53,171 nt of DNA, taken from a virus (taxonomy: Duplodnaviria > Caudoviricetes). Each line of letters opens with the position of its first letter. The stretch's first letter is position 1. Where the stretch lies: the IMG/VR virus record IMGVR_UViG_3300032308_000975, positions 1 to 53,171 of that record; one strand, written 5' to 3'. A program made the translations under genes and the position numbers. Of the stretch, positions 1 to 53,171 are shown in pieces. The notes under the pieces were generated by a model. The model was not told where the DNA came from. It did no database searches and was given only the letters and a program-made list of their open reading frames with translations.

Positions 1-309
1 CACTACATCAACACTGCCTTCCACGGAACTGGATACTCTTAGACCCGCTGTCTCTGGAAGGATTAATTTTTCACCCCCGGTGATTAATTTTACCGCAGTG
101 TTAGGCGGTATGATAACGTTTTTAACATACAGTGCTGGAGTCGAATCCTCGTCAACTACGAACACATCCACAGCCACTGTTTCAAATAATGTATTGTTTG
201 CTAGATTACATCCCACTACTGTGGCACGTATACCTTCACCGATCTGTAGCACATCTACAGGTGTAGTTCCTACGTTAGTTGATGTTTTCATTCTAAATAC
301 GGTTGGCAT
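1..309 (-). CDS. Small virion structural protein, 3' end outside the window; paralog of 6814..7203
   Basis: Not in the ORF track. ATG at 309, 7 nt after the upstream stop, opens a frame to position 1: MPTVFRMKTSTNVGTTPVDVL...YVKNVIIPPNTAVKLITGGEKLILPET. This resembles YVVKSLTVPAGETV...ERIILSEG of 6814..7203. Confidence 0.75.
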   Translation of the reverse strand, partial: MPTVFRMKTSTNVGTTPVDVLQIGEGIRATVVGCNLANNTLFETVAVDVFVVDEDSTPALYVKNVIIPPNTAVKLITGGEKLILPETAGLRVSSSVEGSVDVV

Positions 310-316
310 AGTTCTC

Positions 317-1375
317 TTATCCTAGTATTAGCGCATAGATCGCTGAAATCTCATTAGCATCATTTTCTGATACAGCACCAGAAGCACCTGCTGGGTTAGC
401 CCAGGCTCCGATAACCGCATCCCAGACTTCTAAAGCTCTTGACTCTGTGTTATATCTAGTCATACCGGCCACAGCATAGGCAGTTGGTCGATCGCCGTCA
501 TCACCTACAGGAGGTACAAATCCGTTTGTACCTGCTATTTTAAAATATCCTGTACCTGTACTGATAAATTGAGTAACTGCGTTAACAGATATATTTGTAA
601 TTACGTTATTTACAATTTTAAAATTACCCAATCTTACACCGCCGGCACCTGCACCTTGAATGTCGATATCCTGTCCAGCAGTTGTGGTAATTTCGTTATT
701 TCTGAATATTAAATTTCCGATATCTAATTCTGGTACATTTATTGCTGTGGTATAAAAATTATTAATGTAAGCATCGTTCCAGCGATAGCTTGGACTACCT
801 AGATCATACAAATTATCTGTTTCTGGAATTAGATCACTGTTGATACTGGCATTAATGGTGATAGTATCTGTGCTTTGATCACCAATAATAATGTTACCGC
901 CGATAGTGATGTTACCAGTAGCACTGATATCTCCAGTGACATTTAAGTTTCCAGTAACATATGTGTTGGCCTGTAACTGTATATTACCAGTACCGTTGGG
1001 AATTATTTCTATAGAGCTATTCGACACTGTGGTAGATATTACATTGCCCTGTAGTTGTAGGTCATCTACCTGTAATCTGCTATGATAAACTGTGGCTTCA
1101 CCGCCGGAAGCACGGAAGTTGATTATCTGACTGTCACTGTTTATAGTGTTGCCGCTGACGGTGATATCACCAACTGTAAGTTGATTGTCTATCTGTAATG
1201 TGGTACTTCTTGTAGTGCCGTTGACATCTAAGTCGGCTTGTGGAGAGACTTTATTGATGCCAATTCGCGAATTGTTAACATCAATGTATAGAAGGTCAGT
1301 CTCAAAGGCCAGATCCACACCATCTCTGATGAGATTGGACTTTAAGAGCGGACCGGAAATTCGACCAATAGCCAT
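317..1375 (-). CDS. Fibre-like virion structural protein (beta-rich, G/N/T/I-rich repeats)
   Basis: Start moved from the track's 1393 to ATG 1375 (MAIGRISG) because AGGAG lies just upstream. Contains a DLIPETDNLYDLGSPSYRW motif and a C-terminal VPPVG..RP..GMTRYNT..LEVWD module ending ALILG. Confidence 0.7.
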   Translation of the reverse strand: MAIGRISGPLLKSNLIRDGVDLAFETDLLYIDVNNSRIGINKVSPQADLDVNGTTRSTTLQIDNQLTVGDITVSGNTINSDSQIINFRASGGEATVYHSRLQVDDLQLQGNVISTTVSNSSIEIIPNGTGNIQLQANTYVTGNLNVTGDISATGNITIGGNIIIGDQSTDTITINASINSDLIPETDNLYDLGSPSYRWNDAYINNFYTTAINVPELDIGNLIFRNNEITTTAGQDIDIQGAGAGGVRLGNFKIVNNVITNISVNAVTQFISTGTGYFKIAGTNGFVPPVGDDGDRPTAYAVAGMTRYNTESRALEVWDAVIGAWANPAGASGAVSENDANEISAIYALILG

Positions 1376-1476
1376 TCGCTCTCCTAAAGACACCGTGTTT
1401 CACGGATAACCACATTACATAGCGGGTTTACCACTGTTGGATCCCACAGAAAATGGTCGTTTCCTGTGATTAGTAG
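1376..1476 (-). ncRNA. Candidate structured 5' leader RNA with pseudoknot
   Basis: Lies between TAAATA (1477-1482) and the RBS. Hairpin 1445-1468 has a loop GACCAU that can pair with GUGGUU (1408-1413), and there is a hairpin CCGUG-AAA-CACGG at 1393-1405. Confidence 0.4.
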
Positions 1477-1482
1477 TATTTA
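1477..1482 (-). promoter_or_regulatory. T4-type late promoter core (TAAATA)
   Basis: CTAAATAC on the minus strand, intergenic. A gp55-like sigma factor is encoded in the window. Confidence 0.6.
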
Positions 1483-1495
1483 GTCAGAATGGAAA

Positions 1496-3130
1496 TTAAC
1501 CCAGGAATAGGGCTCGAGTTATGGCTAATTCTATCATTAGGTCGTTGGTAACCACAGCACCTGGGCCGGTGGACACAATATATCTTTCGCCGTCAAAACA
1601 TTCTAAAAGATTTAGATCAGTGTTCCAGCGTGTATCGCCTACTTCTAGGTATTGTCTTTCTGCTGAAGTTCCTACAGGTATAACAAAAGCTGTATTATCA
1701 TCAAAAACTGTATAACCTGTACCCGTAGAAGCCACAGTAAAAGGCGTATCATTTATAGTAGTTCCTGCCTGTCCCCATTTGGCATATTCTGTAGGGTTTG
1801 TTACGATAGCTGGTCGTAATTTAGTACGGTACCAGATCTGTTCGTTGGTTGTGCCGTTGGTTCTGTTGTAGATCTCTAATACCTTATTAGCATCTTGTAT
1901 GTCTAATACGCCAGGATTATCCAGATCGTTTCTAACGTCTCCTAAAAGGCTAGTTCTTTCAGTTCTTACTACCTGTCCGCCCCCTAGGAAATATTCTGGT
2001 CCTGTGACCACTGTGTTAAACAAACTAGCATTTGGATCTCCGGCAGCGGCAGCTAAAATACCCGCTCCTGTTAGATTAGGATCTAGATCGGGCTGCTGCA
2101 TTAAGCTGGTAATATCGTTATTTTGAAATACCAGTTCTTCAATATTATTGATACCGGTATCAGGATTTAATATAAGATCTTCATTGCCAGAAATAGCGTA
2201 GATTCTGTTAGATCCTGTTCCCCCTAAACGCATCTTGTTGTTAACATAGGCATTAGTAGGAATCAAATTTGTAATATTAGTCCAGTCGTCTATGTGTGCT
2301 TCTGCCCAGCGTTTGAGAGGTGAACCTAATTTCAAGTTAGACAATCCGGGGTTGATATCCTGGCTGAAGTCAGTCTGTATAGTTACAACATCTAAAGGAC
2401 TATCACCTACTATGATATTACTGGTAGTCTGTAGATTACCACCTATTACTGTATTTCCAGACACAGATAGGGCAGGTAAAAGAGGATTATTTGCTACAAT
2501 AGTAGTGCTTCTAGTTAATTCTATTGTGCCAGAAGCATTAGGATCGAATACAATGTTTTGATTAGATCTACTCTGTATAGAATTTCCATCGAACACTAGC
2601 ACAGGATTGTTAGAAACATCGATAGTACCTAGGCGATCAAACAGTGCTATACCGTTGTCATAACCGTGTGTGATTTCGATAGGTCCCGATGCTGTGGTGA
2701 TAGTTCTTGGGGCTTGGAATGTGATGTTATCTACATAAGCAGTGGATGTTGCTTCGGCATCGTTGGAAATGATCAACGAACTAACATCTAAAGTATAAAC
2801 AGGATTATTAACATTTATACCCACAGCTCTGCCAGAACTACCAGATCCCCAGTTAGGATCTCCGTCGTCGTAAGGAGGTTCTGTTAGGATAGAATATTGA
2901 GGATCCAGAAAGGGATCGTTTGTAGAAGCATATCCTTCTTTTGGATCTCCTACTTTTAGATATAAAATTTCTGGATCGCTGAGTGTATTTCTAAATGCTA
3001 GGTCAACACCGTTTCGTACTAGATTAGCAGACAGTGCTTTACCGCCGATTCTACCTAGTTGGGCAACATACAGCGATTCACTACCGCCTGATTCTTCTTC
3101 GCCTAAACCGCTGGTTCCTAGTATTGACAT
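1496..3130 (-). CDS. Fibre-like virion structural protein, paralog of 317..1375
   Basis: Shares the N-terminal GRI.G..L..NL.R.GVDLAF motif and the C-terminal VIPVGTSAER..GDTRWNT..LECFD...ALFLG module with the adjacent gene. Confidence 0.7.
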   Translation of the reverse strand: MSILGTSGLGEEESGGSESLYVAQLGRIGGKALSANLVRNGVDLAFRNTLSDPEILYLKVGDPKEGYASTNDPFLDPQYSILTEPPYDDGDPNWGSGSSGRAVGINVNNPVYTLDVSSLIISNDAEATSTAYVDNITFQAPRTITTASGPIEITHGYDNGIALFDRLGTIDVSNNPVLVFDGNSIQSRSNQNIVFDPNASGTIELTRSTTIVANNPLLPALSVSGNTVIGGNLQTTSNIIVGDSPLDVVTIQTDFSQDINPGLSNLKLGSPLKRWAEAHIDDWTNITNLIPTNAYVNNKMRLGGTGSNRIYAISGNEDLILNPDTGINNIEELVFQNNDITSLMQQPDLDPNLTGAGILAAAAGDPNASLFNTVVTGPEYFLGGGQVVRTERTSLLGDVRNDLDNPGVLDIQDANKVLEIYNRTNGTTNEQIWYRTKLRPAIVTNPTEYAKWGQAGTTINDTPFTVASTGTGYTVFDDNTAFVIPVGTSAERQYLEVGDTRWNTDLNLLECFDGERYIVSTGPGAVVTNDLMIELAITRALFLG

Positions 3131-3139
3131 ATTTGCTCC

Positions 3140-4741
3140 TTATACAGTCCTGCGTATTCTTACCCTAGGATAAGTCTGCACGGCTGTGGTCCTAATTTTA
3201 TAATCTACTTTTGGAAATAATCTTCCCGAATCTTTTCTTTCTTTATAAAAAAACAGATATTTGTTTTCTGCTCCCTGTAGAGAAGTGGTATCAGTATACC
3301 CACCGCCCGTATCTGAGATCTGATTATTTTTAGCGTAATATTTGATATAGCTCACTGCTTCATCTTGTCTCATTCGAGGATAGGTTTCTAAAGCACAGGC
3401 TAAAACTCCTGCGACCTGTGGACTGGCCATGCTGGTTCCTTGGTATTTTCCTATCCTATAACTGACATCTCTAGGATCAAATGTACCACCGCTGTGTAAG
3501 CTGCTCATGATATTTTGTCCAGGAGCATATAGATCAACTCTTGGTCCAGCATTGCTAAATGTTGCTTTTGATTCGTTGACCAGAGCACTAACTGCGCCTA
3601 CACAGATCGATGTAGAAGCAGCACTAGGACTTCCGCCCCTGTGATAAAACACGTTAGAGCCGCTCCAGATAAATCTGTTGTTGAAATCTGGGCCTGTGGT
3701 AGTGTCTATTTTTACATAGTCATTTCCAGCAGCACCTACTACAATAATTCCATCATTGATAGCATCTAAAATATCCTGATCCATAGCAGTGACTCGCACA
3801 GGACCAAAAGCACTACCGCCCGAAACAAACAAACCAAAATTTAATAACTGAGCATCTGTGAATGGTGCGTTGTTTACTACACCTCGATATATCACAGAAC
3901 TAATTCCTGTGGTTGGTAGTTCGTATCCATAGCCCCAACTGTTGTTTACTAATGTAGGATTTTTAATACCTGTCGCAGGGTTCACTGTTTTAGTATTATG
4001 CCATTGACGTATGTAATCAAATATCAACAGTGTAGAAATTCCATTTATATCAGTGCCGTAGGGATTGATATTGTAGATGTTAGCAGATCTAGCCCAACCT
4101 TGTGTACTACCCGCTACAGTTCCTGCTACATGCATTCCGTGATTATTATCATCGGTTCTGTCTGCGTTACCGCCGTCGATATAGGGAGTATAGGTATAGG
4201 TACTGCCTAGATAACCTCTCCAATTATACTGAACTACTCTAGATCCTCCAGTTCCGTTACTGTTTACAGCAAATTCCGGATGTGCTGGATTTATCATTCC
4301 GTCTACGATAACCACATCAACATTTCTACCCGAAGCATTAGTGCGTATAGTTCCGGACTGAACAGCAGTTCCGTTGCTGCCCCAGTTAGAGATTTGTTGT
4401 CCATTAACGCATCTTAGTAGTCCCCAGTTCTTATGTGTTGAACTGTTAGTTGACGATTTATCCCAGCTAGTTTCTGTTTGTATAAAAGCAGGTCTAGGTT
4501 TAAATCCTAGATCTTCTGGTAACTGCTCTACTGCCATAACTCTAGGATCATTTCTAAGATCAGCAGCTTCTTCATCGGTCAGCATATAATGAGTATTTCT
4601 GCTGATTTCTCTTCTTAGAGCACAGTCACAGCTGCGATTTGGAATATAAAGATTTCCGCCAGGAGTTTCCATATCCTCGTAAAAGGAATCTAGATCATCA
4701 TAGCTATGAAGTGTGACTATAAATTCTTTTAATTCGCTCAT
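3140..4741 (-). CDS. Subtilisin-family (S8) serine protease with N-terminal propeptide
   Basis: Catalytic triad motifs VVIVDG (Asp), NNHGMHVAGT (His) and GTSMASPQVAG (Ser), plus the oxyanion motif AAGN and FSNAGPRVDLYAPG. Confidence 0.92.
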   Translation of the reverse strand: MSELKEFIVTLHSYDDLDSFYEDMETPGGNLYIPNRSCDCALRREISRNTHYMLTDEEAADLRNDPRVMAVEQLPEDLGFKPRPAFIQTETSWDKSSTNSSTHKNWGLLRCVNGQQISNWGSNGTAVQSGTIRTNASGRNVDVVIVDGMINPAHPEFAVNSNGTGGSRVVQYNWRGYLGSTYTYTPYIDGGNADRTDDNNHGMHVAGTVAGSTQGWARSANIYNINPYGTDINGISTLLIFDYIRQWHNTKTVNPATGIKNPTLVNNSWGYGYELPTTGISSVIYRGVVNNAPFTDAQLLNFGLFVSGGSAFGPVRVTAMDQDILDAINDGIIVVGAAGNDYVKIDTTTGPDFNNRFIWSGSNVFYHRGGSPSAASTSICVGAVSALVNESKATFSNAGPRVDLYAPGQNIMSSLHSGGTFDPRDVSYRIGKYQGTSMASPQVAGVLACALETYPRMRQDEAVSYIKYYAKNNQISDTGGGYTDTTSLQGAENKYLFFYKERKDSGRLFPKVDYKIRTTAVQTYPRVRIRRTV

Positions 4742-4742
4742 C

Positions 4743-6254
4743 TTAATCTTCTAACTGTAACAGTGTTAATGTCACTGTTATGTTTGCGGAACCTCCGCTT
4801 TTATTTGTCACTGTCATTGGGATCGATGTAGTAGGTGTTGATTCGTTGTTAAATCCTATAACACCCGGACTCATCAAAACTGTCTGTGCTGAGGTAGTAA
4901 TTATTTCTGAAATCACTCCTGCGTTGGGGCTCGGATCTACAGTTTCTAATCTACTAATATCTGCGGTTCTTGAAGCAGCATCGGCATAGATCCTAATCCA
5001 GGCTGCTGCTGACGTTTGTATTTTTAACAAGGCATAACTTTTGAATCCTGTTGCCTCTATCTGTGAAGTTGCTCCGTTAAGGATAGTACCTGTGCTGGAG
5101 ACAACTATCGATCTTGTTTTTGGAGTTGATGCTGCTGAAATGGCTATCGTGTTAGCATCGGTTCTTATGATAGAAATATTCGAACCTTCAGAGAATTTAA
5201 CGTTATCAAAATCCCCATTGTTACCCGACAATCTTAGATTGGCTCCACCTGCTACTGTTTCAGCAGATATCTGATAGGTAACAACATCTCCCGCTGGTCC
5301 TTGTGGTCCAGTGGGACCTTCTGGTCCTTGTGGCCCTGTGGGTCCAGTGGGACCTTGTACTCCGGGCTCCCCTTGTGGACCTGCGGCTCCTGTAGCACCT
5401 GCCGGTCCTTGTATGCCCTGTGGTCCTTGTGCTCCCTGTGGGCCTGTAGGGCCTGTGGCCCCTTGTGGTCCTCGAATAGGGCCTACGTTTTCCCACGATG
5501 TTCCATTCCAGAGATAACCATCTCCAGAACTAGTGGTTACATATAAATCGCCTACTGTGTTACCCGATAACGGTAAAAAAGAAGGATTAGTTACAGATCC
5601 TTTTAAACTGACACTGGTTCCGGATGGTCCTTGTGGTCCTGTAGTGCCTGTTGGTCCTTGTATGCCTTGTGGTCCTTGTGGTCCGGTTGGTCCTTGTGGA
5701 CCTGTAGGGCCTGTGGGTCCTAATAATGGTGTAGGAGTACCGACACCAACAGAAGTATTGAGAACCCCTCCTACGTTGGTTAATCTTAAATCTCCTAACC
5801 ATAGACTACTAGGTCCTAGATAAAGAGAATGCCATCTTTTAACTGCTGAACCAAGGTATCTAGTATTATCTGTATCAGGTATGATATCTTCGTTGACAGA
5901 GTTTAAAGGAGGTATAGGATTGAATCCCCCTCCATCGATGACTGCTTGACTTAGACTGCTGGGAAATGTTACGAAAACAGTCTTGGAACCTGTGGGAAAG
6001 TTTATTTTTGCTCCACCGGTTGAGCTGTCGATTATAGTGTTTCTTCTAAGTGTTTCTACAGAACTATCGGATTCGTAGGTTCCTAATCCTACTTCCCAAT
6101 TTCCTACTGCGTCAGTAATAGCATAGTATGTTTGATTTCCGTTGCCTACGGCGGCAAAACTTTGAAATCCTTCTACGACATTTTCGAGGATAAAATCTTC
6201 TGTTCCTATAGTACGTGATCGTACTTTTACGCGGTCAGCAAATACAATTGCCAT
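4743..6254 (-). CDS. Collagen-like virion fibre protein
   Basis: Two Gly-X-Y tracts (GPT/GPQ). ATG 6254 with upstream GGAG is preferred over the track's 6260. Confidence 0.85.
5289..5471 (-). repeat. Collagen Gly-X-Y coding repeat, tract 2
   Basis: 9-nt periodic GGNCCNCAA/ACN repeats encoding [12 protein letters not shown]...GPAG. Confidence 0.9.
5619..5720 (-). repeat. Collagen Gly-X-Y coding repeat, tract 1
   Basis: Encodes [34 protein letters not shown]. Confidence 0.9.
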
Positions 6255-6277
6255 TACCAATCTCCAAATTTATCTAG

Positions 6278-6283
6278 TATTTA
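6278..6283 (-). promoter_or_regulatory. Late promoter core (TAAATA)
   Basis: TTAAATAC in the intergenic gap upstream of the collagen gene. Confidence 0.6.
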
Positions 6284-6295
6284 ACAGAAATTGGA

Positions 6296-6817
6296 TTAGT
6301 TAGCGAAGCCGAAGAAGATAGTTATGAATTTATCTAAGGGCACAGGGCTGGTAAATTCTATGTAGGCCGTGCCAGATCCTAGATAATTGTAAAGAATATT
6401 ATAGTTAGTTTGAGATATTTGAAATACATTTTCCACTAAAACAAGGATACTTTCGTCACTTAGCGGAACAATGTTTAGAGGTCCAAAAATCGTAGTAACA
6501 TCGTTACCTGGTCCTAGTGTTTGTTTAGTTATCGCACTGACGCCCGGAGCAGCTACTACTTGCCATACATTGTTAATATACCCTTCGATAGCGTTAGTGT
6601 CAGTGTTGTAGCGTATGTACCCATTGGCTCCGTTTGGTGTTCTTACAAAATTGCCTGTAACTCCTGAATTAGTTACTAAGGGCCTCTCAGCGGTACTGCC
6701 TTTTGGCAATCTTAGAGCACCAGTTAGATCCATGACTGCCCTACCAAAATGATTAGTGAGCAAGCTATTGTCGCTGGGACTGTATTTGCTGATAGTTTTT
6801 TGTTTTAGAAATCTCAT
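6296..6817 (-). CDS. Virion structural protein
   Basis: LRLPKGSTAERP...GYIRYNTDTNAIEGY module shared with the neighbouring fibre genes, and a C-terminal Ig-like ILVLVENVFQ segment. Confidence 0.65.
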   Translation of the reverse strand: MRFLKQKTISKYSPSDNSLLTNHFGRAVMDLTGALRLPKGSTAERPLVTNSGVTGNFVRTPNGANGYIRYNTDTNAIEGYINNVWQVVAAPGVSAITKQTLGPGNDVTTIFGPLNIVPLSDESILVLVENVFQISQTNYNILYNYLGSGTAYIEFTSPVPLDKFITIFFGFAN

Positions 6818-7203
6818 ACTGGCATCGAACTCACTGTTACTGCTATTAAATTAGCCGCACTGGCAGTTACTACCACTTTGTCTCCTTCACTGAGGATGAT
6901 TCTTTCATCGCTGAAAAATACAGTTTCCCCAGCGGGTACTGTAAGACTTTTTACCACATAATGTTGTGTTGCCGGGGCGATATTATAAGGTACCAGTTGA
7001 ATGTCTATGTTAGCACTGTTTACAGTTTCATCTGTTAGATTAGGTGCTCCTACATTGCAGAATGCTATTGTTGTAATAGCATTAACTCGACCTGCAGGAA
7101 GTGCTGGGGGTCCTACTGAAACTGATCCAACTTCTGCGCCAGTAGTTGAACTAGCATATACTACTGTTGGTCCAGTTGTTGTTAAAAGTGTGCTGTATAT
7201 CAT
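6814..7203 (-). CDS. Small virion structural protein, paralog of 1..309
   Basis: 129-aa beta-rich ORF with an ATGA overlap to the next gene. Confidence 0.65.
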   Translation of the reverse strand: MIYSTLLTTTGPTVVYASSTTGAEVGSVSVGPPALPAGRVNAITTIAFCNVGAPNLTDETVNSANIDIQLVPYNIAPATQHYVVKSLTVPAGETVFFSDERIILSEGDKVVVTASAANLIAVTVSSMPV

Positions 7204-7212
7204 ATTGATCTC

Positions 7213-8295
7213 TTAAAATACCATAGCGAATAATAATGCTCTGTTTTTATTTACTAATTCTCCTGCTATAGAATCCGCTACTGTATTGTTAAATGTGTTG
7301 TGATAAACACCTGTGTTACCTGTGCTGATATCGCCAGCATATAGTAGACTTGATTCTGGTATTGCCGTAGGAGTCGCATTTTCGTTGTTTAATTGTAAAG
7401 CATAACTGATTTCTACTCTGCCGGTGTCAGTTGTTTCTAATTTAATATTTCCGCTGGTCCCGTTAGCTTGTATTACAACTGTATTTGGATCGTTAAAATC
7501 ATACGGGTTAGTTGGTGATTCTTGGAATATATTAAGAAATGTACCTAACGTTAATCCGTTGTTATAAAACGTAGCCATTTTCTGGTTGTCGACTACAACA
7601 ACCACTTGACTTTCGGCAGGTTGGCTTAGGAAAGGACCTATACCGCCGCCAGGGAATGGAGATACTGGACTATCTTTATCAAATGCGATCACCCTAGTAT
7701 CTGTTCTTGTTATCTGATAAGTTGGATTATTTTGTATCGCAGAATCAACATAACCTTTATTAGTAAGTATGTCGTTGGCCTGTGGATCAGATGCTAATGC
7801 TCTGTCTATGATTTCTTGAGTGTAATCATCTGTTCCGCTTATTTTTACCACTCCGGTTCCTGTTCCTATAATAGTCAAGTCACCGTTATCTGTTCCTGTG
7901 TCGGTTAAAATTTCTTTTAATCTAAGTTTTCCATTTACAAATGCAGTTTCAGATCCAGGATTAAAATTAAATTGTCGTAATTCCCAAGCAGGCGGAGAGG
8001 CACTGTCATTCCATACAAAATTTACATTGTCTAAAGAGCCTCTCTCGACTTCTAAACCTGCATAATCAAAAGTTACACCTGCTCCAGTTTCTCCAGAATT
8101 AACAGTGATGATCCTATCTTCTACATCAAGTTGTGTAGTATTAATAGTTGTCTGTGTGCCTAATACCTGTAGATTACCGGTAACGATAACATTACCAATT
8201 TCTATACCAGTGTCTAGGGTAATAGTACCACCTTCTGGCCTGTCAGAAACTACTTTGATATTATAGTCACCGTTAGTCTGGATAAACTGTCCCAT
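7213..8295 (-). CDS. Fibre-like virion structural protein
   Basis: VTGNLQVLGTQTTINTTQLDVEDRII..N.GE, AGLEVERG and NKGYVD motifs typical of phage fibre proteins; hydrophobic C-terminus RALLFAMVF. Confidence 0.7.
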   Translation of the reverse strand: MGQFIQTNGDYNIKVVSDRPEGGTITLDTGIEIGNVIVTGNLQVLGTQTTINTTQLDVEDRIITVNSGETGAGVTFDYAGLEVERGSLDNVNFVWNDSASPPAWELRQFNFNPGSETAFVNGKLRLKEILTDTGTDNGDLTIIGTGTGVVKISGTDDYTQEIIDRALASDPQANDILTNKGYVDSAIQNNPTYQITRTDTRVIAFDKDSPVSPFPGGGIGPFLSQPAESQVVVVVDNQKMATFYNNGLTLGTFLNIFQESPTNPYDFNDPNTVVIQANGTSGNIKLETTDTGRVEISYALQLNNENATPTAIPESSLLYAGDISTGNTGVYHNTFNNTVADSIAGELVNKNRALLFAMVF

Positions 8296-8307
8296 CGTGT
8301 TTCCTAA

Positions 8308-8784
8308 TTATAGAACTGCTGTGATTTCTGTTAATACAAGGATATCAGCAGAAGAATCGTTTTCTATATACCATTTATATTTCTTTTGATTATGGTTAGT
8401 AGTTGCGTTTGAATCTTCTGAATTCCAAAGACTGCTAGCAGAATTTAACACAGGCACTGTAGGAAAACCAACAGCCACTCTACGTGTGATTTTTGAAATA
8501 GCTACAGGACTATTGGCATTGCCTCCTACATATCCTTCCATGCGCATTTCTCCTGCAGCGTTAGGTGTTGTATCGACTAGTTTACAGACTTTGTAGTTTG
8601 CTGGTGTAGCGATGTCGCCTACTCTGGCAACAACAAAAGTTCTTGCTCCGCGTTGCTTGATAATAACACCGTCTGTTCTTAGTGAAGAACCGTCATAGAA
8701 ATCTACTCTAATACCTGTTGTGGCGCCTGCGCCTGTGCCGATGACTTTGTCACCGTTTACATCTTTAAATAATGGACGTCCCAT
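8308..8784 (-). CDS. Hypothetical late (probably virion) protein
   Basis: 158-aa ORF with a strong RBS (AAGGAG) and its own TAAATA promoter. Confidence 0.7.
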   Translation of the reverse strand: MGRPLFKDVNGDKVIGTGAGATTGIRVDFYDGSSLRTDGVIIKQRGARTFVVARVGDIATPANYKVCKLVDTTPNAAGEMRMEGYVGGNANSPVAISKITRRVAVGFPTVPVLNSASSLWNSEDSNATTNHNQKKYKWYIENDSSADILVLTEITAVL

Positions 8785-8869
8785 TTGTTTTCTCCTTATG
8801 TTGACGTTCTAGGTCTACGCTGCGGGTTACAGCATAAGTCCGCCCAATGCGGCTCTCATTTAGACAAAG
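8785..8869 (-). ncRNA. Candidate structured 5' leader RNA
   Basis: Hairpins CCGC-AUUGG-GCGG (8840-8852) and UAUGCUG/CAGCGUA (8816-8836), with possible GUCUA/UAGAC closure. Confidence 0.4.
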
Positions 8870-8875
8870 TATTTA
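8870..8875 (-). promoter_or_regulatory. Late promoter core (TAAATA)
   Basis: GATAAATAC overlapping the stop codon of the upstream gene. Confidence 0.65.
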
Positions 8876-9142
8876 TCCTTGACTGAGCATAGCCATAAGC
8901 TCTAGTTTTTCAACTGTGGCTAATACTCTATTGATATTGTCTATGGCCTGCTGTTGCTGTTCTAAATAACTTTTTTTCTTAGTCTGTCTTAAAAAAACTC
9001 CGGCCGTAGAATGGTCTTGTATGAATTTTTCTATGATTTTCTCTATTTGTATTATATCATGAGAAAACATAGGAAATCGTTTTCTCCATAAAGAAAACTG
9101 TTTTCTAAGTTCAGGAAAATCTCGTTCGCTTTCTATTCTCAT
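8873..9142 (-). CDS. Hypothetical helical protein (89 aa)
   Basis: The track's start at 9163 lies inside the terminator. ATG 9142 (MRIESERDF) sits 5 nt downstream of TAAATA (9148-9153). Confidence 0.6.
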   Translation of the reverse strand: MRIESERDFPELRKQFSLWRKRFPMFSHDIIQIEKIIEKFIQDHSTAGVFLRQTKKKSYLEQQQQAIDNINRVLATVEKLELMAMLSQG

Positions 9143-9147
9143 GAAGG

Positions 9148-9153
9148 TATTTA
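9148..9153 (-). promoter_or_regulatory. Late promoter core (TAAATA), probably giving a leaderless mRNA
   Basis: CTTAAATA-CCTTC-ATG. Confidence 0.5.
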
Positions 9154-9160
9154 AGTCAAA

Positions 9161-9186
9161 CAAAAAGGGCCTTGCGGCCCTTTTTG
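9161..9186 (-). terminator. Rho-independent terminator after the major capsid gene (potentially bidirectional)
   Basis: CAAAAAGGGCC-GCAA-GGCCCTTTTTG on the minus strand: perfect stem, GNRA loop, U tract. Confidence 0.9.
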
Positions 9187-9210
9187 AACTTTTGCTATTA
9201 AAGTCAGCGA

Positions 9211-10380
9211 TTAAGCAAACTTCAAGTTAGCTGTTGTAACAGCAACTTTAGCTAGGTAGTCAGCTGCGTTACCTAGAGAAGAAGCTGTGTTTGTCAACTC
9301 AACATAACCATAACGTGTCATGAATGATACGACTGGTTCGAAAGTTGATGGATCTAACACAACACCACTGCTCATCAATGGAATGTATGGGCAGTAGAAT
9401 GCTGGTGCGTCAGACTCAGAAGAGCCTTTGTAACCGATTAGAACATCATCAGCTGTAGCATAACCGTTTACATATACCTTCATTGCGCTGTTCAATGTAC
9501 CAACGAACTTGGTGTTTGTTGGAGCTTCGAATGTGCCTTCTGTTGTACGAGCAAATGCGCTTGTAGTAGCAGACTGAAGAATTGTTAATGTTGTTGGTGA
9601 AACAACAGCATAGTTACCAGCACCACGACGTGTACGCTGAGCGATCAAGTTAGCAGCACGGTTGATTTGAACAGCTAAAGCAGCATGCTCGTCACCAACG
9701 AATGTTGCTGTACCAGATACAGCGGACTGATCGTATGTTAATACTGTACCAGCTAGGTTAGATAATGAAGCGATAACTTCTTGATCGATTTCAGCTGTGA
9801 TCTCTTGTGCTAGAGCAGCCATGATTTCTGCTTCGATGTCAATGCCCTGTTGAGCTTGTGCATCTTGAGCAGCTTCAAAAGTCCAGCGAGCAGACAATTT
9901 ACGTGTCTTAGCTTCAACTGTTTGCTTTAGAATCTGGATGCTTAGTCTGTTACCAGCAACACCTTCAAGAGCGGCTGTAGAAGCTGCCTTGTCGCTTGCT
10001 GCACCAGAATAGCCTTCAGCGATCTTAAATGGGCTTAGTGCCTCATCGCCAGCTGTTGTATCAGTACCACTTGTGCTGTTAAAGCTATCAGCATAACGAA
10101 CACGTAGAGTATGGATCTGACCAACTGGACCAGTCATTGGCTGTACGCCTACCAACTCGTTAGCGATAACGGTTGGCATAACACGTCTGATTACTGGTAG
10201 AATGACGCGATTTAGTGTTGCAACGTTGCCAGCGGAAGTAGCACCAGCGGTAGCACTCTCTGCAAGATACTTACGGGTATTCTCTAGAGTAGTAGCCATA
10301 ACTGTACGCTTGTTACCTTGAAGACCTTCTAAAAGGGCCTCTTTGGTTTCCGACCAGCGTGACTCGAGTAGTTGTGACAT
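9211..10380 (-). CDS. gp23: Major capsid protein (T4 gp23-like)
   Basis: Motifs VGVQPMTGPVGQI, VEAKTRKLSARWTFEAAQD, EITAEIDQE, YKGSSESDAPAFYCPYIPL and FEPVVSFMTRYG. Confidence 0.97.
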   Translation of the reverse strand: MSQLLESRWSETKEALLEGLQGNKRTVMATTLENTRKYLAESATAGATSAGNVATLNRVILPVIRRVMPTVIANELVGVQPMTGPVGQIHTLRVRYADSFNSTSGTDTTAGDEALSPFKIAEGYSGAASDKAASTAALEGVAGNRLSIQILKQTVEAKTRKLSARWTFEAAQDAQAQQGIDIEAEIMAALAQEITAEIDQEVIASLSNLAGTVLTYDQSAVSGTATFVGDEHAALAVQINRAANLIAQRTRRGAGNYAVVSPTTLTILQSATTSAFARTTEGTFEAPTNTKFVGTLNSAMKVYVNGYATADDVLIGYKGSSESDAPAFYCPYIPLMSSGVVLDPSTFEPVVSFMTRYGYVELTNTASSLGNAADYLAKVAVTTANLKFA

Positions 10381-10391
10381 TGTAGTTCTCC

Positions 10392-11537
10392 TTAAACTTT
10401 TAGTCCCGCAAGCCTGCGGATGTCAAATATTTCAGCGGTTTTTTCTTCACCGCCAATTTGTTGTGCCTGCTTATCGCCTGTAACCACTTCCTTTTGTGAT
10501 ACTGGAGCTGGTTCTGCTGCCTCTGTTAATGCCTGTTTTTTCTGTTGTACACCACCATCCATAACAGCTGGTAGGTACTTGTCATATGCTGTGGTTAGCT
10601 TTTCTGTTTGAACAGATTCTAGCAATTCCTTCATAATGGAACGCTTGTCTCCGCTCAATGGTCCTAGTAGTTCGCTCATAATTTCTTTACGTTCTGCTAG
10701 GTCTTTAGCTACCTTCAGCTGTGTTTCTCTGCTTTCTACGAGCTTCTGAGTATCAGCAACAATCTTAGCTGCTTCAGCAAGTTCTTGCTCTTTCTGAGCA
10801 ACAACTTTCAACAACTTAGCTGTTTCTGATTTCTCATTGAGATGACTCGCAGCATATTCGCTGGCGAAACTTTCAAAGATTCTACGACCGAAGTCATTCT
10901 TACGTGCTTGCTCGATGTCTTCTTTGAGTTGTGTCATTTCGCGGTGGATGCCGCTTGTAATGGCTGACTCAACGACTTTGGCGCTCTTAGAAATAAATGC
11001 ATTCTTTAGAGCATCAAATTTTTCTCTGCTTTCTTTGATTAGACGAACCTTGGTTTCAGCAAGGTCTTTCTTATCGCTGTGGAACTCAGCAATTTCTTTT
11101 GCCAGAGCGTCAACGATAAATGATTCTAATTTAGCAACGTTAGATGCTACAGCTTTGCGATCTTCGTGTAATTCGGACAATTCTTTCTGTAGTTGACGTA
11201 GAACAAATGACTCCATTGCGGCAGTATCGTTCTTCATCTTAGCTACATACTTGGCACGAGCTTCAACTAGTCCTTGGCGGTCTTCTGCGAATTCTGTTAG
11301 TTCTGCTGTTAAGCGATCTACTAACATATTTTCTACAGCTTCGGCCATAACTGACTTGTCATGCTCATATTTTTGTGCGAATTCTTCACGAAGTTCAGCA
11401 GATAGTTGCTCACGCAACTCTTCTGTAACTTGTTCACGGTTTTCCTGAATCTTTGCTTGCCATGCGGTTTCAATCTCCGATTTGATTTCCTCGGAAATCA
11501 CATTGTTCTCGAACAATTGTTTAACGATGTCTAGCAT
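10392..11537 (-). CDS. gp22: Prohead core scaffold protein (gp22-like)
   Basis: Glu/Lys-rich coiled coil between the protease and capsid genes, containing FGRRIFESFASE. Confidence 0.85.
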   Translation of the reverse strand: MLDIVKQLFENNVISEEIKSEIETAWQAKIQENREQVTEELREQLSAELREEFAQKYEHDKSVMAEAVENMLVDRLTAELTEFAEDRQGLVEARAKYVAKMKNDTAAMESFVLRQLQKELSELHEDRKAVASNVAKLESFIVDALAKEIAEFHSDKKDLAETKVRLIKESREKFDALKNAFISKSAKVVESAITSGIHREMTQLKEDIEQARKNDFGRRIFESFASEYAASHLNEKSETAKLLKVVAQKEQELAEAAKIVADTQKLVESRETQLKVAKDLAERKEIMSELLGPLSGDKRSIMKELLESVQTEKLTTAYDKYLPAVMDGGVQQKKQALTEAAEPAPVSQKEVVTGDKQAQQIGGEEKTAEIFDIRRLAGLKV

Positions 11538-11549
11538 GTGATTCTCCTA

Positions 11550-12179
11550 TTATTTGAGTCCTGAGATTATTTTTCTCAGACTCTCTGCTATGTACATTTG
11601 TGCCTTTGCGTCGCCTTGTACTTCTTTTGCTGTTATAAATGCCTTGTATCCACCTTTATTATTCATAAGATGTTCATAAACTGGTGTTGGGTATGCTCCC
11701 GGGGCGGAAGGTTGTGCTACTACGTCAACAGTGATAATTTCAAAACCTTTGACATTACCACCGCTATCTACTTCGCCAGAGCCTCTTGATGAAACTCCCA
11801 ACTTTACTCCTGATTCCAACATAGTTTGGACTAATTGTCCCATAGGTGTTGGAATTAATTTTAGTTTTCCGTAGCCGTTTGGACCGTCCATCCACATTTT
11901 AGTAATCATGTGTGACACACGGTCTAGGTTAATTTTCAAATCCTGCGGATGATCAACTTCCCCTAGCACGGAGTAACCACCAGAGATCTGTTCGTTGAGC
12001 GTCTTGACAGCCCTGCCAATTTCCTGAGAAGAATAAACACGCTGATTCGCATTACGGATATCTCCTTGAATGCAAATGCCGTTTAAATGCAAGGACTTTT
12101 TACCGTCCTTGCCTTCCTCGCTCTCCAAGACAATCTGTGCCTGGTCAAAACTCAAATGTTCTGATAGGGTGGTTTTCAT
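11550..12179 (-). CDS. gp21: Prohead protease (gp21-like)
   Basis: Motifs RNANQRVY, LGEVDHP, LDRVSHMI, TPMGQLV, GVKLGVSSRGSG and DVVAQPSAPGAY. Confidence 0.96.
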   Translation of the reverse strand: MKTTLSEHLSFDQAQIVLESEEGKDGKKSLHLNGICIQGDIRNANQRVYSSQEIGRAVKTLNEQISGGYSVLGEVDHPQDLKINLDRVSHMITKMWMDGPNGYGKLKLIPTPMGQLVQTMLESGVKLGVSSRGSGEVDSGGNVKGFEIITVDVVAQPSAPGAYPTPVYEHLMNNKGGYKAFITAKEVQGDAKAQMYIAESLRKIISGLK

Positions 12180-12188
12180 CTTTACCTA

Positions 12189-12974
12189 TTACCTACGACC
12201 ACGGAAAAGACTTGCTGTATTGTCAGCTTGCTCAGCAGCACCTTTCTTTTCAGCACCATGGCCTGATTCTTTCTTCAAGCTATCTGCTGCTTTGCCGCCT
12301 GGAACGTTGACATTACCTGATTTCATATCCTGTGCTTTATTACCTGCTAGGCCGCCTGCTGTGCCTTTAGAAGCTTCTTTTGCTTCTTCGGCTTGAGCGA
12401 TGTTGCTAGCTGAGCCACCCATGTCGTTTTTACCTGCTACTGGGCTAGCTTTGTGATCAGCTTTTTCGCCGGCACCTTTCTTTTCTGCGCCGTGACCTGC
12501 TGGAACTTTTTCTACATATTCACGAACTGTTTCTAGCTCTGGCTCGATAGAATCTTTCATTTCTTCGTCGCCCATTTCTTCGCTGTCGTCACCTTTTAGC
12601 TCGTCAAATTTAGCTTGTAGTTCGTCAACGATAGCGTCTAGATCTTGAAAAAGCTCTTCTTCGCTTTTTTCTTCCATGTCATCGTCGCCGCCCATTTCGT
12701 CGCCCATTTCTGCTTCTGAATCTAATTCAGCAGCTAGGTCGTCAGTAGGATCAGCTTCTAGAGCTACTTCTTCGAAGTCCTCTTCAACTTCTTCGTCTTT
12801 TTCTTCGTCTTTTTCTTCGTCACTTTCTTCAGCGATTTCGCTTTCGATTAGACCTTCGTAGATTTCACGTGATTTTGCTACTACGTAATCGTGGAAAAGC
12901 TCTTCGGCTTTTTGTTGCTCGTCATTAACGAGATGCTCGAGCATCTGCTCGATCAAAGTATTCTTTTCTGCCAT
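12189..12974 (-). CDS. Highly acidic prohead core/scaffold-associated protein
   Basis: E/D-rich N-half and a basic C-half with a duplicated GHGAEKKGA motif. It sits between portal and gp21, where T4 has gp67/gp68. Confidence 0.7.
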   Translation of the reverse strand: MAEKNTLIEQMLEHLVNDEQQKAEELFHDYVVAKSREIYEGLIESEIAEESDEEKDEEKDEEVEEDFEEVALEADPTDDLAAELDSEAEMGDEMGGDDDMEEKSEEELFQDLDAIVDELQAKFDELKGDDSEEMGDEEMKDSIEPELETVREYVEKVPAGHGAEKKGAGEKADHKASPVAGKNDMGGSASNIAQAEEAKEASKGTAGGLAGNKAQDMKSGNVNVPGGKAADSLKKESGHGAEKKGAAEQADNTASLFRGRR

Positions 12975-13008
12975 GTTGTATTCTCCTTAGATGGTTAGGC
13001 TGTCGTTT

Positions 13009-13014
13009 TATTTA
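13009..13014 (-). promoter_or_regulatory. Late promoter core (TAAATA) for the core-protease-scaffold-capsid unit
   Basis: GTAAATAA, 34 nt upstream of ATG 12974, followed by the RBS AAGGAG. Confidence 0.6.
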
Positions 13015-13036
13015 CTACAGTTTTATTAAATCACCG

Positions 13037-13687
13037 TTAAATGGTAGTTTTTTGAGCATTTTGTTCTGAATAACTATTGATCGGAAATCTTTTAACAAAA
13101 TCCTCAAAAACCAAGTGTTTTAAATTAGGAAGGTTAGCACCTAGTCTATCAGGAACAAATCCACCTGCTTCTATTACTCGGTAAAAATTTATAGTTTTAT
13201 ATTCTTTAATGACTTTTTCTGTTTGGCTGAGCCAGTTTCCGTGATATGTAGCAGCATCTGTGCTCTTTTTATAGTTAAATGTATCAGCATAAACATTGTT
13301 AAATCTGCCTGCTACACCCATATAATCAAAGCCTAGTATATAAATTTCCTTGTGTCCTTGATTACAAGCCAGCCAAAGTGCTGTGGGTCCTGAACTCCAT
13401 CCTTTGTGCGGATTGAAAAAATTTACTCCTGTCTTAACAGTGATACCTTTATTAGGGTTGGTCCATACTTGATTTTGTTTATGATATCCTGTAGCCACTA
13501 TTTCGTTGACCATTTTAACGTCAACTGCTACTAGATAGTGTGGAGTAAATTCTCTATACACAGCATTACAGGCGTAAACTGTGCCTATTCCTAAAAGTTC
13601 TTTGGAATCTATGGATAATCTGCTGCGGCCGTTACCTAATACAAAGGCTGTATTATGCCGGTTGTTCTTGCTGTGGTGGTTGTCCAT
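13037..13687 (-). CDS. CstII/Maf (DUF115)-like putative glycosyltransferase
   Basis: The motif series FVLGNGRS, VYACN, WSSGPTALWLA, GHKEIYILGFDY parallels GNGPS / CN / TSG / GYKEIYL.GIDF of GT42/Maf-type enzymes. The start codon is uncertain. Confidence 0.55.
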   Translation of the reverse strand: MDNHHSKNNRHNTAFVLGNGRSRLSIDSKELLGIGTVYACNAVYREFTPHYLVAVDVKMVNEIVATGYHKQNQVWTNPNKGITVKTGVNFFNPHKGWSSGPTALWLACNQGHKEIYILGFDYMGVAGRFNNVYADTFNYKKSTDAATYHGNWLSQTEKVIKEYKTINFYRVIEAGGFVPDRLGANLPNLKHLVFEDFVKRFPINSYSEQNAQKTTI

Positions 13688-13898
13688 ACATCTGCTTGAT
13701 AAAATCTAATTCGCTTTCTGCTTCCATTTCGTGAGATTCTGAAGCCATTCTTAATTTATTAATTTGGCCAAGAGTGAGTCGAACTTTGCGACTATCTTTG
13801 CGTTTTAACACATCAGAGTCGCTGGAATTTTCGTAGCGTCGATCCACAGCGATCTCGCTAGAATTGTTGGAATAATAAATGAATTCATTAAGCAGCAT
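13653..13898 (-). CDS. Small head-module protein (81 aa)
   Basis: Immediately downstream of the portal gene, with an MLLNEF N-terminus and TAAATA 5 nt upstream. Confidence 0.7.
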   Translation of the reverse strand: MLLNEFIYYSNNSSEIAVDRRYENSSDSDVLKRKDSRKVRLTLGQINKLRMASESHEMEAESELDFIKQMYGQPPQQEQPA

Positions 13899-13903
13899 AA
13901 GGA

Positions 13904-13909
13904 TATTTA
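13904..13909 (-). promoter_or_regulatory. Late promoter core (TAAATA), probably leaderless
   Basis: GATAAATA-TCCTT-ATG, with no Shine-Dalgarno sequence between. Confidence 0.6.
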
Positions 13910-13913
13910 TCGT

Positions 13914-15611
13914 TTATGCTGCAGGAGCTGCAGCCTCGCCGCCTTCGGCACCTTGTTCGGCAGCAGCGGCCATGTCAGCGGGAGCTTCTGCGGTTTGTTC
14001 AGCAGCATCGGCTGCGATTCCTCCCGGTGTTACTCCTGCTGATCTTAATTCGCTTCCTGAATCTGCAGGGGGTTTAAGAGCAGAAGCGTTTTCTTCTCTC
14101 CATAAACGTTCGTTTTCTGTGATTTCTTCCTGTGTCAGTCCTAGGAATCTCTTCATACCAAATCTCTTGCTGAGATACGGTATCTGTACAATCTGAGAAT
14201 ATGTAGCTGCTCTAGCTGTGTCTAGCTCTGCTTGACGATAAGCCGCAAAGTTCTGTGGAGTGTTGAACTTTAATTCAAATAGGCTATTGTCAATATTAAT
14301 GCCTTGGCTGTTTAACCAAATTTTAAATTCTTGATCGAATGTTTCGCTGATGTTGCTCTGCAGACGCTTACAGTATTCATTGAAACGCAGTTCTTGAATG
14401 TAGGCTGTGCCAACTTTACCGTCAGCAACTGTATTTGAAGCTTCTTCAATACCTGTGGGCAAATAGGCTGCTGGAATTCTTAAAGCACGGAACAGCTTAT
14501 TAGTAAAAAAGCGTAAGTCTGTGATTTCACCAAGGTTTGTACCGCCTGCTAGCGTGTCAACTTTTGATCCGCGACCTTCTGCGGTCTGAGGAAAGAAATA
14601 ATCTTCATTGGTACTTAACGGATTATAGCTAGAATCGATTACTGATGTGCCACCACCTGTTGATGATGGAATACGGCGTTGTTGGATTTCATTTTTAACA
14701 CGTTCAACGAAAGCCATGGCCATATGTGCTGGCATATTACCTACGTCGACGTAGAATATTCTACGCTCAGGAGCACGTTGTACTCGATAGATAATAATAG
14801 CATCTTCAAGCAGTTCTTTCTGCTTGTAGACTTTAAACACTGATTCAAGAATTGAATTACCAAAAGGATAGTTGTTATCTAATCCTTCAGAAAGACTAAT
14901 ATGTATCATGTGCTTGGCATCTACAGTAACTTCATTTGTAGAATTTTGGAATCTAGTTCCTGGCGGTCTAGCAGCATCTCCAACAAAGCCTCGACCGAAG
15001 CCGCCACCGCTGGTATAACTGCTAGTGCCGCTTGGTGCGGTATTCATTGTTCCATGGGGTGTTACTGCTACTAAATTTTTAAAGTTAAAATTAAAATCTC
15101 TGATTACATACTGTTCAGGAATCTTTCCTTCACTTTCGTTTACAATAACTTTACTGACCTTAGCAGAATCCACATGAAGCCATTTTTTTGTCTGTGGATC
15201 TCTGATGAAAAAACAATCTCCGTATTTGAATGTATTACGGACGATTCTAAAAATTCTGTTTTCGAACTGCTGTATTTTATTCCATTTTTGTAGACTGTCT
15301 TTGAGTATTTTTACTTCAGTAGAAGTAGGATTACCTCTGAAAAACATGTGGAATGGGGTGGAATTTTCTTTATCTTTCTGTGTACAGAACTCAGCTAGAA
15401 TATCTAGAGCAGCATTAATTTCTGAATCCATATCCATGGTATCATACTGCATGTAGCGTTCGACGCGGTTTGGAGCACCAGCATAGACATCTGGCAAATA
15501 ACTAGAATAGTTTGCTCTAGCCGGCCCTGGTCGCAGACCGTTGCCTAACGGACTAAACGTACTGCTCTTATTACTGACTTCTACTGGTGTAAAGTATTTT
15601 TTCCAAGACAT
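13914..15611 (-). CDS. gp20: Portal protein (gp20-like)
   Basis: Hallmark LLEDAIIIYRVQRAPERRIFYVDVGNMP, plus EDYFFP and GGTNLGEITDLRFF. Confidence 0.97.
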   Translation of the reverse strand: MSWKKYFTPVEVSNKSSTFSPLGNGLRPGPARANYSSYLPDVYAGAPNRVERYMQYDTMDMDSEINAALDILAEFCTQKDKENSTPFHMFFRGNPTSTEVKILKDSLQKWNKIQQFENRIFRIVRNTFKYGDCFFIRDPQTKKWLHVDSAKVSKVIVNESEGKIPEQYVIRDFNFNFKNLVAVTPHGTMNTAPSGTSSYTSGGGFGRGFVGDAARPPGTRFQNSTNEVTVDAKHMIHISLSEGLDNNYPFGNSILESVFKVYKQKELLEDAIIIYRVQRAPERRIFYVDVGNMPAHMAMAFVERVKNEIQQRRIPSSTGGGTSVIDSSYNPLSTNEDYFFPQTAEGRGSKVDTLAGGTNLGEITDLRFFTNKLFRALRIPAAYLPTGIEEASNTVADGKVGTAYIQELRFNEYCKRLQSNISETFDQEFKIWLNSQGINIDNSLFELKFNTPQNFAAYRQAELDTARAATYSQIVQIPYLSKRFGMKRFLGLTQEEITENERLWREENASALKPPADSGSELRSAGVTPGGIAADAAEQTAEAPADMAAAAEQGAEGGEAAAPAA

Positions 15612-15624
15612 TTAAATTATCCAA

Positions 15625-18516
15625 TCAGGCTGCGGCCACTGAGAACATATCACCACCTAGACTCTTTTGGACACCTAGTTGTTTTCTGTTCAAATCCACT
15701 ACCTGTCTATTAGTTGCCACTAACTGTGCCATCTGCATATTTAACGATTGTAAGCTAGCCACCACGTCATTAAGGCTAGCAACACCGCCCGCTCCCGGAG
15801 CTCCTGCTCCTGATGCTGCGACAGTTGTGGCTGGTTTGGTTTCTACAGGTTTGGCTGTGGCAGCTGCTACCTGTGTGGAGGACGGAGTAGCTGCTGTCGA
15901 TCCCCCGGTCATAAATCCCTGTGCGAGTTGGGCACGTTTGGCAGTTTCTGCTTGGCCACCAGCATAACCAACTGCTTTGCCTACTGCGGCAATATTGGTA
16001 AGATCTACACCTTTCTTTTGTTTTTCTGCGAAATAGGCTGCTGCGATTTTGGAAGCTATAGCAGGATCGTTAGCTAAATCTGGATTTTTAACTAGGTCAA
16101 CTCCGATCATATCTCCAAATTTTTTGTAGTTATCTTTACCTGTTAACTGAATTAGACCTCTGCCACGATACTTAAATCCTTCATCTTCTCTATTGCCCAT
16201 TCTACCGCCATAGATAACATTACCTACAGCTTCTGGACCTTTGGCAGCCACTGCCTCGGCTTCTTCTACAGTTTTAAATCTAACTTTATTTCCGCCTTTG
16301 TTGCCTGCGCCATACAACTCAAATAATTTCTTACCGCTGTATTTTAAATTTTCATCTTGTGGCTTGAATCCAGATTCGGCTTGTACCTGTGCCATGATAT
16401 TGGCTACAGCCTTGGGATCTGTGATTCCTTGAGATGCTAACTGACTTCTCAGTGCGTCTTGTGTGGCGCCTTTAGTCATAGCTGCCGGAGCAGGACCTGC
16501 GGCTGTTGCCCCTGGTTGTTGTGCTGCAGAACCAGCACGTCTAGCAGCACTTTCAAATAATTTTGCAGGACTAGTAAAGTCGTATTTGGCAGTGGTTTCT
16601 ACTGCTTCTTTGGTCTGCTTGTTTTCCTGTTGTTTTAATTCAGTGCTTTTTTCAGTGGCTTTTGTATTTTCTTCTTTGGCTTTGGCCTCGGCCCTGTCTT
16701 TTTTACGTTTTTCAGCTTCTTCTTTGGAAATACCGCCCATCCATTTAGGTAGCAGTGACAATAATCCGTCTTTAAAATCAGCCATTCCTTCCCAAAGATA
16801 CTTAAGGCCTTTGTAGACAAGATATACTCCAGCAGCCAATGCGATAAACTTGATAGCAACCATAGCCATCGGTGCCATCATTAACATTTCTTTCATTGCT
16901 TTGATTTTGCTAACCACAGTAGCATATATTACTACCGCAGCTAATGCTCCTAGAGCCACACCCAACACCTGCATATTATCGCCCATAAACTGGAATACTG
17001 GTACCAGGAATGTTGAAATAAAGCTGACCATACCTTCAAATACACTCATCATTCCTTCTAGGAGACCACTAGTGGCTAGAAGTTTTGTAAATCTATTGCT
17101 GACCTGAGATATTTGTTCTTGATATTCTTTTAACTTAGCTGGATCTAATCCTTGAGCTTGAAGTTCTGCTGCTTTCTTTTCTTGTTTTAATCTTTCTTCT
17201 TCAACTTGCTTAAGATTCTTTTGACGAGCGGCAGCATCCATAGCCCCGATCATAAACTGTTTTTGTGCGTCTGTACCAAAATATGAAAGTGTTTCACCTA
17301 GGCCAGACTTAGCTACTCTAGAAGCTTCAGCTTGATAGGACGCATTGATCCTAGCTGCTTGATCTGCTCCCATCTTTCCTGTGGCACGGATTTGTTTATT
17401 CAATCCCATCATCTGACCAGCAGTCTCTGGCAAGAATGCTAATGCTGCTTTACCTGCTTCAGAAGTAGCAGTACCGGTAGCTATAATTTCCTTCATACCT
17501 TCTCTGTGTTCAGCAGGTATGCTATCCATTAATTTGTTTAATTCTTCTTGACTCTTGGCATCCATTTTAGATGCTATCATTCTGAACTGAGCATCTTTCA
17601 TTCTTGCCGCTCTAGCATCTTCTAATTCTTTTTTACTCTGTCCTGTTAATTTACTAACAGCATCTAAATTCTTTAAGTATTGTCCAGTTGATTCGATCAA
17701 CTGCGCATTATTCATTCCTTGAAGATGACCAGTCTTAGCCAGTCTGCCGGCATAATTGGCCATGCCTTCGTTGATCTGTTCTGTAGAATATCCCATACGA
17801 GCCAGTTGATCACCTAGCTCAGTGTCTTTGATTCCTCTACCTAACTGTGCTAATCTTTTAGCACCTTCAGCAGTAGATCCACCTAACAATGCTAGACTTT
17901 GACCAGTTCTAGCAATGATTCCGCTGAACTGGTCAAATGTTAATCCGGCACCAGTGGCCGCATCAATCATGTCAGTGATACTGCCTCCAAAATTCGCTCC
18001 TACTTCTGCTGCCTGTTGGAATGATTTATAAGTTTTTTCTGCAGCACCAGCTACCGCACCAAATACTGATGCTAGTGCTCCGCCAACTACAGGAATTTGT
18101 TGTAATGATGCTGCCGCTTGGGTTAGACTATTGCCAGTGTTAGCCAAAGCAGAAATCATACTGGTGAGTTTAGTTGCTGCTCCCATGGCCGCGCCGGCCA
18201 TAGCACCTAGAGCCTGTGAATTTGCTTCGGCTTGTTTTAATTGATCTTCTTCAGCTTTGGCACGAGTCGCAGCACGTTTTTTGCCTTCGTCTAATAATTT
18301 TAGTTCGTCTTGGCGTTTTTTGTTTAGATCTTTGGTTTGATCTGCTAGCCGTTTGAGTTCTTTTTCTAGTTCGGCCTGCGCTTTACCGCCTTTACCGCCT
18401 TTGCCACCCGCAGACATGGCCATCATTACCGCGAGAAGTTGCTTTAACGTGGTTTCGGTTGCCGCATTATTAAGTTCTATTGGATTGCCGCCAAGATCGC
18501 CGTAGACGTCTGCCAT
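15625..18516 (-). CDS. Tape-measure-like protein with C-terminal GH19 (chitinase/lysozyme-like) domain
   Basis: Long Ala/Gly/Gln-rich helical body with two hydrophobic stretches; GH19 motifs MAQVQAESGF, YGGRMGN and YRGRGLIQLTGKDNY. Confidence 0.8.
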   Translation of the reverse strand: MADVYGDLGGNPIELNNAATETTLKQLLAVMMAMSAGGKGGKGGKAQAELEKELKRLADQTKDLNKKRQDELKLLDEGKKRAATRAKAEEDQLKQAEANSQALGAMAGAAMGAATKLTSMISALANTGNSLTQAAASLQQIPVVGGALASVFGAVAGAAEKTYKSFQQAAEVGANFGGSITDMIDAATGAGLTFDQFSGIIARTGQSLALLGGSTAEGAKRLAQLGRGIKDTELGDQLARMGYSTEQINEGMANYAGRLAKTGHLQGMNNAQLIESTGQYLKNLDAVSKLTGQSKKELEDARAARMKDAQFRMIASKMDAKSQEELNKLMDSIPAEHREGMKEIIATGTATSEAGKAALAFLPETAGQMMGLNKQIRATGKMGADQAARINASYQAEASRVAKSGLGETLSYFGTDAQKQFMIGAMDAAARQKNLKQVEEERLKQEKKAAELQAQGLDPAKLKEYQEQISQVSNRFTKLLATSGLLEGMMSVFEGMVSFISTFLVPVFQFMGDNMQVLGVALGALAAVVIYATVVSKIKAMKEMLMMAPMAMVAIKFIALAAGVYLVYKGLKYLWEGMADFKDGLLSLLPKWMGGISKEEAEKRKKDRAEAKAKEENTKATEKSTELKQQENKQTKEAVETTAKYDFTSPAKLFESAARRAGSAAQQPGATAAGPAPAAMTKGATQDALRSQLASQGITDPKAVANIMAQVQAESGFKPQDENLKYSGKKLFELYGAGNKGGNKVRFKTVEEAEAVAAKGPEAVGNVIYGGRMGNREDEGFKYRGRGLIQLTGKDNYKKFGDMIGVDLVKNPDLANDPAIASKIAAAYFAEKQKKGVDLTNIAAVGKAVGYAGGQAETAKRAQLAQGFMTGGSTAATPSSTQVAAATAKPVETKPATTVAASGAGAPGAGGVASLNDVVASLQSLNMQMAQLVATNRQVVDLNRKQLGVQKSLGGDMFSVAAA

Positions 18517-18542
18517 GTATTAAAAACCCCAAAAACTACGCA

Positions 18543-18550
18543 TATAAATA
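18543..18550 (+). promoter_or_regulatory. Late promoter TATAAATA (exact T4 consensus) for the gp26-like gene
   Basis: CATATAAATAG upstream of GGAG and ATG 18584. Confidence 0.75.
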
Positions 18551-18565
18551 GCTGCATAGATAAAG

Positions 18566-18571
18566 TATTTA
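18566..18571 (-). promoter_or_regulatory. Late promoter core (TAAATA) for the tape-measure-like gene
   Basis: GATAAATAC on the minus strand, 49 nt upstream of ATG 18516. Confidence 0.65.
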
Positions 18572-18583
18572 TCGGAGAAAAAA

Positions 18584-19456
18584 ATGTCAGATCAAACCAT
18601 ACCGCAGCCTACGAAAAAGCCAATGAATAACCCTTTGGCTAATTATTTCCGGCAGCCAAAACTCTATATCAGATTGCCCAGCCACGGTGAATTTTATCCC
18701 GACGGCAGTTTAGATAAAAGCGAAATAGACGAATATGCCGTCTATGCTATGACTGCTAAGGATGAACTGATGTTTAAAACTCCAGACGCCTTAATGAACG
18801 GACAAGCTACCGTTGAAGTAATCAAGAGCTGTGTTCCGTCTATTAAAAATCCTTGGCAGATGCCCAGCATCGATCTAGATGCTGTGCTGATAGCTATTAG
18901 ATTAGCGACCTACGGAGAGAATCTAGATGTTAGCACATCGTGCCCTAGCTGCGGCCATATTAATGACTATATCTTAAATCTATTACAGTATCTTGATACA
19001 GTTACAAATTTCAAATACGAAGCTAGTATTAATGTAGGAGAATTAACTGTAAACATTCGTCCTTACAGTTATAAAGAACTTAATAAAACAGCACTCAAAA
19101 CTCTCGAACAACAGAAAATTTTCCAAATAGTCAATGACGATAACATGCCTGACGAAGAAAAAGTTGAAAAGTTCGGAGACAGTTTTGTTAAGCTAACTCA
19201 GCTCACTGTAGACACAGTTATCGGTTGTATCCGCAGTATAGACACACCTAACGGTAGTGTATCTGATAGCGAAATGATCAAAGAATTTATCGAAAATGCT
19301 CCCAGCGACGTGTTTACAAAAATCAGCGATCACGTTACTGATATGAAAGATCGTATGAGTCTAAAAGTTCAAAACGTTGAATGTGTAGAATGTCAGCATC
19401 AATGGACAGTTGATGTTTCCATGGACCAGACAAATTTTTTCGCCAAAGGGTCTTAA
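18584..19456 (+). CDS. gp26: Baseplate hub assembly chaperone (gp26-like)
   Basis: LPSHGEFY, MTAKDELMFK and DLDAVLIAIRLATYGE motifs, two CxxC pairs (CPSC, CVEC), and a C-terminal NFF. Confidence 0.75.
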   Translation: MSDQTIPQPTKKPMNNPLANYFRQPKLYIRLPSHGEFYPDGSLDKSEIDEYAVYAMTAKDELMFKTPDALMNGQATVEVIKSCVPSIKNPWQMPSIDLDAVLIAIRLATYGENLDVSTSCPSCGHINDYILNLLQYLDTVTNFKYEASINVGELTVNIRPYSYKELNKTALKTLEQQKIFQIVNDDNMPDEEKVEKFGDSFVKLTQLTVDTVIGCIRSIDTPNGSVSDSEMIKEFIENAPSDVFTKISDHVTDMKDRMSLKVQNVECVECQHQWTVDVSMDQTNFFAKGS

Positions 19457-19668
19457 CTCAGCCTCAGGAAGAGATCCTAGCATACGTACAACAAATTGAA
19501 AAAGAGGCAAACGAGATCAAACGTGATATACTAAAGATCTGTTGGTATATGCGTGGCATGAGTTATCAAGAAGCATTATCAATGAGCCACGATGAAAGAA
19601 AAATCGTCGGTGAAATAATTAAAGAAAATCTAGAAACTACCAAGAAAAGCGGACTGCCTTTCTTTTAA
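19435..19668 (+). CDS. gp51-like extension in the -1 frame, probably reached by programmed frameshift
   Basis: Not in the track. The open -1 frame reads FFRQRVLTQPQEEILAYVQQIEKEANEIKRDILKICWYMRGMSYQEALSMSHDERKIVGEIIKENLETTKKSGLPFF. It has no ATG/GTG/TTG before 19549, and a slippery T-TTT-TTC lies at 19435-19441. Confidence 0.7.
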   Translation, partial: FFRQRVLTQPQEEILAYVQQIEKEANEIKRDILKICWYMRGMSYQEALSMSHDERKIVGEIIKENLETTKKSGLPFF

Positions 19669-19787
19669 ACAGAAAATTTCTTCAAAGCTTCTAAAAAAAA
19701 TTTTAAAACCTGAGGACCTTGAGCAGCGATTTCATCCGCTAGTTTTTCTAGGTCTTCGCTTTCTTTTAATAGATCATTTAATTTCAT
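19665..19787 (-). CDS. 40-aa putative internal head peptide
   Basis: Not in the track: MKLNDLLKESEDLEKLADEIAAQGPQVLKFFLEALKKFSV. It has an ATGA overlap with the upstream stop, and its N-terminus resembles the upstream gene's MKLHEII. Confidence 0.6.
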   Translation of the reverse strand: MKLNDLLKESEDLEKLADEIAAQGPQVLKFFLEALKKFSV

Positions 19788-20986
19788 TGTCTTGCCTTTA
19801 GAAATTTAAACAACTGCTGTTTACCTGCAGAATCTAAATTATTAACACGATCGATTAACTCAACAGGCATAGTTCCTGTTTTATCAACAATCTTTGTTGG
19901 CGCTGCTGCAGAAGTTTCTGCATCGTTGGCTGCGCTGCCTGGACCACCAAATGGATTAGCTAATCCTCTTTGAAATCCTCTGTGCATTGCCTGCACTGTT
20001 TTAACATGGGAAGCTAGATCTTCCGATAAAGCATTTCCTGTTCTAATAACGCTTGAATTCTGTGGTCCCATTAAACGTTCGCGATCAGCGTCAATTTCTG
20101 CTTGTGTAGGTGCAGGTTCTTCTCTAGGAGCATTCTTTCCTATAAATCTACCTTTGGCATCTCTCTGTCTACCAGGTTTAGCATCAGTCGCCTGGGCTGT
20201 TGCAGTTGTAGTGGTAGCTGTTTGTGTTTGATCTTGACTAGCCGCTGGGGTTACAGCTGGTTGTTCTAGTTTAGCCTTAACTTCTGGGTCAGCCATCAGT
20301 GCTGCTATTAATTCTTTTTGCTGTTCCGGAGGTAGCTTGCTGATATTCTGTTGCATTTTTTGAAAAGCCGGATCGTTCGCCGCAGGTTTTTCCTGCTCTG
20401 GCTCTGGTTTCTCTTGTGTTTGAGCAGCTGGTTTTTCCTGTGCCTGTGTGGCTGTTGTAGTACTTGCCGAAGACTGTGTACCAGCAGCTGGTTTTTCATC
20501 GGCAGGTTGACCAGTCTGAGTATGTGCTGAACTGGTAGTCGATGTTGTAGCAGTACCTGCTGCAGGTTTTTCTTCAGGAGCATCTGGATCTTGTCCGGCA
20601 GCTGCCTGTGCTAAACGTCCAAATGCTGTATTTGATTTTGGTGGTGCGCTGGTCGCTGACGCTGCAGGAGTCCTAGACTGTGCCTGACCGCTGCCACCAG
20701 TAGAAGCTGTGGGTGTTGTGCTAGGTGTTGTTTGAGGTTGTCCCCCATCAGATGAAGCTGATGTTCCTCCGACAGAGACTTCTGGCTCATCGCCTGCGCC
20801 GGCCACTGTTTTTTTACCTGCTTGAAAACCTTTTTTAGCAGCAGCACCTAGTCCTGCTATTCCTCCTGCTACAGCACCAGCAGCCTTGGCCACACCACCT
20901 ACAATATTACCTACACCAGTGCCAATCTTGTTTAACAGTGGTCCTTCTTGTAGATCTTGTTCTTGTATGATTTCGTGTAATTTCAT
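19784..20986 (-). CDS. Low-complexity (A/T/Q/P/G-rich) putative internal head protein
   Basis: MKLHEIIQEQDLQE N-terminus, EKPAA repeats, and a TAATG overlap with the upstream gene. Confidence 0.7.
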   Translation of the reverse strand: MKLHEIIQEQDLQEGPLLNKIGTGVGNIVGGVAKAAGAVAGGIAGLGAAAKKGFQAGKKTVAGAGDEPEVSVGGTSASSDGGQPQTTPSTTPTASTGGSGQAQSRTPAASATSAPPKSNTAFGRLAQAAAGQDPDAPEEKPAAGTATTSTTSSAHTQTGQPADEKPAAGTQSSASTTTATQAQEKPAAQTQEKPEPEQEKPAANDPAFQKMQQNISKLPPEQQKELIAALMADPEVKAKLEQPAVTPAASQDQTQTATTTTATAQATDAKPGRQRDAKGRFIGKNAPREEPAPTQAEIDADRERLMGPQNSSVIRTGNALSEDLASHVKTVQAMHRGFQRGLANPFGGPGSAANDAETSAAAPTKIVDKTGTMPVELIDRVNNLDSAGKQQLFKFLKARQ

Positions 20987-22734
20987 TAGGCCACCTTCAA
21001 TTCATTTTTCATATAGTTAACTATCTGCACTTTAGTATCTACAGGCAGTTTCATTATTTGATCGGATAAAGTTTTGTAATCGATTTGATCAGCTGTGCCT
21101 TTGGCACCCGGTTCCGGTATCTGCATGCCTGAATATACTTTCTTAACTACTTCTGGGTTAACACCTGCCTGCTGCATGATATCTGCCACAGCGTTTGAAT
21201 CTGTAGGGGAACCTGCCTTCTTCCAAGCCTGCATTAATTTGTCAGCAGTGACCTGCTGTGTGATATTTTGAGCTTTGGTCTTTAACCAAGAACCTGCTTT
21301 CTGTAGCATGCCTGCTTCTAATACTAGATATCCTTCTAGTATTAGATCTCTATTAGTAGCTGCCACACGCTTCATGATCAAATAACACTGACCTTCTGTT
21401 AAACGATTTCCAAGATATTCACGACTCTGTGTCTGAGGTCTTTTTAAAGTTGGTCTAAGATTTAATTGCTGTGATGATGTGTCTGCAGCAGCGGCTGGTG
21501 TAGCCTGTTTGGCAAGATCATATGCTGCCTGTACTTCAGGGCTAGGTGTGTTGCCCATAGATTTGCTCATGTCCACTACAGCCATCTGCTGTGCGCTTAA
21601 TGGTTGACCAGGAACTACTGGTTCATTGGCTACCATAACTCCAGAAAACTGTTTTGATCCACCTTTGGCTGCTTCTGCGTCCCAGTCTATTCGACCTACT
21701 CTGCGATCCCCCTGGATGTTCATGTCTGGACCAACACCAGCTAGCGGATCGCTGGATCCTGAGCCGCTGCTGATGCCCGGAGTTGCCATTTTTCCTTGAC
21801 TGGTTAAGTCGGCAAATGTCTTAGCATCCATAGTCTTCAATGGAATATCACCAGTGAACACTTTATTGCCGTTGGCATCAAATACTTCGATAGAGTTGCC
21901 TCGAGAACCAAATGTATATCCCTGATCAGGGGGAAACTTGTTTAACAGCCTATCCTGCATAGCTTGATCTGCGGCTAGGCCGGCTTCTATGTCACCACCA
22001 CTTTGACCTGCAGCAGCTTTATTACTGCCACCACCGCTGCCTATACCACTGACAAAATCAGCAGCTAGTTTACCTACCACAGCACCAGCAGCACCTGCCA
22101 ATGCAGGTTTAATAGCACCTTTGAATGATTCTTTCCATGACTTGCCCTGTATCTTAGCCGCAGCCACAGCAACTCCTCCCGCTACTAAGGCACCGGCTAC
22201 GCCCGCCACTAGTGTACCAGGCAATCCCATAGTATTCAACATAGGTCCAACTTTCTGTACCAATCCACCTAACACACCACCTACTAGAGCCAAGACCACT
22301 GGCTGTACTGCGGGATTTTTGGCAGCATTGGCCACCATCTTCATTAATCCGCCTTTGGTCTCTGCATCCACAGGCAGTTTACTTACCGCTGCTCCGGCCT
22401 TGTTGGCAAACTGCGGATCGTTGGCAGCATTAGGATCTGGCGCAGGCAAGCTATCACTGAGCTTTTGTAGCATAGAATCGGGTATGATCTTTTCTACGAC
22501 CTTGCCTAACATAGTAGAATTAGTACCTGATGCTTGTGCTTCTTTGTGCGCTGCTTGGAAGATCTGTGTTATTTGTTGTTGTGTTAATTCAGCTTCTTCT
22601 AGATAATGCGACCAAGGTTTAAAGAATTGTTCATCAATCCTTTCCATAGTAGCTTTCATTTTATAGGAATTAATACAGTCTTCGTTGATGTAATTTACTA
22701 AACTGTATCTATCATCGATGTCTAAGAGGCGCAT
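20986..22734 (-). CDS. Putative internal head (ejected) protein with hydrophobic Gly-rich hairpin
   Basis: Start reassigned from 22869 to ATG 22734 (MRLLDID), because a terminator and a TAAATA promoter lie between the two ATGs. Confidence 0.7.
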   Translation of the reverse strand: MRLLDIDDRYSLVNYINEDCINSYKMKATMERIDEQFFKPWSHYLEEAELTQQQITQIFQAAHKEAQASGTNSTMLGKVVEKIIPDSMLQKLSDSLPAPDPNAANDPQFANKAGAAVSKLPVDAETKGGLMKMVANAAKNPAVQPVVLALVGGVLGGLVQKVGPMLNTMGLPGTLVAGVAGALVAGGVAVAAAKIQGKSWKESFKGAIKPALAGAAGAVVGKLAADFVSGIGSGGGSNKAAAGQSGGDIEAGLAADQAMQDRLLNKFPPDQGYTFGSRGNSIEVFDANGNKVFTGDIPLKTMDAKTFADLTSQGKMATPGISSGSGSSDPLAGVGPDMNIQGDRRVGRIDWDAEAAKGGSKQFSGVMVANEPVVPGQPLSAQQMAVVDMSKSMGNTPSPEVQAAYDLAKQATPAAAADTSSQQLNLRPTLKRPQTQSREYLGNRLTEGQCYLIMKRVAATNRDLILEGYLVLEAGMLQKAGSWLKTKAQNITQQVTADKLMQAWKKAGSPTDSNAVADIMQQAGVNPEVVKKVYSGMQIPEPGAKGTADQIDYKTLSDQIMKLPVDTKVQIVNYMKNELKVA

Positions 22735-22760
22735 TTGTGTTAATCCAAAGGTGTATTGTT

Positions 22761-22766
22761 TATTTA
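22761..22766 (-). promoter_or_regulatory. Late promoter core (TAAATA)
   Basis: AATAAATA directly after the terminator, 26 nt upstream of ATG 22734. Confidence 0.65.
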
Positions 22767-22770
22767 TTTT

Positions 22771-22792
22771 AAAAACGAGCTTACGCTCGTTT
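22771..22792 (-). terminator. Rho-independent terminator closing the GIY-YIG/ncRNA unit
   Basis: AACGAGC-GTAA-GCTCGTT followed by further T residues on the minus strand. Confidence 0.7.
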
Positions 22793-23234
22793 GCGTTATC
22801 GCTTACGCTCAACGCATTTTTTCTTTCTGGAAATGTTTTGTAAGATAACTGCGAAGCAGTTTTTAGCATTATCCAGATCGTTCAGTCATACTTAGCCCGT
22901 TGCCGGGCTAGATGTGAACATTATCCGAGTCGAACAAGTCATATAACAGTAGAGCATTACAGAGGCGGTCAGCCGGTACCTCGAGCTCCGTCTTAGATCT
23001 GACGGCGGACTAGATCTGCCTGTTATCGCAAACCGTAGTCGTGGGTTATTAACCCTCTTTTAGCCTTTAAAATCAATACTTTTTATTACAGTAAACCGGT
23101 TATAGGCGTATCCGATCGTCGTCCTGTCAAGGATAGTACTGTAGTTACCCTTCGCCAATTTAGGGGCCTTACCGTGCGACATCACCACGGATTTCGGGCA
23201 TCATTATATTCACCGATGCGGGTTTTTTTGGCGA
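22771..23234 (-). ncRNA. Candidate large structured ncRNA (about 460 nt) of unrecognised class
   Basis: The only long non-coding stretch in the window. It has at least ten stems by inspection, GNRA loops in the minus orientation and a 7-bp pseudoknot (see findings). Confidence 0.65.
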
Positions 23235-23669
23235 TTATTTGCCTTTTTGTTGTTCTAAAAGACGCTGCCTTAGTATGTTTGATCCGCCTACTCTGACGTT
23301 TATAATGCCATTATAATAGTCATCTGTTTCTAAAACCCTGCGTTCAAACTGCTCTCTTGCCTCTAAATATGACATTTCTGCCTTGCTTTTGCAGTAATAA
23401 AGTATTTCTCTGGTGAAGTTTTCTGGACCTAATGCTTGGACGTCTGCTTGTAGCCTATCGGAAGAACCCCAGTATTCGCGCCAATCGCTTTCTACTACAG
23501 ATCTTCTTTTAAGTTTTTTGCCTTTGAGTGGTGGTTTAGTACGTTTAAACTGTGCTAATTTTTTGCCTATGTACTTCTGTCCAGTTTTAAGATTCGTGAT
23601 GAGGTAAACAAAGCCAATGTAGCCTTCTGGTATTTCTTCTACGAGTTGATTTTGATACGTCCACAGCAC
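23235..23669 (-). CDS. Stand-alone GIY-YIG endonuclease-domain protein
   Basis: GFVYLITN...KYIGKK, YWGSS, FTREIL, the conserved Glu in YLEAREQ and Asn in YYNG. No C-terminal DNA-binding domain. Confidence 0.8.
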   Translation of the reverse strand: MLWTYQNQLVEEIPEGYIGFVYLITNLKTGQKYIGKKLAQFKRTKPPLKGKKLKRRSVVESDWREYWGSSDRLQADVQALGPENFTREILYYCKSKAEMSYLEAREQFERRVLETDDYYNGIINVRVGGSNILRQRLLEQQKGK

Positions 23670-23900
23670 TCATTTAGTTAGTTTTGGCGGACGTCCTACC
23701 ATGCCTTTTCTGGCTGCCTTGCGTTGCTCTCGCTTTTCCTGTATTTCTATTCGCCTAGTCGACGCTTCGTTGCGTATTTCTGAAAGCCAAAATCTTGCCT
23801 TGATGCCTGCTTCGTCAGAGCTTTTATACTCAAAACGATCTTGCCATTTGATGTATTCTTGTAATGCCTTGATTAATCGGTCGTGTGCTTCTGTTGCCAT
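23670..23900 (-). CDS. Small basic helical protein (weakly Hc1/histone-H1-like)
   Basis: EAGIKARFWLSEI motif and a basic tail RKGMVGRPPK; tightly coupled to gp46 and the GIY-YIG gene. Confidence 0.6.
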   Translation of the reverse strand: MATEAHDRLIKALQEYIKWQDRFEYKSSDEAGIKARFWLSEIRNEASTRRIEIQEKREQRKAARKGMVGRPPKLTK

Positions 23901-25678
23901 TAAGTTATTATTTCAATGTCGTTGCTGTAGCTGGTAAATCCGTTTTCTTTAATCACTTTTAATACGTGATTAACCCTGCTGGTAAGATCATCTCTGTGGC
24001 TGATCAAGAAAACATTTTTATCTCGCTCTCTAGTCATCTTCTTTAACACTGCTATAGAGCTTTCAACGCCACTGGCGTCCATGCCCGAATCTACTAGCTC
24101 GTCGATAAACAGTAAGTTGATAGGACGATATAGGTTTTCCCACACGTCACGGAATGCCCAACTCAGTGATAATATCAGTCTATTACGTTCTCCACGACTC
24201 AGGTTATCAAAATCCAAGTCTTGACCTAGCTGTGTGATGATCACACTGAGGTCATTTTGGAATTCTACAATGTGCGGAAGTCCGATCTTGTCCAGATAAT
24301 AGGTCAGCCGCTGATTTAAGAAAGCTAGATTCTGATCGATGATCTTCTTGCGTACAAAACTGTCTTTGGAAGTCAAGAGTTTGTATAAAAATTCCTGATG
24401 ATCTTTAACACGAGTTAGATCGTTGATGCTGTCCCAGTCTACGATCTGTAGAGCAGTGTTTTTAAGTTCTTCGATCTGCTCATCATAGGGATTAGTTTCT
24501 GCTTCTTTGGCAGTGAGATCTTTGTTTAGGCTGTCTAGTGTGTTTTTATGATTTAATGCTTCTTCTAGACTGTCATAGATCACTGTAGGACATTCTGTGA
24601 TTTCACCTAATAAGACCAGCGCCTGCTCTAAGCTGATGAATTCTTCTTGATAATCTTTGATAGTTGTTTGGCTTTCAGCGATCTGTTTCTCTTTGGCAGC
24701 AATCATAGTTTCATGTTTGGCATCATGTAGATCCTGTCCACAGCTGTGACACTTGTGATCCTTCAATGAAACGATTTCTTTTTCTAGTTTTTCTAAGACT
24801 TTCTGTTCCTTGTCCATGGCCGCGGTTTGTTTAGCGATCATGCTGGTCAGCGTATCTCGCTCTTTTTTATTCTTAGTCCATTCTACTAAAGCACGTTGAT
24901 TGACGATTTCACGTTCGATGTCTATGGTACTGAGCACTTCTATATGTTTCTTAAGGTCTTCTACAGACTTAGTTTTGGTTTCTTGCCATAGTTTCAGCTT
25001 TCTTTCCAGTGCTTCGATGCTCTGTTGTATGCGATCGTTGGAAGCCTTGACTGTTTCGATCCTAGTATTTTCGGTTTGTATAGCGTCTTTGGTGACTTTG
25101 ATCTGTTCTTTCAGCGTTTCTGCTTTTTCAGATAGCTGTGTGATGCCCAGCAGTTGTTCTATGATGCTGCGTTGATCCGCAGACTTCATGCTCAAGAACG
25201 GTTCTGTGTAAGTGTTCAAGGCTACGAGATGCTTAAACATCTCGTGACTCATCTGTATACAGTCCTCAATAGCCTTTTGTGTTTCTCTGCTGTCTCCTTG
25301 ACTTTCATCGAGATCAGTTAGCTCTTGCTCCTGCCCGTTTATAGAGAATTTCAGCAGATTAGGCTTTCGGCCACGTTCAATATGATATTCTATGCCGTCT
25401 TTTTCAAAGGTCACAGTGACCAACATGCCTTTGCCGTTGATCTTATTGATCAAATTATCACGTTTGATATTAGTCAATGCTTGGCCGTAGATAGAATAGC
25501 TAAGGCCGTTGATAATAGTAGTCTTACCGGTACCGTTACGAGCACCGCTGTCATCACCACCCAGATCTAGGTTTTCACCTAAAACCAGCGTGAGCTGACC
25601 TTTGTCAAAGTCTATGGCCTGGGTTTGATTACCTACGCTCATGAAATTACGTACAGTTAGGTTCTTGATTTTTATCAT
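23900..25678 (-). CDS. gp46: Recombination ATPase, SbcC/Rad50-like (gp46)
   Basis: Walker A RNGTGKTT, zinc hook CHSCG, signature LSRGE, Walker B LLFIDE and H-loop ISH. Confidence 0.95.
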   Translation of the reverse strand: MIKIKNLTVRNFMSVGNQTQAIDFDKGQLTLVLGENLDLGGDDSGARNGTGKTTIINGLSYSIYGQALTNIKRDNLINKINGKGMLVTVTFEKDGIEYHIERGRKPNLLKFSINGQEQELTDLDESQGDSRETQKAIEDCIQMSHEMFKHLVALNTYTEPFLSMKSADQRSIIEQLLGITQLSEKAETLKEQIKVTKDAIQTENTRIETVKASNDRIQQSIEALERKLKLWQETKTKSVEDLKKHIEVLSTIDIEREIVNQRALVEWTKNKKERDTLTSMIAKQTAAMDKEQKVLEKLEKEIVSLKDHKCHSCGQDLHDAKHETMIAAKEKQIAESQTTIKDYQEEFISLEQALVLLGEITECPTVIYDSLEEALNHKNTLDSLNKDLTAKEAETNPYDEQIEELKNTALQIVDWDSINDLTRVKDHQEFLYKLLTSKDSFVRKKIIDQNLAFLNQRLTYYLDKIGLPHIVEFQNDLSVIITQLGQDLDFDNLSRGERNRLILSLSWAFRDVWENLYRPINLLFIDELVDSGMDASGVESSIAVLKKMTRERDKNVFLISHRDDLTSRVNHVLKVIKENGFTSYSNDIEIIT

Positions 25679-26685
25679 AGGTCTTTGTAAATGTCCAACA
25701 ACAGCTTTTTGTCATAGGTTTCGGAATCTATAGCACCGATCTGATTCATAACGATAGTGTCTACGCTTTCAAAATGTATATCCACGGGCACCGCTGTAGA
25801 TTCTACTTCTACTTTTTCTGGGATCAACATCAGTTCTCTTAAATTGTACTGAGGAATGAATTGTTCTTTGATGAAGTTAGCCTCTTCGAAACTGATGGGC
25901 AGATCTATGGTCACACGGCAGTGCATCTTTTCACGCAAAAGAGCGTCTGGTGTGTCTATGATCTGGCTTAGTTTGTAAGTCCTGTACACAGGCTGTCCGG
26001 GCCAAGTGCGATATTCGGGCGTACCACCCCACTCTAGGATCATCATACCTCGATCATCATCACCTGCATCTGCATAGTTGTGAGGAAATGCGTTACCGAT
26101 ATAGGTAATGTTTCTGCTGGTCTGACGCTTATGGAAGTGTCCTGAGAACACGTACTCTTGATTTACGAAATGTGTGCTCTGTAACTGCCCATGATCGGGC
26201 ATCTGCACCATGGCATTCATGTAGAAATTCGGCAGTTCTAAGTGACCGAAAATATAACGACTTTTGATCTTAGGCACAGTCTGCCATTCGTCGCCCACTA
26301 ACCACGGCATGATAGTTACTTCACCGTCAGTAAAAGGATCTTTGATAGGAATTACATTAGGAAACAGACGCATGAATTCTACAGAATTAATTTCACGTTT
26401 GTCTTTATAGAATAGATCGTGGTTTCCCAAGATGAAATAAACCTGAGTAAAGTTTTGGCTTAATCTTTCTAGGTTGCTTAGAGTGTAATTCATAGTGCTG
26501 ACGTCAGTGGTACTGCGATTATGATGCCAATCACCTAGGAATATAGCAGTTTCACAGCCTTCTGCTCGAGCAGTTTCGCAGAACCAAATAACAAACTCTT
26601 CGCAGTCGATGTTGTGCGTTCTGCTACCAGATTTCAAACCAAAATGTATATCAGTGAAACATGCGGCTTTTTTGAATAGACTCAT
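25675..26685 (-). CDS. gp47: Recombination nuclease, SbcD/Mre11-like (gp47)
   Basis: Metallophosphoesterase motifs TDIHFG, LGDW, GNHD, GHLE and SGHFH. Confidence 0.95.
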   Translation of the reverse strand: MSLFKKAACFTDIHFGLKSGSRTHNIDCEEFVIWFCETARAEGCETAIFLGDWHHNRSTTDVSTMNYTLSNLERLSQNFTQVYFILGNHDLFYKDKREINSVEFMRLFPNVIPIKDPFTDGEVTIMPWLVGDEWQTVPKIKSRYIFGHLELPNFYMNAMVQMPDHGQLQSTHFVNQEYVFSGHFHKRQTSRNITYIGNAFPHNYADAGDDDRGMMILEWGGTPEYRTWPGQPVYRTYKLSQIIDTPDALLREKMHCRVTIDLPISFEEANFIKEQFIPQYNLRELMLIPEKVEVESTAVPVDIHFESVDTIVMNQIGAIDSETYDKKLLLDIYKDL

Positions 26686-26693
26686 ATTTGAAT

Positions 26694-26722
26694 ATTGTAA
26701 ATTAATGTTGACAGCGTGTCAA
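26694..26722 (-). promoter_or_regulatory. Sigma70-type promoter for the gp47-gp46-small protein-GIY-YIG unit
   Basis: TTGACA (26717-26722), a 17-nt spacer, then TACAAT (26694-26699). The ATG lies 8 nt downstream. Confidence 0.75.
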
Positions 26723-27573
26723 TCCCAATCGCTACCGCTTTCCGCTGGCGCGGCAGGACCGCCGTAGCTACCGCTACCGCTGCCGCTATTCTGACGAGTC
26801 CAACTTGGATTCATGCCGTTCATTTCCAGAATATCGTCTCTGATGTTTTGGTTACGCTTTTCGATATTGATGATCCGCACGAATGAATTAGTAACAGCGG
26901 CAGTGTAATAAGCAAAAGGATTATCAGATTTGCTCTCATCGAATTGTAGTCCTATCTGAGTTAATTGTAGAATAGCCTGTCCACGCATTTCGTCGTTATA
27001 GGTATAACCTCGAACGTTGCCTCGAGTGGCATAACGCTCACAGAGCTTTATAAACATGCGGGCTAGATTATCAGTCATCTGTCCATGATCTTTTGAAAAC
27101 TTTCCTGTTTTCATACCGCCAGTCCAGTGACTTTTGCCTACACAGACAAGATTGTCGTTCTTGTCGAACTTCCAATGCTGAAACGGAGGAAAATTTACCT
27201 TTTCATGACTGTCTGCGGTATTCTTAAGAGTCTTTTTACGACCAGGCGCTAAAGGAACATGTTCAAATGTCATGACACGGAAGACTACGTCTTGTTTGGC
27301 AATTTTTTTATAGTCGATTTCAAAGTCCTTTAGTGATGCTTTCTTGTCCGACTGTTGTGCTTGGGAATGTGCTAATTTACCCAATCTTGTAGCACGATTT
27401 CTTTTAGCTTCTGCTATGGTTCTTACATTGATTTTTTCTAAATTTGGAACGATTAAATCATAATCGCAGTAGTCTGCAGCAGTATAAGAGCAATATGTGT
27501 TTTTACTTAGATGTATTTCTCTTAATAGGTCCTTGTTTGTAAGGTATTTTATTTTAGGTTGTGGCGTGATCAT
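26719..27573 (-). CDS. gp55: Late-transcription sigma factor (gp55-like)
   Basis: YLTNKDLL, GYTYNDEMRGQAI, FDESKSDNPFAYYT and FVRIINIEKR motifs, in gp55-47-46 synteny. Confidence 0.88.
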   Translation of the reverse strand: MITPQPKIKYLTNKDLLREIHLSKNTYCSYTAADYCDYDLIVPNLEKINVRTIAEAKRNRATRLGKLAHSQAQQSDKKASLKDFEIDYKKIAKQDVVFRVMTFEHVPLAPGRKKTLKNTADSHEKVNFPPFQHWKFDKNDNLVCVGKSHWTGGMKTGKFSKDHGQMTDNLARMFIKLCERYATRGNVRGYTYNDEMRGQAILQLTQIGLQFDESKSDNPFAYYTAAVTNSFVRIINIEKRNQNIRDDILEMNGMNPSWTRQNSGSGSGSYGGPAAPAESGSDWD

Positions 27574-27600
27574 CTACGAAATTTCTCCTCAATTAGTAAT

Positions 27601-27609
27601 ATAATAGCA
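27601..27609 (-). promoter_or_regulatory. Possible extended -10 promoter for gp55
   Basis: TGCTATTAT upstream of the RBS GAGGAG. Confidence 0.4.
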
Positions 27610-27623
27610 TATTTTGTTAATAA

Positions 27624-27629
27624 TAAATA
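27624..27629 (+). promoter_or_regulatory. Late promoter core (TAAATA) for the baseplate operon
   Basis: AATAAATAG followed by GGAGG and ATG 27650. Confidence 0.7.
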
Positions 27630-27649
27630 GAGTATACGGAGGTTTTTGG

Positions 27650-28756
27650 ATGGCCTTATCTACCAATCCGCTGGCAAAATTAGTAAGTTCAGTGTCAGCA
27701 TCTATATCGTCTGCGACTAATGCCGCAGGCCCCGCAGCATCAGAAGGTTTTGCTTCTGCTAAAGCTGCCCTTGATTCAAAAGTCAGCCAACTAGGCGGCG
27801 GAATTTCCAGCGGTTTAAATGGATTTACATCCGGAGTATCCTCAGGCATACCTAATATAGGTACAGCGATGGGCGGTGTAGGCAATCCCATACAAAGTTT
27901 AGCTTCTAGAGCCTCAGGCGCTTTAGGTGGAGCAGCTGGTAGCCTAGGAGGTGTAGCCGGAGCAGTTAGTAATGTTAGTGCGCAGATAGGATCGACTTTA
28001 AGCAAATTAGGTCTAGGTCAAGGTGGGTTGGGCGCAGGTCTTATCAATGCCGCGGCAGGAATCTCTGGAGCGGCAGGACAAATTAATAATCTATTAAGTA
28101 TGTTTAGAGGAAAGAACTTACCCAGTGGAGCAGAATTATTTAGTCAGACGGGTGCGTTCGTTGAGATCAAACCGGGCAAGGGAGACGACTGGCGTGTAAG
28201 GCTTAATTGTAATTTTGGTTTGTTCGGAGGAGCATTTAATCGTCTTTCAGAAACAGGCGGAATGGTTTGGCCGTATCTGCCAAACATCACAGTTTCCACT
28301 AGAGCCAACTATAGCAATATAGAACCAGTTCATAACAATTATCCTTTCCAGGCTTACAAGAATAGTCAAGTTGAAGATATTCAAATATCTGGAGAGTTCA
28401 CAGTTGAAACAGAAATAGATGCCGAGTATTGGGTACAGGCAACAACTTTTTTGAAAACTGCTACAAAAATGTTTTTCGGTACCGGTGCCTACGCAGGTAA
28501 TCCACCGGTGATATGTAATCTATCGGGTTATGGTACTAGGATATTCCATAATGTTCCTGTAATTGTAAAATCCTTTAGTGTAGATTTGAAAGAAGATGTA
28601 AATTACATGAAATATAATGATGCTACTGGTTCTCCAACTTGGGTTCCGGTGTTGAGTACAATATCTGCTACTGTGTCTCCGATCTACAACAGAACAAGAT
28701 TACGTCAGTTCAGCTTAGAAGATTATGCTAAAGGCAATGCCGTAGGATTCATGTAA
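27650..28756 (+). CDS. Baseplate/tail-tube initiator-like protein (gp48/gp54-like) with Gly/Ala/Ser-rich N-terminus
   Basis: Start moved to ATG 27650 (RBS GGAGG). The C-terminal tube-fold-like domain contains PPVICNLSGYG and VPVIVKSFSVDL. It lies upstream of gp53. Confidence 0.6.
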   Translation: MALSTNPLAKLVSSVSASISSATNAAGPAASEGFASAKAALDSKVSQLGGGISSGLNGFTSGVSSGIPNIGTAMGGVGNPIQSLASRASGALGGAAGSLGGVAGAVSNVSAQIGSTLSKLGLGQGGLGAGLINAAAGISGAAGQINNLLSMFRGKNLPSGAELFSQTGAFVEIKPGKGDDWRVRLNCNFGLFGGAFNRLSETGGMVWPYLPNITVSTRANYSNIEPVHNNYPFQAYKNSQVEDIQISGEFTVETEIDAEYWVQATTFLKTATKMFFGTGAYAGNPPVICNLSGYGTRIFHNVPVIVKSFSVDLKEDVNYMKYNDATGSPTWVPVLSTISATVSPIYNRTRLRQFSLEDYAKGNAVGFM

Positions 28757-28757
28757 T

Positions 28758-29057
28758 ATGGCAGCCTACAAAAAATCTTCTCCTTATTATAATACATCTC
28801 AAAATGAGCTGTATCTTGAGCTATTAACTATACGCCCAGTTCCAGCTGAATCAGACGATTACAAATATGTGATCGAATCTCAATATAAACATAGACCCGA
28901 TTTATTAGCCTATGACTTGTATGGCAATGCTAACCTATGGTGGGTATTTGTTCAAAGGAATATGGAAGTGATCAAGGATCCTATCTACGATTTTGAACCA
29001 GGAGTAGTTATCTATTGTCCTAAGAAAACTAATCTAGAAAAATATCTAGGAGTCTAA
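28758..29057 (+). CDS. gp53: Baseplate wedge protein, LysM-like (gp53-like)
   Basis: HRPDLLAYDLYGNANLWWVF motif. Confidence 0.8.
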   Translation: MAAYKKSSPYYNTSQNELYLELLTIRPVPAESDDYKYVIESQYKHRPDLLAYDLYGNANLWWVFVQRNMEVIKDPIYDFEPGVVIYCPKKTNLEKYLGV

Positions 29058-29058
29058 T

Positions 29059-31404
29059 GTGGCAAATCTATTAAGGGCATTAGGAGTAGCTGGCGCAGCC
29101 TACGGTATATCAAAGTTAGTAGAAAAGAAACCCGATGGATCTCCTATAGATTTTATCACGAGAACTCCTAATATTCCCCAAGGCTTAGCATCTGTAGCAA
29201 CAGGACTGGTCAATCCCGGTGCTGTTATTAACACGGGTGACATAGGCAAGATCGTTCAAGACCCTAATAAAAATTCTACATTGAGTAGTATTCTAAGCTT
29301 TGGAGCAGCAAAGCCGCCAGCAGGTGGTCCTCCGTACGAAAATGTTCTAGAACAGTTTGCTTCATATTCTCCTGTGTGGACATTGGCCTGTTTGACCCCT
29401 GAGCAATTTAATGATCCCAGTTCTTATAGAGGAAACCCCGGAGCTCTTAAAGAAATAGTTTTAGCCTCGGCGGGAAGATTTGATGCACAGAGAACTAGAA
29501 CAGAATTTGGAACACCAGAATATTTTATCGATAACATAGTTCTTAATTCTAAACTCAGTCCTGGACCGGGAACAGGTAATACAAACGTTATAGGCTTTAC
29601 ATTTGATGTTTACGAGCCGTATTCTCTAGGTCTGTTTATACAGAGTTTACAGAATGCTGCTATTAAATCAGGATACACAAATTATTTCAACGAGTGCCCA
29701 TTCTTATTCAAATTAGAATTTTTAGGATTCAAAGACAATGGTGCTATTTTTACAGGCACAGAGGCCTTGGCGAAATATTTCACTATCAAAATCACTAAAA
29801 TAGACTTTACTGTTAACGAAGGAGGCAGTAATTATAAAGTTGAAGCAGTGCCTCTTCATCATACAGGATTATCAGATGTGGTTAATAGATTACCCACTGA
29901 CGCTACTATAACCGGTGAAACAGTAAAAGAAATGTTGGTCAGCGGTCAGCGAAGTCTCTGTACAATGCTGAATAAAATACAGCTCGAATTAGTAGATAAA
30001 AAACAACAAGATTACCCCGATTTATTTGAAATCGTATTTCCTGTAGATTCTCATGACAATGTGGGATTAGGGGAAAGAGAAAATGTTGAATTGCTCAAAG
30101 CCACAGCCGATCCTAAAGCAGAAGTTAAACAACCACTGAGAGGACGACAGGGACAAGATAGTCAGGATTTCGGTGACGGAGAAATAGGCGCAGCTGATAT
30201 GGGATTCGGTCCAGAGGACGGCGGTAACTATCTATATCCTCTAGAAGGAGATGCCTCAGATCCAGCCACAGGTAGGATCGTGCGAGATCAAATGACCATC
30301 GATCCTAAACAACGTGCCTTTACTTTTAAACAAGATGACAAGATAACAGAAGTAATACAGCGAGTGGTAGTGGCATCAGAATACGGAGTTAAAGCAGTTA
30401 AACCCGAAAACTTAGATCCAGAAGGAAGAGCTTCGTGGTTTAGAATTGATGTACAAATGCAGTTCCTTGAATTTGATACCAAAAGAAATACTAGATCGAA
30501 AAAATATATTTTTAGGGTAGTGCCTTATAAAGTAAGGGGCGATATATTGAAAAATCCAACATCAACATCAGCCGGAGCCGCAAATCTTAAAAAGAAGATA
30601 GCCAAGCGATACAACTATCTGTATACAGGACAGAATAACGATTTATTAAAATTTGATCTAAGCTTTAACGGTATGTTTTTCACTGGACAATTACCTAGAT
30701 CGGCAAATGACAACGCTAATGTTGCTAATAAAGATACCAACAGTGCTGCGCCCACAGGAGAGCCTACAGCAGAAGTAAGAACAGGAGCCGCTCCTGCGGT
30801 AGCAGCATCGACTGCAGGTACACCTGCTGTGAAACCAGATCCAAGCATTGATGTTTCTTCTCCTTCGGGTGCTAAGAAAGTGGAGCAAATGGTAGCAGAT
30901 GCTTTCCAGAAAGCTTTTCAAAACTCCAGCAGCGATTTAGTTAATATAGAAATAGACATTCTAGGTGATCCTTTTTATATTTCAGACAGCGGTCTGTCAG
31001 CAAACTATGTTGCCGGAGAAGGTCCAGTAGATCAAATTAACTCCGATGGTTCTATGAACTGGGAGGGTGGAGAAGTTTACTGTGAAATTGTGTTTAGGAA
31101 TCCAGTAGAACCAAATCTTGGTGTTACCGGACAAGGCGGTCTATGGAATTTCCCTCAGGGAGCCGGAGTAAGTCCGTTTAGCGGCACCTACATGATACAC
31201 GAAGTAACTAATAAATTTTCAAGCGGATCGTTTCAGCAGTCTCTGAAATGCGTAAGACAACAAGGTCAACCAGAAGATACTCCAGGAGCATCCGTGGCCA
31301 AAGAACAACAGAGTCTATACGACACTAGCAAACCAGAACCAGAAAGAACTGCGCCAGCAGATGATCCGGTTACTGGCAATACATGGGACTATCCAGCGGC
31401 ATAA
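29059..31404 (+). CDS. Baseplate hub protein (gp27/VgrG-N-like, tentative)
   Basis: Lies between gp53 and gp5; C-terminal IEIDILGDP and FSGTYMIHEVTNKFSSGSFQQSL motifs typical of hub proteins. Confidence 0.55.
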   Translation: MANLLRALGVAGAAYGISKLVEKKPDGSPIDFITRTPNIPQGLASVATGLVNPGAVINTGDIGKIVQDPNKNSTLSSILSFGAAKPPAGGPPYENVLEQFASYSPVWTLACLTPEQFNDPSSYRGNPGALKEIVLASAGRFDAQRTRTEFGTPEYFIDNIVLNSKLSPGPGTGNTNVIGFTFDVYEPYSLGLFIQSLQNAAIKSGYTNYFNECPFLFKLEFLGFKDNGAIFTGTEALAKYFTIKITKIDFTVNEGGSNYKVEAVPLHHTGLSDVVNRLPTDATITGETVKEMLVSGQRSLCTMLNKIQLELVDKKQQDYPDLFEIVFPVDSHDNVGLGERENVELLKATADPKAEVKQPLRGRQGQDSQDFGDGEIGAADMGFGPEDGGNYLYPLEGDASDPATGRIVRDQMTIDPKQRAFTFKQDDKITEVIQRVVVASEYGVKAVKPENLDPEGRASWFRIDVQMQFLEFDTKRNTRSKKYIFRVVPYKVRGDILKNPTSTSAGAANLKKKIAKRYNYLYTGQNNDLLKFDLSFNGMFFTGQLPRSANDNANVANKDTNSAAPTGEPTAEVRTGAAPAVAASTAGTPAVKPDPSIDVSSPSGAKKVEQMVADAFQKAFQNSSSDLVNIEIDILGDPFYISDSGLSANYVAGEGPVDQINSDGSMNWEGGEVYCEIVFRNPVEPNLGVTGQGGLWNFPQGAGVSPFSGTYMIHEVTNKFSSGSFQQSLKCVRQQGQPEDTPGASVAKEQQSLYDTSKPEPERTAPADDPVTGNTWDYPAA

Positions 31405-31412
31405 GGTAATAT

Positions 31413-32858
31413 ATGGCAATAGAAAAACGATCACCGGTCAAACAAGATGCTGGCAAAATGGATCAGGGAATTATCCTGGCCAAAGTTGTTGGTTATATGG
31501 ATCCGTCATTCATGGGAGGATTAGAAGTTACTCTATTGAGAGAGCACGGTAATACCATAGGTGATTTAAATCAAACCTATTACGTAAAATATGCTTCTCC
31601 GTTTTATGGAGTTACAGCCTATGAATACATGGGTTTAAACAAAGATGACTTTAATGACACACAAAAATCTTACGGTATGTGGTTTCCTACACCGGAGATA
31701 GGTACCACAGTTATGTGTACGTTCATTGATGGCAACCCTGCTGAAGGATTCTGGATCGCTTGTATACCCGGTAAGTTTATGAATCATATGATTCCTGCGA
31801 TCGGTGCTACCACAGAGGTTGAACTATCAAAAGAAGATAAAGAAAAATATGATACTAGTCAGCCTCTTCCTGTAGGAGAAATAAACAGGAAGTCTAATGA
31901 CTTAGAAAAAAGTCTTCAAATTGATAAAATTAAAAAACCAGTCCATCCTATCGCCGATAGTTTTTTAAAACAAGGATTATTGGAAGATGATGTTAGAGGA
32001 GCGACCACAAGTACCAGTAGAAGAAGTATACCTAATACAGTCTTTGGAATTTCTACTCCTGGCCCGTTAGATCGTAGAGATGGTGCTAAAAAACAGTACA
32101 TAGGAAAACAGCAGAGTAAAACAGCAGTTACAGTTCCGGTCAGCAGATTAGGAGGAACTACGCTGGTATTTGATGATGGTGACGATCAATATCAACGCAA
32201 AAAGTCTGCGGGAGAGGGCGGGGTTGAGTATGCTGATACTCTTAATGGAGAAAAAGGTCAACCAGATATTCCTTATAATGAATATGTGAGACTAAGAACA
32301 AGAACCGGGCATCAAATACTTTTACATAACAGCGAAGATTTAATTTATATTGGCAACGCTAAAGGTACTACCTGGGTAGAATTAACCAGCAACGGAAAAA
32401 TCGACATCTATGCTGAGGACAGTATTTCTATACACACAGAACAAGATCTTAATATCCGTGCCGATAGAGATATCAACATGGAAGCAGGTAGAAATGTTAA
32501 TATCAAAGCAGTAAGCGGAAACTTTCATGCCGAAGCAGGAGCAAATTATCAACTATTTGCCGGCGCTAATGGTCAACTAACGGCCACAGCAGTGACAAAT
32601 ATTGTCAGCGGAGCTAGTCATTTAGAAACGTCACCTGCTATTCATATGAACGGACCTCCAGCAACTCCCTGTAGCCCGTTGAGCACACACGACAACGTTA
32701 AAACTAGCTCAAAACAGCCTTGGGCGAAAAAACGTTATGCTGAAGCTTCTCCGTTAACAAGCATTATGAAAAGAGTTCCTATGCATGAACCTTGGGCATT
32801 ACACGAAAACAATGCTCCTGATTTATTAACACCGGATAACACCGACAGAGATGTCTAA
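31413..32858 (+). CDS. gp5: Baseplate central spike (gp5-like OB-fold plus beta-helix, no lysozyme domain)
   Basis: YGMWFPTPEIGTTVMCTFIDG OB-fold motif, RTRTGHQI, and alternating beta-helix repeats ending IHMNG. Confidence 0.75.
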   Translation: MAIEKRSPVKQDAGKMDQGIILAKVVGYMDPSFMGGLEVTLLREHGNTIGDLNQTYYVKYASPFYGVTAYEYMGLNKDDFNDTQKSYGMWFPTPEIGTTVMCTFIDGNPAEGFWIACIPGKFMNHMIPAIGATTEVELSKEDKEKYDTSQPLPVGEINRKSNDLEKSLQIDKIKKPVHPIADSFLKQGLLEDDVRGATTSTSRRSIPNTVFGISTPGPLDRRDGAKKQYIGKQQSKTAVTVPVSRLGGTTLVFDDGDDQYQRKKSAGEGGVEYADTLNGEKGQPDIPYNEYVRLRTRTGHQILLHNSEDLIYIGNAKGTTWVELTSNGKIDIYAEDSISIHTEQDLNIRADRDINMEAGRNVNIKAVSGNFHAEAGANYQLFAGANGQLTATAVTNIVSGASHLETSPAIHMNGPPATPCSPLSTHDNVKTSSKQPWAKKRYAEASPLTSIMKRVPMHEPWALHENNAPDLLTPDNTDRDV

Positions 32859-32867
32859 GGATTGAAT

Positions 32868-33305
32868 ATGGCAAAACTTTATAATAGAAAATCAGCAGTG
32901 AGTTTACAGGCCAGCGTAGGCGACGCTGAAGTAACTACTTTTACCTATAAGGGTTTTGATTCTAAAAATACAAAAAATAATTTCAAAGCCTATGATATAG
33001 ATCTAGTCAAGCAAGATCTAGTAAATCACTTTTATATTCGTAAAGGCGAAAAATTAATGCAGCCTGATTTTGGAACAGTGATCTGGGACGTGCTTTTTGA
33101 GCCGTTTACAGAAGAACTGAAAGAAATCATAACCAAGGACGTTGAAGCTATAATCAACTACGACCCTAGGATATCTATAAATTCTGTGACAATAGATAGC
33201 ACAGATCAAGGAATTAGGATCGAAGCCGAGATCGTTTACATACCGTTTAACGTGGTAGAACGCATGACTTTTGACTTCGATCGCAAGAATAACATTATTA
33301 ACTGA
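32868..33305 (+). CDS. gp25: Baseplate wedge/sheath initiator (gp25-like)
   Basis: RKGEKLMQPDFGTVIWDVLFEP and YDPRI motifs. ATG 32868 is preferred over the track's TTG at 32862. Confidence 0.9.
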   Translation: MAKLYNRKSAVSLQASVGDAEVTTFTYKGFDSKNTKNNFKAYDIDLVKQDLVNHFYIRKGEKLMQPDFGTVIWDVLFEPFTEELKEIITKDVEAIINYDPRISINSVTIDSTDQGIRIEAEIVYIPFNVVERMTFDFDRKNNIIN

Positions 33306-33323
33306 CCAGATTATTTTATTGGG

Positions 33324-33329
33324 TAAATA
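33324..33329 (+). promoter_or_regulatory. Late promoter core (TAAATA)
   Basis: GGTAAATAT, 21 nt upstream of the gp6 ATG. Confidence 0.6.
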
Positions 33330-33350
33330 TTAGATAGGACGAAAAATACA

Positions 33351-36300
33351 ATGACTACTACGTCAAGACAGACTAATTTAATACTAAATCAAGATTGGAC
33401 TCGCATCTATCAGACTTTTAAAAATGCGGATTTTAAATCTTATGATTTTGAAAACCTACGTAGGGTTATGATAACCTATCTCCGTGAAAACTATCCGGAA
33501 GATTTTAATGATTATGTAGAAAGTTCAGAATATCTAGCTCTAATAGATGCTGTGGCATTTTTAGGACAAAGCCTTGCTTTCCGTATCGATCTTGCCTCTA
33601 GAGAAAACTTTATTGAACTAGCAGAACGTAAAGAAAGCGTTCTTCGCCTAGCTAGAATGTTAGGTTATAACAGCAAGAGAAACATGCCAGCGATGGGACT
33701 GTTAAAATTTGACACAGTCAGTACTACAGAATCTATTTTAGACAGTAACGGCAAAAATCTCAGCCAACAGGTTGTGATATGGAACGACCCAACAAATGCT
33801 AATTGGTCAGAACAGTTTGTAACAGTTTTAAATTCTGCTATGGCTGACAGTATAGAATTTGGAAGACCGCAGGGCAAAGAAACTATAGCAGGGATTTCTA
33901 CAGAACAATATAGATTTAGAACAGCATCAACAGATGTTCCTGTGTTCGCTTTTTCTAAAACTGTAGCAGGCAGACAGATGGTATTTGAATTACTCAGTAC
34001 CACATTTAAAAATGCTGAAGAAATATATGAAGAACCACCAGTTCCTGGAAATCAGTTAGGATTCGTTTACCGCAACGACGGCAAAGGCGGGTCCAGTGCT
34101 AACACAGGTTTTTATCTGTTATTCAAACAAGGTAGTTTAGAATTAGCAGATTTCAATGTAGAAGCTCCTTCTACTAATGAAATAGTATCCGTAGATACTA
34201 ACAACATTAATGAAATAGACGTGTGGTTATATCAATTAACTTCGGCAGGAATCCAGACCACAGAATGGACTAAGGTTCAAAGTTTGGTAGGTAGTAACAT
34301 TGCCTATAATAGTATTAATTCAGATATCAGAACCATATATTCTGTCAAAACTAAAGAGAACGATAGAATCGATCTTTTATTTGCCGACGGAGTCTACGGT
34401 AATTTGCCACAAGGACCGTTCAGAGTCTATTATAGAATTAGCAACGGATTAGTTTATCAGATAGCCCCATCAGATTTGAGAGGCGTTACTATAGCCATAC
34501 CTTATATCAATAAACAAGGTGTGGCTCATACTCTAACAGTGACCATGAGTTTAAAATACACCGTTAGTTCGTCAGCAGCTAGCGAAACAGTTGATCAAAT
34601 TAGATTTAATGCTCCTGCTCAGTACTACACTCAGAATAGAATGATCACTGCGGAGGACTATAACCTTGCTCCGTTAACCAGCAGTCAGGATATCTTAAAA
34701 GTAAGATCTATTAATAGAGTTTCTAGCGGAATTTCTAGAAACTATGATATTATTGATGCCAGCGGAAAGTATAGTGCGGTAAATGTATTTGGCGACGACG
34801 GTCTAATTTATAAGAGCCAAACAGAAAGATCTTTAAGTTTTAAATTTATCAATAGATTTGATATTGTCAATTTTATTAGAAATAGCATTGAACCGCTTTT
34901 TACAGACACTGATGTTTATAACTTTTACCTCACAAAATATGAAAAAGTTTTGTTTTCAGATCAAAACACTATATGGAATTCGATAACTAGCGATGTAAAT
35001 TTATCTACAGGATATTTTATAAATGCTATAGATAATACTAACATTTTAAAAACCGGAACATATACTTCTAATACTTTGAAGTATGTAGTTAGCGGTTCTT
35101 TGATTAAATTTGTTCCTCCAACCGGTAAAGCTTTTAAGAAAGGAAAATTAGTAAACATTGATGCTACAGATCCAGATCAAAGAGATAGAATATGGACAAA
35201 AGTAGTAAAGATAGTAGGCGACGGAACCAATGCCGGTCGAGGAGTATTGGCCAACGGTTTAGGTGCAGTGCAGTTCAGTGATATTGTTCCTACTGGCGCC
35301 ATAGCGTCTAGAATTGTTCCGAAATTCGTTAATAATCTATCTAATTCTTTGGAATCAGAAATGGTTACATTGATGTTTTCAAACTTAAATTTTGGTTTAA
35401 GATATGATTATATCGAGGGAGACTGGAAATTAATAACTTCGGCAAACCTAAATTTAGTAGGAAACTTCAGTTTAGGTAAGGCCGGAGACAGCACAAATAG
35501 CAGTTTAGATTCATCCTGGATTGTAGCATTTGTTAAAATCGCCGACGAATACGTTATTAGAATTCGAGGTTTAGATTACATCTTTGGCAGTATAGAGCAG
35601 AATAGATTTTATTACGATTCAAATCGAAAAGTCTATGACAGTAGAACAGGGCAAGTTGTTAAAGATCAGATTAAAATTCTCAATATTAATTCTGACAATA
35701 CATTTTTAACATCACTAAAACAAGATATCACTTTTGAAATAGATGATTCAATCAAGTTCGACGACGGATATCAGAGTGTAGAGGAAGTTAAGATAGCTTT
35801 TTCAGATTCCGATGATGACGGAGTTATTGATAATCCTGAATCTTTCGAATTGATTGTTGGAACAGATGCAGCCTTAAATTATCTATTTTTCCAAGAAATC
35901 GTGGACGATCTAGGCAACAAGAAAAAGGTATTCATAGATAATACTAACGATACTATTTTGATTGAGCAGAAAGAAAGTTTAATTAATGTTAATAACTATG
36001 ATAGCGGACAATTAATTTATTTCTATGACTCGGAAGAGGACGTGGTTAAGGAAGTTAATAAGTCAACCAATACATTAGACATAAGACCAGATTATATAGC
36101 TGCGGTAGGAAGATCAAAATTAAAATTTCAATATATCCATACAGCAGACTCGGATCGACGAATAGATCCTAGTTCCAGTAATATCATGGACGTATATCTA
36201 TTAACAAGAAGTTATGACAGAGATTTTAGGAATTTTCTAGCCGGAGCAATTAGAAATAAACCCGAACCACCTAACAGCGATAGTCTAAGGATAAGTTTTG

Positions 36301-36764
36301 GTTCTAAATTAAATTCTATAAAGGCGATCAGTGATGAGGTTGTTTACCATCCTGTAGTCTATAAAGTATTATTTGGGCAAACAGCCGAACCTAAATTTCA
36401 AGCTACATTTAAGGTAGTTAAAAATCCTAATAAATTAATAAATGATAATGATTTAAAGGTAAGAATAGTTTTGGCTATAAATGAATTTTTTGATATAAAC
36501 AATTGGGATTTCGGAGATAGATTTTATGTCAGCGAGCTCATAGCATATATTTTGACAACTGTAGCCCCGGATATCAGCAACATAGTTTTAGTTCCCAAGC
36601 AGCCAGATCAGGTGTTCGGTAGTTTATTTGAAATTCAAAGTAGAGTAGACGAGATATTTGTTAGCGGTGCGACAGTAGATGATATATCAATAGTATCTGC
36701 AGTATCAGCAGCAGAAATACGTGTTAATGCGGATTCTGTAGTTTCAAATACAAATAACGGTTAA
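33351..36764 (+). CDS. gp6: Baseplate wedge protein (gp6-like, enlarged)
   Basis: SYDFENLR, ESVLRLARMLGY, FADGVYG and ETVDQIRFNAP..YYTQNRMITAEDY motifs. Confidence 0.88.
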   Translation: MTTTSRQTNLILNQDWTRIYQTFKNADFKSYDFENLRRVMITYLRENYPEDFNDYVESSEYLALIDAVAFLGQSLAFRIDLASRENFIELAERKESVLRLARMLGYNSKRNMPAMGLLKFDTVSTTESILDSNGKNLSQQVVIWNDPTNANWSEQFVTVLNSAMADSIEFGRPQGKETIAGISTEQYRFRTASTDVPVFAFSKTVAGRQMVFELLSTTFKNAEEIYEEPPVPGNQLGFVYRNDGKGGSSANTGFYLLFKQGSLELADFNVEAPSTNEIVSVDTNNINEIDVWLYQLTSAGIQTTEWTKVQSLVGSNIAYNSINSDIRTIYSVKTKENDRIDLLFADGVYGNLPQGPFRVYYRISNGLVYQIAPSDLRGVTIAIPYINKQGVAHTLTVTMSLKYTVSSSAASETVDQIRFNAPAQYYTQNRMITAEDYNLAPLTSSQDILKVRSINRVSSGISRNYDIIDASGKYSAVNVFGDDGLIYKSQTERSLSFKFINRFDIVNFIRNSIEPLFTDTDVYNFYLTKYEKVLFSDQNTIWNSITSDVNLSTGYFINAIDNTNILKTGTYTSNTLKYVVSGSLIKFVPPTGKAFKKGKLVNIDATDPDQRDRIWTKVVKIVGDGTNAGRGVLANGLGAVQFSDIVPTGAIASRIVPKFVNNLSNSLESEMVTLMFSNLNFGLRYDYIEGDWKLITSANLNLVGNFSLGKAGDSTNSSLDSSWIVAFVKIADEYVIRIRGLDYIFGSIEQNRFYYDSNRKVYDSRTGQVVKDQIKILNINSDNTFLTSLKQDITFEIDDSIKFDDGYQSVEEVKIAFSDSDDDGVIDNPESFELIVGTDAALNYLFFQEIVDDLGNKKKVFIDNTNDTILIEQKESLINVNNYDSGQLIYFYDSEEDVVKEVNKSTNTLDIRPDYIAAVGRSKLKFQYIHTADSDRRIDPSSSNIMDVYLLTRSYDRDFRNFLAGAIRNKPEPPNSDSLRISFGSKLNSIKAISDEVVYHPVVYKVLFGQTAEPKFQATFKVVKNPNKLINDNDLKVRIVLAINEFFDINNWDFGDRFYVSELIAYILTTVAPDISNIVLVPKQPDQVFGSLFEIQSRVDEIFVSGATVDDISIVSAVSAAEIRVNADSVVSNTNNG

Positions 36765-36770
36765 AGATTT

Positions 36771-39700
36771 ATGGATAAAGATATTTTTCCAGAAAGTAAT
36801 ATTCCAGTACGTAGATCAAAAGATCTTCTGCCTGAAATTTTCAAGACAGAAAGTAATAATAAGTTTCTTGGAGGGTTAGTTGATCCTCTGATACAGCCCG
36901 GCGTACTAGACAAGAAAGTCGGATACGTTGGAAGAAGATATGGAAAAACATTTAGGTCTTCAGATGTTTATCTTGATAATGATCAAACATTAAGAAGCAG
37001 ATATCAATTAGAACCTGGCGTTATTGTAAGAAATGATGTCAATGTGGAAGGATTTTATGATTACATTGATTTTAAAAATCAATTAAAGTTTTTCGGTAAT
37101 ATCGAAGAGCGAGACGATCTAATTACCAGCCAGCATCATTATACTTGGAATCCTCCTATAGACTGGGACAAGTTAATAAATTATAGAGAATATTTTTGGG
37201 TACCGGACGGTCCTCCAGGAGTTAGGATACAAGGTCAATCTCAAAAAATCGTAAGCACATATAGGGTAACCTTGGGTGCTAATTCCTACATATTTTCTCC
37301 GGACGGACAAACTAATAATCCCACAATTACACTATATCGAGGACAGACTTATAAATTTAATCTTAATGTACCAGGAGATTTCTTTGTAATTCGTTCCAAT
37401 ATAGACACAGGTTCTTTAACATACAATCCTATCGTGGGATACCAAAAAGGACAAATAGTTCTATACGGGAATAATTTATATCAGGCACAGGGAAATGTTC
37501 CTATCGCCGGACTAAACGCACCTTTAGATACCACCAGCGGTATTTGGAAACTATTAGAAAATTTACAAGAACAAAAACAAGCTTTAGATTATGATCAAGG
37601 TGTGGTTAACAATCGTTCAGAGAAAGGCACTGTTATATTTGATGTTCCTTTTGATGCTCCCGATACCTTATTTTATCAAAGCTTGACTGATCCGAATAAA
37701 TTTGGTAAATTCGTCATTGATAGTGTAGAAAATAATACGAAAATAGATGTATCTAATGAAATATTAGGTAAAGCGGACTATCTCAGCAGCAACGGAGTAC
37801 AATTAAGCAACGGAATGATTCTAAGATTCGAAGGATTAGTTACTCCTGTAAAGTATGCTTCGGGTTCTTGGTTAGTTGAAGGTGTAGGAGAAGAAATAAC
37901 TTTAACAAAATTTTCTGATCTGTCAGTTTCACAATTATTAAGCACAATATCTCCAGAAATTTTATTTGACGACGGCGGATTTGATACTGCTCCGTTCGAT
38001 GATGCCGCGGCCTATCCTGCTGCTAAAGACTACATAACAATTTCAAAATCTAGCAAGGATTCAAATCCTTGGAGCCGTTATAACAGATGGTTTCATAGAT
38101 CGGTATTAGAATATTCGCATAATTTTAATAACAGCAATTTTGATTCGCCCGAATCGGCAAGAGCAAAAAGGCCGATTATAGAATTTAAACCTAATTTACA
38201 ACTATTCAATCATGGAGCTGTAGCCAAGCAAAGTGTGGATTATGTTGATGATTTTACTACAGATGTGTTTTCTTCTATTGAAGGCGCTGTTGGTTATAAT
38301 ATAGATAACGAAGAATTGTTCGAAGGTGCTCGATTATTAATTACAGCAGACACTGATAGATTAGTTAATAACAAAATTTATACAGTTAGATTTATAACAC
38401 ATAATAACCGTAGACAGATCTCGTTGATACCAACAGAAGATTCAGAAACGGCGCCGGGCGAATGCGTATTGGTACAAAGGGGTTTAACAAATAAAGGCCT
38501 AATGTTCAATTTTGATGGCACAAGATGGAACAAGAGTCAATTGAAAACAACAATTAACCAGGCTCCTTTATTTGATTTGTTCGACGAGAATGAAATAAGT
38601 TTTTCTAATGCGGAAACCTATCCTGTTAGTTCTTTCGCAGGATCGAAATTAGTATCCTATAAAACAGGTGTAGGACCTAACGATTCTGAATTAGGATTTC
38701 CTATCAGTTATCTTAACATAGACAATGTCGGTGACATTCAGTTTGATAATAATTTTGAACAAGATATTTTTACCTACAAAATTAATCGTGTAACTTTTTC
38801 TAAAAAGTTATCTTTGGGATATTTTAAACTTAATCTTGTTTCTGGGACACAATATTCTAATGGGTGGATTCCATTAGATAACACTTTTGTTCAGCCTATT
38901 ATCGAAACAGTAGTAGCAGAAGATTCAAACACCATAGAGTGCGATATTATAGATTGGGATGCCGTTAGTGATGAACAGATTAAAAAATTAGTAATTTACA
39001 AAAACGGTATTAGGTATGATGTGCCCTATACAAGAACAGTTAATCAATTTGTTTTTGAAAAAGATTTTGTTAAGGGCGATTCCGTAACATTTAGATTATA
39101 CGCCGACTTCGATCCAAAATTTGGTTATTATGAAATACCTATCGGATTAGAAAGGAACCCACTTAATAATGAAATTGACACATTTACACTAGGACAGGTC
39201 AATGATCACTTGTTGTCGGCTTTAGATTTATTTGACGATTTTGAAGGAATTTATCCAGGGCAAAATAACCTAAGAGATATATCCGGATATCAACCCTTAT
39301 GCAGAAGATTTGTGAAACATTCGGGATTATCTCCTTTAGCTATATTATTATTGTGCGACAAGCAGGTTAATATTATAAAGTCTATACAATATTCTAGACG
39401 GGAATACACAGATTTTAAAAATAATTTCATTAAATTATCAGATGAAAGATATACAGGACAAACTGTAGTTGAACTAGTAGATGAAATATTAGAAGAAATG
39501 GGCAGAGCTAGATCTGCTGCTAATTCTTTCTCTAATTCAGACATGGTAGGTAGCGGAGCCTATACAACCATAGAATATCAAGTAGAGGACGAGGGAATTA
39601 AAACATTTGCCTTGTCTTCTAAATTTGATTTGAATACATTGAGCAATAAAGCGGTTTATGTTTATATTAATGGTCAACAAATCTTACACGGTAGAGATTA

Positions 39701-42700
39701 TGAATTTAACTCTATATTCGGTTTTGTTAATATCAAAGCTTCTGTAATAGAAGGAGATAAAATCGAAATCCGTGAATATGTTACAACAGGATCTTCATTT
39801 ATTCCACCAACGCCTACTAAATTAGGGCTTTATAAAAAGTACACTCCAAGAAAATTCTTAGATGATACTTATAGAATTCCAAAAGAAGTTATTCAAGGAC
39901 ACGATGGCAGCATCACTATTGCCTACGGTGATTTTAGAGACGATGTTTTATTAGAATTAGAGCACAGGATTTATAATAACATCAAACAAGAGTATGATGA
40001 AACATTATTTGATATTGACGCAGTGCTTGGTGGATATTACGACACAGGACTATTCAATAAAAAACAAGTTGATAATATTGTCAACAGAGATTTCTTATCA
40101 TGGATATCAGGAACTACCACTGATTATGTAAACAATATCTATTTTGACAGCGAGGATAGCTATACCTATACCTATTCTAACATGACAAACATAGAGGGCA
40201 CGAAAGCCTTGCCAGGATACTGGAGAGGAGTGTACCAATGGTATTATGACACAGATCGACCACATCGTTGTCCTTGGGAAATGTTAGGTTTTTCGGAAAA
40301 ACCAGATTGGTGGGAAGAACAATACGGCGCTGCTCCTTACACTAGCGGCAACTTGCTATTATGGGAAGATATTAGAGACGGAATCATTCGTCAAGGCGCT
40401 AGATCGGGAACGTATCCTAGATATCAAAGACCTAGTATCCTAAGTCATTTACCAGTTGACGGTGACGGAAACTTGTTAAGTCCCTTAGATTCTGGATTGG
40501 CTGCGAATTTTTCTCTGATTAATAATCAAGGTAGATTTTTTCTAGGGGATGTTAGCCCTGCGGAATATGCTTGGAGATCAAGTTCTGAGTGGCCTTACTC
40601 GATATTGACAGTGCTTTGTTTGTTAAAGCCTTTCGAATTCCTAACAGATAATTTTATTAAATCATCGGTAAGAAATAATAAGCTAGGTCAAACAGTAGAC
40701 AAAACCAGCGGCCTCTTTACAAGAATAGAAGATATAACTAGAGATGATTTTGATCATCTCAAGAGTTCTGGTTTGTGTAGGTTCGTTATAGATTATTTGA
40801 AAGGTACTTCAACTCCAACATCTATTTTAGCTGATAAGATTAGTAGATTGGATGTAAATCTTTCTTATAGAATGTCGGGGTTCGTTGATCAACAACAGCA
40901 AAAATTTATATTAGATAGTAAAAATCCTAAATCGCAATCTAGCAGTATTTTTATTCCAGTAGAAAACTACGATATTATTTTTAATGTTAGTAGCCCTATC
41001 GGCAGCATAACATATAGTGGAGTTATAGTAGAAAAAATCGACAGAGGATTTAAGATGTCGGGATATGATGCCTTAGATCCGTTCTTTGAATATTATCAGC
41101 CAGTGGCGAGCCAGCAGGATCCTTTGATATCTATAGGAGGAGTCAGCGAAAATTTTGTTGAATGGAACGCAGAAAAATTTTATAACAACGGAGTAGTTTG
41201 TAGATATAATAGCAATTTTTATAGAGCACTTAAGAGCCATACCAGTGGAGATACTTTTGATTTATCAGCTTGGAAACAACTACCGGCTCTGCCAAAAGTA
41301 GGATCTATTGATGCTTTTAAGAGGAAAAATTTTAATAAAACTAAAACCAAGATTTTAGTTTATGGAGAAATATTACCGGATGTTCAATCAGTAGTAGATT
41401 TCTTTTTAGGATATGAAGAATTTTTAAAATCTAAAGGGCTAGTATTTGATGGATATAATATAGAGACACAAAGCCCCAAAGATTGGTTTACATCTGTAAA
41501 AGAGTTTATGTATTGGACCAAACATAATTGGGATGTTGGTTCACTGATTACTTTTAGTCCTATAGCCGATAGAATAGAGTTTAATATTCAAATAGGTGTA
41601 GCTGACAATCTTTTAGACAGCTTCTACGGGTATCAAGTTTTAAAGAATGACGGCCTGCCTCTTCGTCCTGAATTTATTAATGTTACTAGAGATTTTCAAA
41701 AATTAGTTGTCAGTACTACCAACACCAACAACGGGATTTATTTCTTTAAAGGGCATTTAGTTCTTAAAGAACATGTAACTGTATTTGATGATCGAACAGT
41801 TTTTAATGACGTAATATATGATAAACCTACAGGGTATCGACAAGAGCGTATCAAGAGTCGAGGGTTCCGCACAGTTGATTGGGACGGAGACTATACCAGT
41901 CCCGGATTCTTGTTTGATAATGTTAATATTGATGTTTGGCAACCCTTCACTGATTATAAATTAGGGGATATAGTTGCTTATAAATCTTTCTATTGGACGA
42001 GCCAGACTAATCAGTTAGGATCAGAAGAGTTTAACGATACACTATGGACCAAACTAGATTCCACACCGCAGAAAGGTTTGATCAGTAACTTTGATTATAG
42101 GATTAATCAGTTTGAAGATTATTACGAAGCAGATGCCGACGGAATAGGATCTAGCCAAAGAGATCTATCCAGACATTTGATAGGGTATCAATCTAGAGAT
42201 TATCTACAACAGCTAGCAGAAGATCAAGTTAGTCAGTTTAAGCTATATCAGGGATTTATCAGAGAAAAAGGTACGGCCAATGCTATAGTCAAAGTATTTG
42301 ACAAATTAAGTGAATCCTCAGACGACAGCATAGTGCTTAACGAGGAATGGGCATTCCAGGTTGGAAATTTTGGAGGCACTGACCAAACTACAAGATTTGA
42401 ATTTGAAATTAAAAAAGATGAGTTTGAAATTAATCCGCAGCCAATATTCATAACATTATCAGAATCGACCGGCCCCGAAGTAGATCAGTATGTAAGGATT
42501 CCATTTTCTAAGTTTACATTGTCTCCTAACCCTTTCACGACTAATTTAAATCCGGTATCGGAATATGACAAATTAAACAGATCTGCTGGATATGTTAGTT
42601 TCAACGATGTAGATTATACGATTAAGAATAGAGACGATTTATTAAACTTTGACATAAACACAGTCAAAGAAAACTCTTTGTTCTGGGTCACGTTTGACTT

Positions 42701-45700
42701 AAATTCGTGGACGGTGATCAAATATAATGAACCTCCCACATTGAGGATCATTTCAGTATCTGCAGTAGACGAAGCAAATAAAATTGCACGAATTACCTTT
42801 AATTCACTGCATACTATTGCTGTTGATGATATAATCGGTATTAGAGATGTATCCGAGCTCACAGGATTTAGAAAAGTGGTAGCTCGAGGAAAAACCTATG
42901 TTGATGTAAAATATACGGCAGTTAAGCCCGAAATGGAAGATAGTACATCTGCAGCTGTTGGAATATTTTCAGATGTACGATACACTTCTTATGACGACAT
43001 CGACGAAGAATATATCGCAGCATCCGGTAGCGGAACTAAATTTTGGATAGATGACAACAGCACCGGAAAATGGACAGTCATAGAAAAAGTTAGACAGTAC
43101 TCAAACATTGATTTAGTCAACTACGGAGTAACGAATCCTATAGGTCTGGGCTCGGCAGTTGTTTATATTGAAAACTTAAAACAGGTAGTAGCAAATTTAA
43201 CAGCCTCGGGTTATGTGTTAGTTTATACAGAAAGCACAGATTCGATGAGACTAAGACAGATTATTTCTCCTCCGTCGGGTTTCGAAGCCGCACTACTAGG
43301 CTGCTTCGGCGAAGTTTTAACAGTCAGTCCTGATTATAGGTTTTTAGTGATAGGATCTCCTCTGGCTAGCGGAGTAAACAGTAGATTTAGAGGAAATCTA
43401 AGATTAGATGTTCAGTATGTTCCAGACGACATAGTTTTCTATCAAGATAAAACCTGGAAAGCAGTTAACGATATTCCTAGTTATGACGGAAGCTCGATAG
43501 ATTTTGCTTCAGAAGATTGGACTCCCGCTACCATAATAGAAGCAGTTTCTAATGGAGTGGGTACAGGATTTGCCGAGCAGGGGATGGTATCTGTTTATCG
43601 TTATGCAGATAACAGATGGGAAAATACTGTAAACATTCTCAGCCCGAGACCGTCTCAGGGAGAACACTTCGGTAGTGATATATCTATAGGTGTTTCCGGC
43701 AGCACATATTACATGGCTGTGTCTGCTAAAGATTCTATGGGAGGAAAAGGCAGAGTATATCTATTCTATTACACTGGAACGGAATGGAAACAGTTAGAAA
43801 ATCCTAATTACGCTGGAATTTATTCTACAGTAGAAGCTGTACCATATCCCATCGGAACTATCGTATGGGATGAAGATTTTCTTTGGGAAGCAACAGCTAA
43901 TCAGCAAGGCGCAGCTACCAAACCTAGCGACAGCGTTAGCGGTTGGAAAAAATTAGATCCTGTATCTACAGATTGCTCTTTGCCTAATATAATTTCAGTA
44001 GCAGACGATGACGGTTCTACTTTGATGTCCGGTATATTAACAGCAGACCAATTAGCCGAAGCAGTTAAAGAAGGTGATCAGTTCGGATTCGAAACCGCTA
44101 TGAACTATGATGGTTCTATTTTAGTAGTAGGAACTCCTAACAGCGACGGGCAGTTTTACAATAATTACAAAGGTTTATACAAGTCTTATCAAGAATATAA
44201 ACATGGAGATGTGGTAAAATCTGATGACAACTATTATAGATTAGGATCACCCGATTCTACCGTAGATTCGACGAACGCCATAAAGGGAGTGGATCCAGCA
44301 TCAGGAGAACCTTGGTTTAATATCACAGATTCTACTCCTACAGGTCGTACAGGAAAAATTTATATCTATAAGAGAACTGGTTCTCTATTCTTGTTAAAAC
44401 AGATAATTACGGCAGATAACTTAGCAGACTATAGCGATTTACCAGCAGGTGATACAATAGAGATAGGAGATCTGTTTGGATATTCTGTTGATATAGATCC
44501 TTCAGGAGCAACGATAGCAGCCAGCGCCCCTAGAGCCGACCTCGGAGGTCAGACACAGGGAGTAGTTTACATATTTGAAACAGCTAGTACAGAAAGTATA
44601 GAATATAGATTAAAACAAAAGATACAAAGTTTTGAAGAATACAATAACGAATTCTTTGGATCAAAGATCAGAATCAGTCCAGGATTAGAAAAAATCGTAG
44701 TCGGTGCTAAGAATGCAGGATATACTCTGATCACAGGGTTTGAAGCAGGTACAACTTTTGATAGAAATAAAACAAGATTTTCAGATTCTCAAGGATATCC
44801 AGGACAGGTGTATGTTTATGAAAACAAAGCTGGAAAATATCTGCTAACAGAAAAACTTGAAACAGACTTTGTTCGTAATGAATCTTTTGGTTATACTTTA
44901 GACTGCACTAGATCTACGATAGTAGTAGGTTCACCTAACTATAAACTCGATAATGAACGAGTCGGAAAGGTAAGATTATTTAGAAAGGTGTCGGGTAGCA
45001 GTAGCCTTAAAACTTTAGCCACACAACAGCCTTTAATCAATATAGATCTGTTAAAAAATATTGAACTTTATAATATTGACGATCATACAAGAATAGCAGA
45101 ATTAGATATTGTTGATCATTTTAAATTAAAGATATTAAATGTAGCTGAACAAGAATTATCTTTCAAGGTACCTTATGATCCTGCTTTCTATGATAAAGGT
45201 ACAGAGGAAGTAACCGTTGATGCTTCTCAGCCTTGGTATGAAAAGAATGTAGGAAAATTGTGGTGGGATCTCAGCACAGTCAAATTTAACTATTACGAAC
45301 AAGGTGACGATGCCTATAAGATAGGCTATTGGAATTCGCAATCTATAGGATCCTCGGTGGATGTCTACGAATGGATCGAATCAGTATTGCTGCCCTCAGA
45401 ATGGTCTATCTTAGCAGATACTACAGAGGGATTAGCAGAAGGTATATCCGGACAGCCGAAATATCCCAACAATTCAGTTTACAATACTAAACAAATTTTT
45501 AATCCTAATACTGGACAAGAAGTTGGGACCAAATATTATTATTGGGTAAAAAATAAAACCACTTTACCTTCTTTCGAATTAGGAAGAAGAATGCCGGCTG
45601 CTTCTGTAGCAGATATGATTAATAATCCAATTGGTTCAAATATTCCGTTTATTTCAATCATAGCTGCTGATAAATTTTTAGCTTATAATATTAGAAACAT

Positions 45701-48700
45701 TTTGACAACAGATAGAACTCTATTAAATGTTGAATATAATAAGGATCCTTCAAAATTAAATTTAGCACATAATGAATATCAGCTGCTTACTGAGGGAGTT
45801 TCTTCGAGCAATCCTACAGAGTATTTAGAAAGGAAATGGATTGACAGTTTAATAGGGTTCGACGAGGCAGGAAATTCAGTACCAGATCCTAAATTAGCTG
45901 AAAATCAAAAATACGGTTTACGTTTTAGACCTAGACAAAGTATGTTTGTTGATAGGATCAAAGCGATAAAGATAGTGATCGACCGTGCCAATAATATATT
46001 GGCCAGCAAACCGTTTTCTGATCTAATAGATCTTTCAAATTTTAATTCTAAAGATCCTTTACCGTCAAAACCTTTAAATGCTTTTGACTTTGAAGTAGAC
46101 GATTATGTTGATCTACTTCAAGTTGGAGTTGTGAGAGTAAAACAAGCGGTGTTTAGGGCTAATATAATTAATGGAAAAATTGATACCATAGACATTGTAG
46201 ATCCGGGTTTTGGTTATAGAAATGCTCCTTTTATAGAAATTGAAGGAACAGGATCGGGAGCTACAGCAGAAATAACCGTAGACGCTCAGGGAAGAGTTAA
46301 TTCTATTACTGTTACTAACAAGGGCAGAAAATACACCTTCGCTAATATTAAAATCAGACCTTTCTCTGTACAGGTTATTTCGGACTCCACAGCCGACGGA
46401 AGATGGAGTATCTATTCTTGGGATCAACAGAGGAAAATATTTTACAGAAGTAAATCTCAGGCCTATGACGTTTCTAGATATTGGTATTATATAGATTGGT
46501 GGAAAGATGGATATGATGAGGATTCTCGTATCGTAAAAGAAATCAATAATTTTTACGAAGAAAGCTACTATATTATCAAAGAAGGGGATCTATTACGTGT
46601 AAAAGAATATGCCAGCGGCGGATGGGCGGTATTTAAGAAAACAGCTCCAGGACAGGGAGAAGTGTCCGGAGACTATCAATTAGTAGGCAGACAAAATGGT
46701 ACTCTGCAGATCTCCTCTTCAGTATACGATACAAGCTCTGCTGCTATAGGATTCGATAATGTAGGAACATTCGATTCTGATCTGTACGATCTTCAGCCAG
46801 CTAGGGAATTGAGAATATTATTGAAAGCGATCAAAGAAGATCTTTGTGTAGAAGATCTTGCTGTAGAATGGAATAATATGTTTTTTGCCTCAATAAGATA
46901 TTCATATTCAGAACAGGATTTTATAGACTGGGCATTCAAAACTAGCTTTGTCAGCGCAGTGCATAATGTCGGGCCATTATCTCAACCTGTAAATTATACT
47001 AATGATAATCTTTTAGCATACCAAACATATATCGAAGAAGTAAAACCTTTTAGAACAACAATTAGAGAATATACCAGCAGGTATACAAAGATAGAAGGAA
47101 CAGGGTCTGCCGTATCGGATTTTGATTTACCGGCCGATTATTCGACAGCAGCCGAACTGATACTACCGATAAGGGGCTCGTTTGATAAGACTGGTCAGTA
47201 CCCCTGGCAGTATTGGTATGATAACAATGGTTATTCGATCGTGAGAATCGATGTATCTGATGCCGGCGGAGACTATACTAACCCACCTAAAGTATTGATA
47301 GAGGGCGACGGAACAGGTGCTACTGCCCGAGCATTCGTATCTAGCCAGAGGGTATCGGGCATAGAAGTTTTAACTGCAGGCGAAGGATATAAAACTACTC
47401 CAACAATTTATCTAGTTGGCGGAAACGGGACTTCGACCCGGATCGCTAAAGCAGTTGCCATTCTGGGCGATACCAAAGTTCGATCATTCAATGTTGGAAT
47501 GAAATTTGATAGAATAAGCAAATCAGGAATATTCCAAAACTTCCAACAAACCCAAACATTTGTAGCTACGGGATTAACATCTGTATTTGATTTAAATTAT
47601 CCTCCTACAAGAAATAAAGATAGAATATCAATTAAGAAAAATAATCAAACGGTCCTGAACAGCGATTATAATATATCACTGTTTAGTGTTTATAACGATG
47701 CTTATACTGTACCTAAAGGTAGATTAATTTTTAATTCATCACCGATAGCCGGAGATGTTATAGAAATAACCTACGACAAGAATACCTTAATACTAGATAG
47801 CGTAAACAGAATAGATAGATTCTATGCTCCTATGCCGGGGATGAAAGGCAAGGAAAAGAATCAACTTATGACAGGTATTGATTTTGGTGGAGTACAAATA
47901 CAGGGTACAACATTTGATGTTACCGGGGGCTGGGATGCTCTTCCTTGGTACGTGGACAGTTGGGACAGCGTAGAGTCTAGCGCAGATTATTATTACATCG
48001 CCGACGGCAGTACCACATTTATCGTGTTACCGTTTACACCTAAAGAAGGTGAAATATGGACTATCTACCTTAAGAGGTTATCCGAAAGTAGACCTACAAG
48101 GATCGATGATCCTTATTGGGGAAAGTATGACGGGTCAACAGTACAGCCCAACGGCAGAGTAACTGCTCCTAAAAATGCTCGCATGCCGACAATAATAGGG
48201 GACGGTTCTACTAATGTCGTAGAGCTACGGGATTCTGTAACAGATTTAGCATATGTTGAAGTTGATGCTGGAGATACATTAATATTTAGACCAGTTGAAA
48301 GCGACGGATCTGTTGTTATCACAGATGTTAATCTTTTAGATACACGTATTAGTGGGGGATCTTTATCAGCAGCAGCAGGTGCTTATCAAACAGCCACTGG
48401 TTTAACTCCCGAGGAAATAATAATTTCCGGTGATAAGTTTATCAGTCCGGATCAGGTTCCTGCTCCTGAAGAAAACGTTCCTGGACAAATACTCGACAGT
48501 TTAAGCATCAAAGTCTTTAATTTAACTAATGAAGCTGGTATACCTTTACAATCTAAAGTTGTAAGGAGTGATGGAAATACATTAAGGTATGATATTGGAT
48601 TAAAAGTTATAGAAAACAATTCAGTTGCTGTTTATGTTAATAAAATTAAACAGGAACAGAATGTAGATTATGAAGTTGATTTGGCAACCGACACTGTGCT

Positions 48701-50741
48701 TTTCCTATATCAGACTAATGATGGAGATCTGATAGAAATTGTATCTATCGGAATAGGTGGGGTTGGAATCTTAGACTATCAAGAATTTACAGCAGATGGA
48801 GACACTAATTTATTTTTAACAAATTCATTGTTTAATCAAACCGATGCTATTTTTGTAACAGTGAATGGGGAACAGTTCGACGTAGAATTTATAGACAGTT
48901 CTACAGTAATAGACAGACAAAATAGAACGATGGTACAGTTCGGAACCCCGCCAGCCCCCCAGTCGATTATTAAAATATTAACATTTGGATTCCACGATAC
49001 TGATGTCTTTGGAGATGCGCCATTGATTAGGATTAATCAACAGATTTTCTTTTTCGATGGAAGTACAAATTCATTCTCATTGGATAATTTTGTAGATCTA
49101 AATAGAAATTCTAAGGAAGCTCCAGTATTAGTAGAAATTAATGGATCAGCATTACAGGGATTAGACACTACCTACATAATCTACGATGGAACCAACAACG
49201 AAATTACAGTCGGTATAGATCCAGAGGAATCGATCGGTGCCATCACATCCGGAGAATTGAAAATTTATGTCAATAATGAACTGAAACGTTTCGTTCTTGA
49301 TTATGTGTATAACGGTAATGCTAATCAGGTTATAATTCCACCATCTAATCTAGTTGTTGGGGATATCATAAAAATTGAAAATAGTTTCCGATCAAAATAT
49401 AACATTAATCAAGGAAATTTAACTATAGCTCCCGAAGTGTTTAATAATTTACAAAGAAACGACGATAGCACATTAAAGGATGTTATAAAAATTACCTGGT
49501 TCAGCGAATATCCTAGTCTCGATTTGATAGCTGACGAATATACAGGCGGAAAGGTACAATACAAATTACCAAGAAATCCTTTAGCTATAGATTATGTTTG
49601 GGTATATAAAAATGGTATTCGTCTAACTCAAGACAAGGATTATACCTTATCTTTACCTAGGGGAGTTTTATATCTTGTTAACGGATCCTCTAATGCCGAT
49701 ATAATTAAAATTATCATATTTGGTAATAGGCCTTATCGATCACCTAGAGCATTTGAGATATTCAAGGATATGCTTAATAATGTACATTATAAGAGATATT
49801 CTAGAAACAAAGATATTAAATTATCTAAGGATCTAACTTATTTCGCCGATCAAATAGAAGTAACCGATGGTAGTTTATTAGCTGATCCTATTCCTAATAG
49901 AAAAATACCCGGAGTCGTGTCTATCAATAACGAGAGAATCGAATATTTCGAAAAGATCGGGAATATACTTTCAAAATTAAGAAGGGGAAGTCTTGGAACG
50001 GCTATCGCAGAACTCCATTCTGTAGGCAGTTTTGTTGTTGACGTTGGAGCCACTGAAACTCTTCCTTATGCGGAATCACAGGAAAGGATTGATTTCACTA
50101 CAGCATCAACAATCAATCTTATACCGGACGGAACTTCTAGAACGTTTGAGAATTTAGAGGATTTGTATCTTGGATATGGAAATAAACGTGACATATCTGT
50201 TAAAATCAACGGAGATTTAGTTAATCCCGATTACTACTTAGTAGACACAGATTTGGGCACTTTGAGATTCGTTGACCCGATTCAATTGGCAGAAACAGAT
50301 ATCGTCACTGTTACGCCTTTGCTTGTAGGTCCTTTAGATTTTGTTCCCCTGGAAAGAAGAGATTCTCAAGGAAATTCCTTAGAATTTTCTTATAAAGAAA
50401 CTATTCCAGATAATTATTATCCTTGTGATCAATTTGAAGTGTTCAAATCGGGTACTAGATTAAGGAAAAATCCTATAGCGGTTTATCAAGAAGAATTAGG
50501 ATTGACTAGTCCGCAGGCTGATATAAATCTAGAAGCAGAATTTTCTGTAGATGGATCTGCTGCTTATATAAGATTGACGGAAGAAGCAGCGCCGGGAACA
50601 AGAATTACTGTGATTAGAAGACAGGGTAATTTATGGTATGAAAGAGGTGAAAATACTGCTAGTAGAGGTATAACTCTGCTTGAAAATACTACACCTATAG
50701 CAGAATTTATTTTTCAAAAGGGCTCAGAATTGCCCGAATAA
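36771..50741 (+). CDS. Giant (4656-aa) multidomain baseplate wedge/structural protein at the gp7 position
   Basis: A single uninterrupted ORF after gp6. Contains FIREKGTANAI, EEVKPFRT, FG-GAP-like repeats and repeated V(Y/F)xNG..DY modules. Confidence 0.75.
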   Translation: MDKDIFPESNIPVRRSKDLLPEIFKTESNNKFLGGLVDPLIQPGVLDKKVGYVGRRYGKTFRSSDVYLDNDQTLRSRYQLEPGVIVRNDVNVEGFYDYIDFKNQLKFFGNIEERDDLITSQHHYTWNPPIDWDKLINYREYFWVPDGPPGVRIQGQSQKIVSTYRVTLGANSYIFSPDGQTNNPTITLYRGQTYKFNLNVPGDFFVIRSNIDTGSLTYNPIVGYQKGQIVLYGNNLYQAQGNVPIAGLNAPLDTTSGIWKLLENLQEQKQALDYDQGVVNNRSEKGTVIFDVPFDAPDTLFYQSLTDPNKFGKFVIDSVENNTKIDVSNEILGKADYLSSNGVQLSNGMILRFEGLVTPVKYASGSWLVEGVGEEITLTKFSDLSVSQLLSTISPEILFDDGGFDTAPFDDAAAYPAAKDYITISKSSKDSNPWSRYNRWFHRSVLEYSHNFNNSNFDSPESARAKRPIIEFKPNLQLFNHGAVAKQSVDYVDDFTTDVFSSIEGAVGYNIDNEELFEGARLLITADTDRLVNNKIYTVRFITHNNRRQISLIPTEDSETAPGECVLVQRGLTNKGLMFNFDGTRWNKSQLKTTINQAPLFDLFDENEISFSNAETYPVSSFAGSKLVSYKTGVGPNDSELGFPISYLNIDNVGDIQFDNNFEQDIFTYKINRVTFSKKLSLGYFKLNLVSGTQYSNGWIPLDNTFVQPIIETVVAEDSNTIECDIIDWDAVSDEQIKKLVIYKNGIRYDVPYTRTVNQFVFEKDFVKGDSVTFRLYADFDPKFGYYEIPIGLERNPLNNEIDTFTLGQVNDHLLSALDLFDDFEGIYPGQNNLRDISGYQPLCRRFVKHSGLSPLAILLLCDKQVNIIKSIQYSRREYTDFKNNFIKLSDERYTGQTVVELVDEILEEMGRARSAANSFSNSDMVGSGAYTTIEYQVEDEGIKTFALSSKFDLNTLSNKAVYVYINGQQILHGRDYEFNSIFGFVNIKASVIEGDKIEIREYVTTGSSFIPPTPTKLGLYKKYTPRKFLDDTYRIPKEVIQGHDGSITIAYGDFRDDVLLELEHRIYNNIKQEYDETLFDIDAVLGGYYDTGLFNKKQVDNIVNRDFLSWISGTTTDYVNNIYFDSEDSYTYTYSNMTNIEGTKALPGYWRGVYQWYYDTDRPHRCPWEMLGFSEKPDWWEEQYGAAPYTSGNLLLWEDIRDGIIRQGARSGTYPRYQRPSILSHLPVDGDGNLLSPLDSGLAANFSLINNQGRFFLGDVSPAEYAWRSSSEWPYSILTVLCLLKPFEFLTDNFIKSSVRNNKLGQTVDKTSGLFTRIEDITRDDFDHLKSSGLCRFVIDYLKGTSTPTSILADKISRLDVNLSYRMSGFVDQQQQKFILDSKNPKSQSSSIFIPVENYDIIFNVSSPIGSITYSGVIVEKIDRGFKMSGYDALDPFFEYYQPVASQQDPLISIGGVSENFVEWNAEKFYNNGVVCRYNSNFYRALKSHTSGDTFDLSAWKQLPALPKVGSIDAFKRKNFNKTKTKILVYGEILPDVQSVVDFFLGYEEFLKSKGLVFDGYNIETQSPKDWFTSVKEFMYWTKHNWDVGSLITFSPIADRIEFNIQIGVADNLLDSFYGYQVLKNDGLPLRPEFINVTRDFQKLVVSTTNTNNGIYFFKGHLVLKEHVTVFDDRTVFNDVIYDKPTGYRQERIKSRGFRTVDWDGDYTSPGFLFDNVNIDVWQPFTDYKLGDIVAYKSFYWTSQTNQLGSEEFNDTLWTKLDSTPQKGLISNFDYRINQFEDYYEADADGIGSSQRDLSRHLIGYQSRDYLQQLAEDQVSQFKLYQGFIREKGTANAIVKVFDKLSESSDDSIVLNEEWAFQVGNFGGTDQTTRFEFEIKKDEFEINPQPIFITLSESTGPEVDQYVRIPFSKFTLSPNPFTTNLNPVSEYDKLNRSAGYVSFNDVDYTIKNRDDLLNFDINTVKENSLFWVTFDLNSWTVIKYNEPPTLRIISVSAVDEANKIARITFNSLHTIAVDDIIGIRDVSELTGFRKVVARGKTYVDVKYTAVKPEMEDSTSAAVGIFSDVRYTSYDDIDEEYIAASGSGTKFWIDDNSTGKWTVIEKVRQYSNIDLVNYGVTNPIGLGSAVVYIENLKQVVANLTASGYVLVYTESTDSMRLRQIISPPSGFEAALLGCFGEVLTVSPDYRFLVIGSPLASGVNSRFRGNLRLDVQYVPDDIVFYQDKTWKAVNDIPSYDGSSIDFASEDWTPATIIEAVSNGVGTGFAEQGMVSVYRYADNRWENTVNILSPRPSQGEHFGSDISIGVSGSTYYMAVSAKDSMGGKGRVYLFYYTGTEWKQLENPNYAGIYSTVEAVPYPIGTIVWDEDFLWEATANQQGAATKPSDSVSGWKKLDPVSTDCSLPNIISVADDDGSTLMSGILTADQLAEAVKEGDQFGFETAMNYDGSILVVGTPNSDGQFYNNYKGLYKSYQEYKHGDVVKSDDNYYRLGSPDSTVDSTNAIKGVDPASGEPWFNITDSTPTGRTGKIYIYKRTGSLFLLKQIITADNLADYSDLPAGDTIEIGDLFGYSVDIDPSGATIAASAPRADLGGQTQGVVYIFETASTESIEYRLKQKIQSFEEYNNEFFGSKIRISPGLEKIVVGAKNAGYTLITGFEAGTTFDRNKTRFSDSQGYPGQVYVYENKAGKYLLTEKLETDFVRNESFGYTLDCTRSTIVVGSPNYKLDNERVGKVRLFRKVSGSSSLKTLATQQPLINIDLLKNIELYNIDDHTRIAELDIVDHFKLKILNVAEQELSFKVPYDPAFYDKGTEEVTVDASQPWYEKNVGKLWWDLSTVKFNYYEQGDDAYKIGYWNSQSIGSSVDVYEWIESVLLPSEWSILADTTEGLAEGISGQPKYPNNSVYNTKQIFNPNTGQEVGTKYYYWVKNKTTLPSFELGRRMPAASVADMINNPIGSNIPFISIIAADKFLAYNIRNILTTDRTLLNVEYNKDPSKLNLAHNEYQLLTEGVSSSNPTEYLERKWIDSLIGFDEAGNSVPDPKLAENQKYGLRFRPRQSMFVDRIKAIKIVIDRANNILASKPFSDLIDLSNFNSKDPLPSKPLNAFDFEVDDYVDLLQVGVVRVKQAVFRANIINGKIDTIDIVDPGFGYRNAPFIEIEGTGSGATAEITVDAQGRVNSITVTNKGRKYTFANIKIRPFSVQVISDSTADGRWSIYSWDQQRKIFYRSKSQAYDVSRYWYYIDWWKDGYDEDSRIVKEINNFYEESYYIIKEGDLLRVKEYASGGWAVFKKTAPGQGEVSGDYQLVGRQNGTLQISSSVYDTSSAAIGFDNVGTFDSDLYDLQPARELRILLKAIKEDLCVEDLAVEWNNMFFASIRYSYSEQDFIDWAFKTSFVSAVHNVGPLSQPVNYTNDNLLAYQTYIEEVKPFRTTIREYTSRYTKIEGTGSAVSDFDLPADYSTAAELILPIRGSFDKTGQYPWQYWYDNNGYSIVRIDVSDAGGDYTNPPKVLIEGDGTGATARAFVSSQRVSGIEVLTAGEGYKTTPTIYLVGGNGTSTRIAKAVAILGDTKVRSFNVGMKFDRISKSGIFQNFQQTQTFVATGLTSVFDLNYPPTRNKDRISIKKNNQTVLNSDYNISLFSVYNDAYTVPKGRLIFNSSPIAGDVIEITYDKNTLILDSVNRIDRFYAPMPGMKGKEKNQLMTGIDFGGVQIQGTTFDVTGGWDALPWYVDSWDSVESSADYYYIADGSTTFIVLPFTPKEGEIWTIYLKRLSESRPTRIDDPYWGKYDGSTVQPNGRVTAPKNARMPTIIGDGSTNVVELRDSVTDLAYVEVDAGDTLIFRPVESDGSVVITDVNLLDTRISGGSLSAAAGAYQTATGLTPEEIIISGDKFISPDQVPAPEENVPGQILDSLSIKVFNLTNEAGIPLQSKVVRSDGNTLRYDIGLKVIENNSVAVYVNKIKQEQNVDYEVDLATDTVLFLYQTNDGDLIEIVSIGIGGVGILDYQEFTADGDTNLFLTNSLFNQTDAIFVTVNGEQFDVEFIDSSTVIDRQNRTMVQFGTPPAPQSIIKILTFGFHDTDVFGDAPLIRINQQIFFFDGSTNSFSLDNFVDLNRNSKEAPVLVEINGSALQGLDTTYIIYDGTNNEITVGIDPEESIGAITSGELKIYVNNELKRFVLDYVYNGNANQVIIPPSNLVVGDIIKIENSFRSKYNINQGNLTIAPEVFNNLQRNDDSTLKDVIKITWFSEYPSLDLIADEYTGGKVQYKLPRNPLAIDYVWVYKNGIRLTQDKDYTLSLPRGVLYLVNGSSNADIIKIIIFGNRPYRSPRAFEIFKDMLNNVHYKRYSRNKDIKLSKDLTYFADQIEVTDGSLLADPIPNRKIPGVVSINNERIEYFEKIGNILSKLRRGSLGTAIAELHSVGSFVVDVGATETLPYAESQERIDFTTASTINLIPDGTSRTFENLEDLYLGYGNKRDISVKINGDLVNPDYYLVDTDLGTLRFVDPIQLAETDIVTVTPLLVGPLDFVPLERRDSQGNSLEFSYKETIPDNYYPCDQFEVFKSGTRLRKNPIAVYQEELGLTSPQADINLEAEFSVDGSAAYIRLTEEAAPGTRITVIRRQGNLWYERGENTASRGITLLENTTPIAEFIFQKGSELPE

Positions 50742-50744
50742 ATA
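50739..50744 (+). promoter_or_regulatory. Late promoter core (TAAATA), probably leaderless
   Basis: AATAAATA-CAATC-ATG, overlapping the upstream stop codon. Confidence 0.55.
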
Positions 50745-50749
50745 CAATC

Positions 50750-51421
50750 ATGGATGATAAAGAAGACAAAAAAATGGCTCCAGAAACTGAAAATCACGTA
50801 GAAAATACGAAAAAACGCCCCGACGAACAGTCAGGATTCCACTTTGAGGGTCACATTAAGATTTTTGATCCCCAGTCCGGACAGATTTTTATTGATAAAA
50901 GAAATGCCATACACTACGAAAATATGAGTGTGGCAATGGCTAATAGTATCAGTAACCAGGGCAAAGGAACGTTCTATGAAATGGTGTTTGGCACAGGCGG
51001 AACAACAGTTGATCCTACCGGGTTGATTACCTATCTCACACCAAACACTATAGGAATTAATAGTAATCTTTATAATCAAACTTTTAGAAAAGTAGTGGAT
51101 CAGAGTGCTGTTGAAAACATCGATCCTGTCAGAAATAAAATGGAAATCAGGCATGTTAGTGGCGCTACTTATACAGATGTATTAATTACCTGCCTGTTAG
51201 ATTACGGTGAACCTGATGGACAGGATGCTTTTGATAACAGTCAAGACATGGATGGGAATTTTGTTTTTGACGAACTGGGAATTAAATCTTATGATCCAAG
51301 CGGCAACGGTAAATTGTTGACCCATGTGATCTTTCATCCGATCCAGAAATCATTGAATAGATTACTGCAGATAGATTATACGATTAGGATCCAGAGTTTA
51401 ACTGGATTTAATGAGGTTTAA
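50750..51421 (+). CDS. Baseplate-region structural protein
   Basis: FEGHIKIFD...FVFDELG...LLTHVIFHPIQKS...IDYTIRI, located between the wedge and tail-collar genes. Confidence 0.65.
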   Translation: MDDKEDKKMAPETENHVENTKKRPDEQSGFHFEGHIKIFDPQSGQIFIDKRNAIHYENMSVAMANSISNQGKGTFYEMVFGTGGTTVDPTGLITYLTPNTIGINSNLYNQTFRKVVDQSAVENIDPVRNKMEIRHVSGATYTDVLITCLLDYGEPDGQDAFDNSQDMDGNFVFDELGIKSYDPSGNGKLLTHVIFHPIQKSLNRLLQIDYTIRIQSLTGFNEV

Positions 51422-51423
51422 AA

Positions 51424-53171
51424 ATGCCATATATTGTTAATTTTACAGACAAAGAAAACAAGATACCTATCACGGTATATGACAATACCTCTAGTACAGA
51501 CACAAGTTTAACCTTTCCCGGACGTAATGTCACGGGTTACGGTCAGATTATTGCCGAAAATTTTCTATCATTGTTAGAAAATTTTGCTAAAGAAACACAA
51601 CCAGTTAATCCTGTTGAAGGACAATTATGGTATGATTCGGCGAATGCTGTTCTTCAAATTTGGGACGGTAACAGATGGAAGGCAGCCAGTAATATTCAAA
51701 AAAGTGGAGTTGAGCCACCTACAGCGACATCGCAAGCCGGTGAACTGTGGGTAGATACTAATAATCAGCAGTTATATGTTTATTCTGGTTCTAGGTGGAT
51801 TTTAGTTGGACCCACATTTTCTACAGGTTTAAGGAGTGGTCCTATCGTAGAATCTGTAGTTGATTCGGATAACGTAGAACAGGTTCTATTGACATTCTAT
51901 GTTGAAGATGTTCCTATCTTTATTATCAGTAAAGAAAACTTTACTCCCAAAACTAGTATTCCGGGATTTGTGGTAATTAGATCTGGATTAAACATCACAG
52001 ATCAGGACGTCGGTGTAGGATTTGAAACTAAGATTTGGGGTAAGGCTACTTCTGCCGAATCTCTAACAGTCAATGACGTTGAAGTTGCTGCTGGCAAATT
52101 TTTAAGATCAGACATAGTTAATATTGTTGAACAGGGATTTAATATTAGAAACAACACCGGTATGGCTATAGGTGTTGACGGAAACTTTATTCTAACTAAT
52201 TCCACAGTCGCAGCTAAAATTTATAATTCCACTCCGGGCGCCAGCGTAGACTTACAGACTAACAGAGGTGGAATTCCTGAAACTATTTTAAGAGTTATTG
52301 ATAACAAGGTAGGTATCAATGTAGCTGCTCCTGACGAAGCATTAGACGTAGACGGTAACATTAGATCAAATGGGGCGATCATCCTAACAGATACCACACC
52401 TACTACTAACTTTAATAATGGAACTTTTAGAACCGCCGGTGGTGTCGCTATAGGAAAAAATCTATTAGTCGGAGATGGTGTTACAATAACCGGTGTTTCT
52501 AATTTAGAAACTACCCAACCGTCTATTACAGACGAATATGATCTTGGAACGACTACCAAGAGATGGAATACAGTTAGAGCAAAAACAGTTATAGCTGAGA
52601 CTCTAGAAGGAGTATTATCTGGAAACATCACAGGTAATGCTTCGACTTCTACCAGTTTGAAATTTGCTACAACATTTCGAATGCAGGGCGACGTAGCTGC
52701 GCCTAATATTCAATTCGATGGTCAAGTAGGCGGACTCACTAAGACATTTCAGACTACATTAACATCTGGTATTATCAGTAGCAAGGATGAACCGTTTCCT
52801 AATATTTCTAGAAAATCAGACTCTGTTCTTGTTTTTAGATCAGGTACCGGACTTTTAAGAGAAACTAGAAACGTTTTTGTGGGAGATTTGGCTGTGCCTA
52901 TTGGTGCTATATTACCCTATGCAGGATCGGAAGCACCTTACGGTTATCTGTTCTGCGACGGTAGTGAAGTTGAAAAAGCCAAATACAGTGATTTATTTGA
53001 CGTATTGGGGACCAGGTATAATGGTCTTACTCCTTTATTAGGAGTCAATACATTTAGATTACCTGACTTAAGAGGTCGATTTGGTCTAGGTAAAGACAAT
53101 ATGGACAACGGACTAACTGTGCCTAACAACACTGGCGGATTCGTAGATGCCGGCGGAGGAAATATTGATAG
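51424..53171 (+). CDS. Baseplate/short tail-fibre protein with tail-collar domain (3' truncated)
   Basis: Not in the track because it has no stop in the window. RBS GAGG and ATG 51424: MPYIVNFTD...YGQIIAENFLSLLENFA...PVEGQLWYD. Collar motif VPIGAILPYAG..APYGYLFCDG...FRLPDLRGRF starts at about 52890. Confidence 0.88.
   Translation, partial: MPYIVNFTDKENKIPITVYDNTSSTDTSLTFPGRNVTGYGQIIAENFLSLLENFAKETQPVNPVEGQLWYDSANAVLQIWDGNRWKAASNIQKSGVEPPTATSQAGELWVDTNNQQLYVYSGSRWILVGPTFSTGLRSGPIVESVVDSDNVEQVLLTFYVEDVPIFIISKENFTPKTSIPGFVVIRSGLNITDQDVGVGFETKIWGKATSAESLTVNDVEVAAGKFLRSDIVNIVEQGFNIRNNTGMAIGVDGNFILTNSTVAAKIYNSTPGASVDLQTNRGGIPETILRVIDNKVGINVAAPDEALDVDGNIRSNGAIILTDTTPTTNFNNGTFRTAGGVAIGKNLLVGDGVTITGVSNLETTQPSITDEYDLGTTTKRWNTVRAKTVIAETLEGVLSGNITGNASTSTSLKFATTFRMQGDVAAPNIQFDGQVGGLTKTFQTTLTSGIISSKDEPFPNISRKSDSVLVFRSGTGLLRETRNVFVGDLAVPIGAILPYAGSEAPYGYLFCDGSEVEKAKYSDLFDVLGTRYNGLTPLLGVNTFRLPDLRGRFGLGKDNMDNGLTVPNNTGGFVDAGGGNID

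Follow-up and report, generated by a model that had tools for sequence, protein, structure and literature searches.

RESULTS

A large structured RNA headed by the Polynucleobacter-1 motif

The minus strand of positions 23234 to 22773 in a 53,171-nucleotide stretch of viral DNA (Caudoviricetes; here called the window) encodes a structured noncoding RNA of approximately 460 nt with multiple domains and two pseudoknots, and this RNA, judged from its sequence, is almost certainly real and a member of the Rfam family RF01718 (Polynucleobacter-1). The RF01718 model matches 23224 to 23084 with a score of 54.5 bits against a gathering cut-off of 37 (E 6.1e-09 over the whole window). The match covers model positions 1 to 141 of 141 and includes the consensus helices P1, P2, P3, and P4, the last of which encloses two hairpins; the inner part of P2 consists of noncanonical pairs in the window copy. 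Rfam models only the 5' 141 nt, one third of the RNA. The 5' pseudoknot strand, P5 to P14, PK2, and a pair of repeated boxes lie outside the model, and the remaining two thirds of the RNA are without any Rfam family. A search of 22600 to 23950 against Rfam at E ≤ 10 returned four matches, none of them an intron or a ribozyme. No match to 22735 to 23234 was found by blastn among 50,697 deposited phage records, and ARAGORN reported neither a tRNA nor a tmRNA in the window. The window is a record of an uncultured virus, and its fresh-water occurrence fits RF01718.

A first-pass annotation, in which the letters were paired by eye, had placed the RNA at 22860 to 23234 on the minus strand. All of the pairings that it listed are present, and the hand-drawn fold is essentially right. 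The choice of strand is borne out by the RF01718 match and by covariation among homologs in the minus orientation. The proposed span was too short: the RNA extends approximately 90 nt farther at its 3' end, to about 22773, through three more hairpins. Segments of different extent differ in folding energy. The originally proposed span gave a z score of -1.42, with 10 of 100 shuffles equally good (plus strand, -0.90), so that the energy check suggested for it failed, and z scores of -3.41 and -5.35 were obtained for the whole RNA (22768 to 23236) and its 3' part (22735 to 23083), respectively. The annotation had also judged the complexity to be that of a ribozyme or a large phage RNA. The RNA is indeed a large, multidomain phage RNA, and no Rfam intron or self-cleaving family was matched at the threshold given above. 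The features are listed in Table 1.

TABLE 1 Features of the RNA and its immediate surroundings
Feature	Position	Strand	Remarks
Whole structured RNA	22773..23234	-	5' pseudoknot strand to terminal hairpin, ~460 nt
PK1 5' strand UCGCCAA	23228..23234	-	Pairs with loop 23152-23158; outside Rfam model (starts 23224)
Polynucleobacter-1 domain: P1, P2, P3, and P4 with P4a and P4b inside	23084..23224	-	RF01718
P5 hairpin GGGUU/AACCC, 3' of conserved A-rich linker AAGGCUAAAAGA	23043..23055	-	
P6 12-bp bulged hairpin; loop AUAACAG (23020-23026) forms PK2	23008..23040	-	
P7 hairpin CCGUC/GACGG with near-invariant GCCGUCA	22988..23005	-	Sequence conserved
P8 (GAGC/GCUC) around P9 (GAGGU/GCCUC); P9 loop ACCGGNUGACC invariant	22952..22988	-	
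PK2 3' strand CUGUUAU	22943..22949	-	
Box R1, GA-CUC-GGAUAAU-G	22919..22931	-	
P11 hairpin UAGCCCG-GCAA-CGGGCUA	22893..22910	-	Between boxes R1 and R2
Outer GUUCA/UGAAC around P11	22880-22919	-	Doubtful
Box R2, GA-UCU-GGAUAAU-G	22867..22879	-	
P12 hairpin AACUGC-UUC-GCAGUU	22847..22861	-	GCUUCGC loop type common to most homologs
P13 hairpin GCGUU/AACGC	22793..22815	-	Conserved inner GAGCG-loop-GCGA motif
P14 terminal GNRA hairpin, then U run	22773..22792	-	Likely 3' end or terminator
AUAAAUA, T4-type late-promoter-like motif	22761..22767	-	Between RNA and next gene (ATG 22734)
144-aa SegE-type GIY-YIG gene, catalytic domain only	23235..23669	-	PF19835

Compensatory changes support the fold

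Homologs were gathered by exact matching to a 16-base pattern within P9, and the set is therefore skewed toward one clade. The 119 pattern matches in viral contigs yielded 113 true relatives (83 clusters at 90% identity), from which 94 distinct sequences were aligned with MAFFT; RF01718 was detected in 15 of 20 pattern-found loci tested. When the same pattern was applied to bacterial and archaeal genome contigs, all 120 stretches recovered were chance matches, with a mean G+C content of 67% and none with the flanks of the family.

Compensatory changes in these sequences support the two long-range pseudoknots and almost every stem, as an RNA would require under the covariation check that the first-pass annotation had proposed. 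Over the 109 modelled pairs in 94 homologs, 69.8% of cells were paired, compared with 60.8% in shuffles, and none of 500 shuffles reached 69.8%; sliding the partners reduced pairing to 36 to 45%. The covariation score of the whole structure was 0.261 versus 0.132. The pseudoknot between the P6 loop and CUGUUAU (PK2) was paired in 89.9% of cells, with double-sided changes in 7 of 7 pairs. Pairing was similarly frequent in P8 (90.2%; 4/4 pairs compensated), P11 (91.6%; 6/7), and the core of P12 (85.3%; 4/4), and it reached 76.6% in P13 (5/5) and 75% in P14 (7/8; score with its own partner, 18.02 versus 9.96). P9 was paired in 85.4% of cells, three of its pairs lying inside the search pattern and hence being unable to vary. 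The 12-bp bulged hairpin P6 held in its inner 10 pairs (76.7% paired, with double-sided changes in all 10; own-partner score, 22.98 versus 11.10 mismatched), and its outer 2 pairs, paired in only 20%, did not. The CCGUC/GACGG stem P7 is present and 77.7% paired, with double changes in none of its pairs; it is conserved in sequence and never covaries. The P13 motif was also found in bacterial relatives (loci L324, L329, and L326).

Four elements of the original drawing, GCAUC/GAUGC, CCGUG/CACGG, the CCCU/AGGG hairpin, and UACAGUA/UACUGUA with its two hairpins, correspond to RF01718 consensus helices. In MAFFT columns, which under-count P1 to P5, these five helices were poorly paired (37 to 61%). 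In a register-free test, each of them paired better with its own partner than with the partners of other sequences. In comparisons of this kind, P5 scored 10.41 with its own and 8.84 with mismatched partners (P = 1e-11), and the duplex of the RNA 5' end with the loop UUGGCGA (PK1) scored 13.78 versus 10.97 (P = 1e-13); these P values overstate the evidence because related sequences are not independent. GUUCA/UGAAC, drawn around P11 and formed in the window, found no support across the family (8.51 versus 8.25; P = 0.09). P5 occurred in 26 helix versions and PK1 in about a dozen distinct compensated versions. The CGCC of a later loop, which the first-pass annotation had offered as another partner for UUGGCGA, does not vary among the homologs. 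An alternative helix between GUUC upstream of R1 and GAAC upstream of R2 was considered in place of GUUCA/UGAAC; since it was only slightly better (8.30 versus 7.52), neither was adopted.

Two boxes remain identical while their sequence drifts

The duplication of GGAUAAUG reported by the first-pass annotation at 22867 to 22874 and 22919 to 22926 was confirmed, and these copies are parts of longer boxes of the form NA-CUC-X7 (R1) and NA-UCU-X7 (R2). X7 was the same in R1 and R2 in 107 of 108 RNAs, over nine versions. Both boxes undergo the same changes in X7 and in the base two positions upstream, whereas the neighboring CUC of R1 and UCU of R2 remain constant and distinct; the R1 and R2 modules share only NA and X7. 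Analysis of mutual information showed that each R1 column scored highest with its R2 twin (0.39 to 1.06 bits), and no third column exceeded 0.47. A tree inferred with the box columns left out required at least 29 changes of X7, and 88 of 89 rows kept both copies identical; this count is inflated if phages recombine, the boxes being 52 nt apart and inherited together, and the tree (FastTree on the MAFFT alignment) is rough. The lower bound is one concerted change per variant. Nine X7 variants were seen in pattern-seeded phage loci, more in loci seeded with the neighboring nuclease, and two in bacteria (three if the sub-cut-off locus L327 is counted). The bacterial relatives carry both boxes, with X7 being AGCGAAA or GGCGAAA. 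The box pair was also present, with at most one mismatch allowed, in 27 of 28 loci found via the nuclease rather than the RNA and in none of the upstream control windows of the same loci. The spacing between R1 and R2 varies widely among homologs.

No pairing partner for the boxes emerged. Complements to the first 6 nt of X7, with G-U pairs allowed, occurred at no consistent position within 300 nt on either side (peaks of 23, 14, and 10 among 95 RNAs), and 9-mers complementary to the boxes were found at 21 and 119 sites in whole loci, compared with 47 and 118 for shuffled queries. The box motif was not enriched in the window (12 matches versus 14.4 expected). Neither a third box nor an array was found in 108 RNAs, in which nine stray exact copies of X7 were scattered in position. 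Upstream of the boxes, the two modules shared a 6-mer in 30 of 78 pairs, which is not significantly above the 26% seen with mismatched partners. The boxes were also considered as sigma-70 promoters and rejected as such: there is no minus-strand promoter-like site in 22500 to 24200, and by eye the TGAC-to-GATAAT spacing of 10 to 11 nt is too short.

Genomic context and distribution

The family is carried by mobile DNA: it occurs in giant T4-like phages from lakes and seas and, sporadically, in islands of Burkholderiales bacteria with small genomes. It is common in the phages, with over 100 distinct copies in contigs of the giant T4-like type; among 151 sampled genomes of the Burkholderiales group, RF01718 scored above its cut-off in 3. 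In the window, the RNA is flanked by unrelated genes, the GIY-YIG gene on one side and a gene for a 582-amino-acid (aa) protein of no known family on the other, and there are no flanking exons of a split gene at the locus.

The T4 late-promoter consensus is TATAAATA. A late-promoter-like ATAAATA separates P14 from the next ATG in 69 of 94 distinct homolog tails and occurs in 4 of 89 control windows. The stretch 3' of P14 is rich in A and T. The largest downstream open reading frame (ORF) is convergent in 13 of 101 loci, and the downstream genes fall into 24 unrelated BLAST clusters. On the other side, the largest upstream ORF is on the opposite strand in four phage loci (L048, L054, L056, and L064), and in the two bacterial loci whose upstream side is visible, a divergent gene (DUF6641) lies there. 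The bacterial copies lie directly upstream of co-oriented genes, specifically a 224-aa gene, a YbjN-like gene, and an integrase gene. In a test of the RNA gene as an integration target, its 3' end was found only once in genome G051, giving no att-like duplication. No replication genes adjoin the RNA, and the GC skew does not turn at 23 kb, its cumulative minimum lying at about 27 kb, where gene orientation flips.

The GIY-YIG gene and the RNA occur together and apart

The first base of PK1 directly follows the TAA stop codon of the GIY-YIG gene. PF19835 covers residues 3 to 123 of the 144-aa protein (E 1.1e-35), leaving only about 20 residues beyond. A GIY-YIG homolog lies upstream in 88 of 98 phage loci, ending exactly at the RNA 5' end, and 67 of 78 homologs are 140 to 149 aa long and strongly conserved. 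The adjacency of gene and RNA (88/98 loci; box pair, 27/28) is tighter than expected of a chance neighbor, and inherited synteny could explain it. In the other 10 phage loci, a PD-(D/E)XK nuclease (PDDEXK_15) or an RNase H takes the place of GIY-YIG, and the RNA is without GIY-YIG in all 4 bacterial loci. Conversely, all three cultured phages examined have a GIY-YIG homolog without the RNA (Melnitz-3, 64% identity; S-SRM01 and phiM12, 46%). The gene is near-fixed in the lineage of the window and lies in other contexts elsewhere. There are at least 572 related nuclease loci, and in 14 of 20 nuclease-seeded loci the 3' domain of the RNA is kept and a different 5' domain without an Rfam match is found. 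No relative of the protein with a solved structure was detected at E ≤ 1, and among PADLOC models there was no match except to homing endonuclease.

DISCUSSION

Our preferred reading, which we consider about evenly balanced as a whole, is that the window encodes a free-standing RF01718 RNA with twin docking boxes and that the GIY-YIG gene is a mere neighbor. From the gene layout, the RNA would be the last element of an early or middle transcription unit comprising gp47, gp46, a 76-aa ORF, and the GIY-YIG gene; it would end at hairpin P14, and the next gene would start from its own late promoter. The RNA probably acts as a free-standing molecule rather than a cis-regulatory one. It does not look like a 5' leader because a late-promoter-like motif intervenes and the downstream ORF can be convergent, and it does not look like a 3' untranslated region (UTR) because the upstream gene can be divergent (in bacteria) or on the opposite strand (in phages). 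The folded core would then present two short single-stranded boxes. Since X7 is identical in both while drifting between lineages, the boxes resemble twin docking sites, a reading that we hold tentatively and that is reached by exclusion, no box partner having been found. A single sequence-specific trans partner might dock at both boxes, as a pair of protein molecules or a pair of nucleic acid molecules that the RNA would scaffold or sequester in the course of infection. As for the small nuclease, it is most likely a neighbor, selfish or domesticated, of a conserved RNA gene and not the partner of the RNA.

Regulation in cis would mean either a 3' UTR for stabilizing or terminating the early nuclease operon, in which PK1 detects ribosomes halted at the stop codon that it touches, or a leader or riboswitch of the downstream gene. 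A table in Weinberg et al. (PMC2864571) lists the motif as "cis-reg y, switch ?," and the bacterial copies precede co-oriented genes, for which they may serve as leaders. Convergent downstream and divergent upstream genes, the intervening promoter-like motif, and the diversity of downstream genes make this role quite unlikely, and 460 nt with two pseudoknots would far exceed what a terminator or stabilizer needs. Even less probable is self-processing, in which cleavage or ligation at the twin boxes would free a P11 unit of about 50 nt, or a new class of ribozyme. The size, the two pseudoknots, and the invariant loops are within the range of ribozymes, and identical sites flanking a hairpin would yield a defined product; there is, however, no Rfam ribozyme or intron match, there are no exons, and the stray X7 copies form no array.

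A very unlikely role, in our judgment, is that of a partner that gives the minimal GIY-YIG enzyme target recognition, regulation, or inhibition, in the manner of an omega RNA or an RNA antitoxin. Such a partnership would suit a size-conserved protein that is little more than a catalytic domain, the abutting stop codon, and the frequent co-occurrence, also when loci are seeded from the protein. However, an RNA-guided nuclease is unlikely because the RNA and the GIY-YIG gene each occur alone, and PDDEXK_15 and RNase H occupy the position of GIY-YIG in some loci. There is also no hypervariable unpaired guide: the boxes show little variation, and no site complementary to them lies nearby. To our knowledge, all well-studied GIY-YIG enzymes are protein-guided DNases. 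Whatever the context, the neighboring enzymes cut or join DNA (GIY-YIG, PD-(D/E)XK, RNase H, and tyrosine integrase), which would suit an element acting at its own locus, whose transcript or folded single strand marks or primes a start of replication or recombination and whose R1 and R2, being identical, can pair in a shifted register. Homology-dependent steps need identical rather than complementary boxes, and the A/T-rich stretch after P14 would also fit. GNRA and GCUUCGC loops are RNA-specific types, and their recurrence in P11 to P14 counts against such an element, as do the variable box spacing, the single copy of the RNA 3' end in G051, the absence of adjacent replication genes, and the GC skew; we regard it as unlikely. 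Box identity without complementarity to anything might, with low probability, be the signature of a homology-dependent step of one of two forms. The RNA could clamp two copies of one trans nucleic acid, or R1 of the transcript could pair with the DNA complement of R2, giving a register-shifted hybrid that extrudes the P11 palindrome and a branched substrate that primes replication or recombination at the locus. Such a hybrid would account for the presence of junction nucleases, RNase H, and integrases next to the RNA.

Several known systems resemble parts of the RNA that we favor as free-standing. Like the HEARO/omega RNAs of IscB and TnpB, it is a large structured RNA that abuts a compact nuclease gene on mobile DNA; in contrast, its nuclease is GIY-YIG rather than RuvC or HNH, and RNA and protein each occur alone. 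An omega-type guide, that is, a hypervariable unpaired end, is absent: PK1 pairs the 5' end, P14 pairs the 3' end, and the unpaired boxes take few forms. T4 Seg-type GIY-YIG homing endonucleases combine an N-terminal catalytic domain with a C-terminal DNA-binding domain and are distributed sporadically. The P4 CI RNA (seqA/seqC) and the P1/P7 c4 RNA (a1b1/a2b2) carry two direct-repeat boxes of the same sequence on one transcript, and these boxes pair with a complementary loop encoded in the interval separating them or alongside. Two repeats kept identical are common to these RNAs and ours, whereas no complementary element was found for the window RNA, either within it or in the flanking kilobases. 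Type III toxin-antitoxin RNAs differ in having tandem repeats of whole units beside the gene of an endoribonuclease toxin, only NA and X7 being common to the modules here. A weak likeness to cow-rumen-2 (RF02947) over P6 to P9 (GCCGYCA, ..GGNUGACC.., and GUAA) does not amount to membership (score, 18.5 bits; cut-off, 66; E 1.8 in the 1.35-kb search), and none of 20 relatives showed it at E ≤ 1. GOLLD and ROOL RNAs usually adjoin tRNA genes, which the window lacks, and the window RNA is smaller and matches neither in sequence nor by model. These large ornate RNAs of phages and prophages (Kretsch et al., 2025, Nature, PMC12286853) share with it a length of several hundred nucleotides, an intricate fold, carriage by phages, and the lack of a single protein neighbor.

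The Polynucleobacter-1 motif was named in Weinberg et al. (2010, Genome Biol 11:R31, PMC2864571), and a full-text literature search for the name returned the naming paper only. The window RNA agrees with the motif end to end over its 5' 141 nt, in helices, in fresh-water occurrence, and in the link to Burkholderiales. It differs in that the catalogued motif is about one third of the RNA, and the gene orientations seen here favor a free-standing molecule over the possibly cis-regulatory role listed in that paper's table. In Rfam since 2010 as a 141-nt orphan, the motif now appears as the head of a doubly pseudoknotted RNA of about 460 nt that ranks with the large ornate RNAs of phages, and a correct full-length model would improve the annotation of phage metagenomes. 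The twin boxes, identical through many changes, could not be matched to any known RNA mechanism and provide a handle for experiments. A homology-dependent step of either form, if true, would make the RNA a novel type of RNA device carried by mobile DNA.

The RNA extends beyond its Polynucleobacter-1 domain

The 53,171-base window is the record of an uncultured virus, about 15% complete by the CheckV estimate, and it carries T4-type genes for the portal (Portal_T4), the baseplate hub and wedge, a late sigma factor and the SbcD-/SbcC-like gp47/gp46. The neighborhood of the RNA and other features of the record are listed in the table.

Features of the window
Feature	Position	Strand	Remarks
Late sigma factor gene	26719-27573	minus	
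gp47	25675-26685	minus	
gp46	23900-25678	minus	
76-aa ORF	between gp46 and GIY-YIG gene	minus	
SegE-type GIY-YIG gene, 144 aa	23235-23669	minus	PF19835, E 1.1e-35
ORF-free gap, ~500 bases	between GIY-YIG gene and 582-aa gene		holds the RNA
RF01718 match	23224-23084	minus	54.5 bits, cut-off 37; full length
Box R1	22919-22931	minus	
Box R2	22867-22879	minus	
Gene for 582-aa protein	likely ATG at 22734	minus	no known family
R2-complementary site, 11 nt	22598-22608	plus	
freshwater-2 (RF02980)	8782-8854	minus	orphan RNA motif; 57 bits, cut-off 49.9; full model length; in short gap immediately upstream of ORF 8308-8784
4,656-aa single ORF	36771-50741	plus	amid baseplate and tail genes

The Rfam family Polynucleobacter-1 (RF01718) matches the 5' third of the RNA. 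Its consensus helices are the first four elements drawn in the first-pass annotation, so a curated fold had been rederived by eye, and every pairing proposed there was found in the sequence where it had been placed. The expectation that the annotated span would fold better than shuffled sequence was not borne out on the minus strand (z, -1.42; 10 of 100 shuffles were equally good); the plus strand gave a z of -0.90. The whole RNA (22768-23236) gave a z of -3.41 and its 3' part (22735-23083) a z of -5.35. The case for an RNA is not carried by folding energy alone.

The 3' limit of 22860 set by the same annotation proved too short, as the RNA runs on through three more conserved and covarying hairpins, P12 (loop type GCUUCGC), P13 (with an inner GAGCG...GCGA motif) and P14. 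Directly past P14, ATAAATA was present in 69 of 94 distinct tails versus 4 of 89 control windows, and in most tails bearing it the next ATG lay 10 to 35 nt onward. This motif resembles the T4 late promoter consensus, TATAAATA; the downstream gene therefore seems to be served by a separate late promoter, with the RNA as the putative last element of the early/middle unit before it.

Homologs covary at helices and pseudoknots

Three related loci were reached via the downstream protein, and one of them, L003, has the same gene order as the window and an RF01718 match of 100 bits. A 16-base search pattern taken from the loop of P9 matched at least 119 stretches of viral contigs; among the matches listed, 113 had the family flanks and 6 were chance hits. 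Homologs with at least 330 bases on either side numbered 98 (92 distinct sequences; 83 clusters at 90% identity). RF01718 was present in 15 of 20 such loci tested; the other five were L064 and four members of a subfamily having another 5' domain. Two RNA copies, L060 and L067, lie on one 327-kb giant phage contig, and their subfamily showed no box pair in a CUC/UCU search.

We mapped 109 pairs from the window onto a MAFFT alignment of 94 distinct sequences. Paired cells amounted to 69.8%, a value reached by none of 500 shuffles (60.8%), and pairing dropped to 36 to 45% when partners were slid by 1 to 3 columns. The covariation score for the whole structure was 0.261 versus 0.132. The proposed long-range pairing of loop AUAACAG with CUGUUAU (PK2) was upheld and is among the helices with the strongest support, with 89.9% paired and changes on both sides in 7 of 7 pairs. 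The others in this group were P8, 90.2% paired (4 of 4 pairs changed on both sides), P11 91.6%, the inner 10 pairs of P6 76.7% (10 of 10 with both-side changes), the P12 core 85.3%, P13 76.6% and P14 75%. P1 to P5 were low in the MAFFT columns (37 to 61%); in a register-free test, a sequence's own partner beat the partners of other sequences for every helix, and P1 to P5 occurred in 26 to 40 distinct versions. The proposed 5' pseudoknot (UCGCCAA/UUGGCGA) likewise held, its own partners scoring 13.78 against 10.97 for mismatched ones (p 1e-13, inflated, as are all p-values of the partner tests, by the relatedness of the sequences); its versions include GCGGU/GCCGC, AACGGU/GCCGUU, UCACCAA/UUGGUGA and CUGCCA/UGGCAG. 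Its 5' strand lies outside the Rfam model, the first base directly following the TAA stop of the nuclease gene. Two further stems of the annotation, CCGUC/GACGG and GUUCA/UGAAC, exist in the sequence and lack covariation support, the former because it never varies and the latter with a p of 0.09.

Twin boxes change in concert

The duplicated GGAUAAUG that had been noticed flanking a 3' hairpin is real and belongs to a pair of boxes, R1 (N-A-CUC-X7) and R2 (N-A-UCU-X7), where X7 is a shared 7-nt segment. Both boxes were found in 108 of 116 loci, with X7 the same in both copies in 107 of the 108, across nine versions (GGAUAAU, AGAUAAU, GCAUAAU, AGAUAAA, GGAUGAU, AGAUGAA, GGAUAAA, AGUUGAA and AACAAAU). 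The triplets CUC and UCU are fixed and differ from each other; a further position, two bases ahead of the triplet, covaries between the boxes as well (1.06 bits). Each R1 column had its highest mutual information with its R2 twin, and no third column was linked to the boxes above 0.47 bits. At least 29 changes of X7 are required on a FastTree tree computed with the box columns left out (a count inflated if there was recombination, the floor being one concerted change per variant), and the copies are identical in 88 of 89 rows.

Neither the RNA nor its flanks yielded a complement of the boxes; the box motif was not enriched within the window, and the RNAs showed no regular third copy. This identity without a complement suggests, from sequence, that the boxes may be two sites for one trans partner or may serve a homology-dependent step. 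The R2-complementary site, which pairs with one G-U, lies inside the mRNA of the downstream gene, in its 5' part; this single match is near chance expectation, and a search of homologs found none at a consistent place.

The RNA is found with and without the GIY-YIG nuclease

Among 98 loci with at least 700 bases upstream, 88 had a GIY-YIG homolog upstream on the same strand, ending a median of 254 nt before the search anchor, at the 5' end of the RNA; 67 of 78 homologs were 140 to 149 aa long. The small SegE-type protein is labeled "NAD synthetase" in PHROG 447 and across many deposited phage genomes, which looks like a propagated misannotation, since PF19835 is a GIY-YIG endonuclease match.

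A search seeded with the protein returned at least 572 viral stretches encoding a relative. Within the best 80 of these, the box pair was present in 27 of 28 loci with at least 650 bases downstream and in none of the upstream control windows, and further X7 variants appeared (ACAUGAA, ACAUGAU, AGAUGAU, ACAUGAG and ACGUGAA). Of 20 such loci scanned with Rfam, 14 had no match; by eye, many Rfam-negative loci differ in the 5' and central parts and share the 3' domain. Loci L260, L271, L286, L302, L322 and others hold, behind the same nuclease and with no Rfam match, a sister RNA with differing 5' and central domains, a conserved GAUGUCGACGUAGGUUGGGAAAGGUCAGAGCCC, and a 3' end that keeps R1-hairpin-UGACUGAAC-R2 and the GCUUCGC and GAGCG hairpins. 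Our guess is that this sister RNA is probably marine.

The nuclease is absent from 10 of the 98 loci; its place is taken by a PDDEXK_15 endonuclease in L014 and by an RNase H in L012 and L060. Conversely, no such RNA was found behind the nuclease in three cultured phages, Melnitz-3 (64% identity) and S-SRM01 and phiM12 (46%). The RNA-nuclease link is not obligate.

Bacterial relatives are sporadic

Of 151 Burkholderiales genomes sampled, 3 had an RF01718 match above the cut-off; the two genera concerned were positive in 1 of 4 genomes and in 2 of 7, so occurrence is sporadic. These copies have the Polynucleobacter-1 head, a different middle part and the same P13 and P14 as the phage RNA, and their boxes carry AGCGAAA or GGCGAAA. 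A divergent DUF6641 gene lies upstream in both loci showing that side, including L329. The downstream side holds a YbjN-like gene, an integrase immediately next to the RNA, or a 224-aa gene with a phage-type integrase behind it. In L328 (1-18001 of genome G051), a phage-type integrase lies on one side of the RNA; on the other, beyond the divergent DUF6641 gene adjoining the RNA, is a gene set resembling a Zorya defense system (MotB/OmpA, EH_Signature, and SNF2 with an Mrr nuclease). The 3' end of the RNA was not found a second time in G051.

Possible roles of the RNA

Weinberg et al. 2010 was the sole paper returned when full texts were searched for "Polynucleobacter-1"; its table lists the motif as RNA "y," cis-regulatory "y" and switch "?," with Burkholderiales and fresh water/estuary as its sources. 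By title or abstract, searches on GIY-YIG with noncoding RNA, T4-like phages with pseudoknots, and large phage RNAs gave nothing on this RNA. A cis role, as that table records, is unlikely even for some contexts: a leader does not fit loci in which the following gene is convergent (13 of 101) or has a putative promoter of its own, and a 3' untranslated region does not fit those with a divergent upstream gene.

The frequent nuclease neighbor might suggest an RNA-guided GIY-YIG nuclease, although the nonobligate link makes this very improbable. Catalysis, raised by the ribozyme-like complexity noted at first pass, we hold to be equally improbable, and action of the RNA at its own DNA locus is a small possibility, for which tests of base composition and of a duplicated 3' end gave no positive sign of an origin. 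A predicted free-standing RNA carried on mobile DNA is the only model to fit every one of these contexts.
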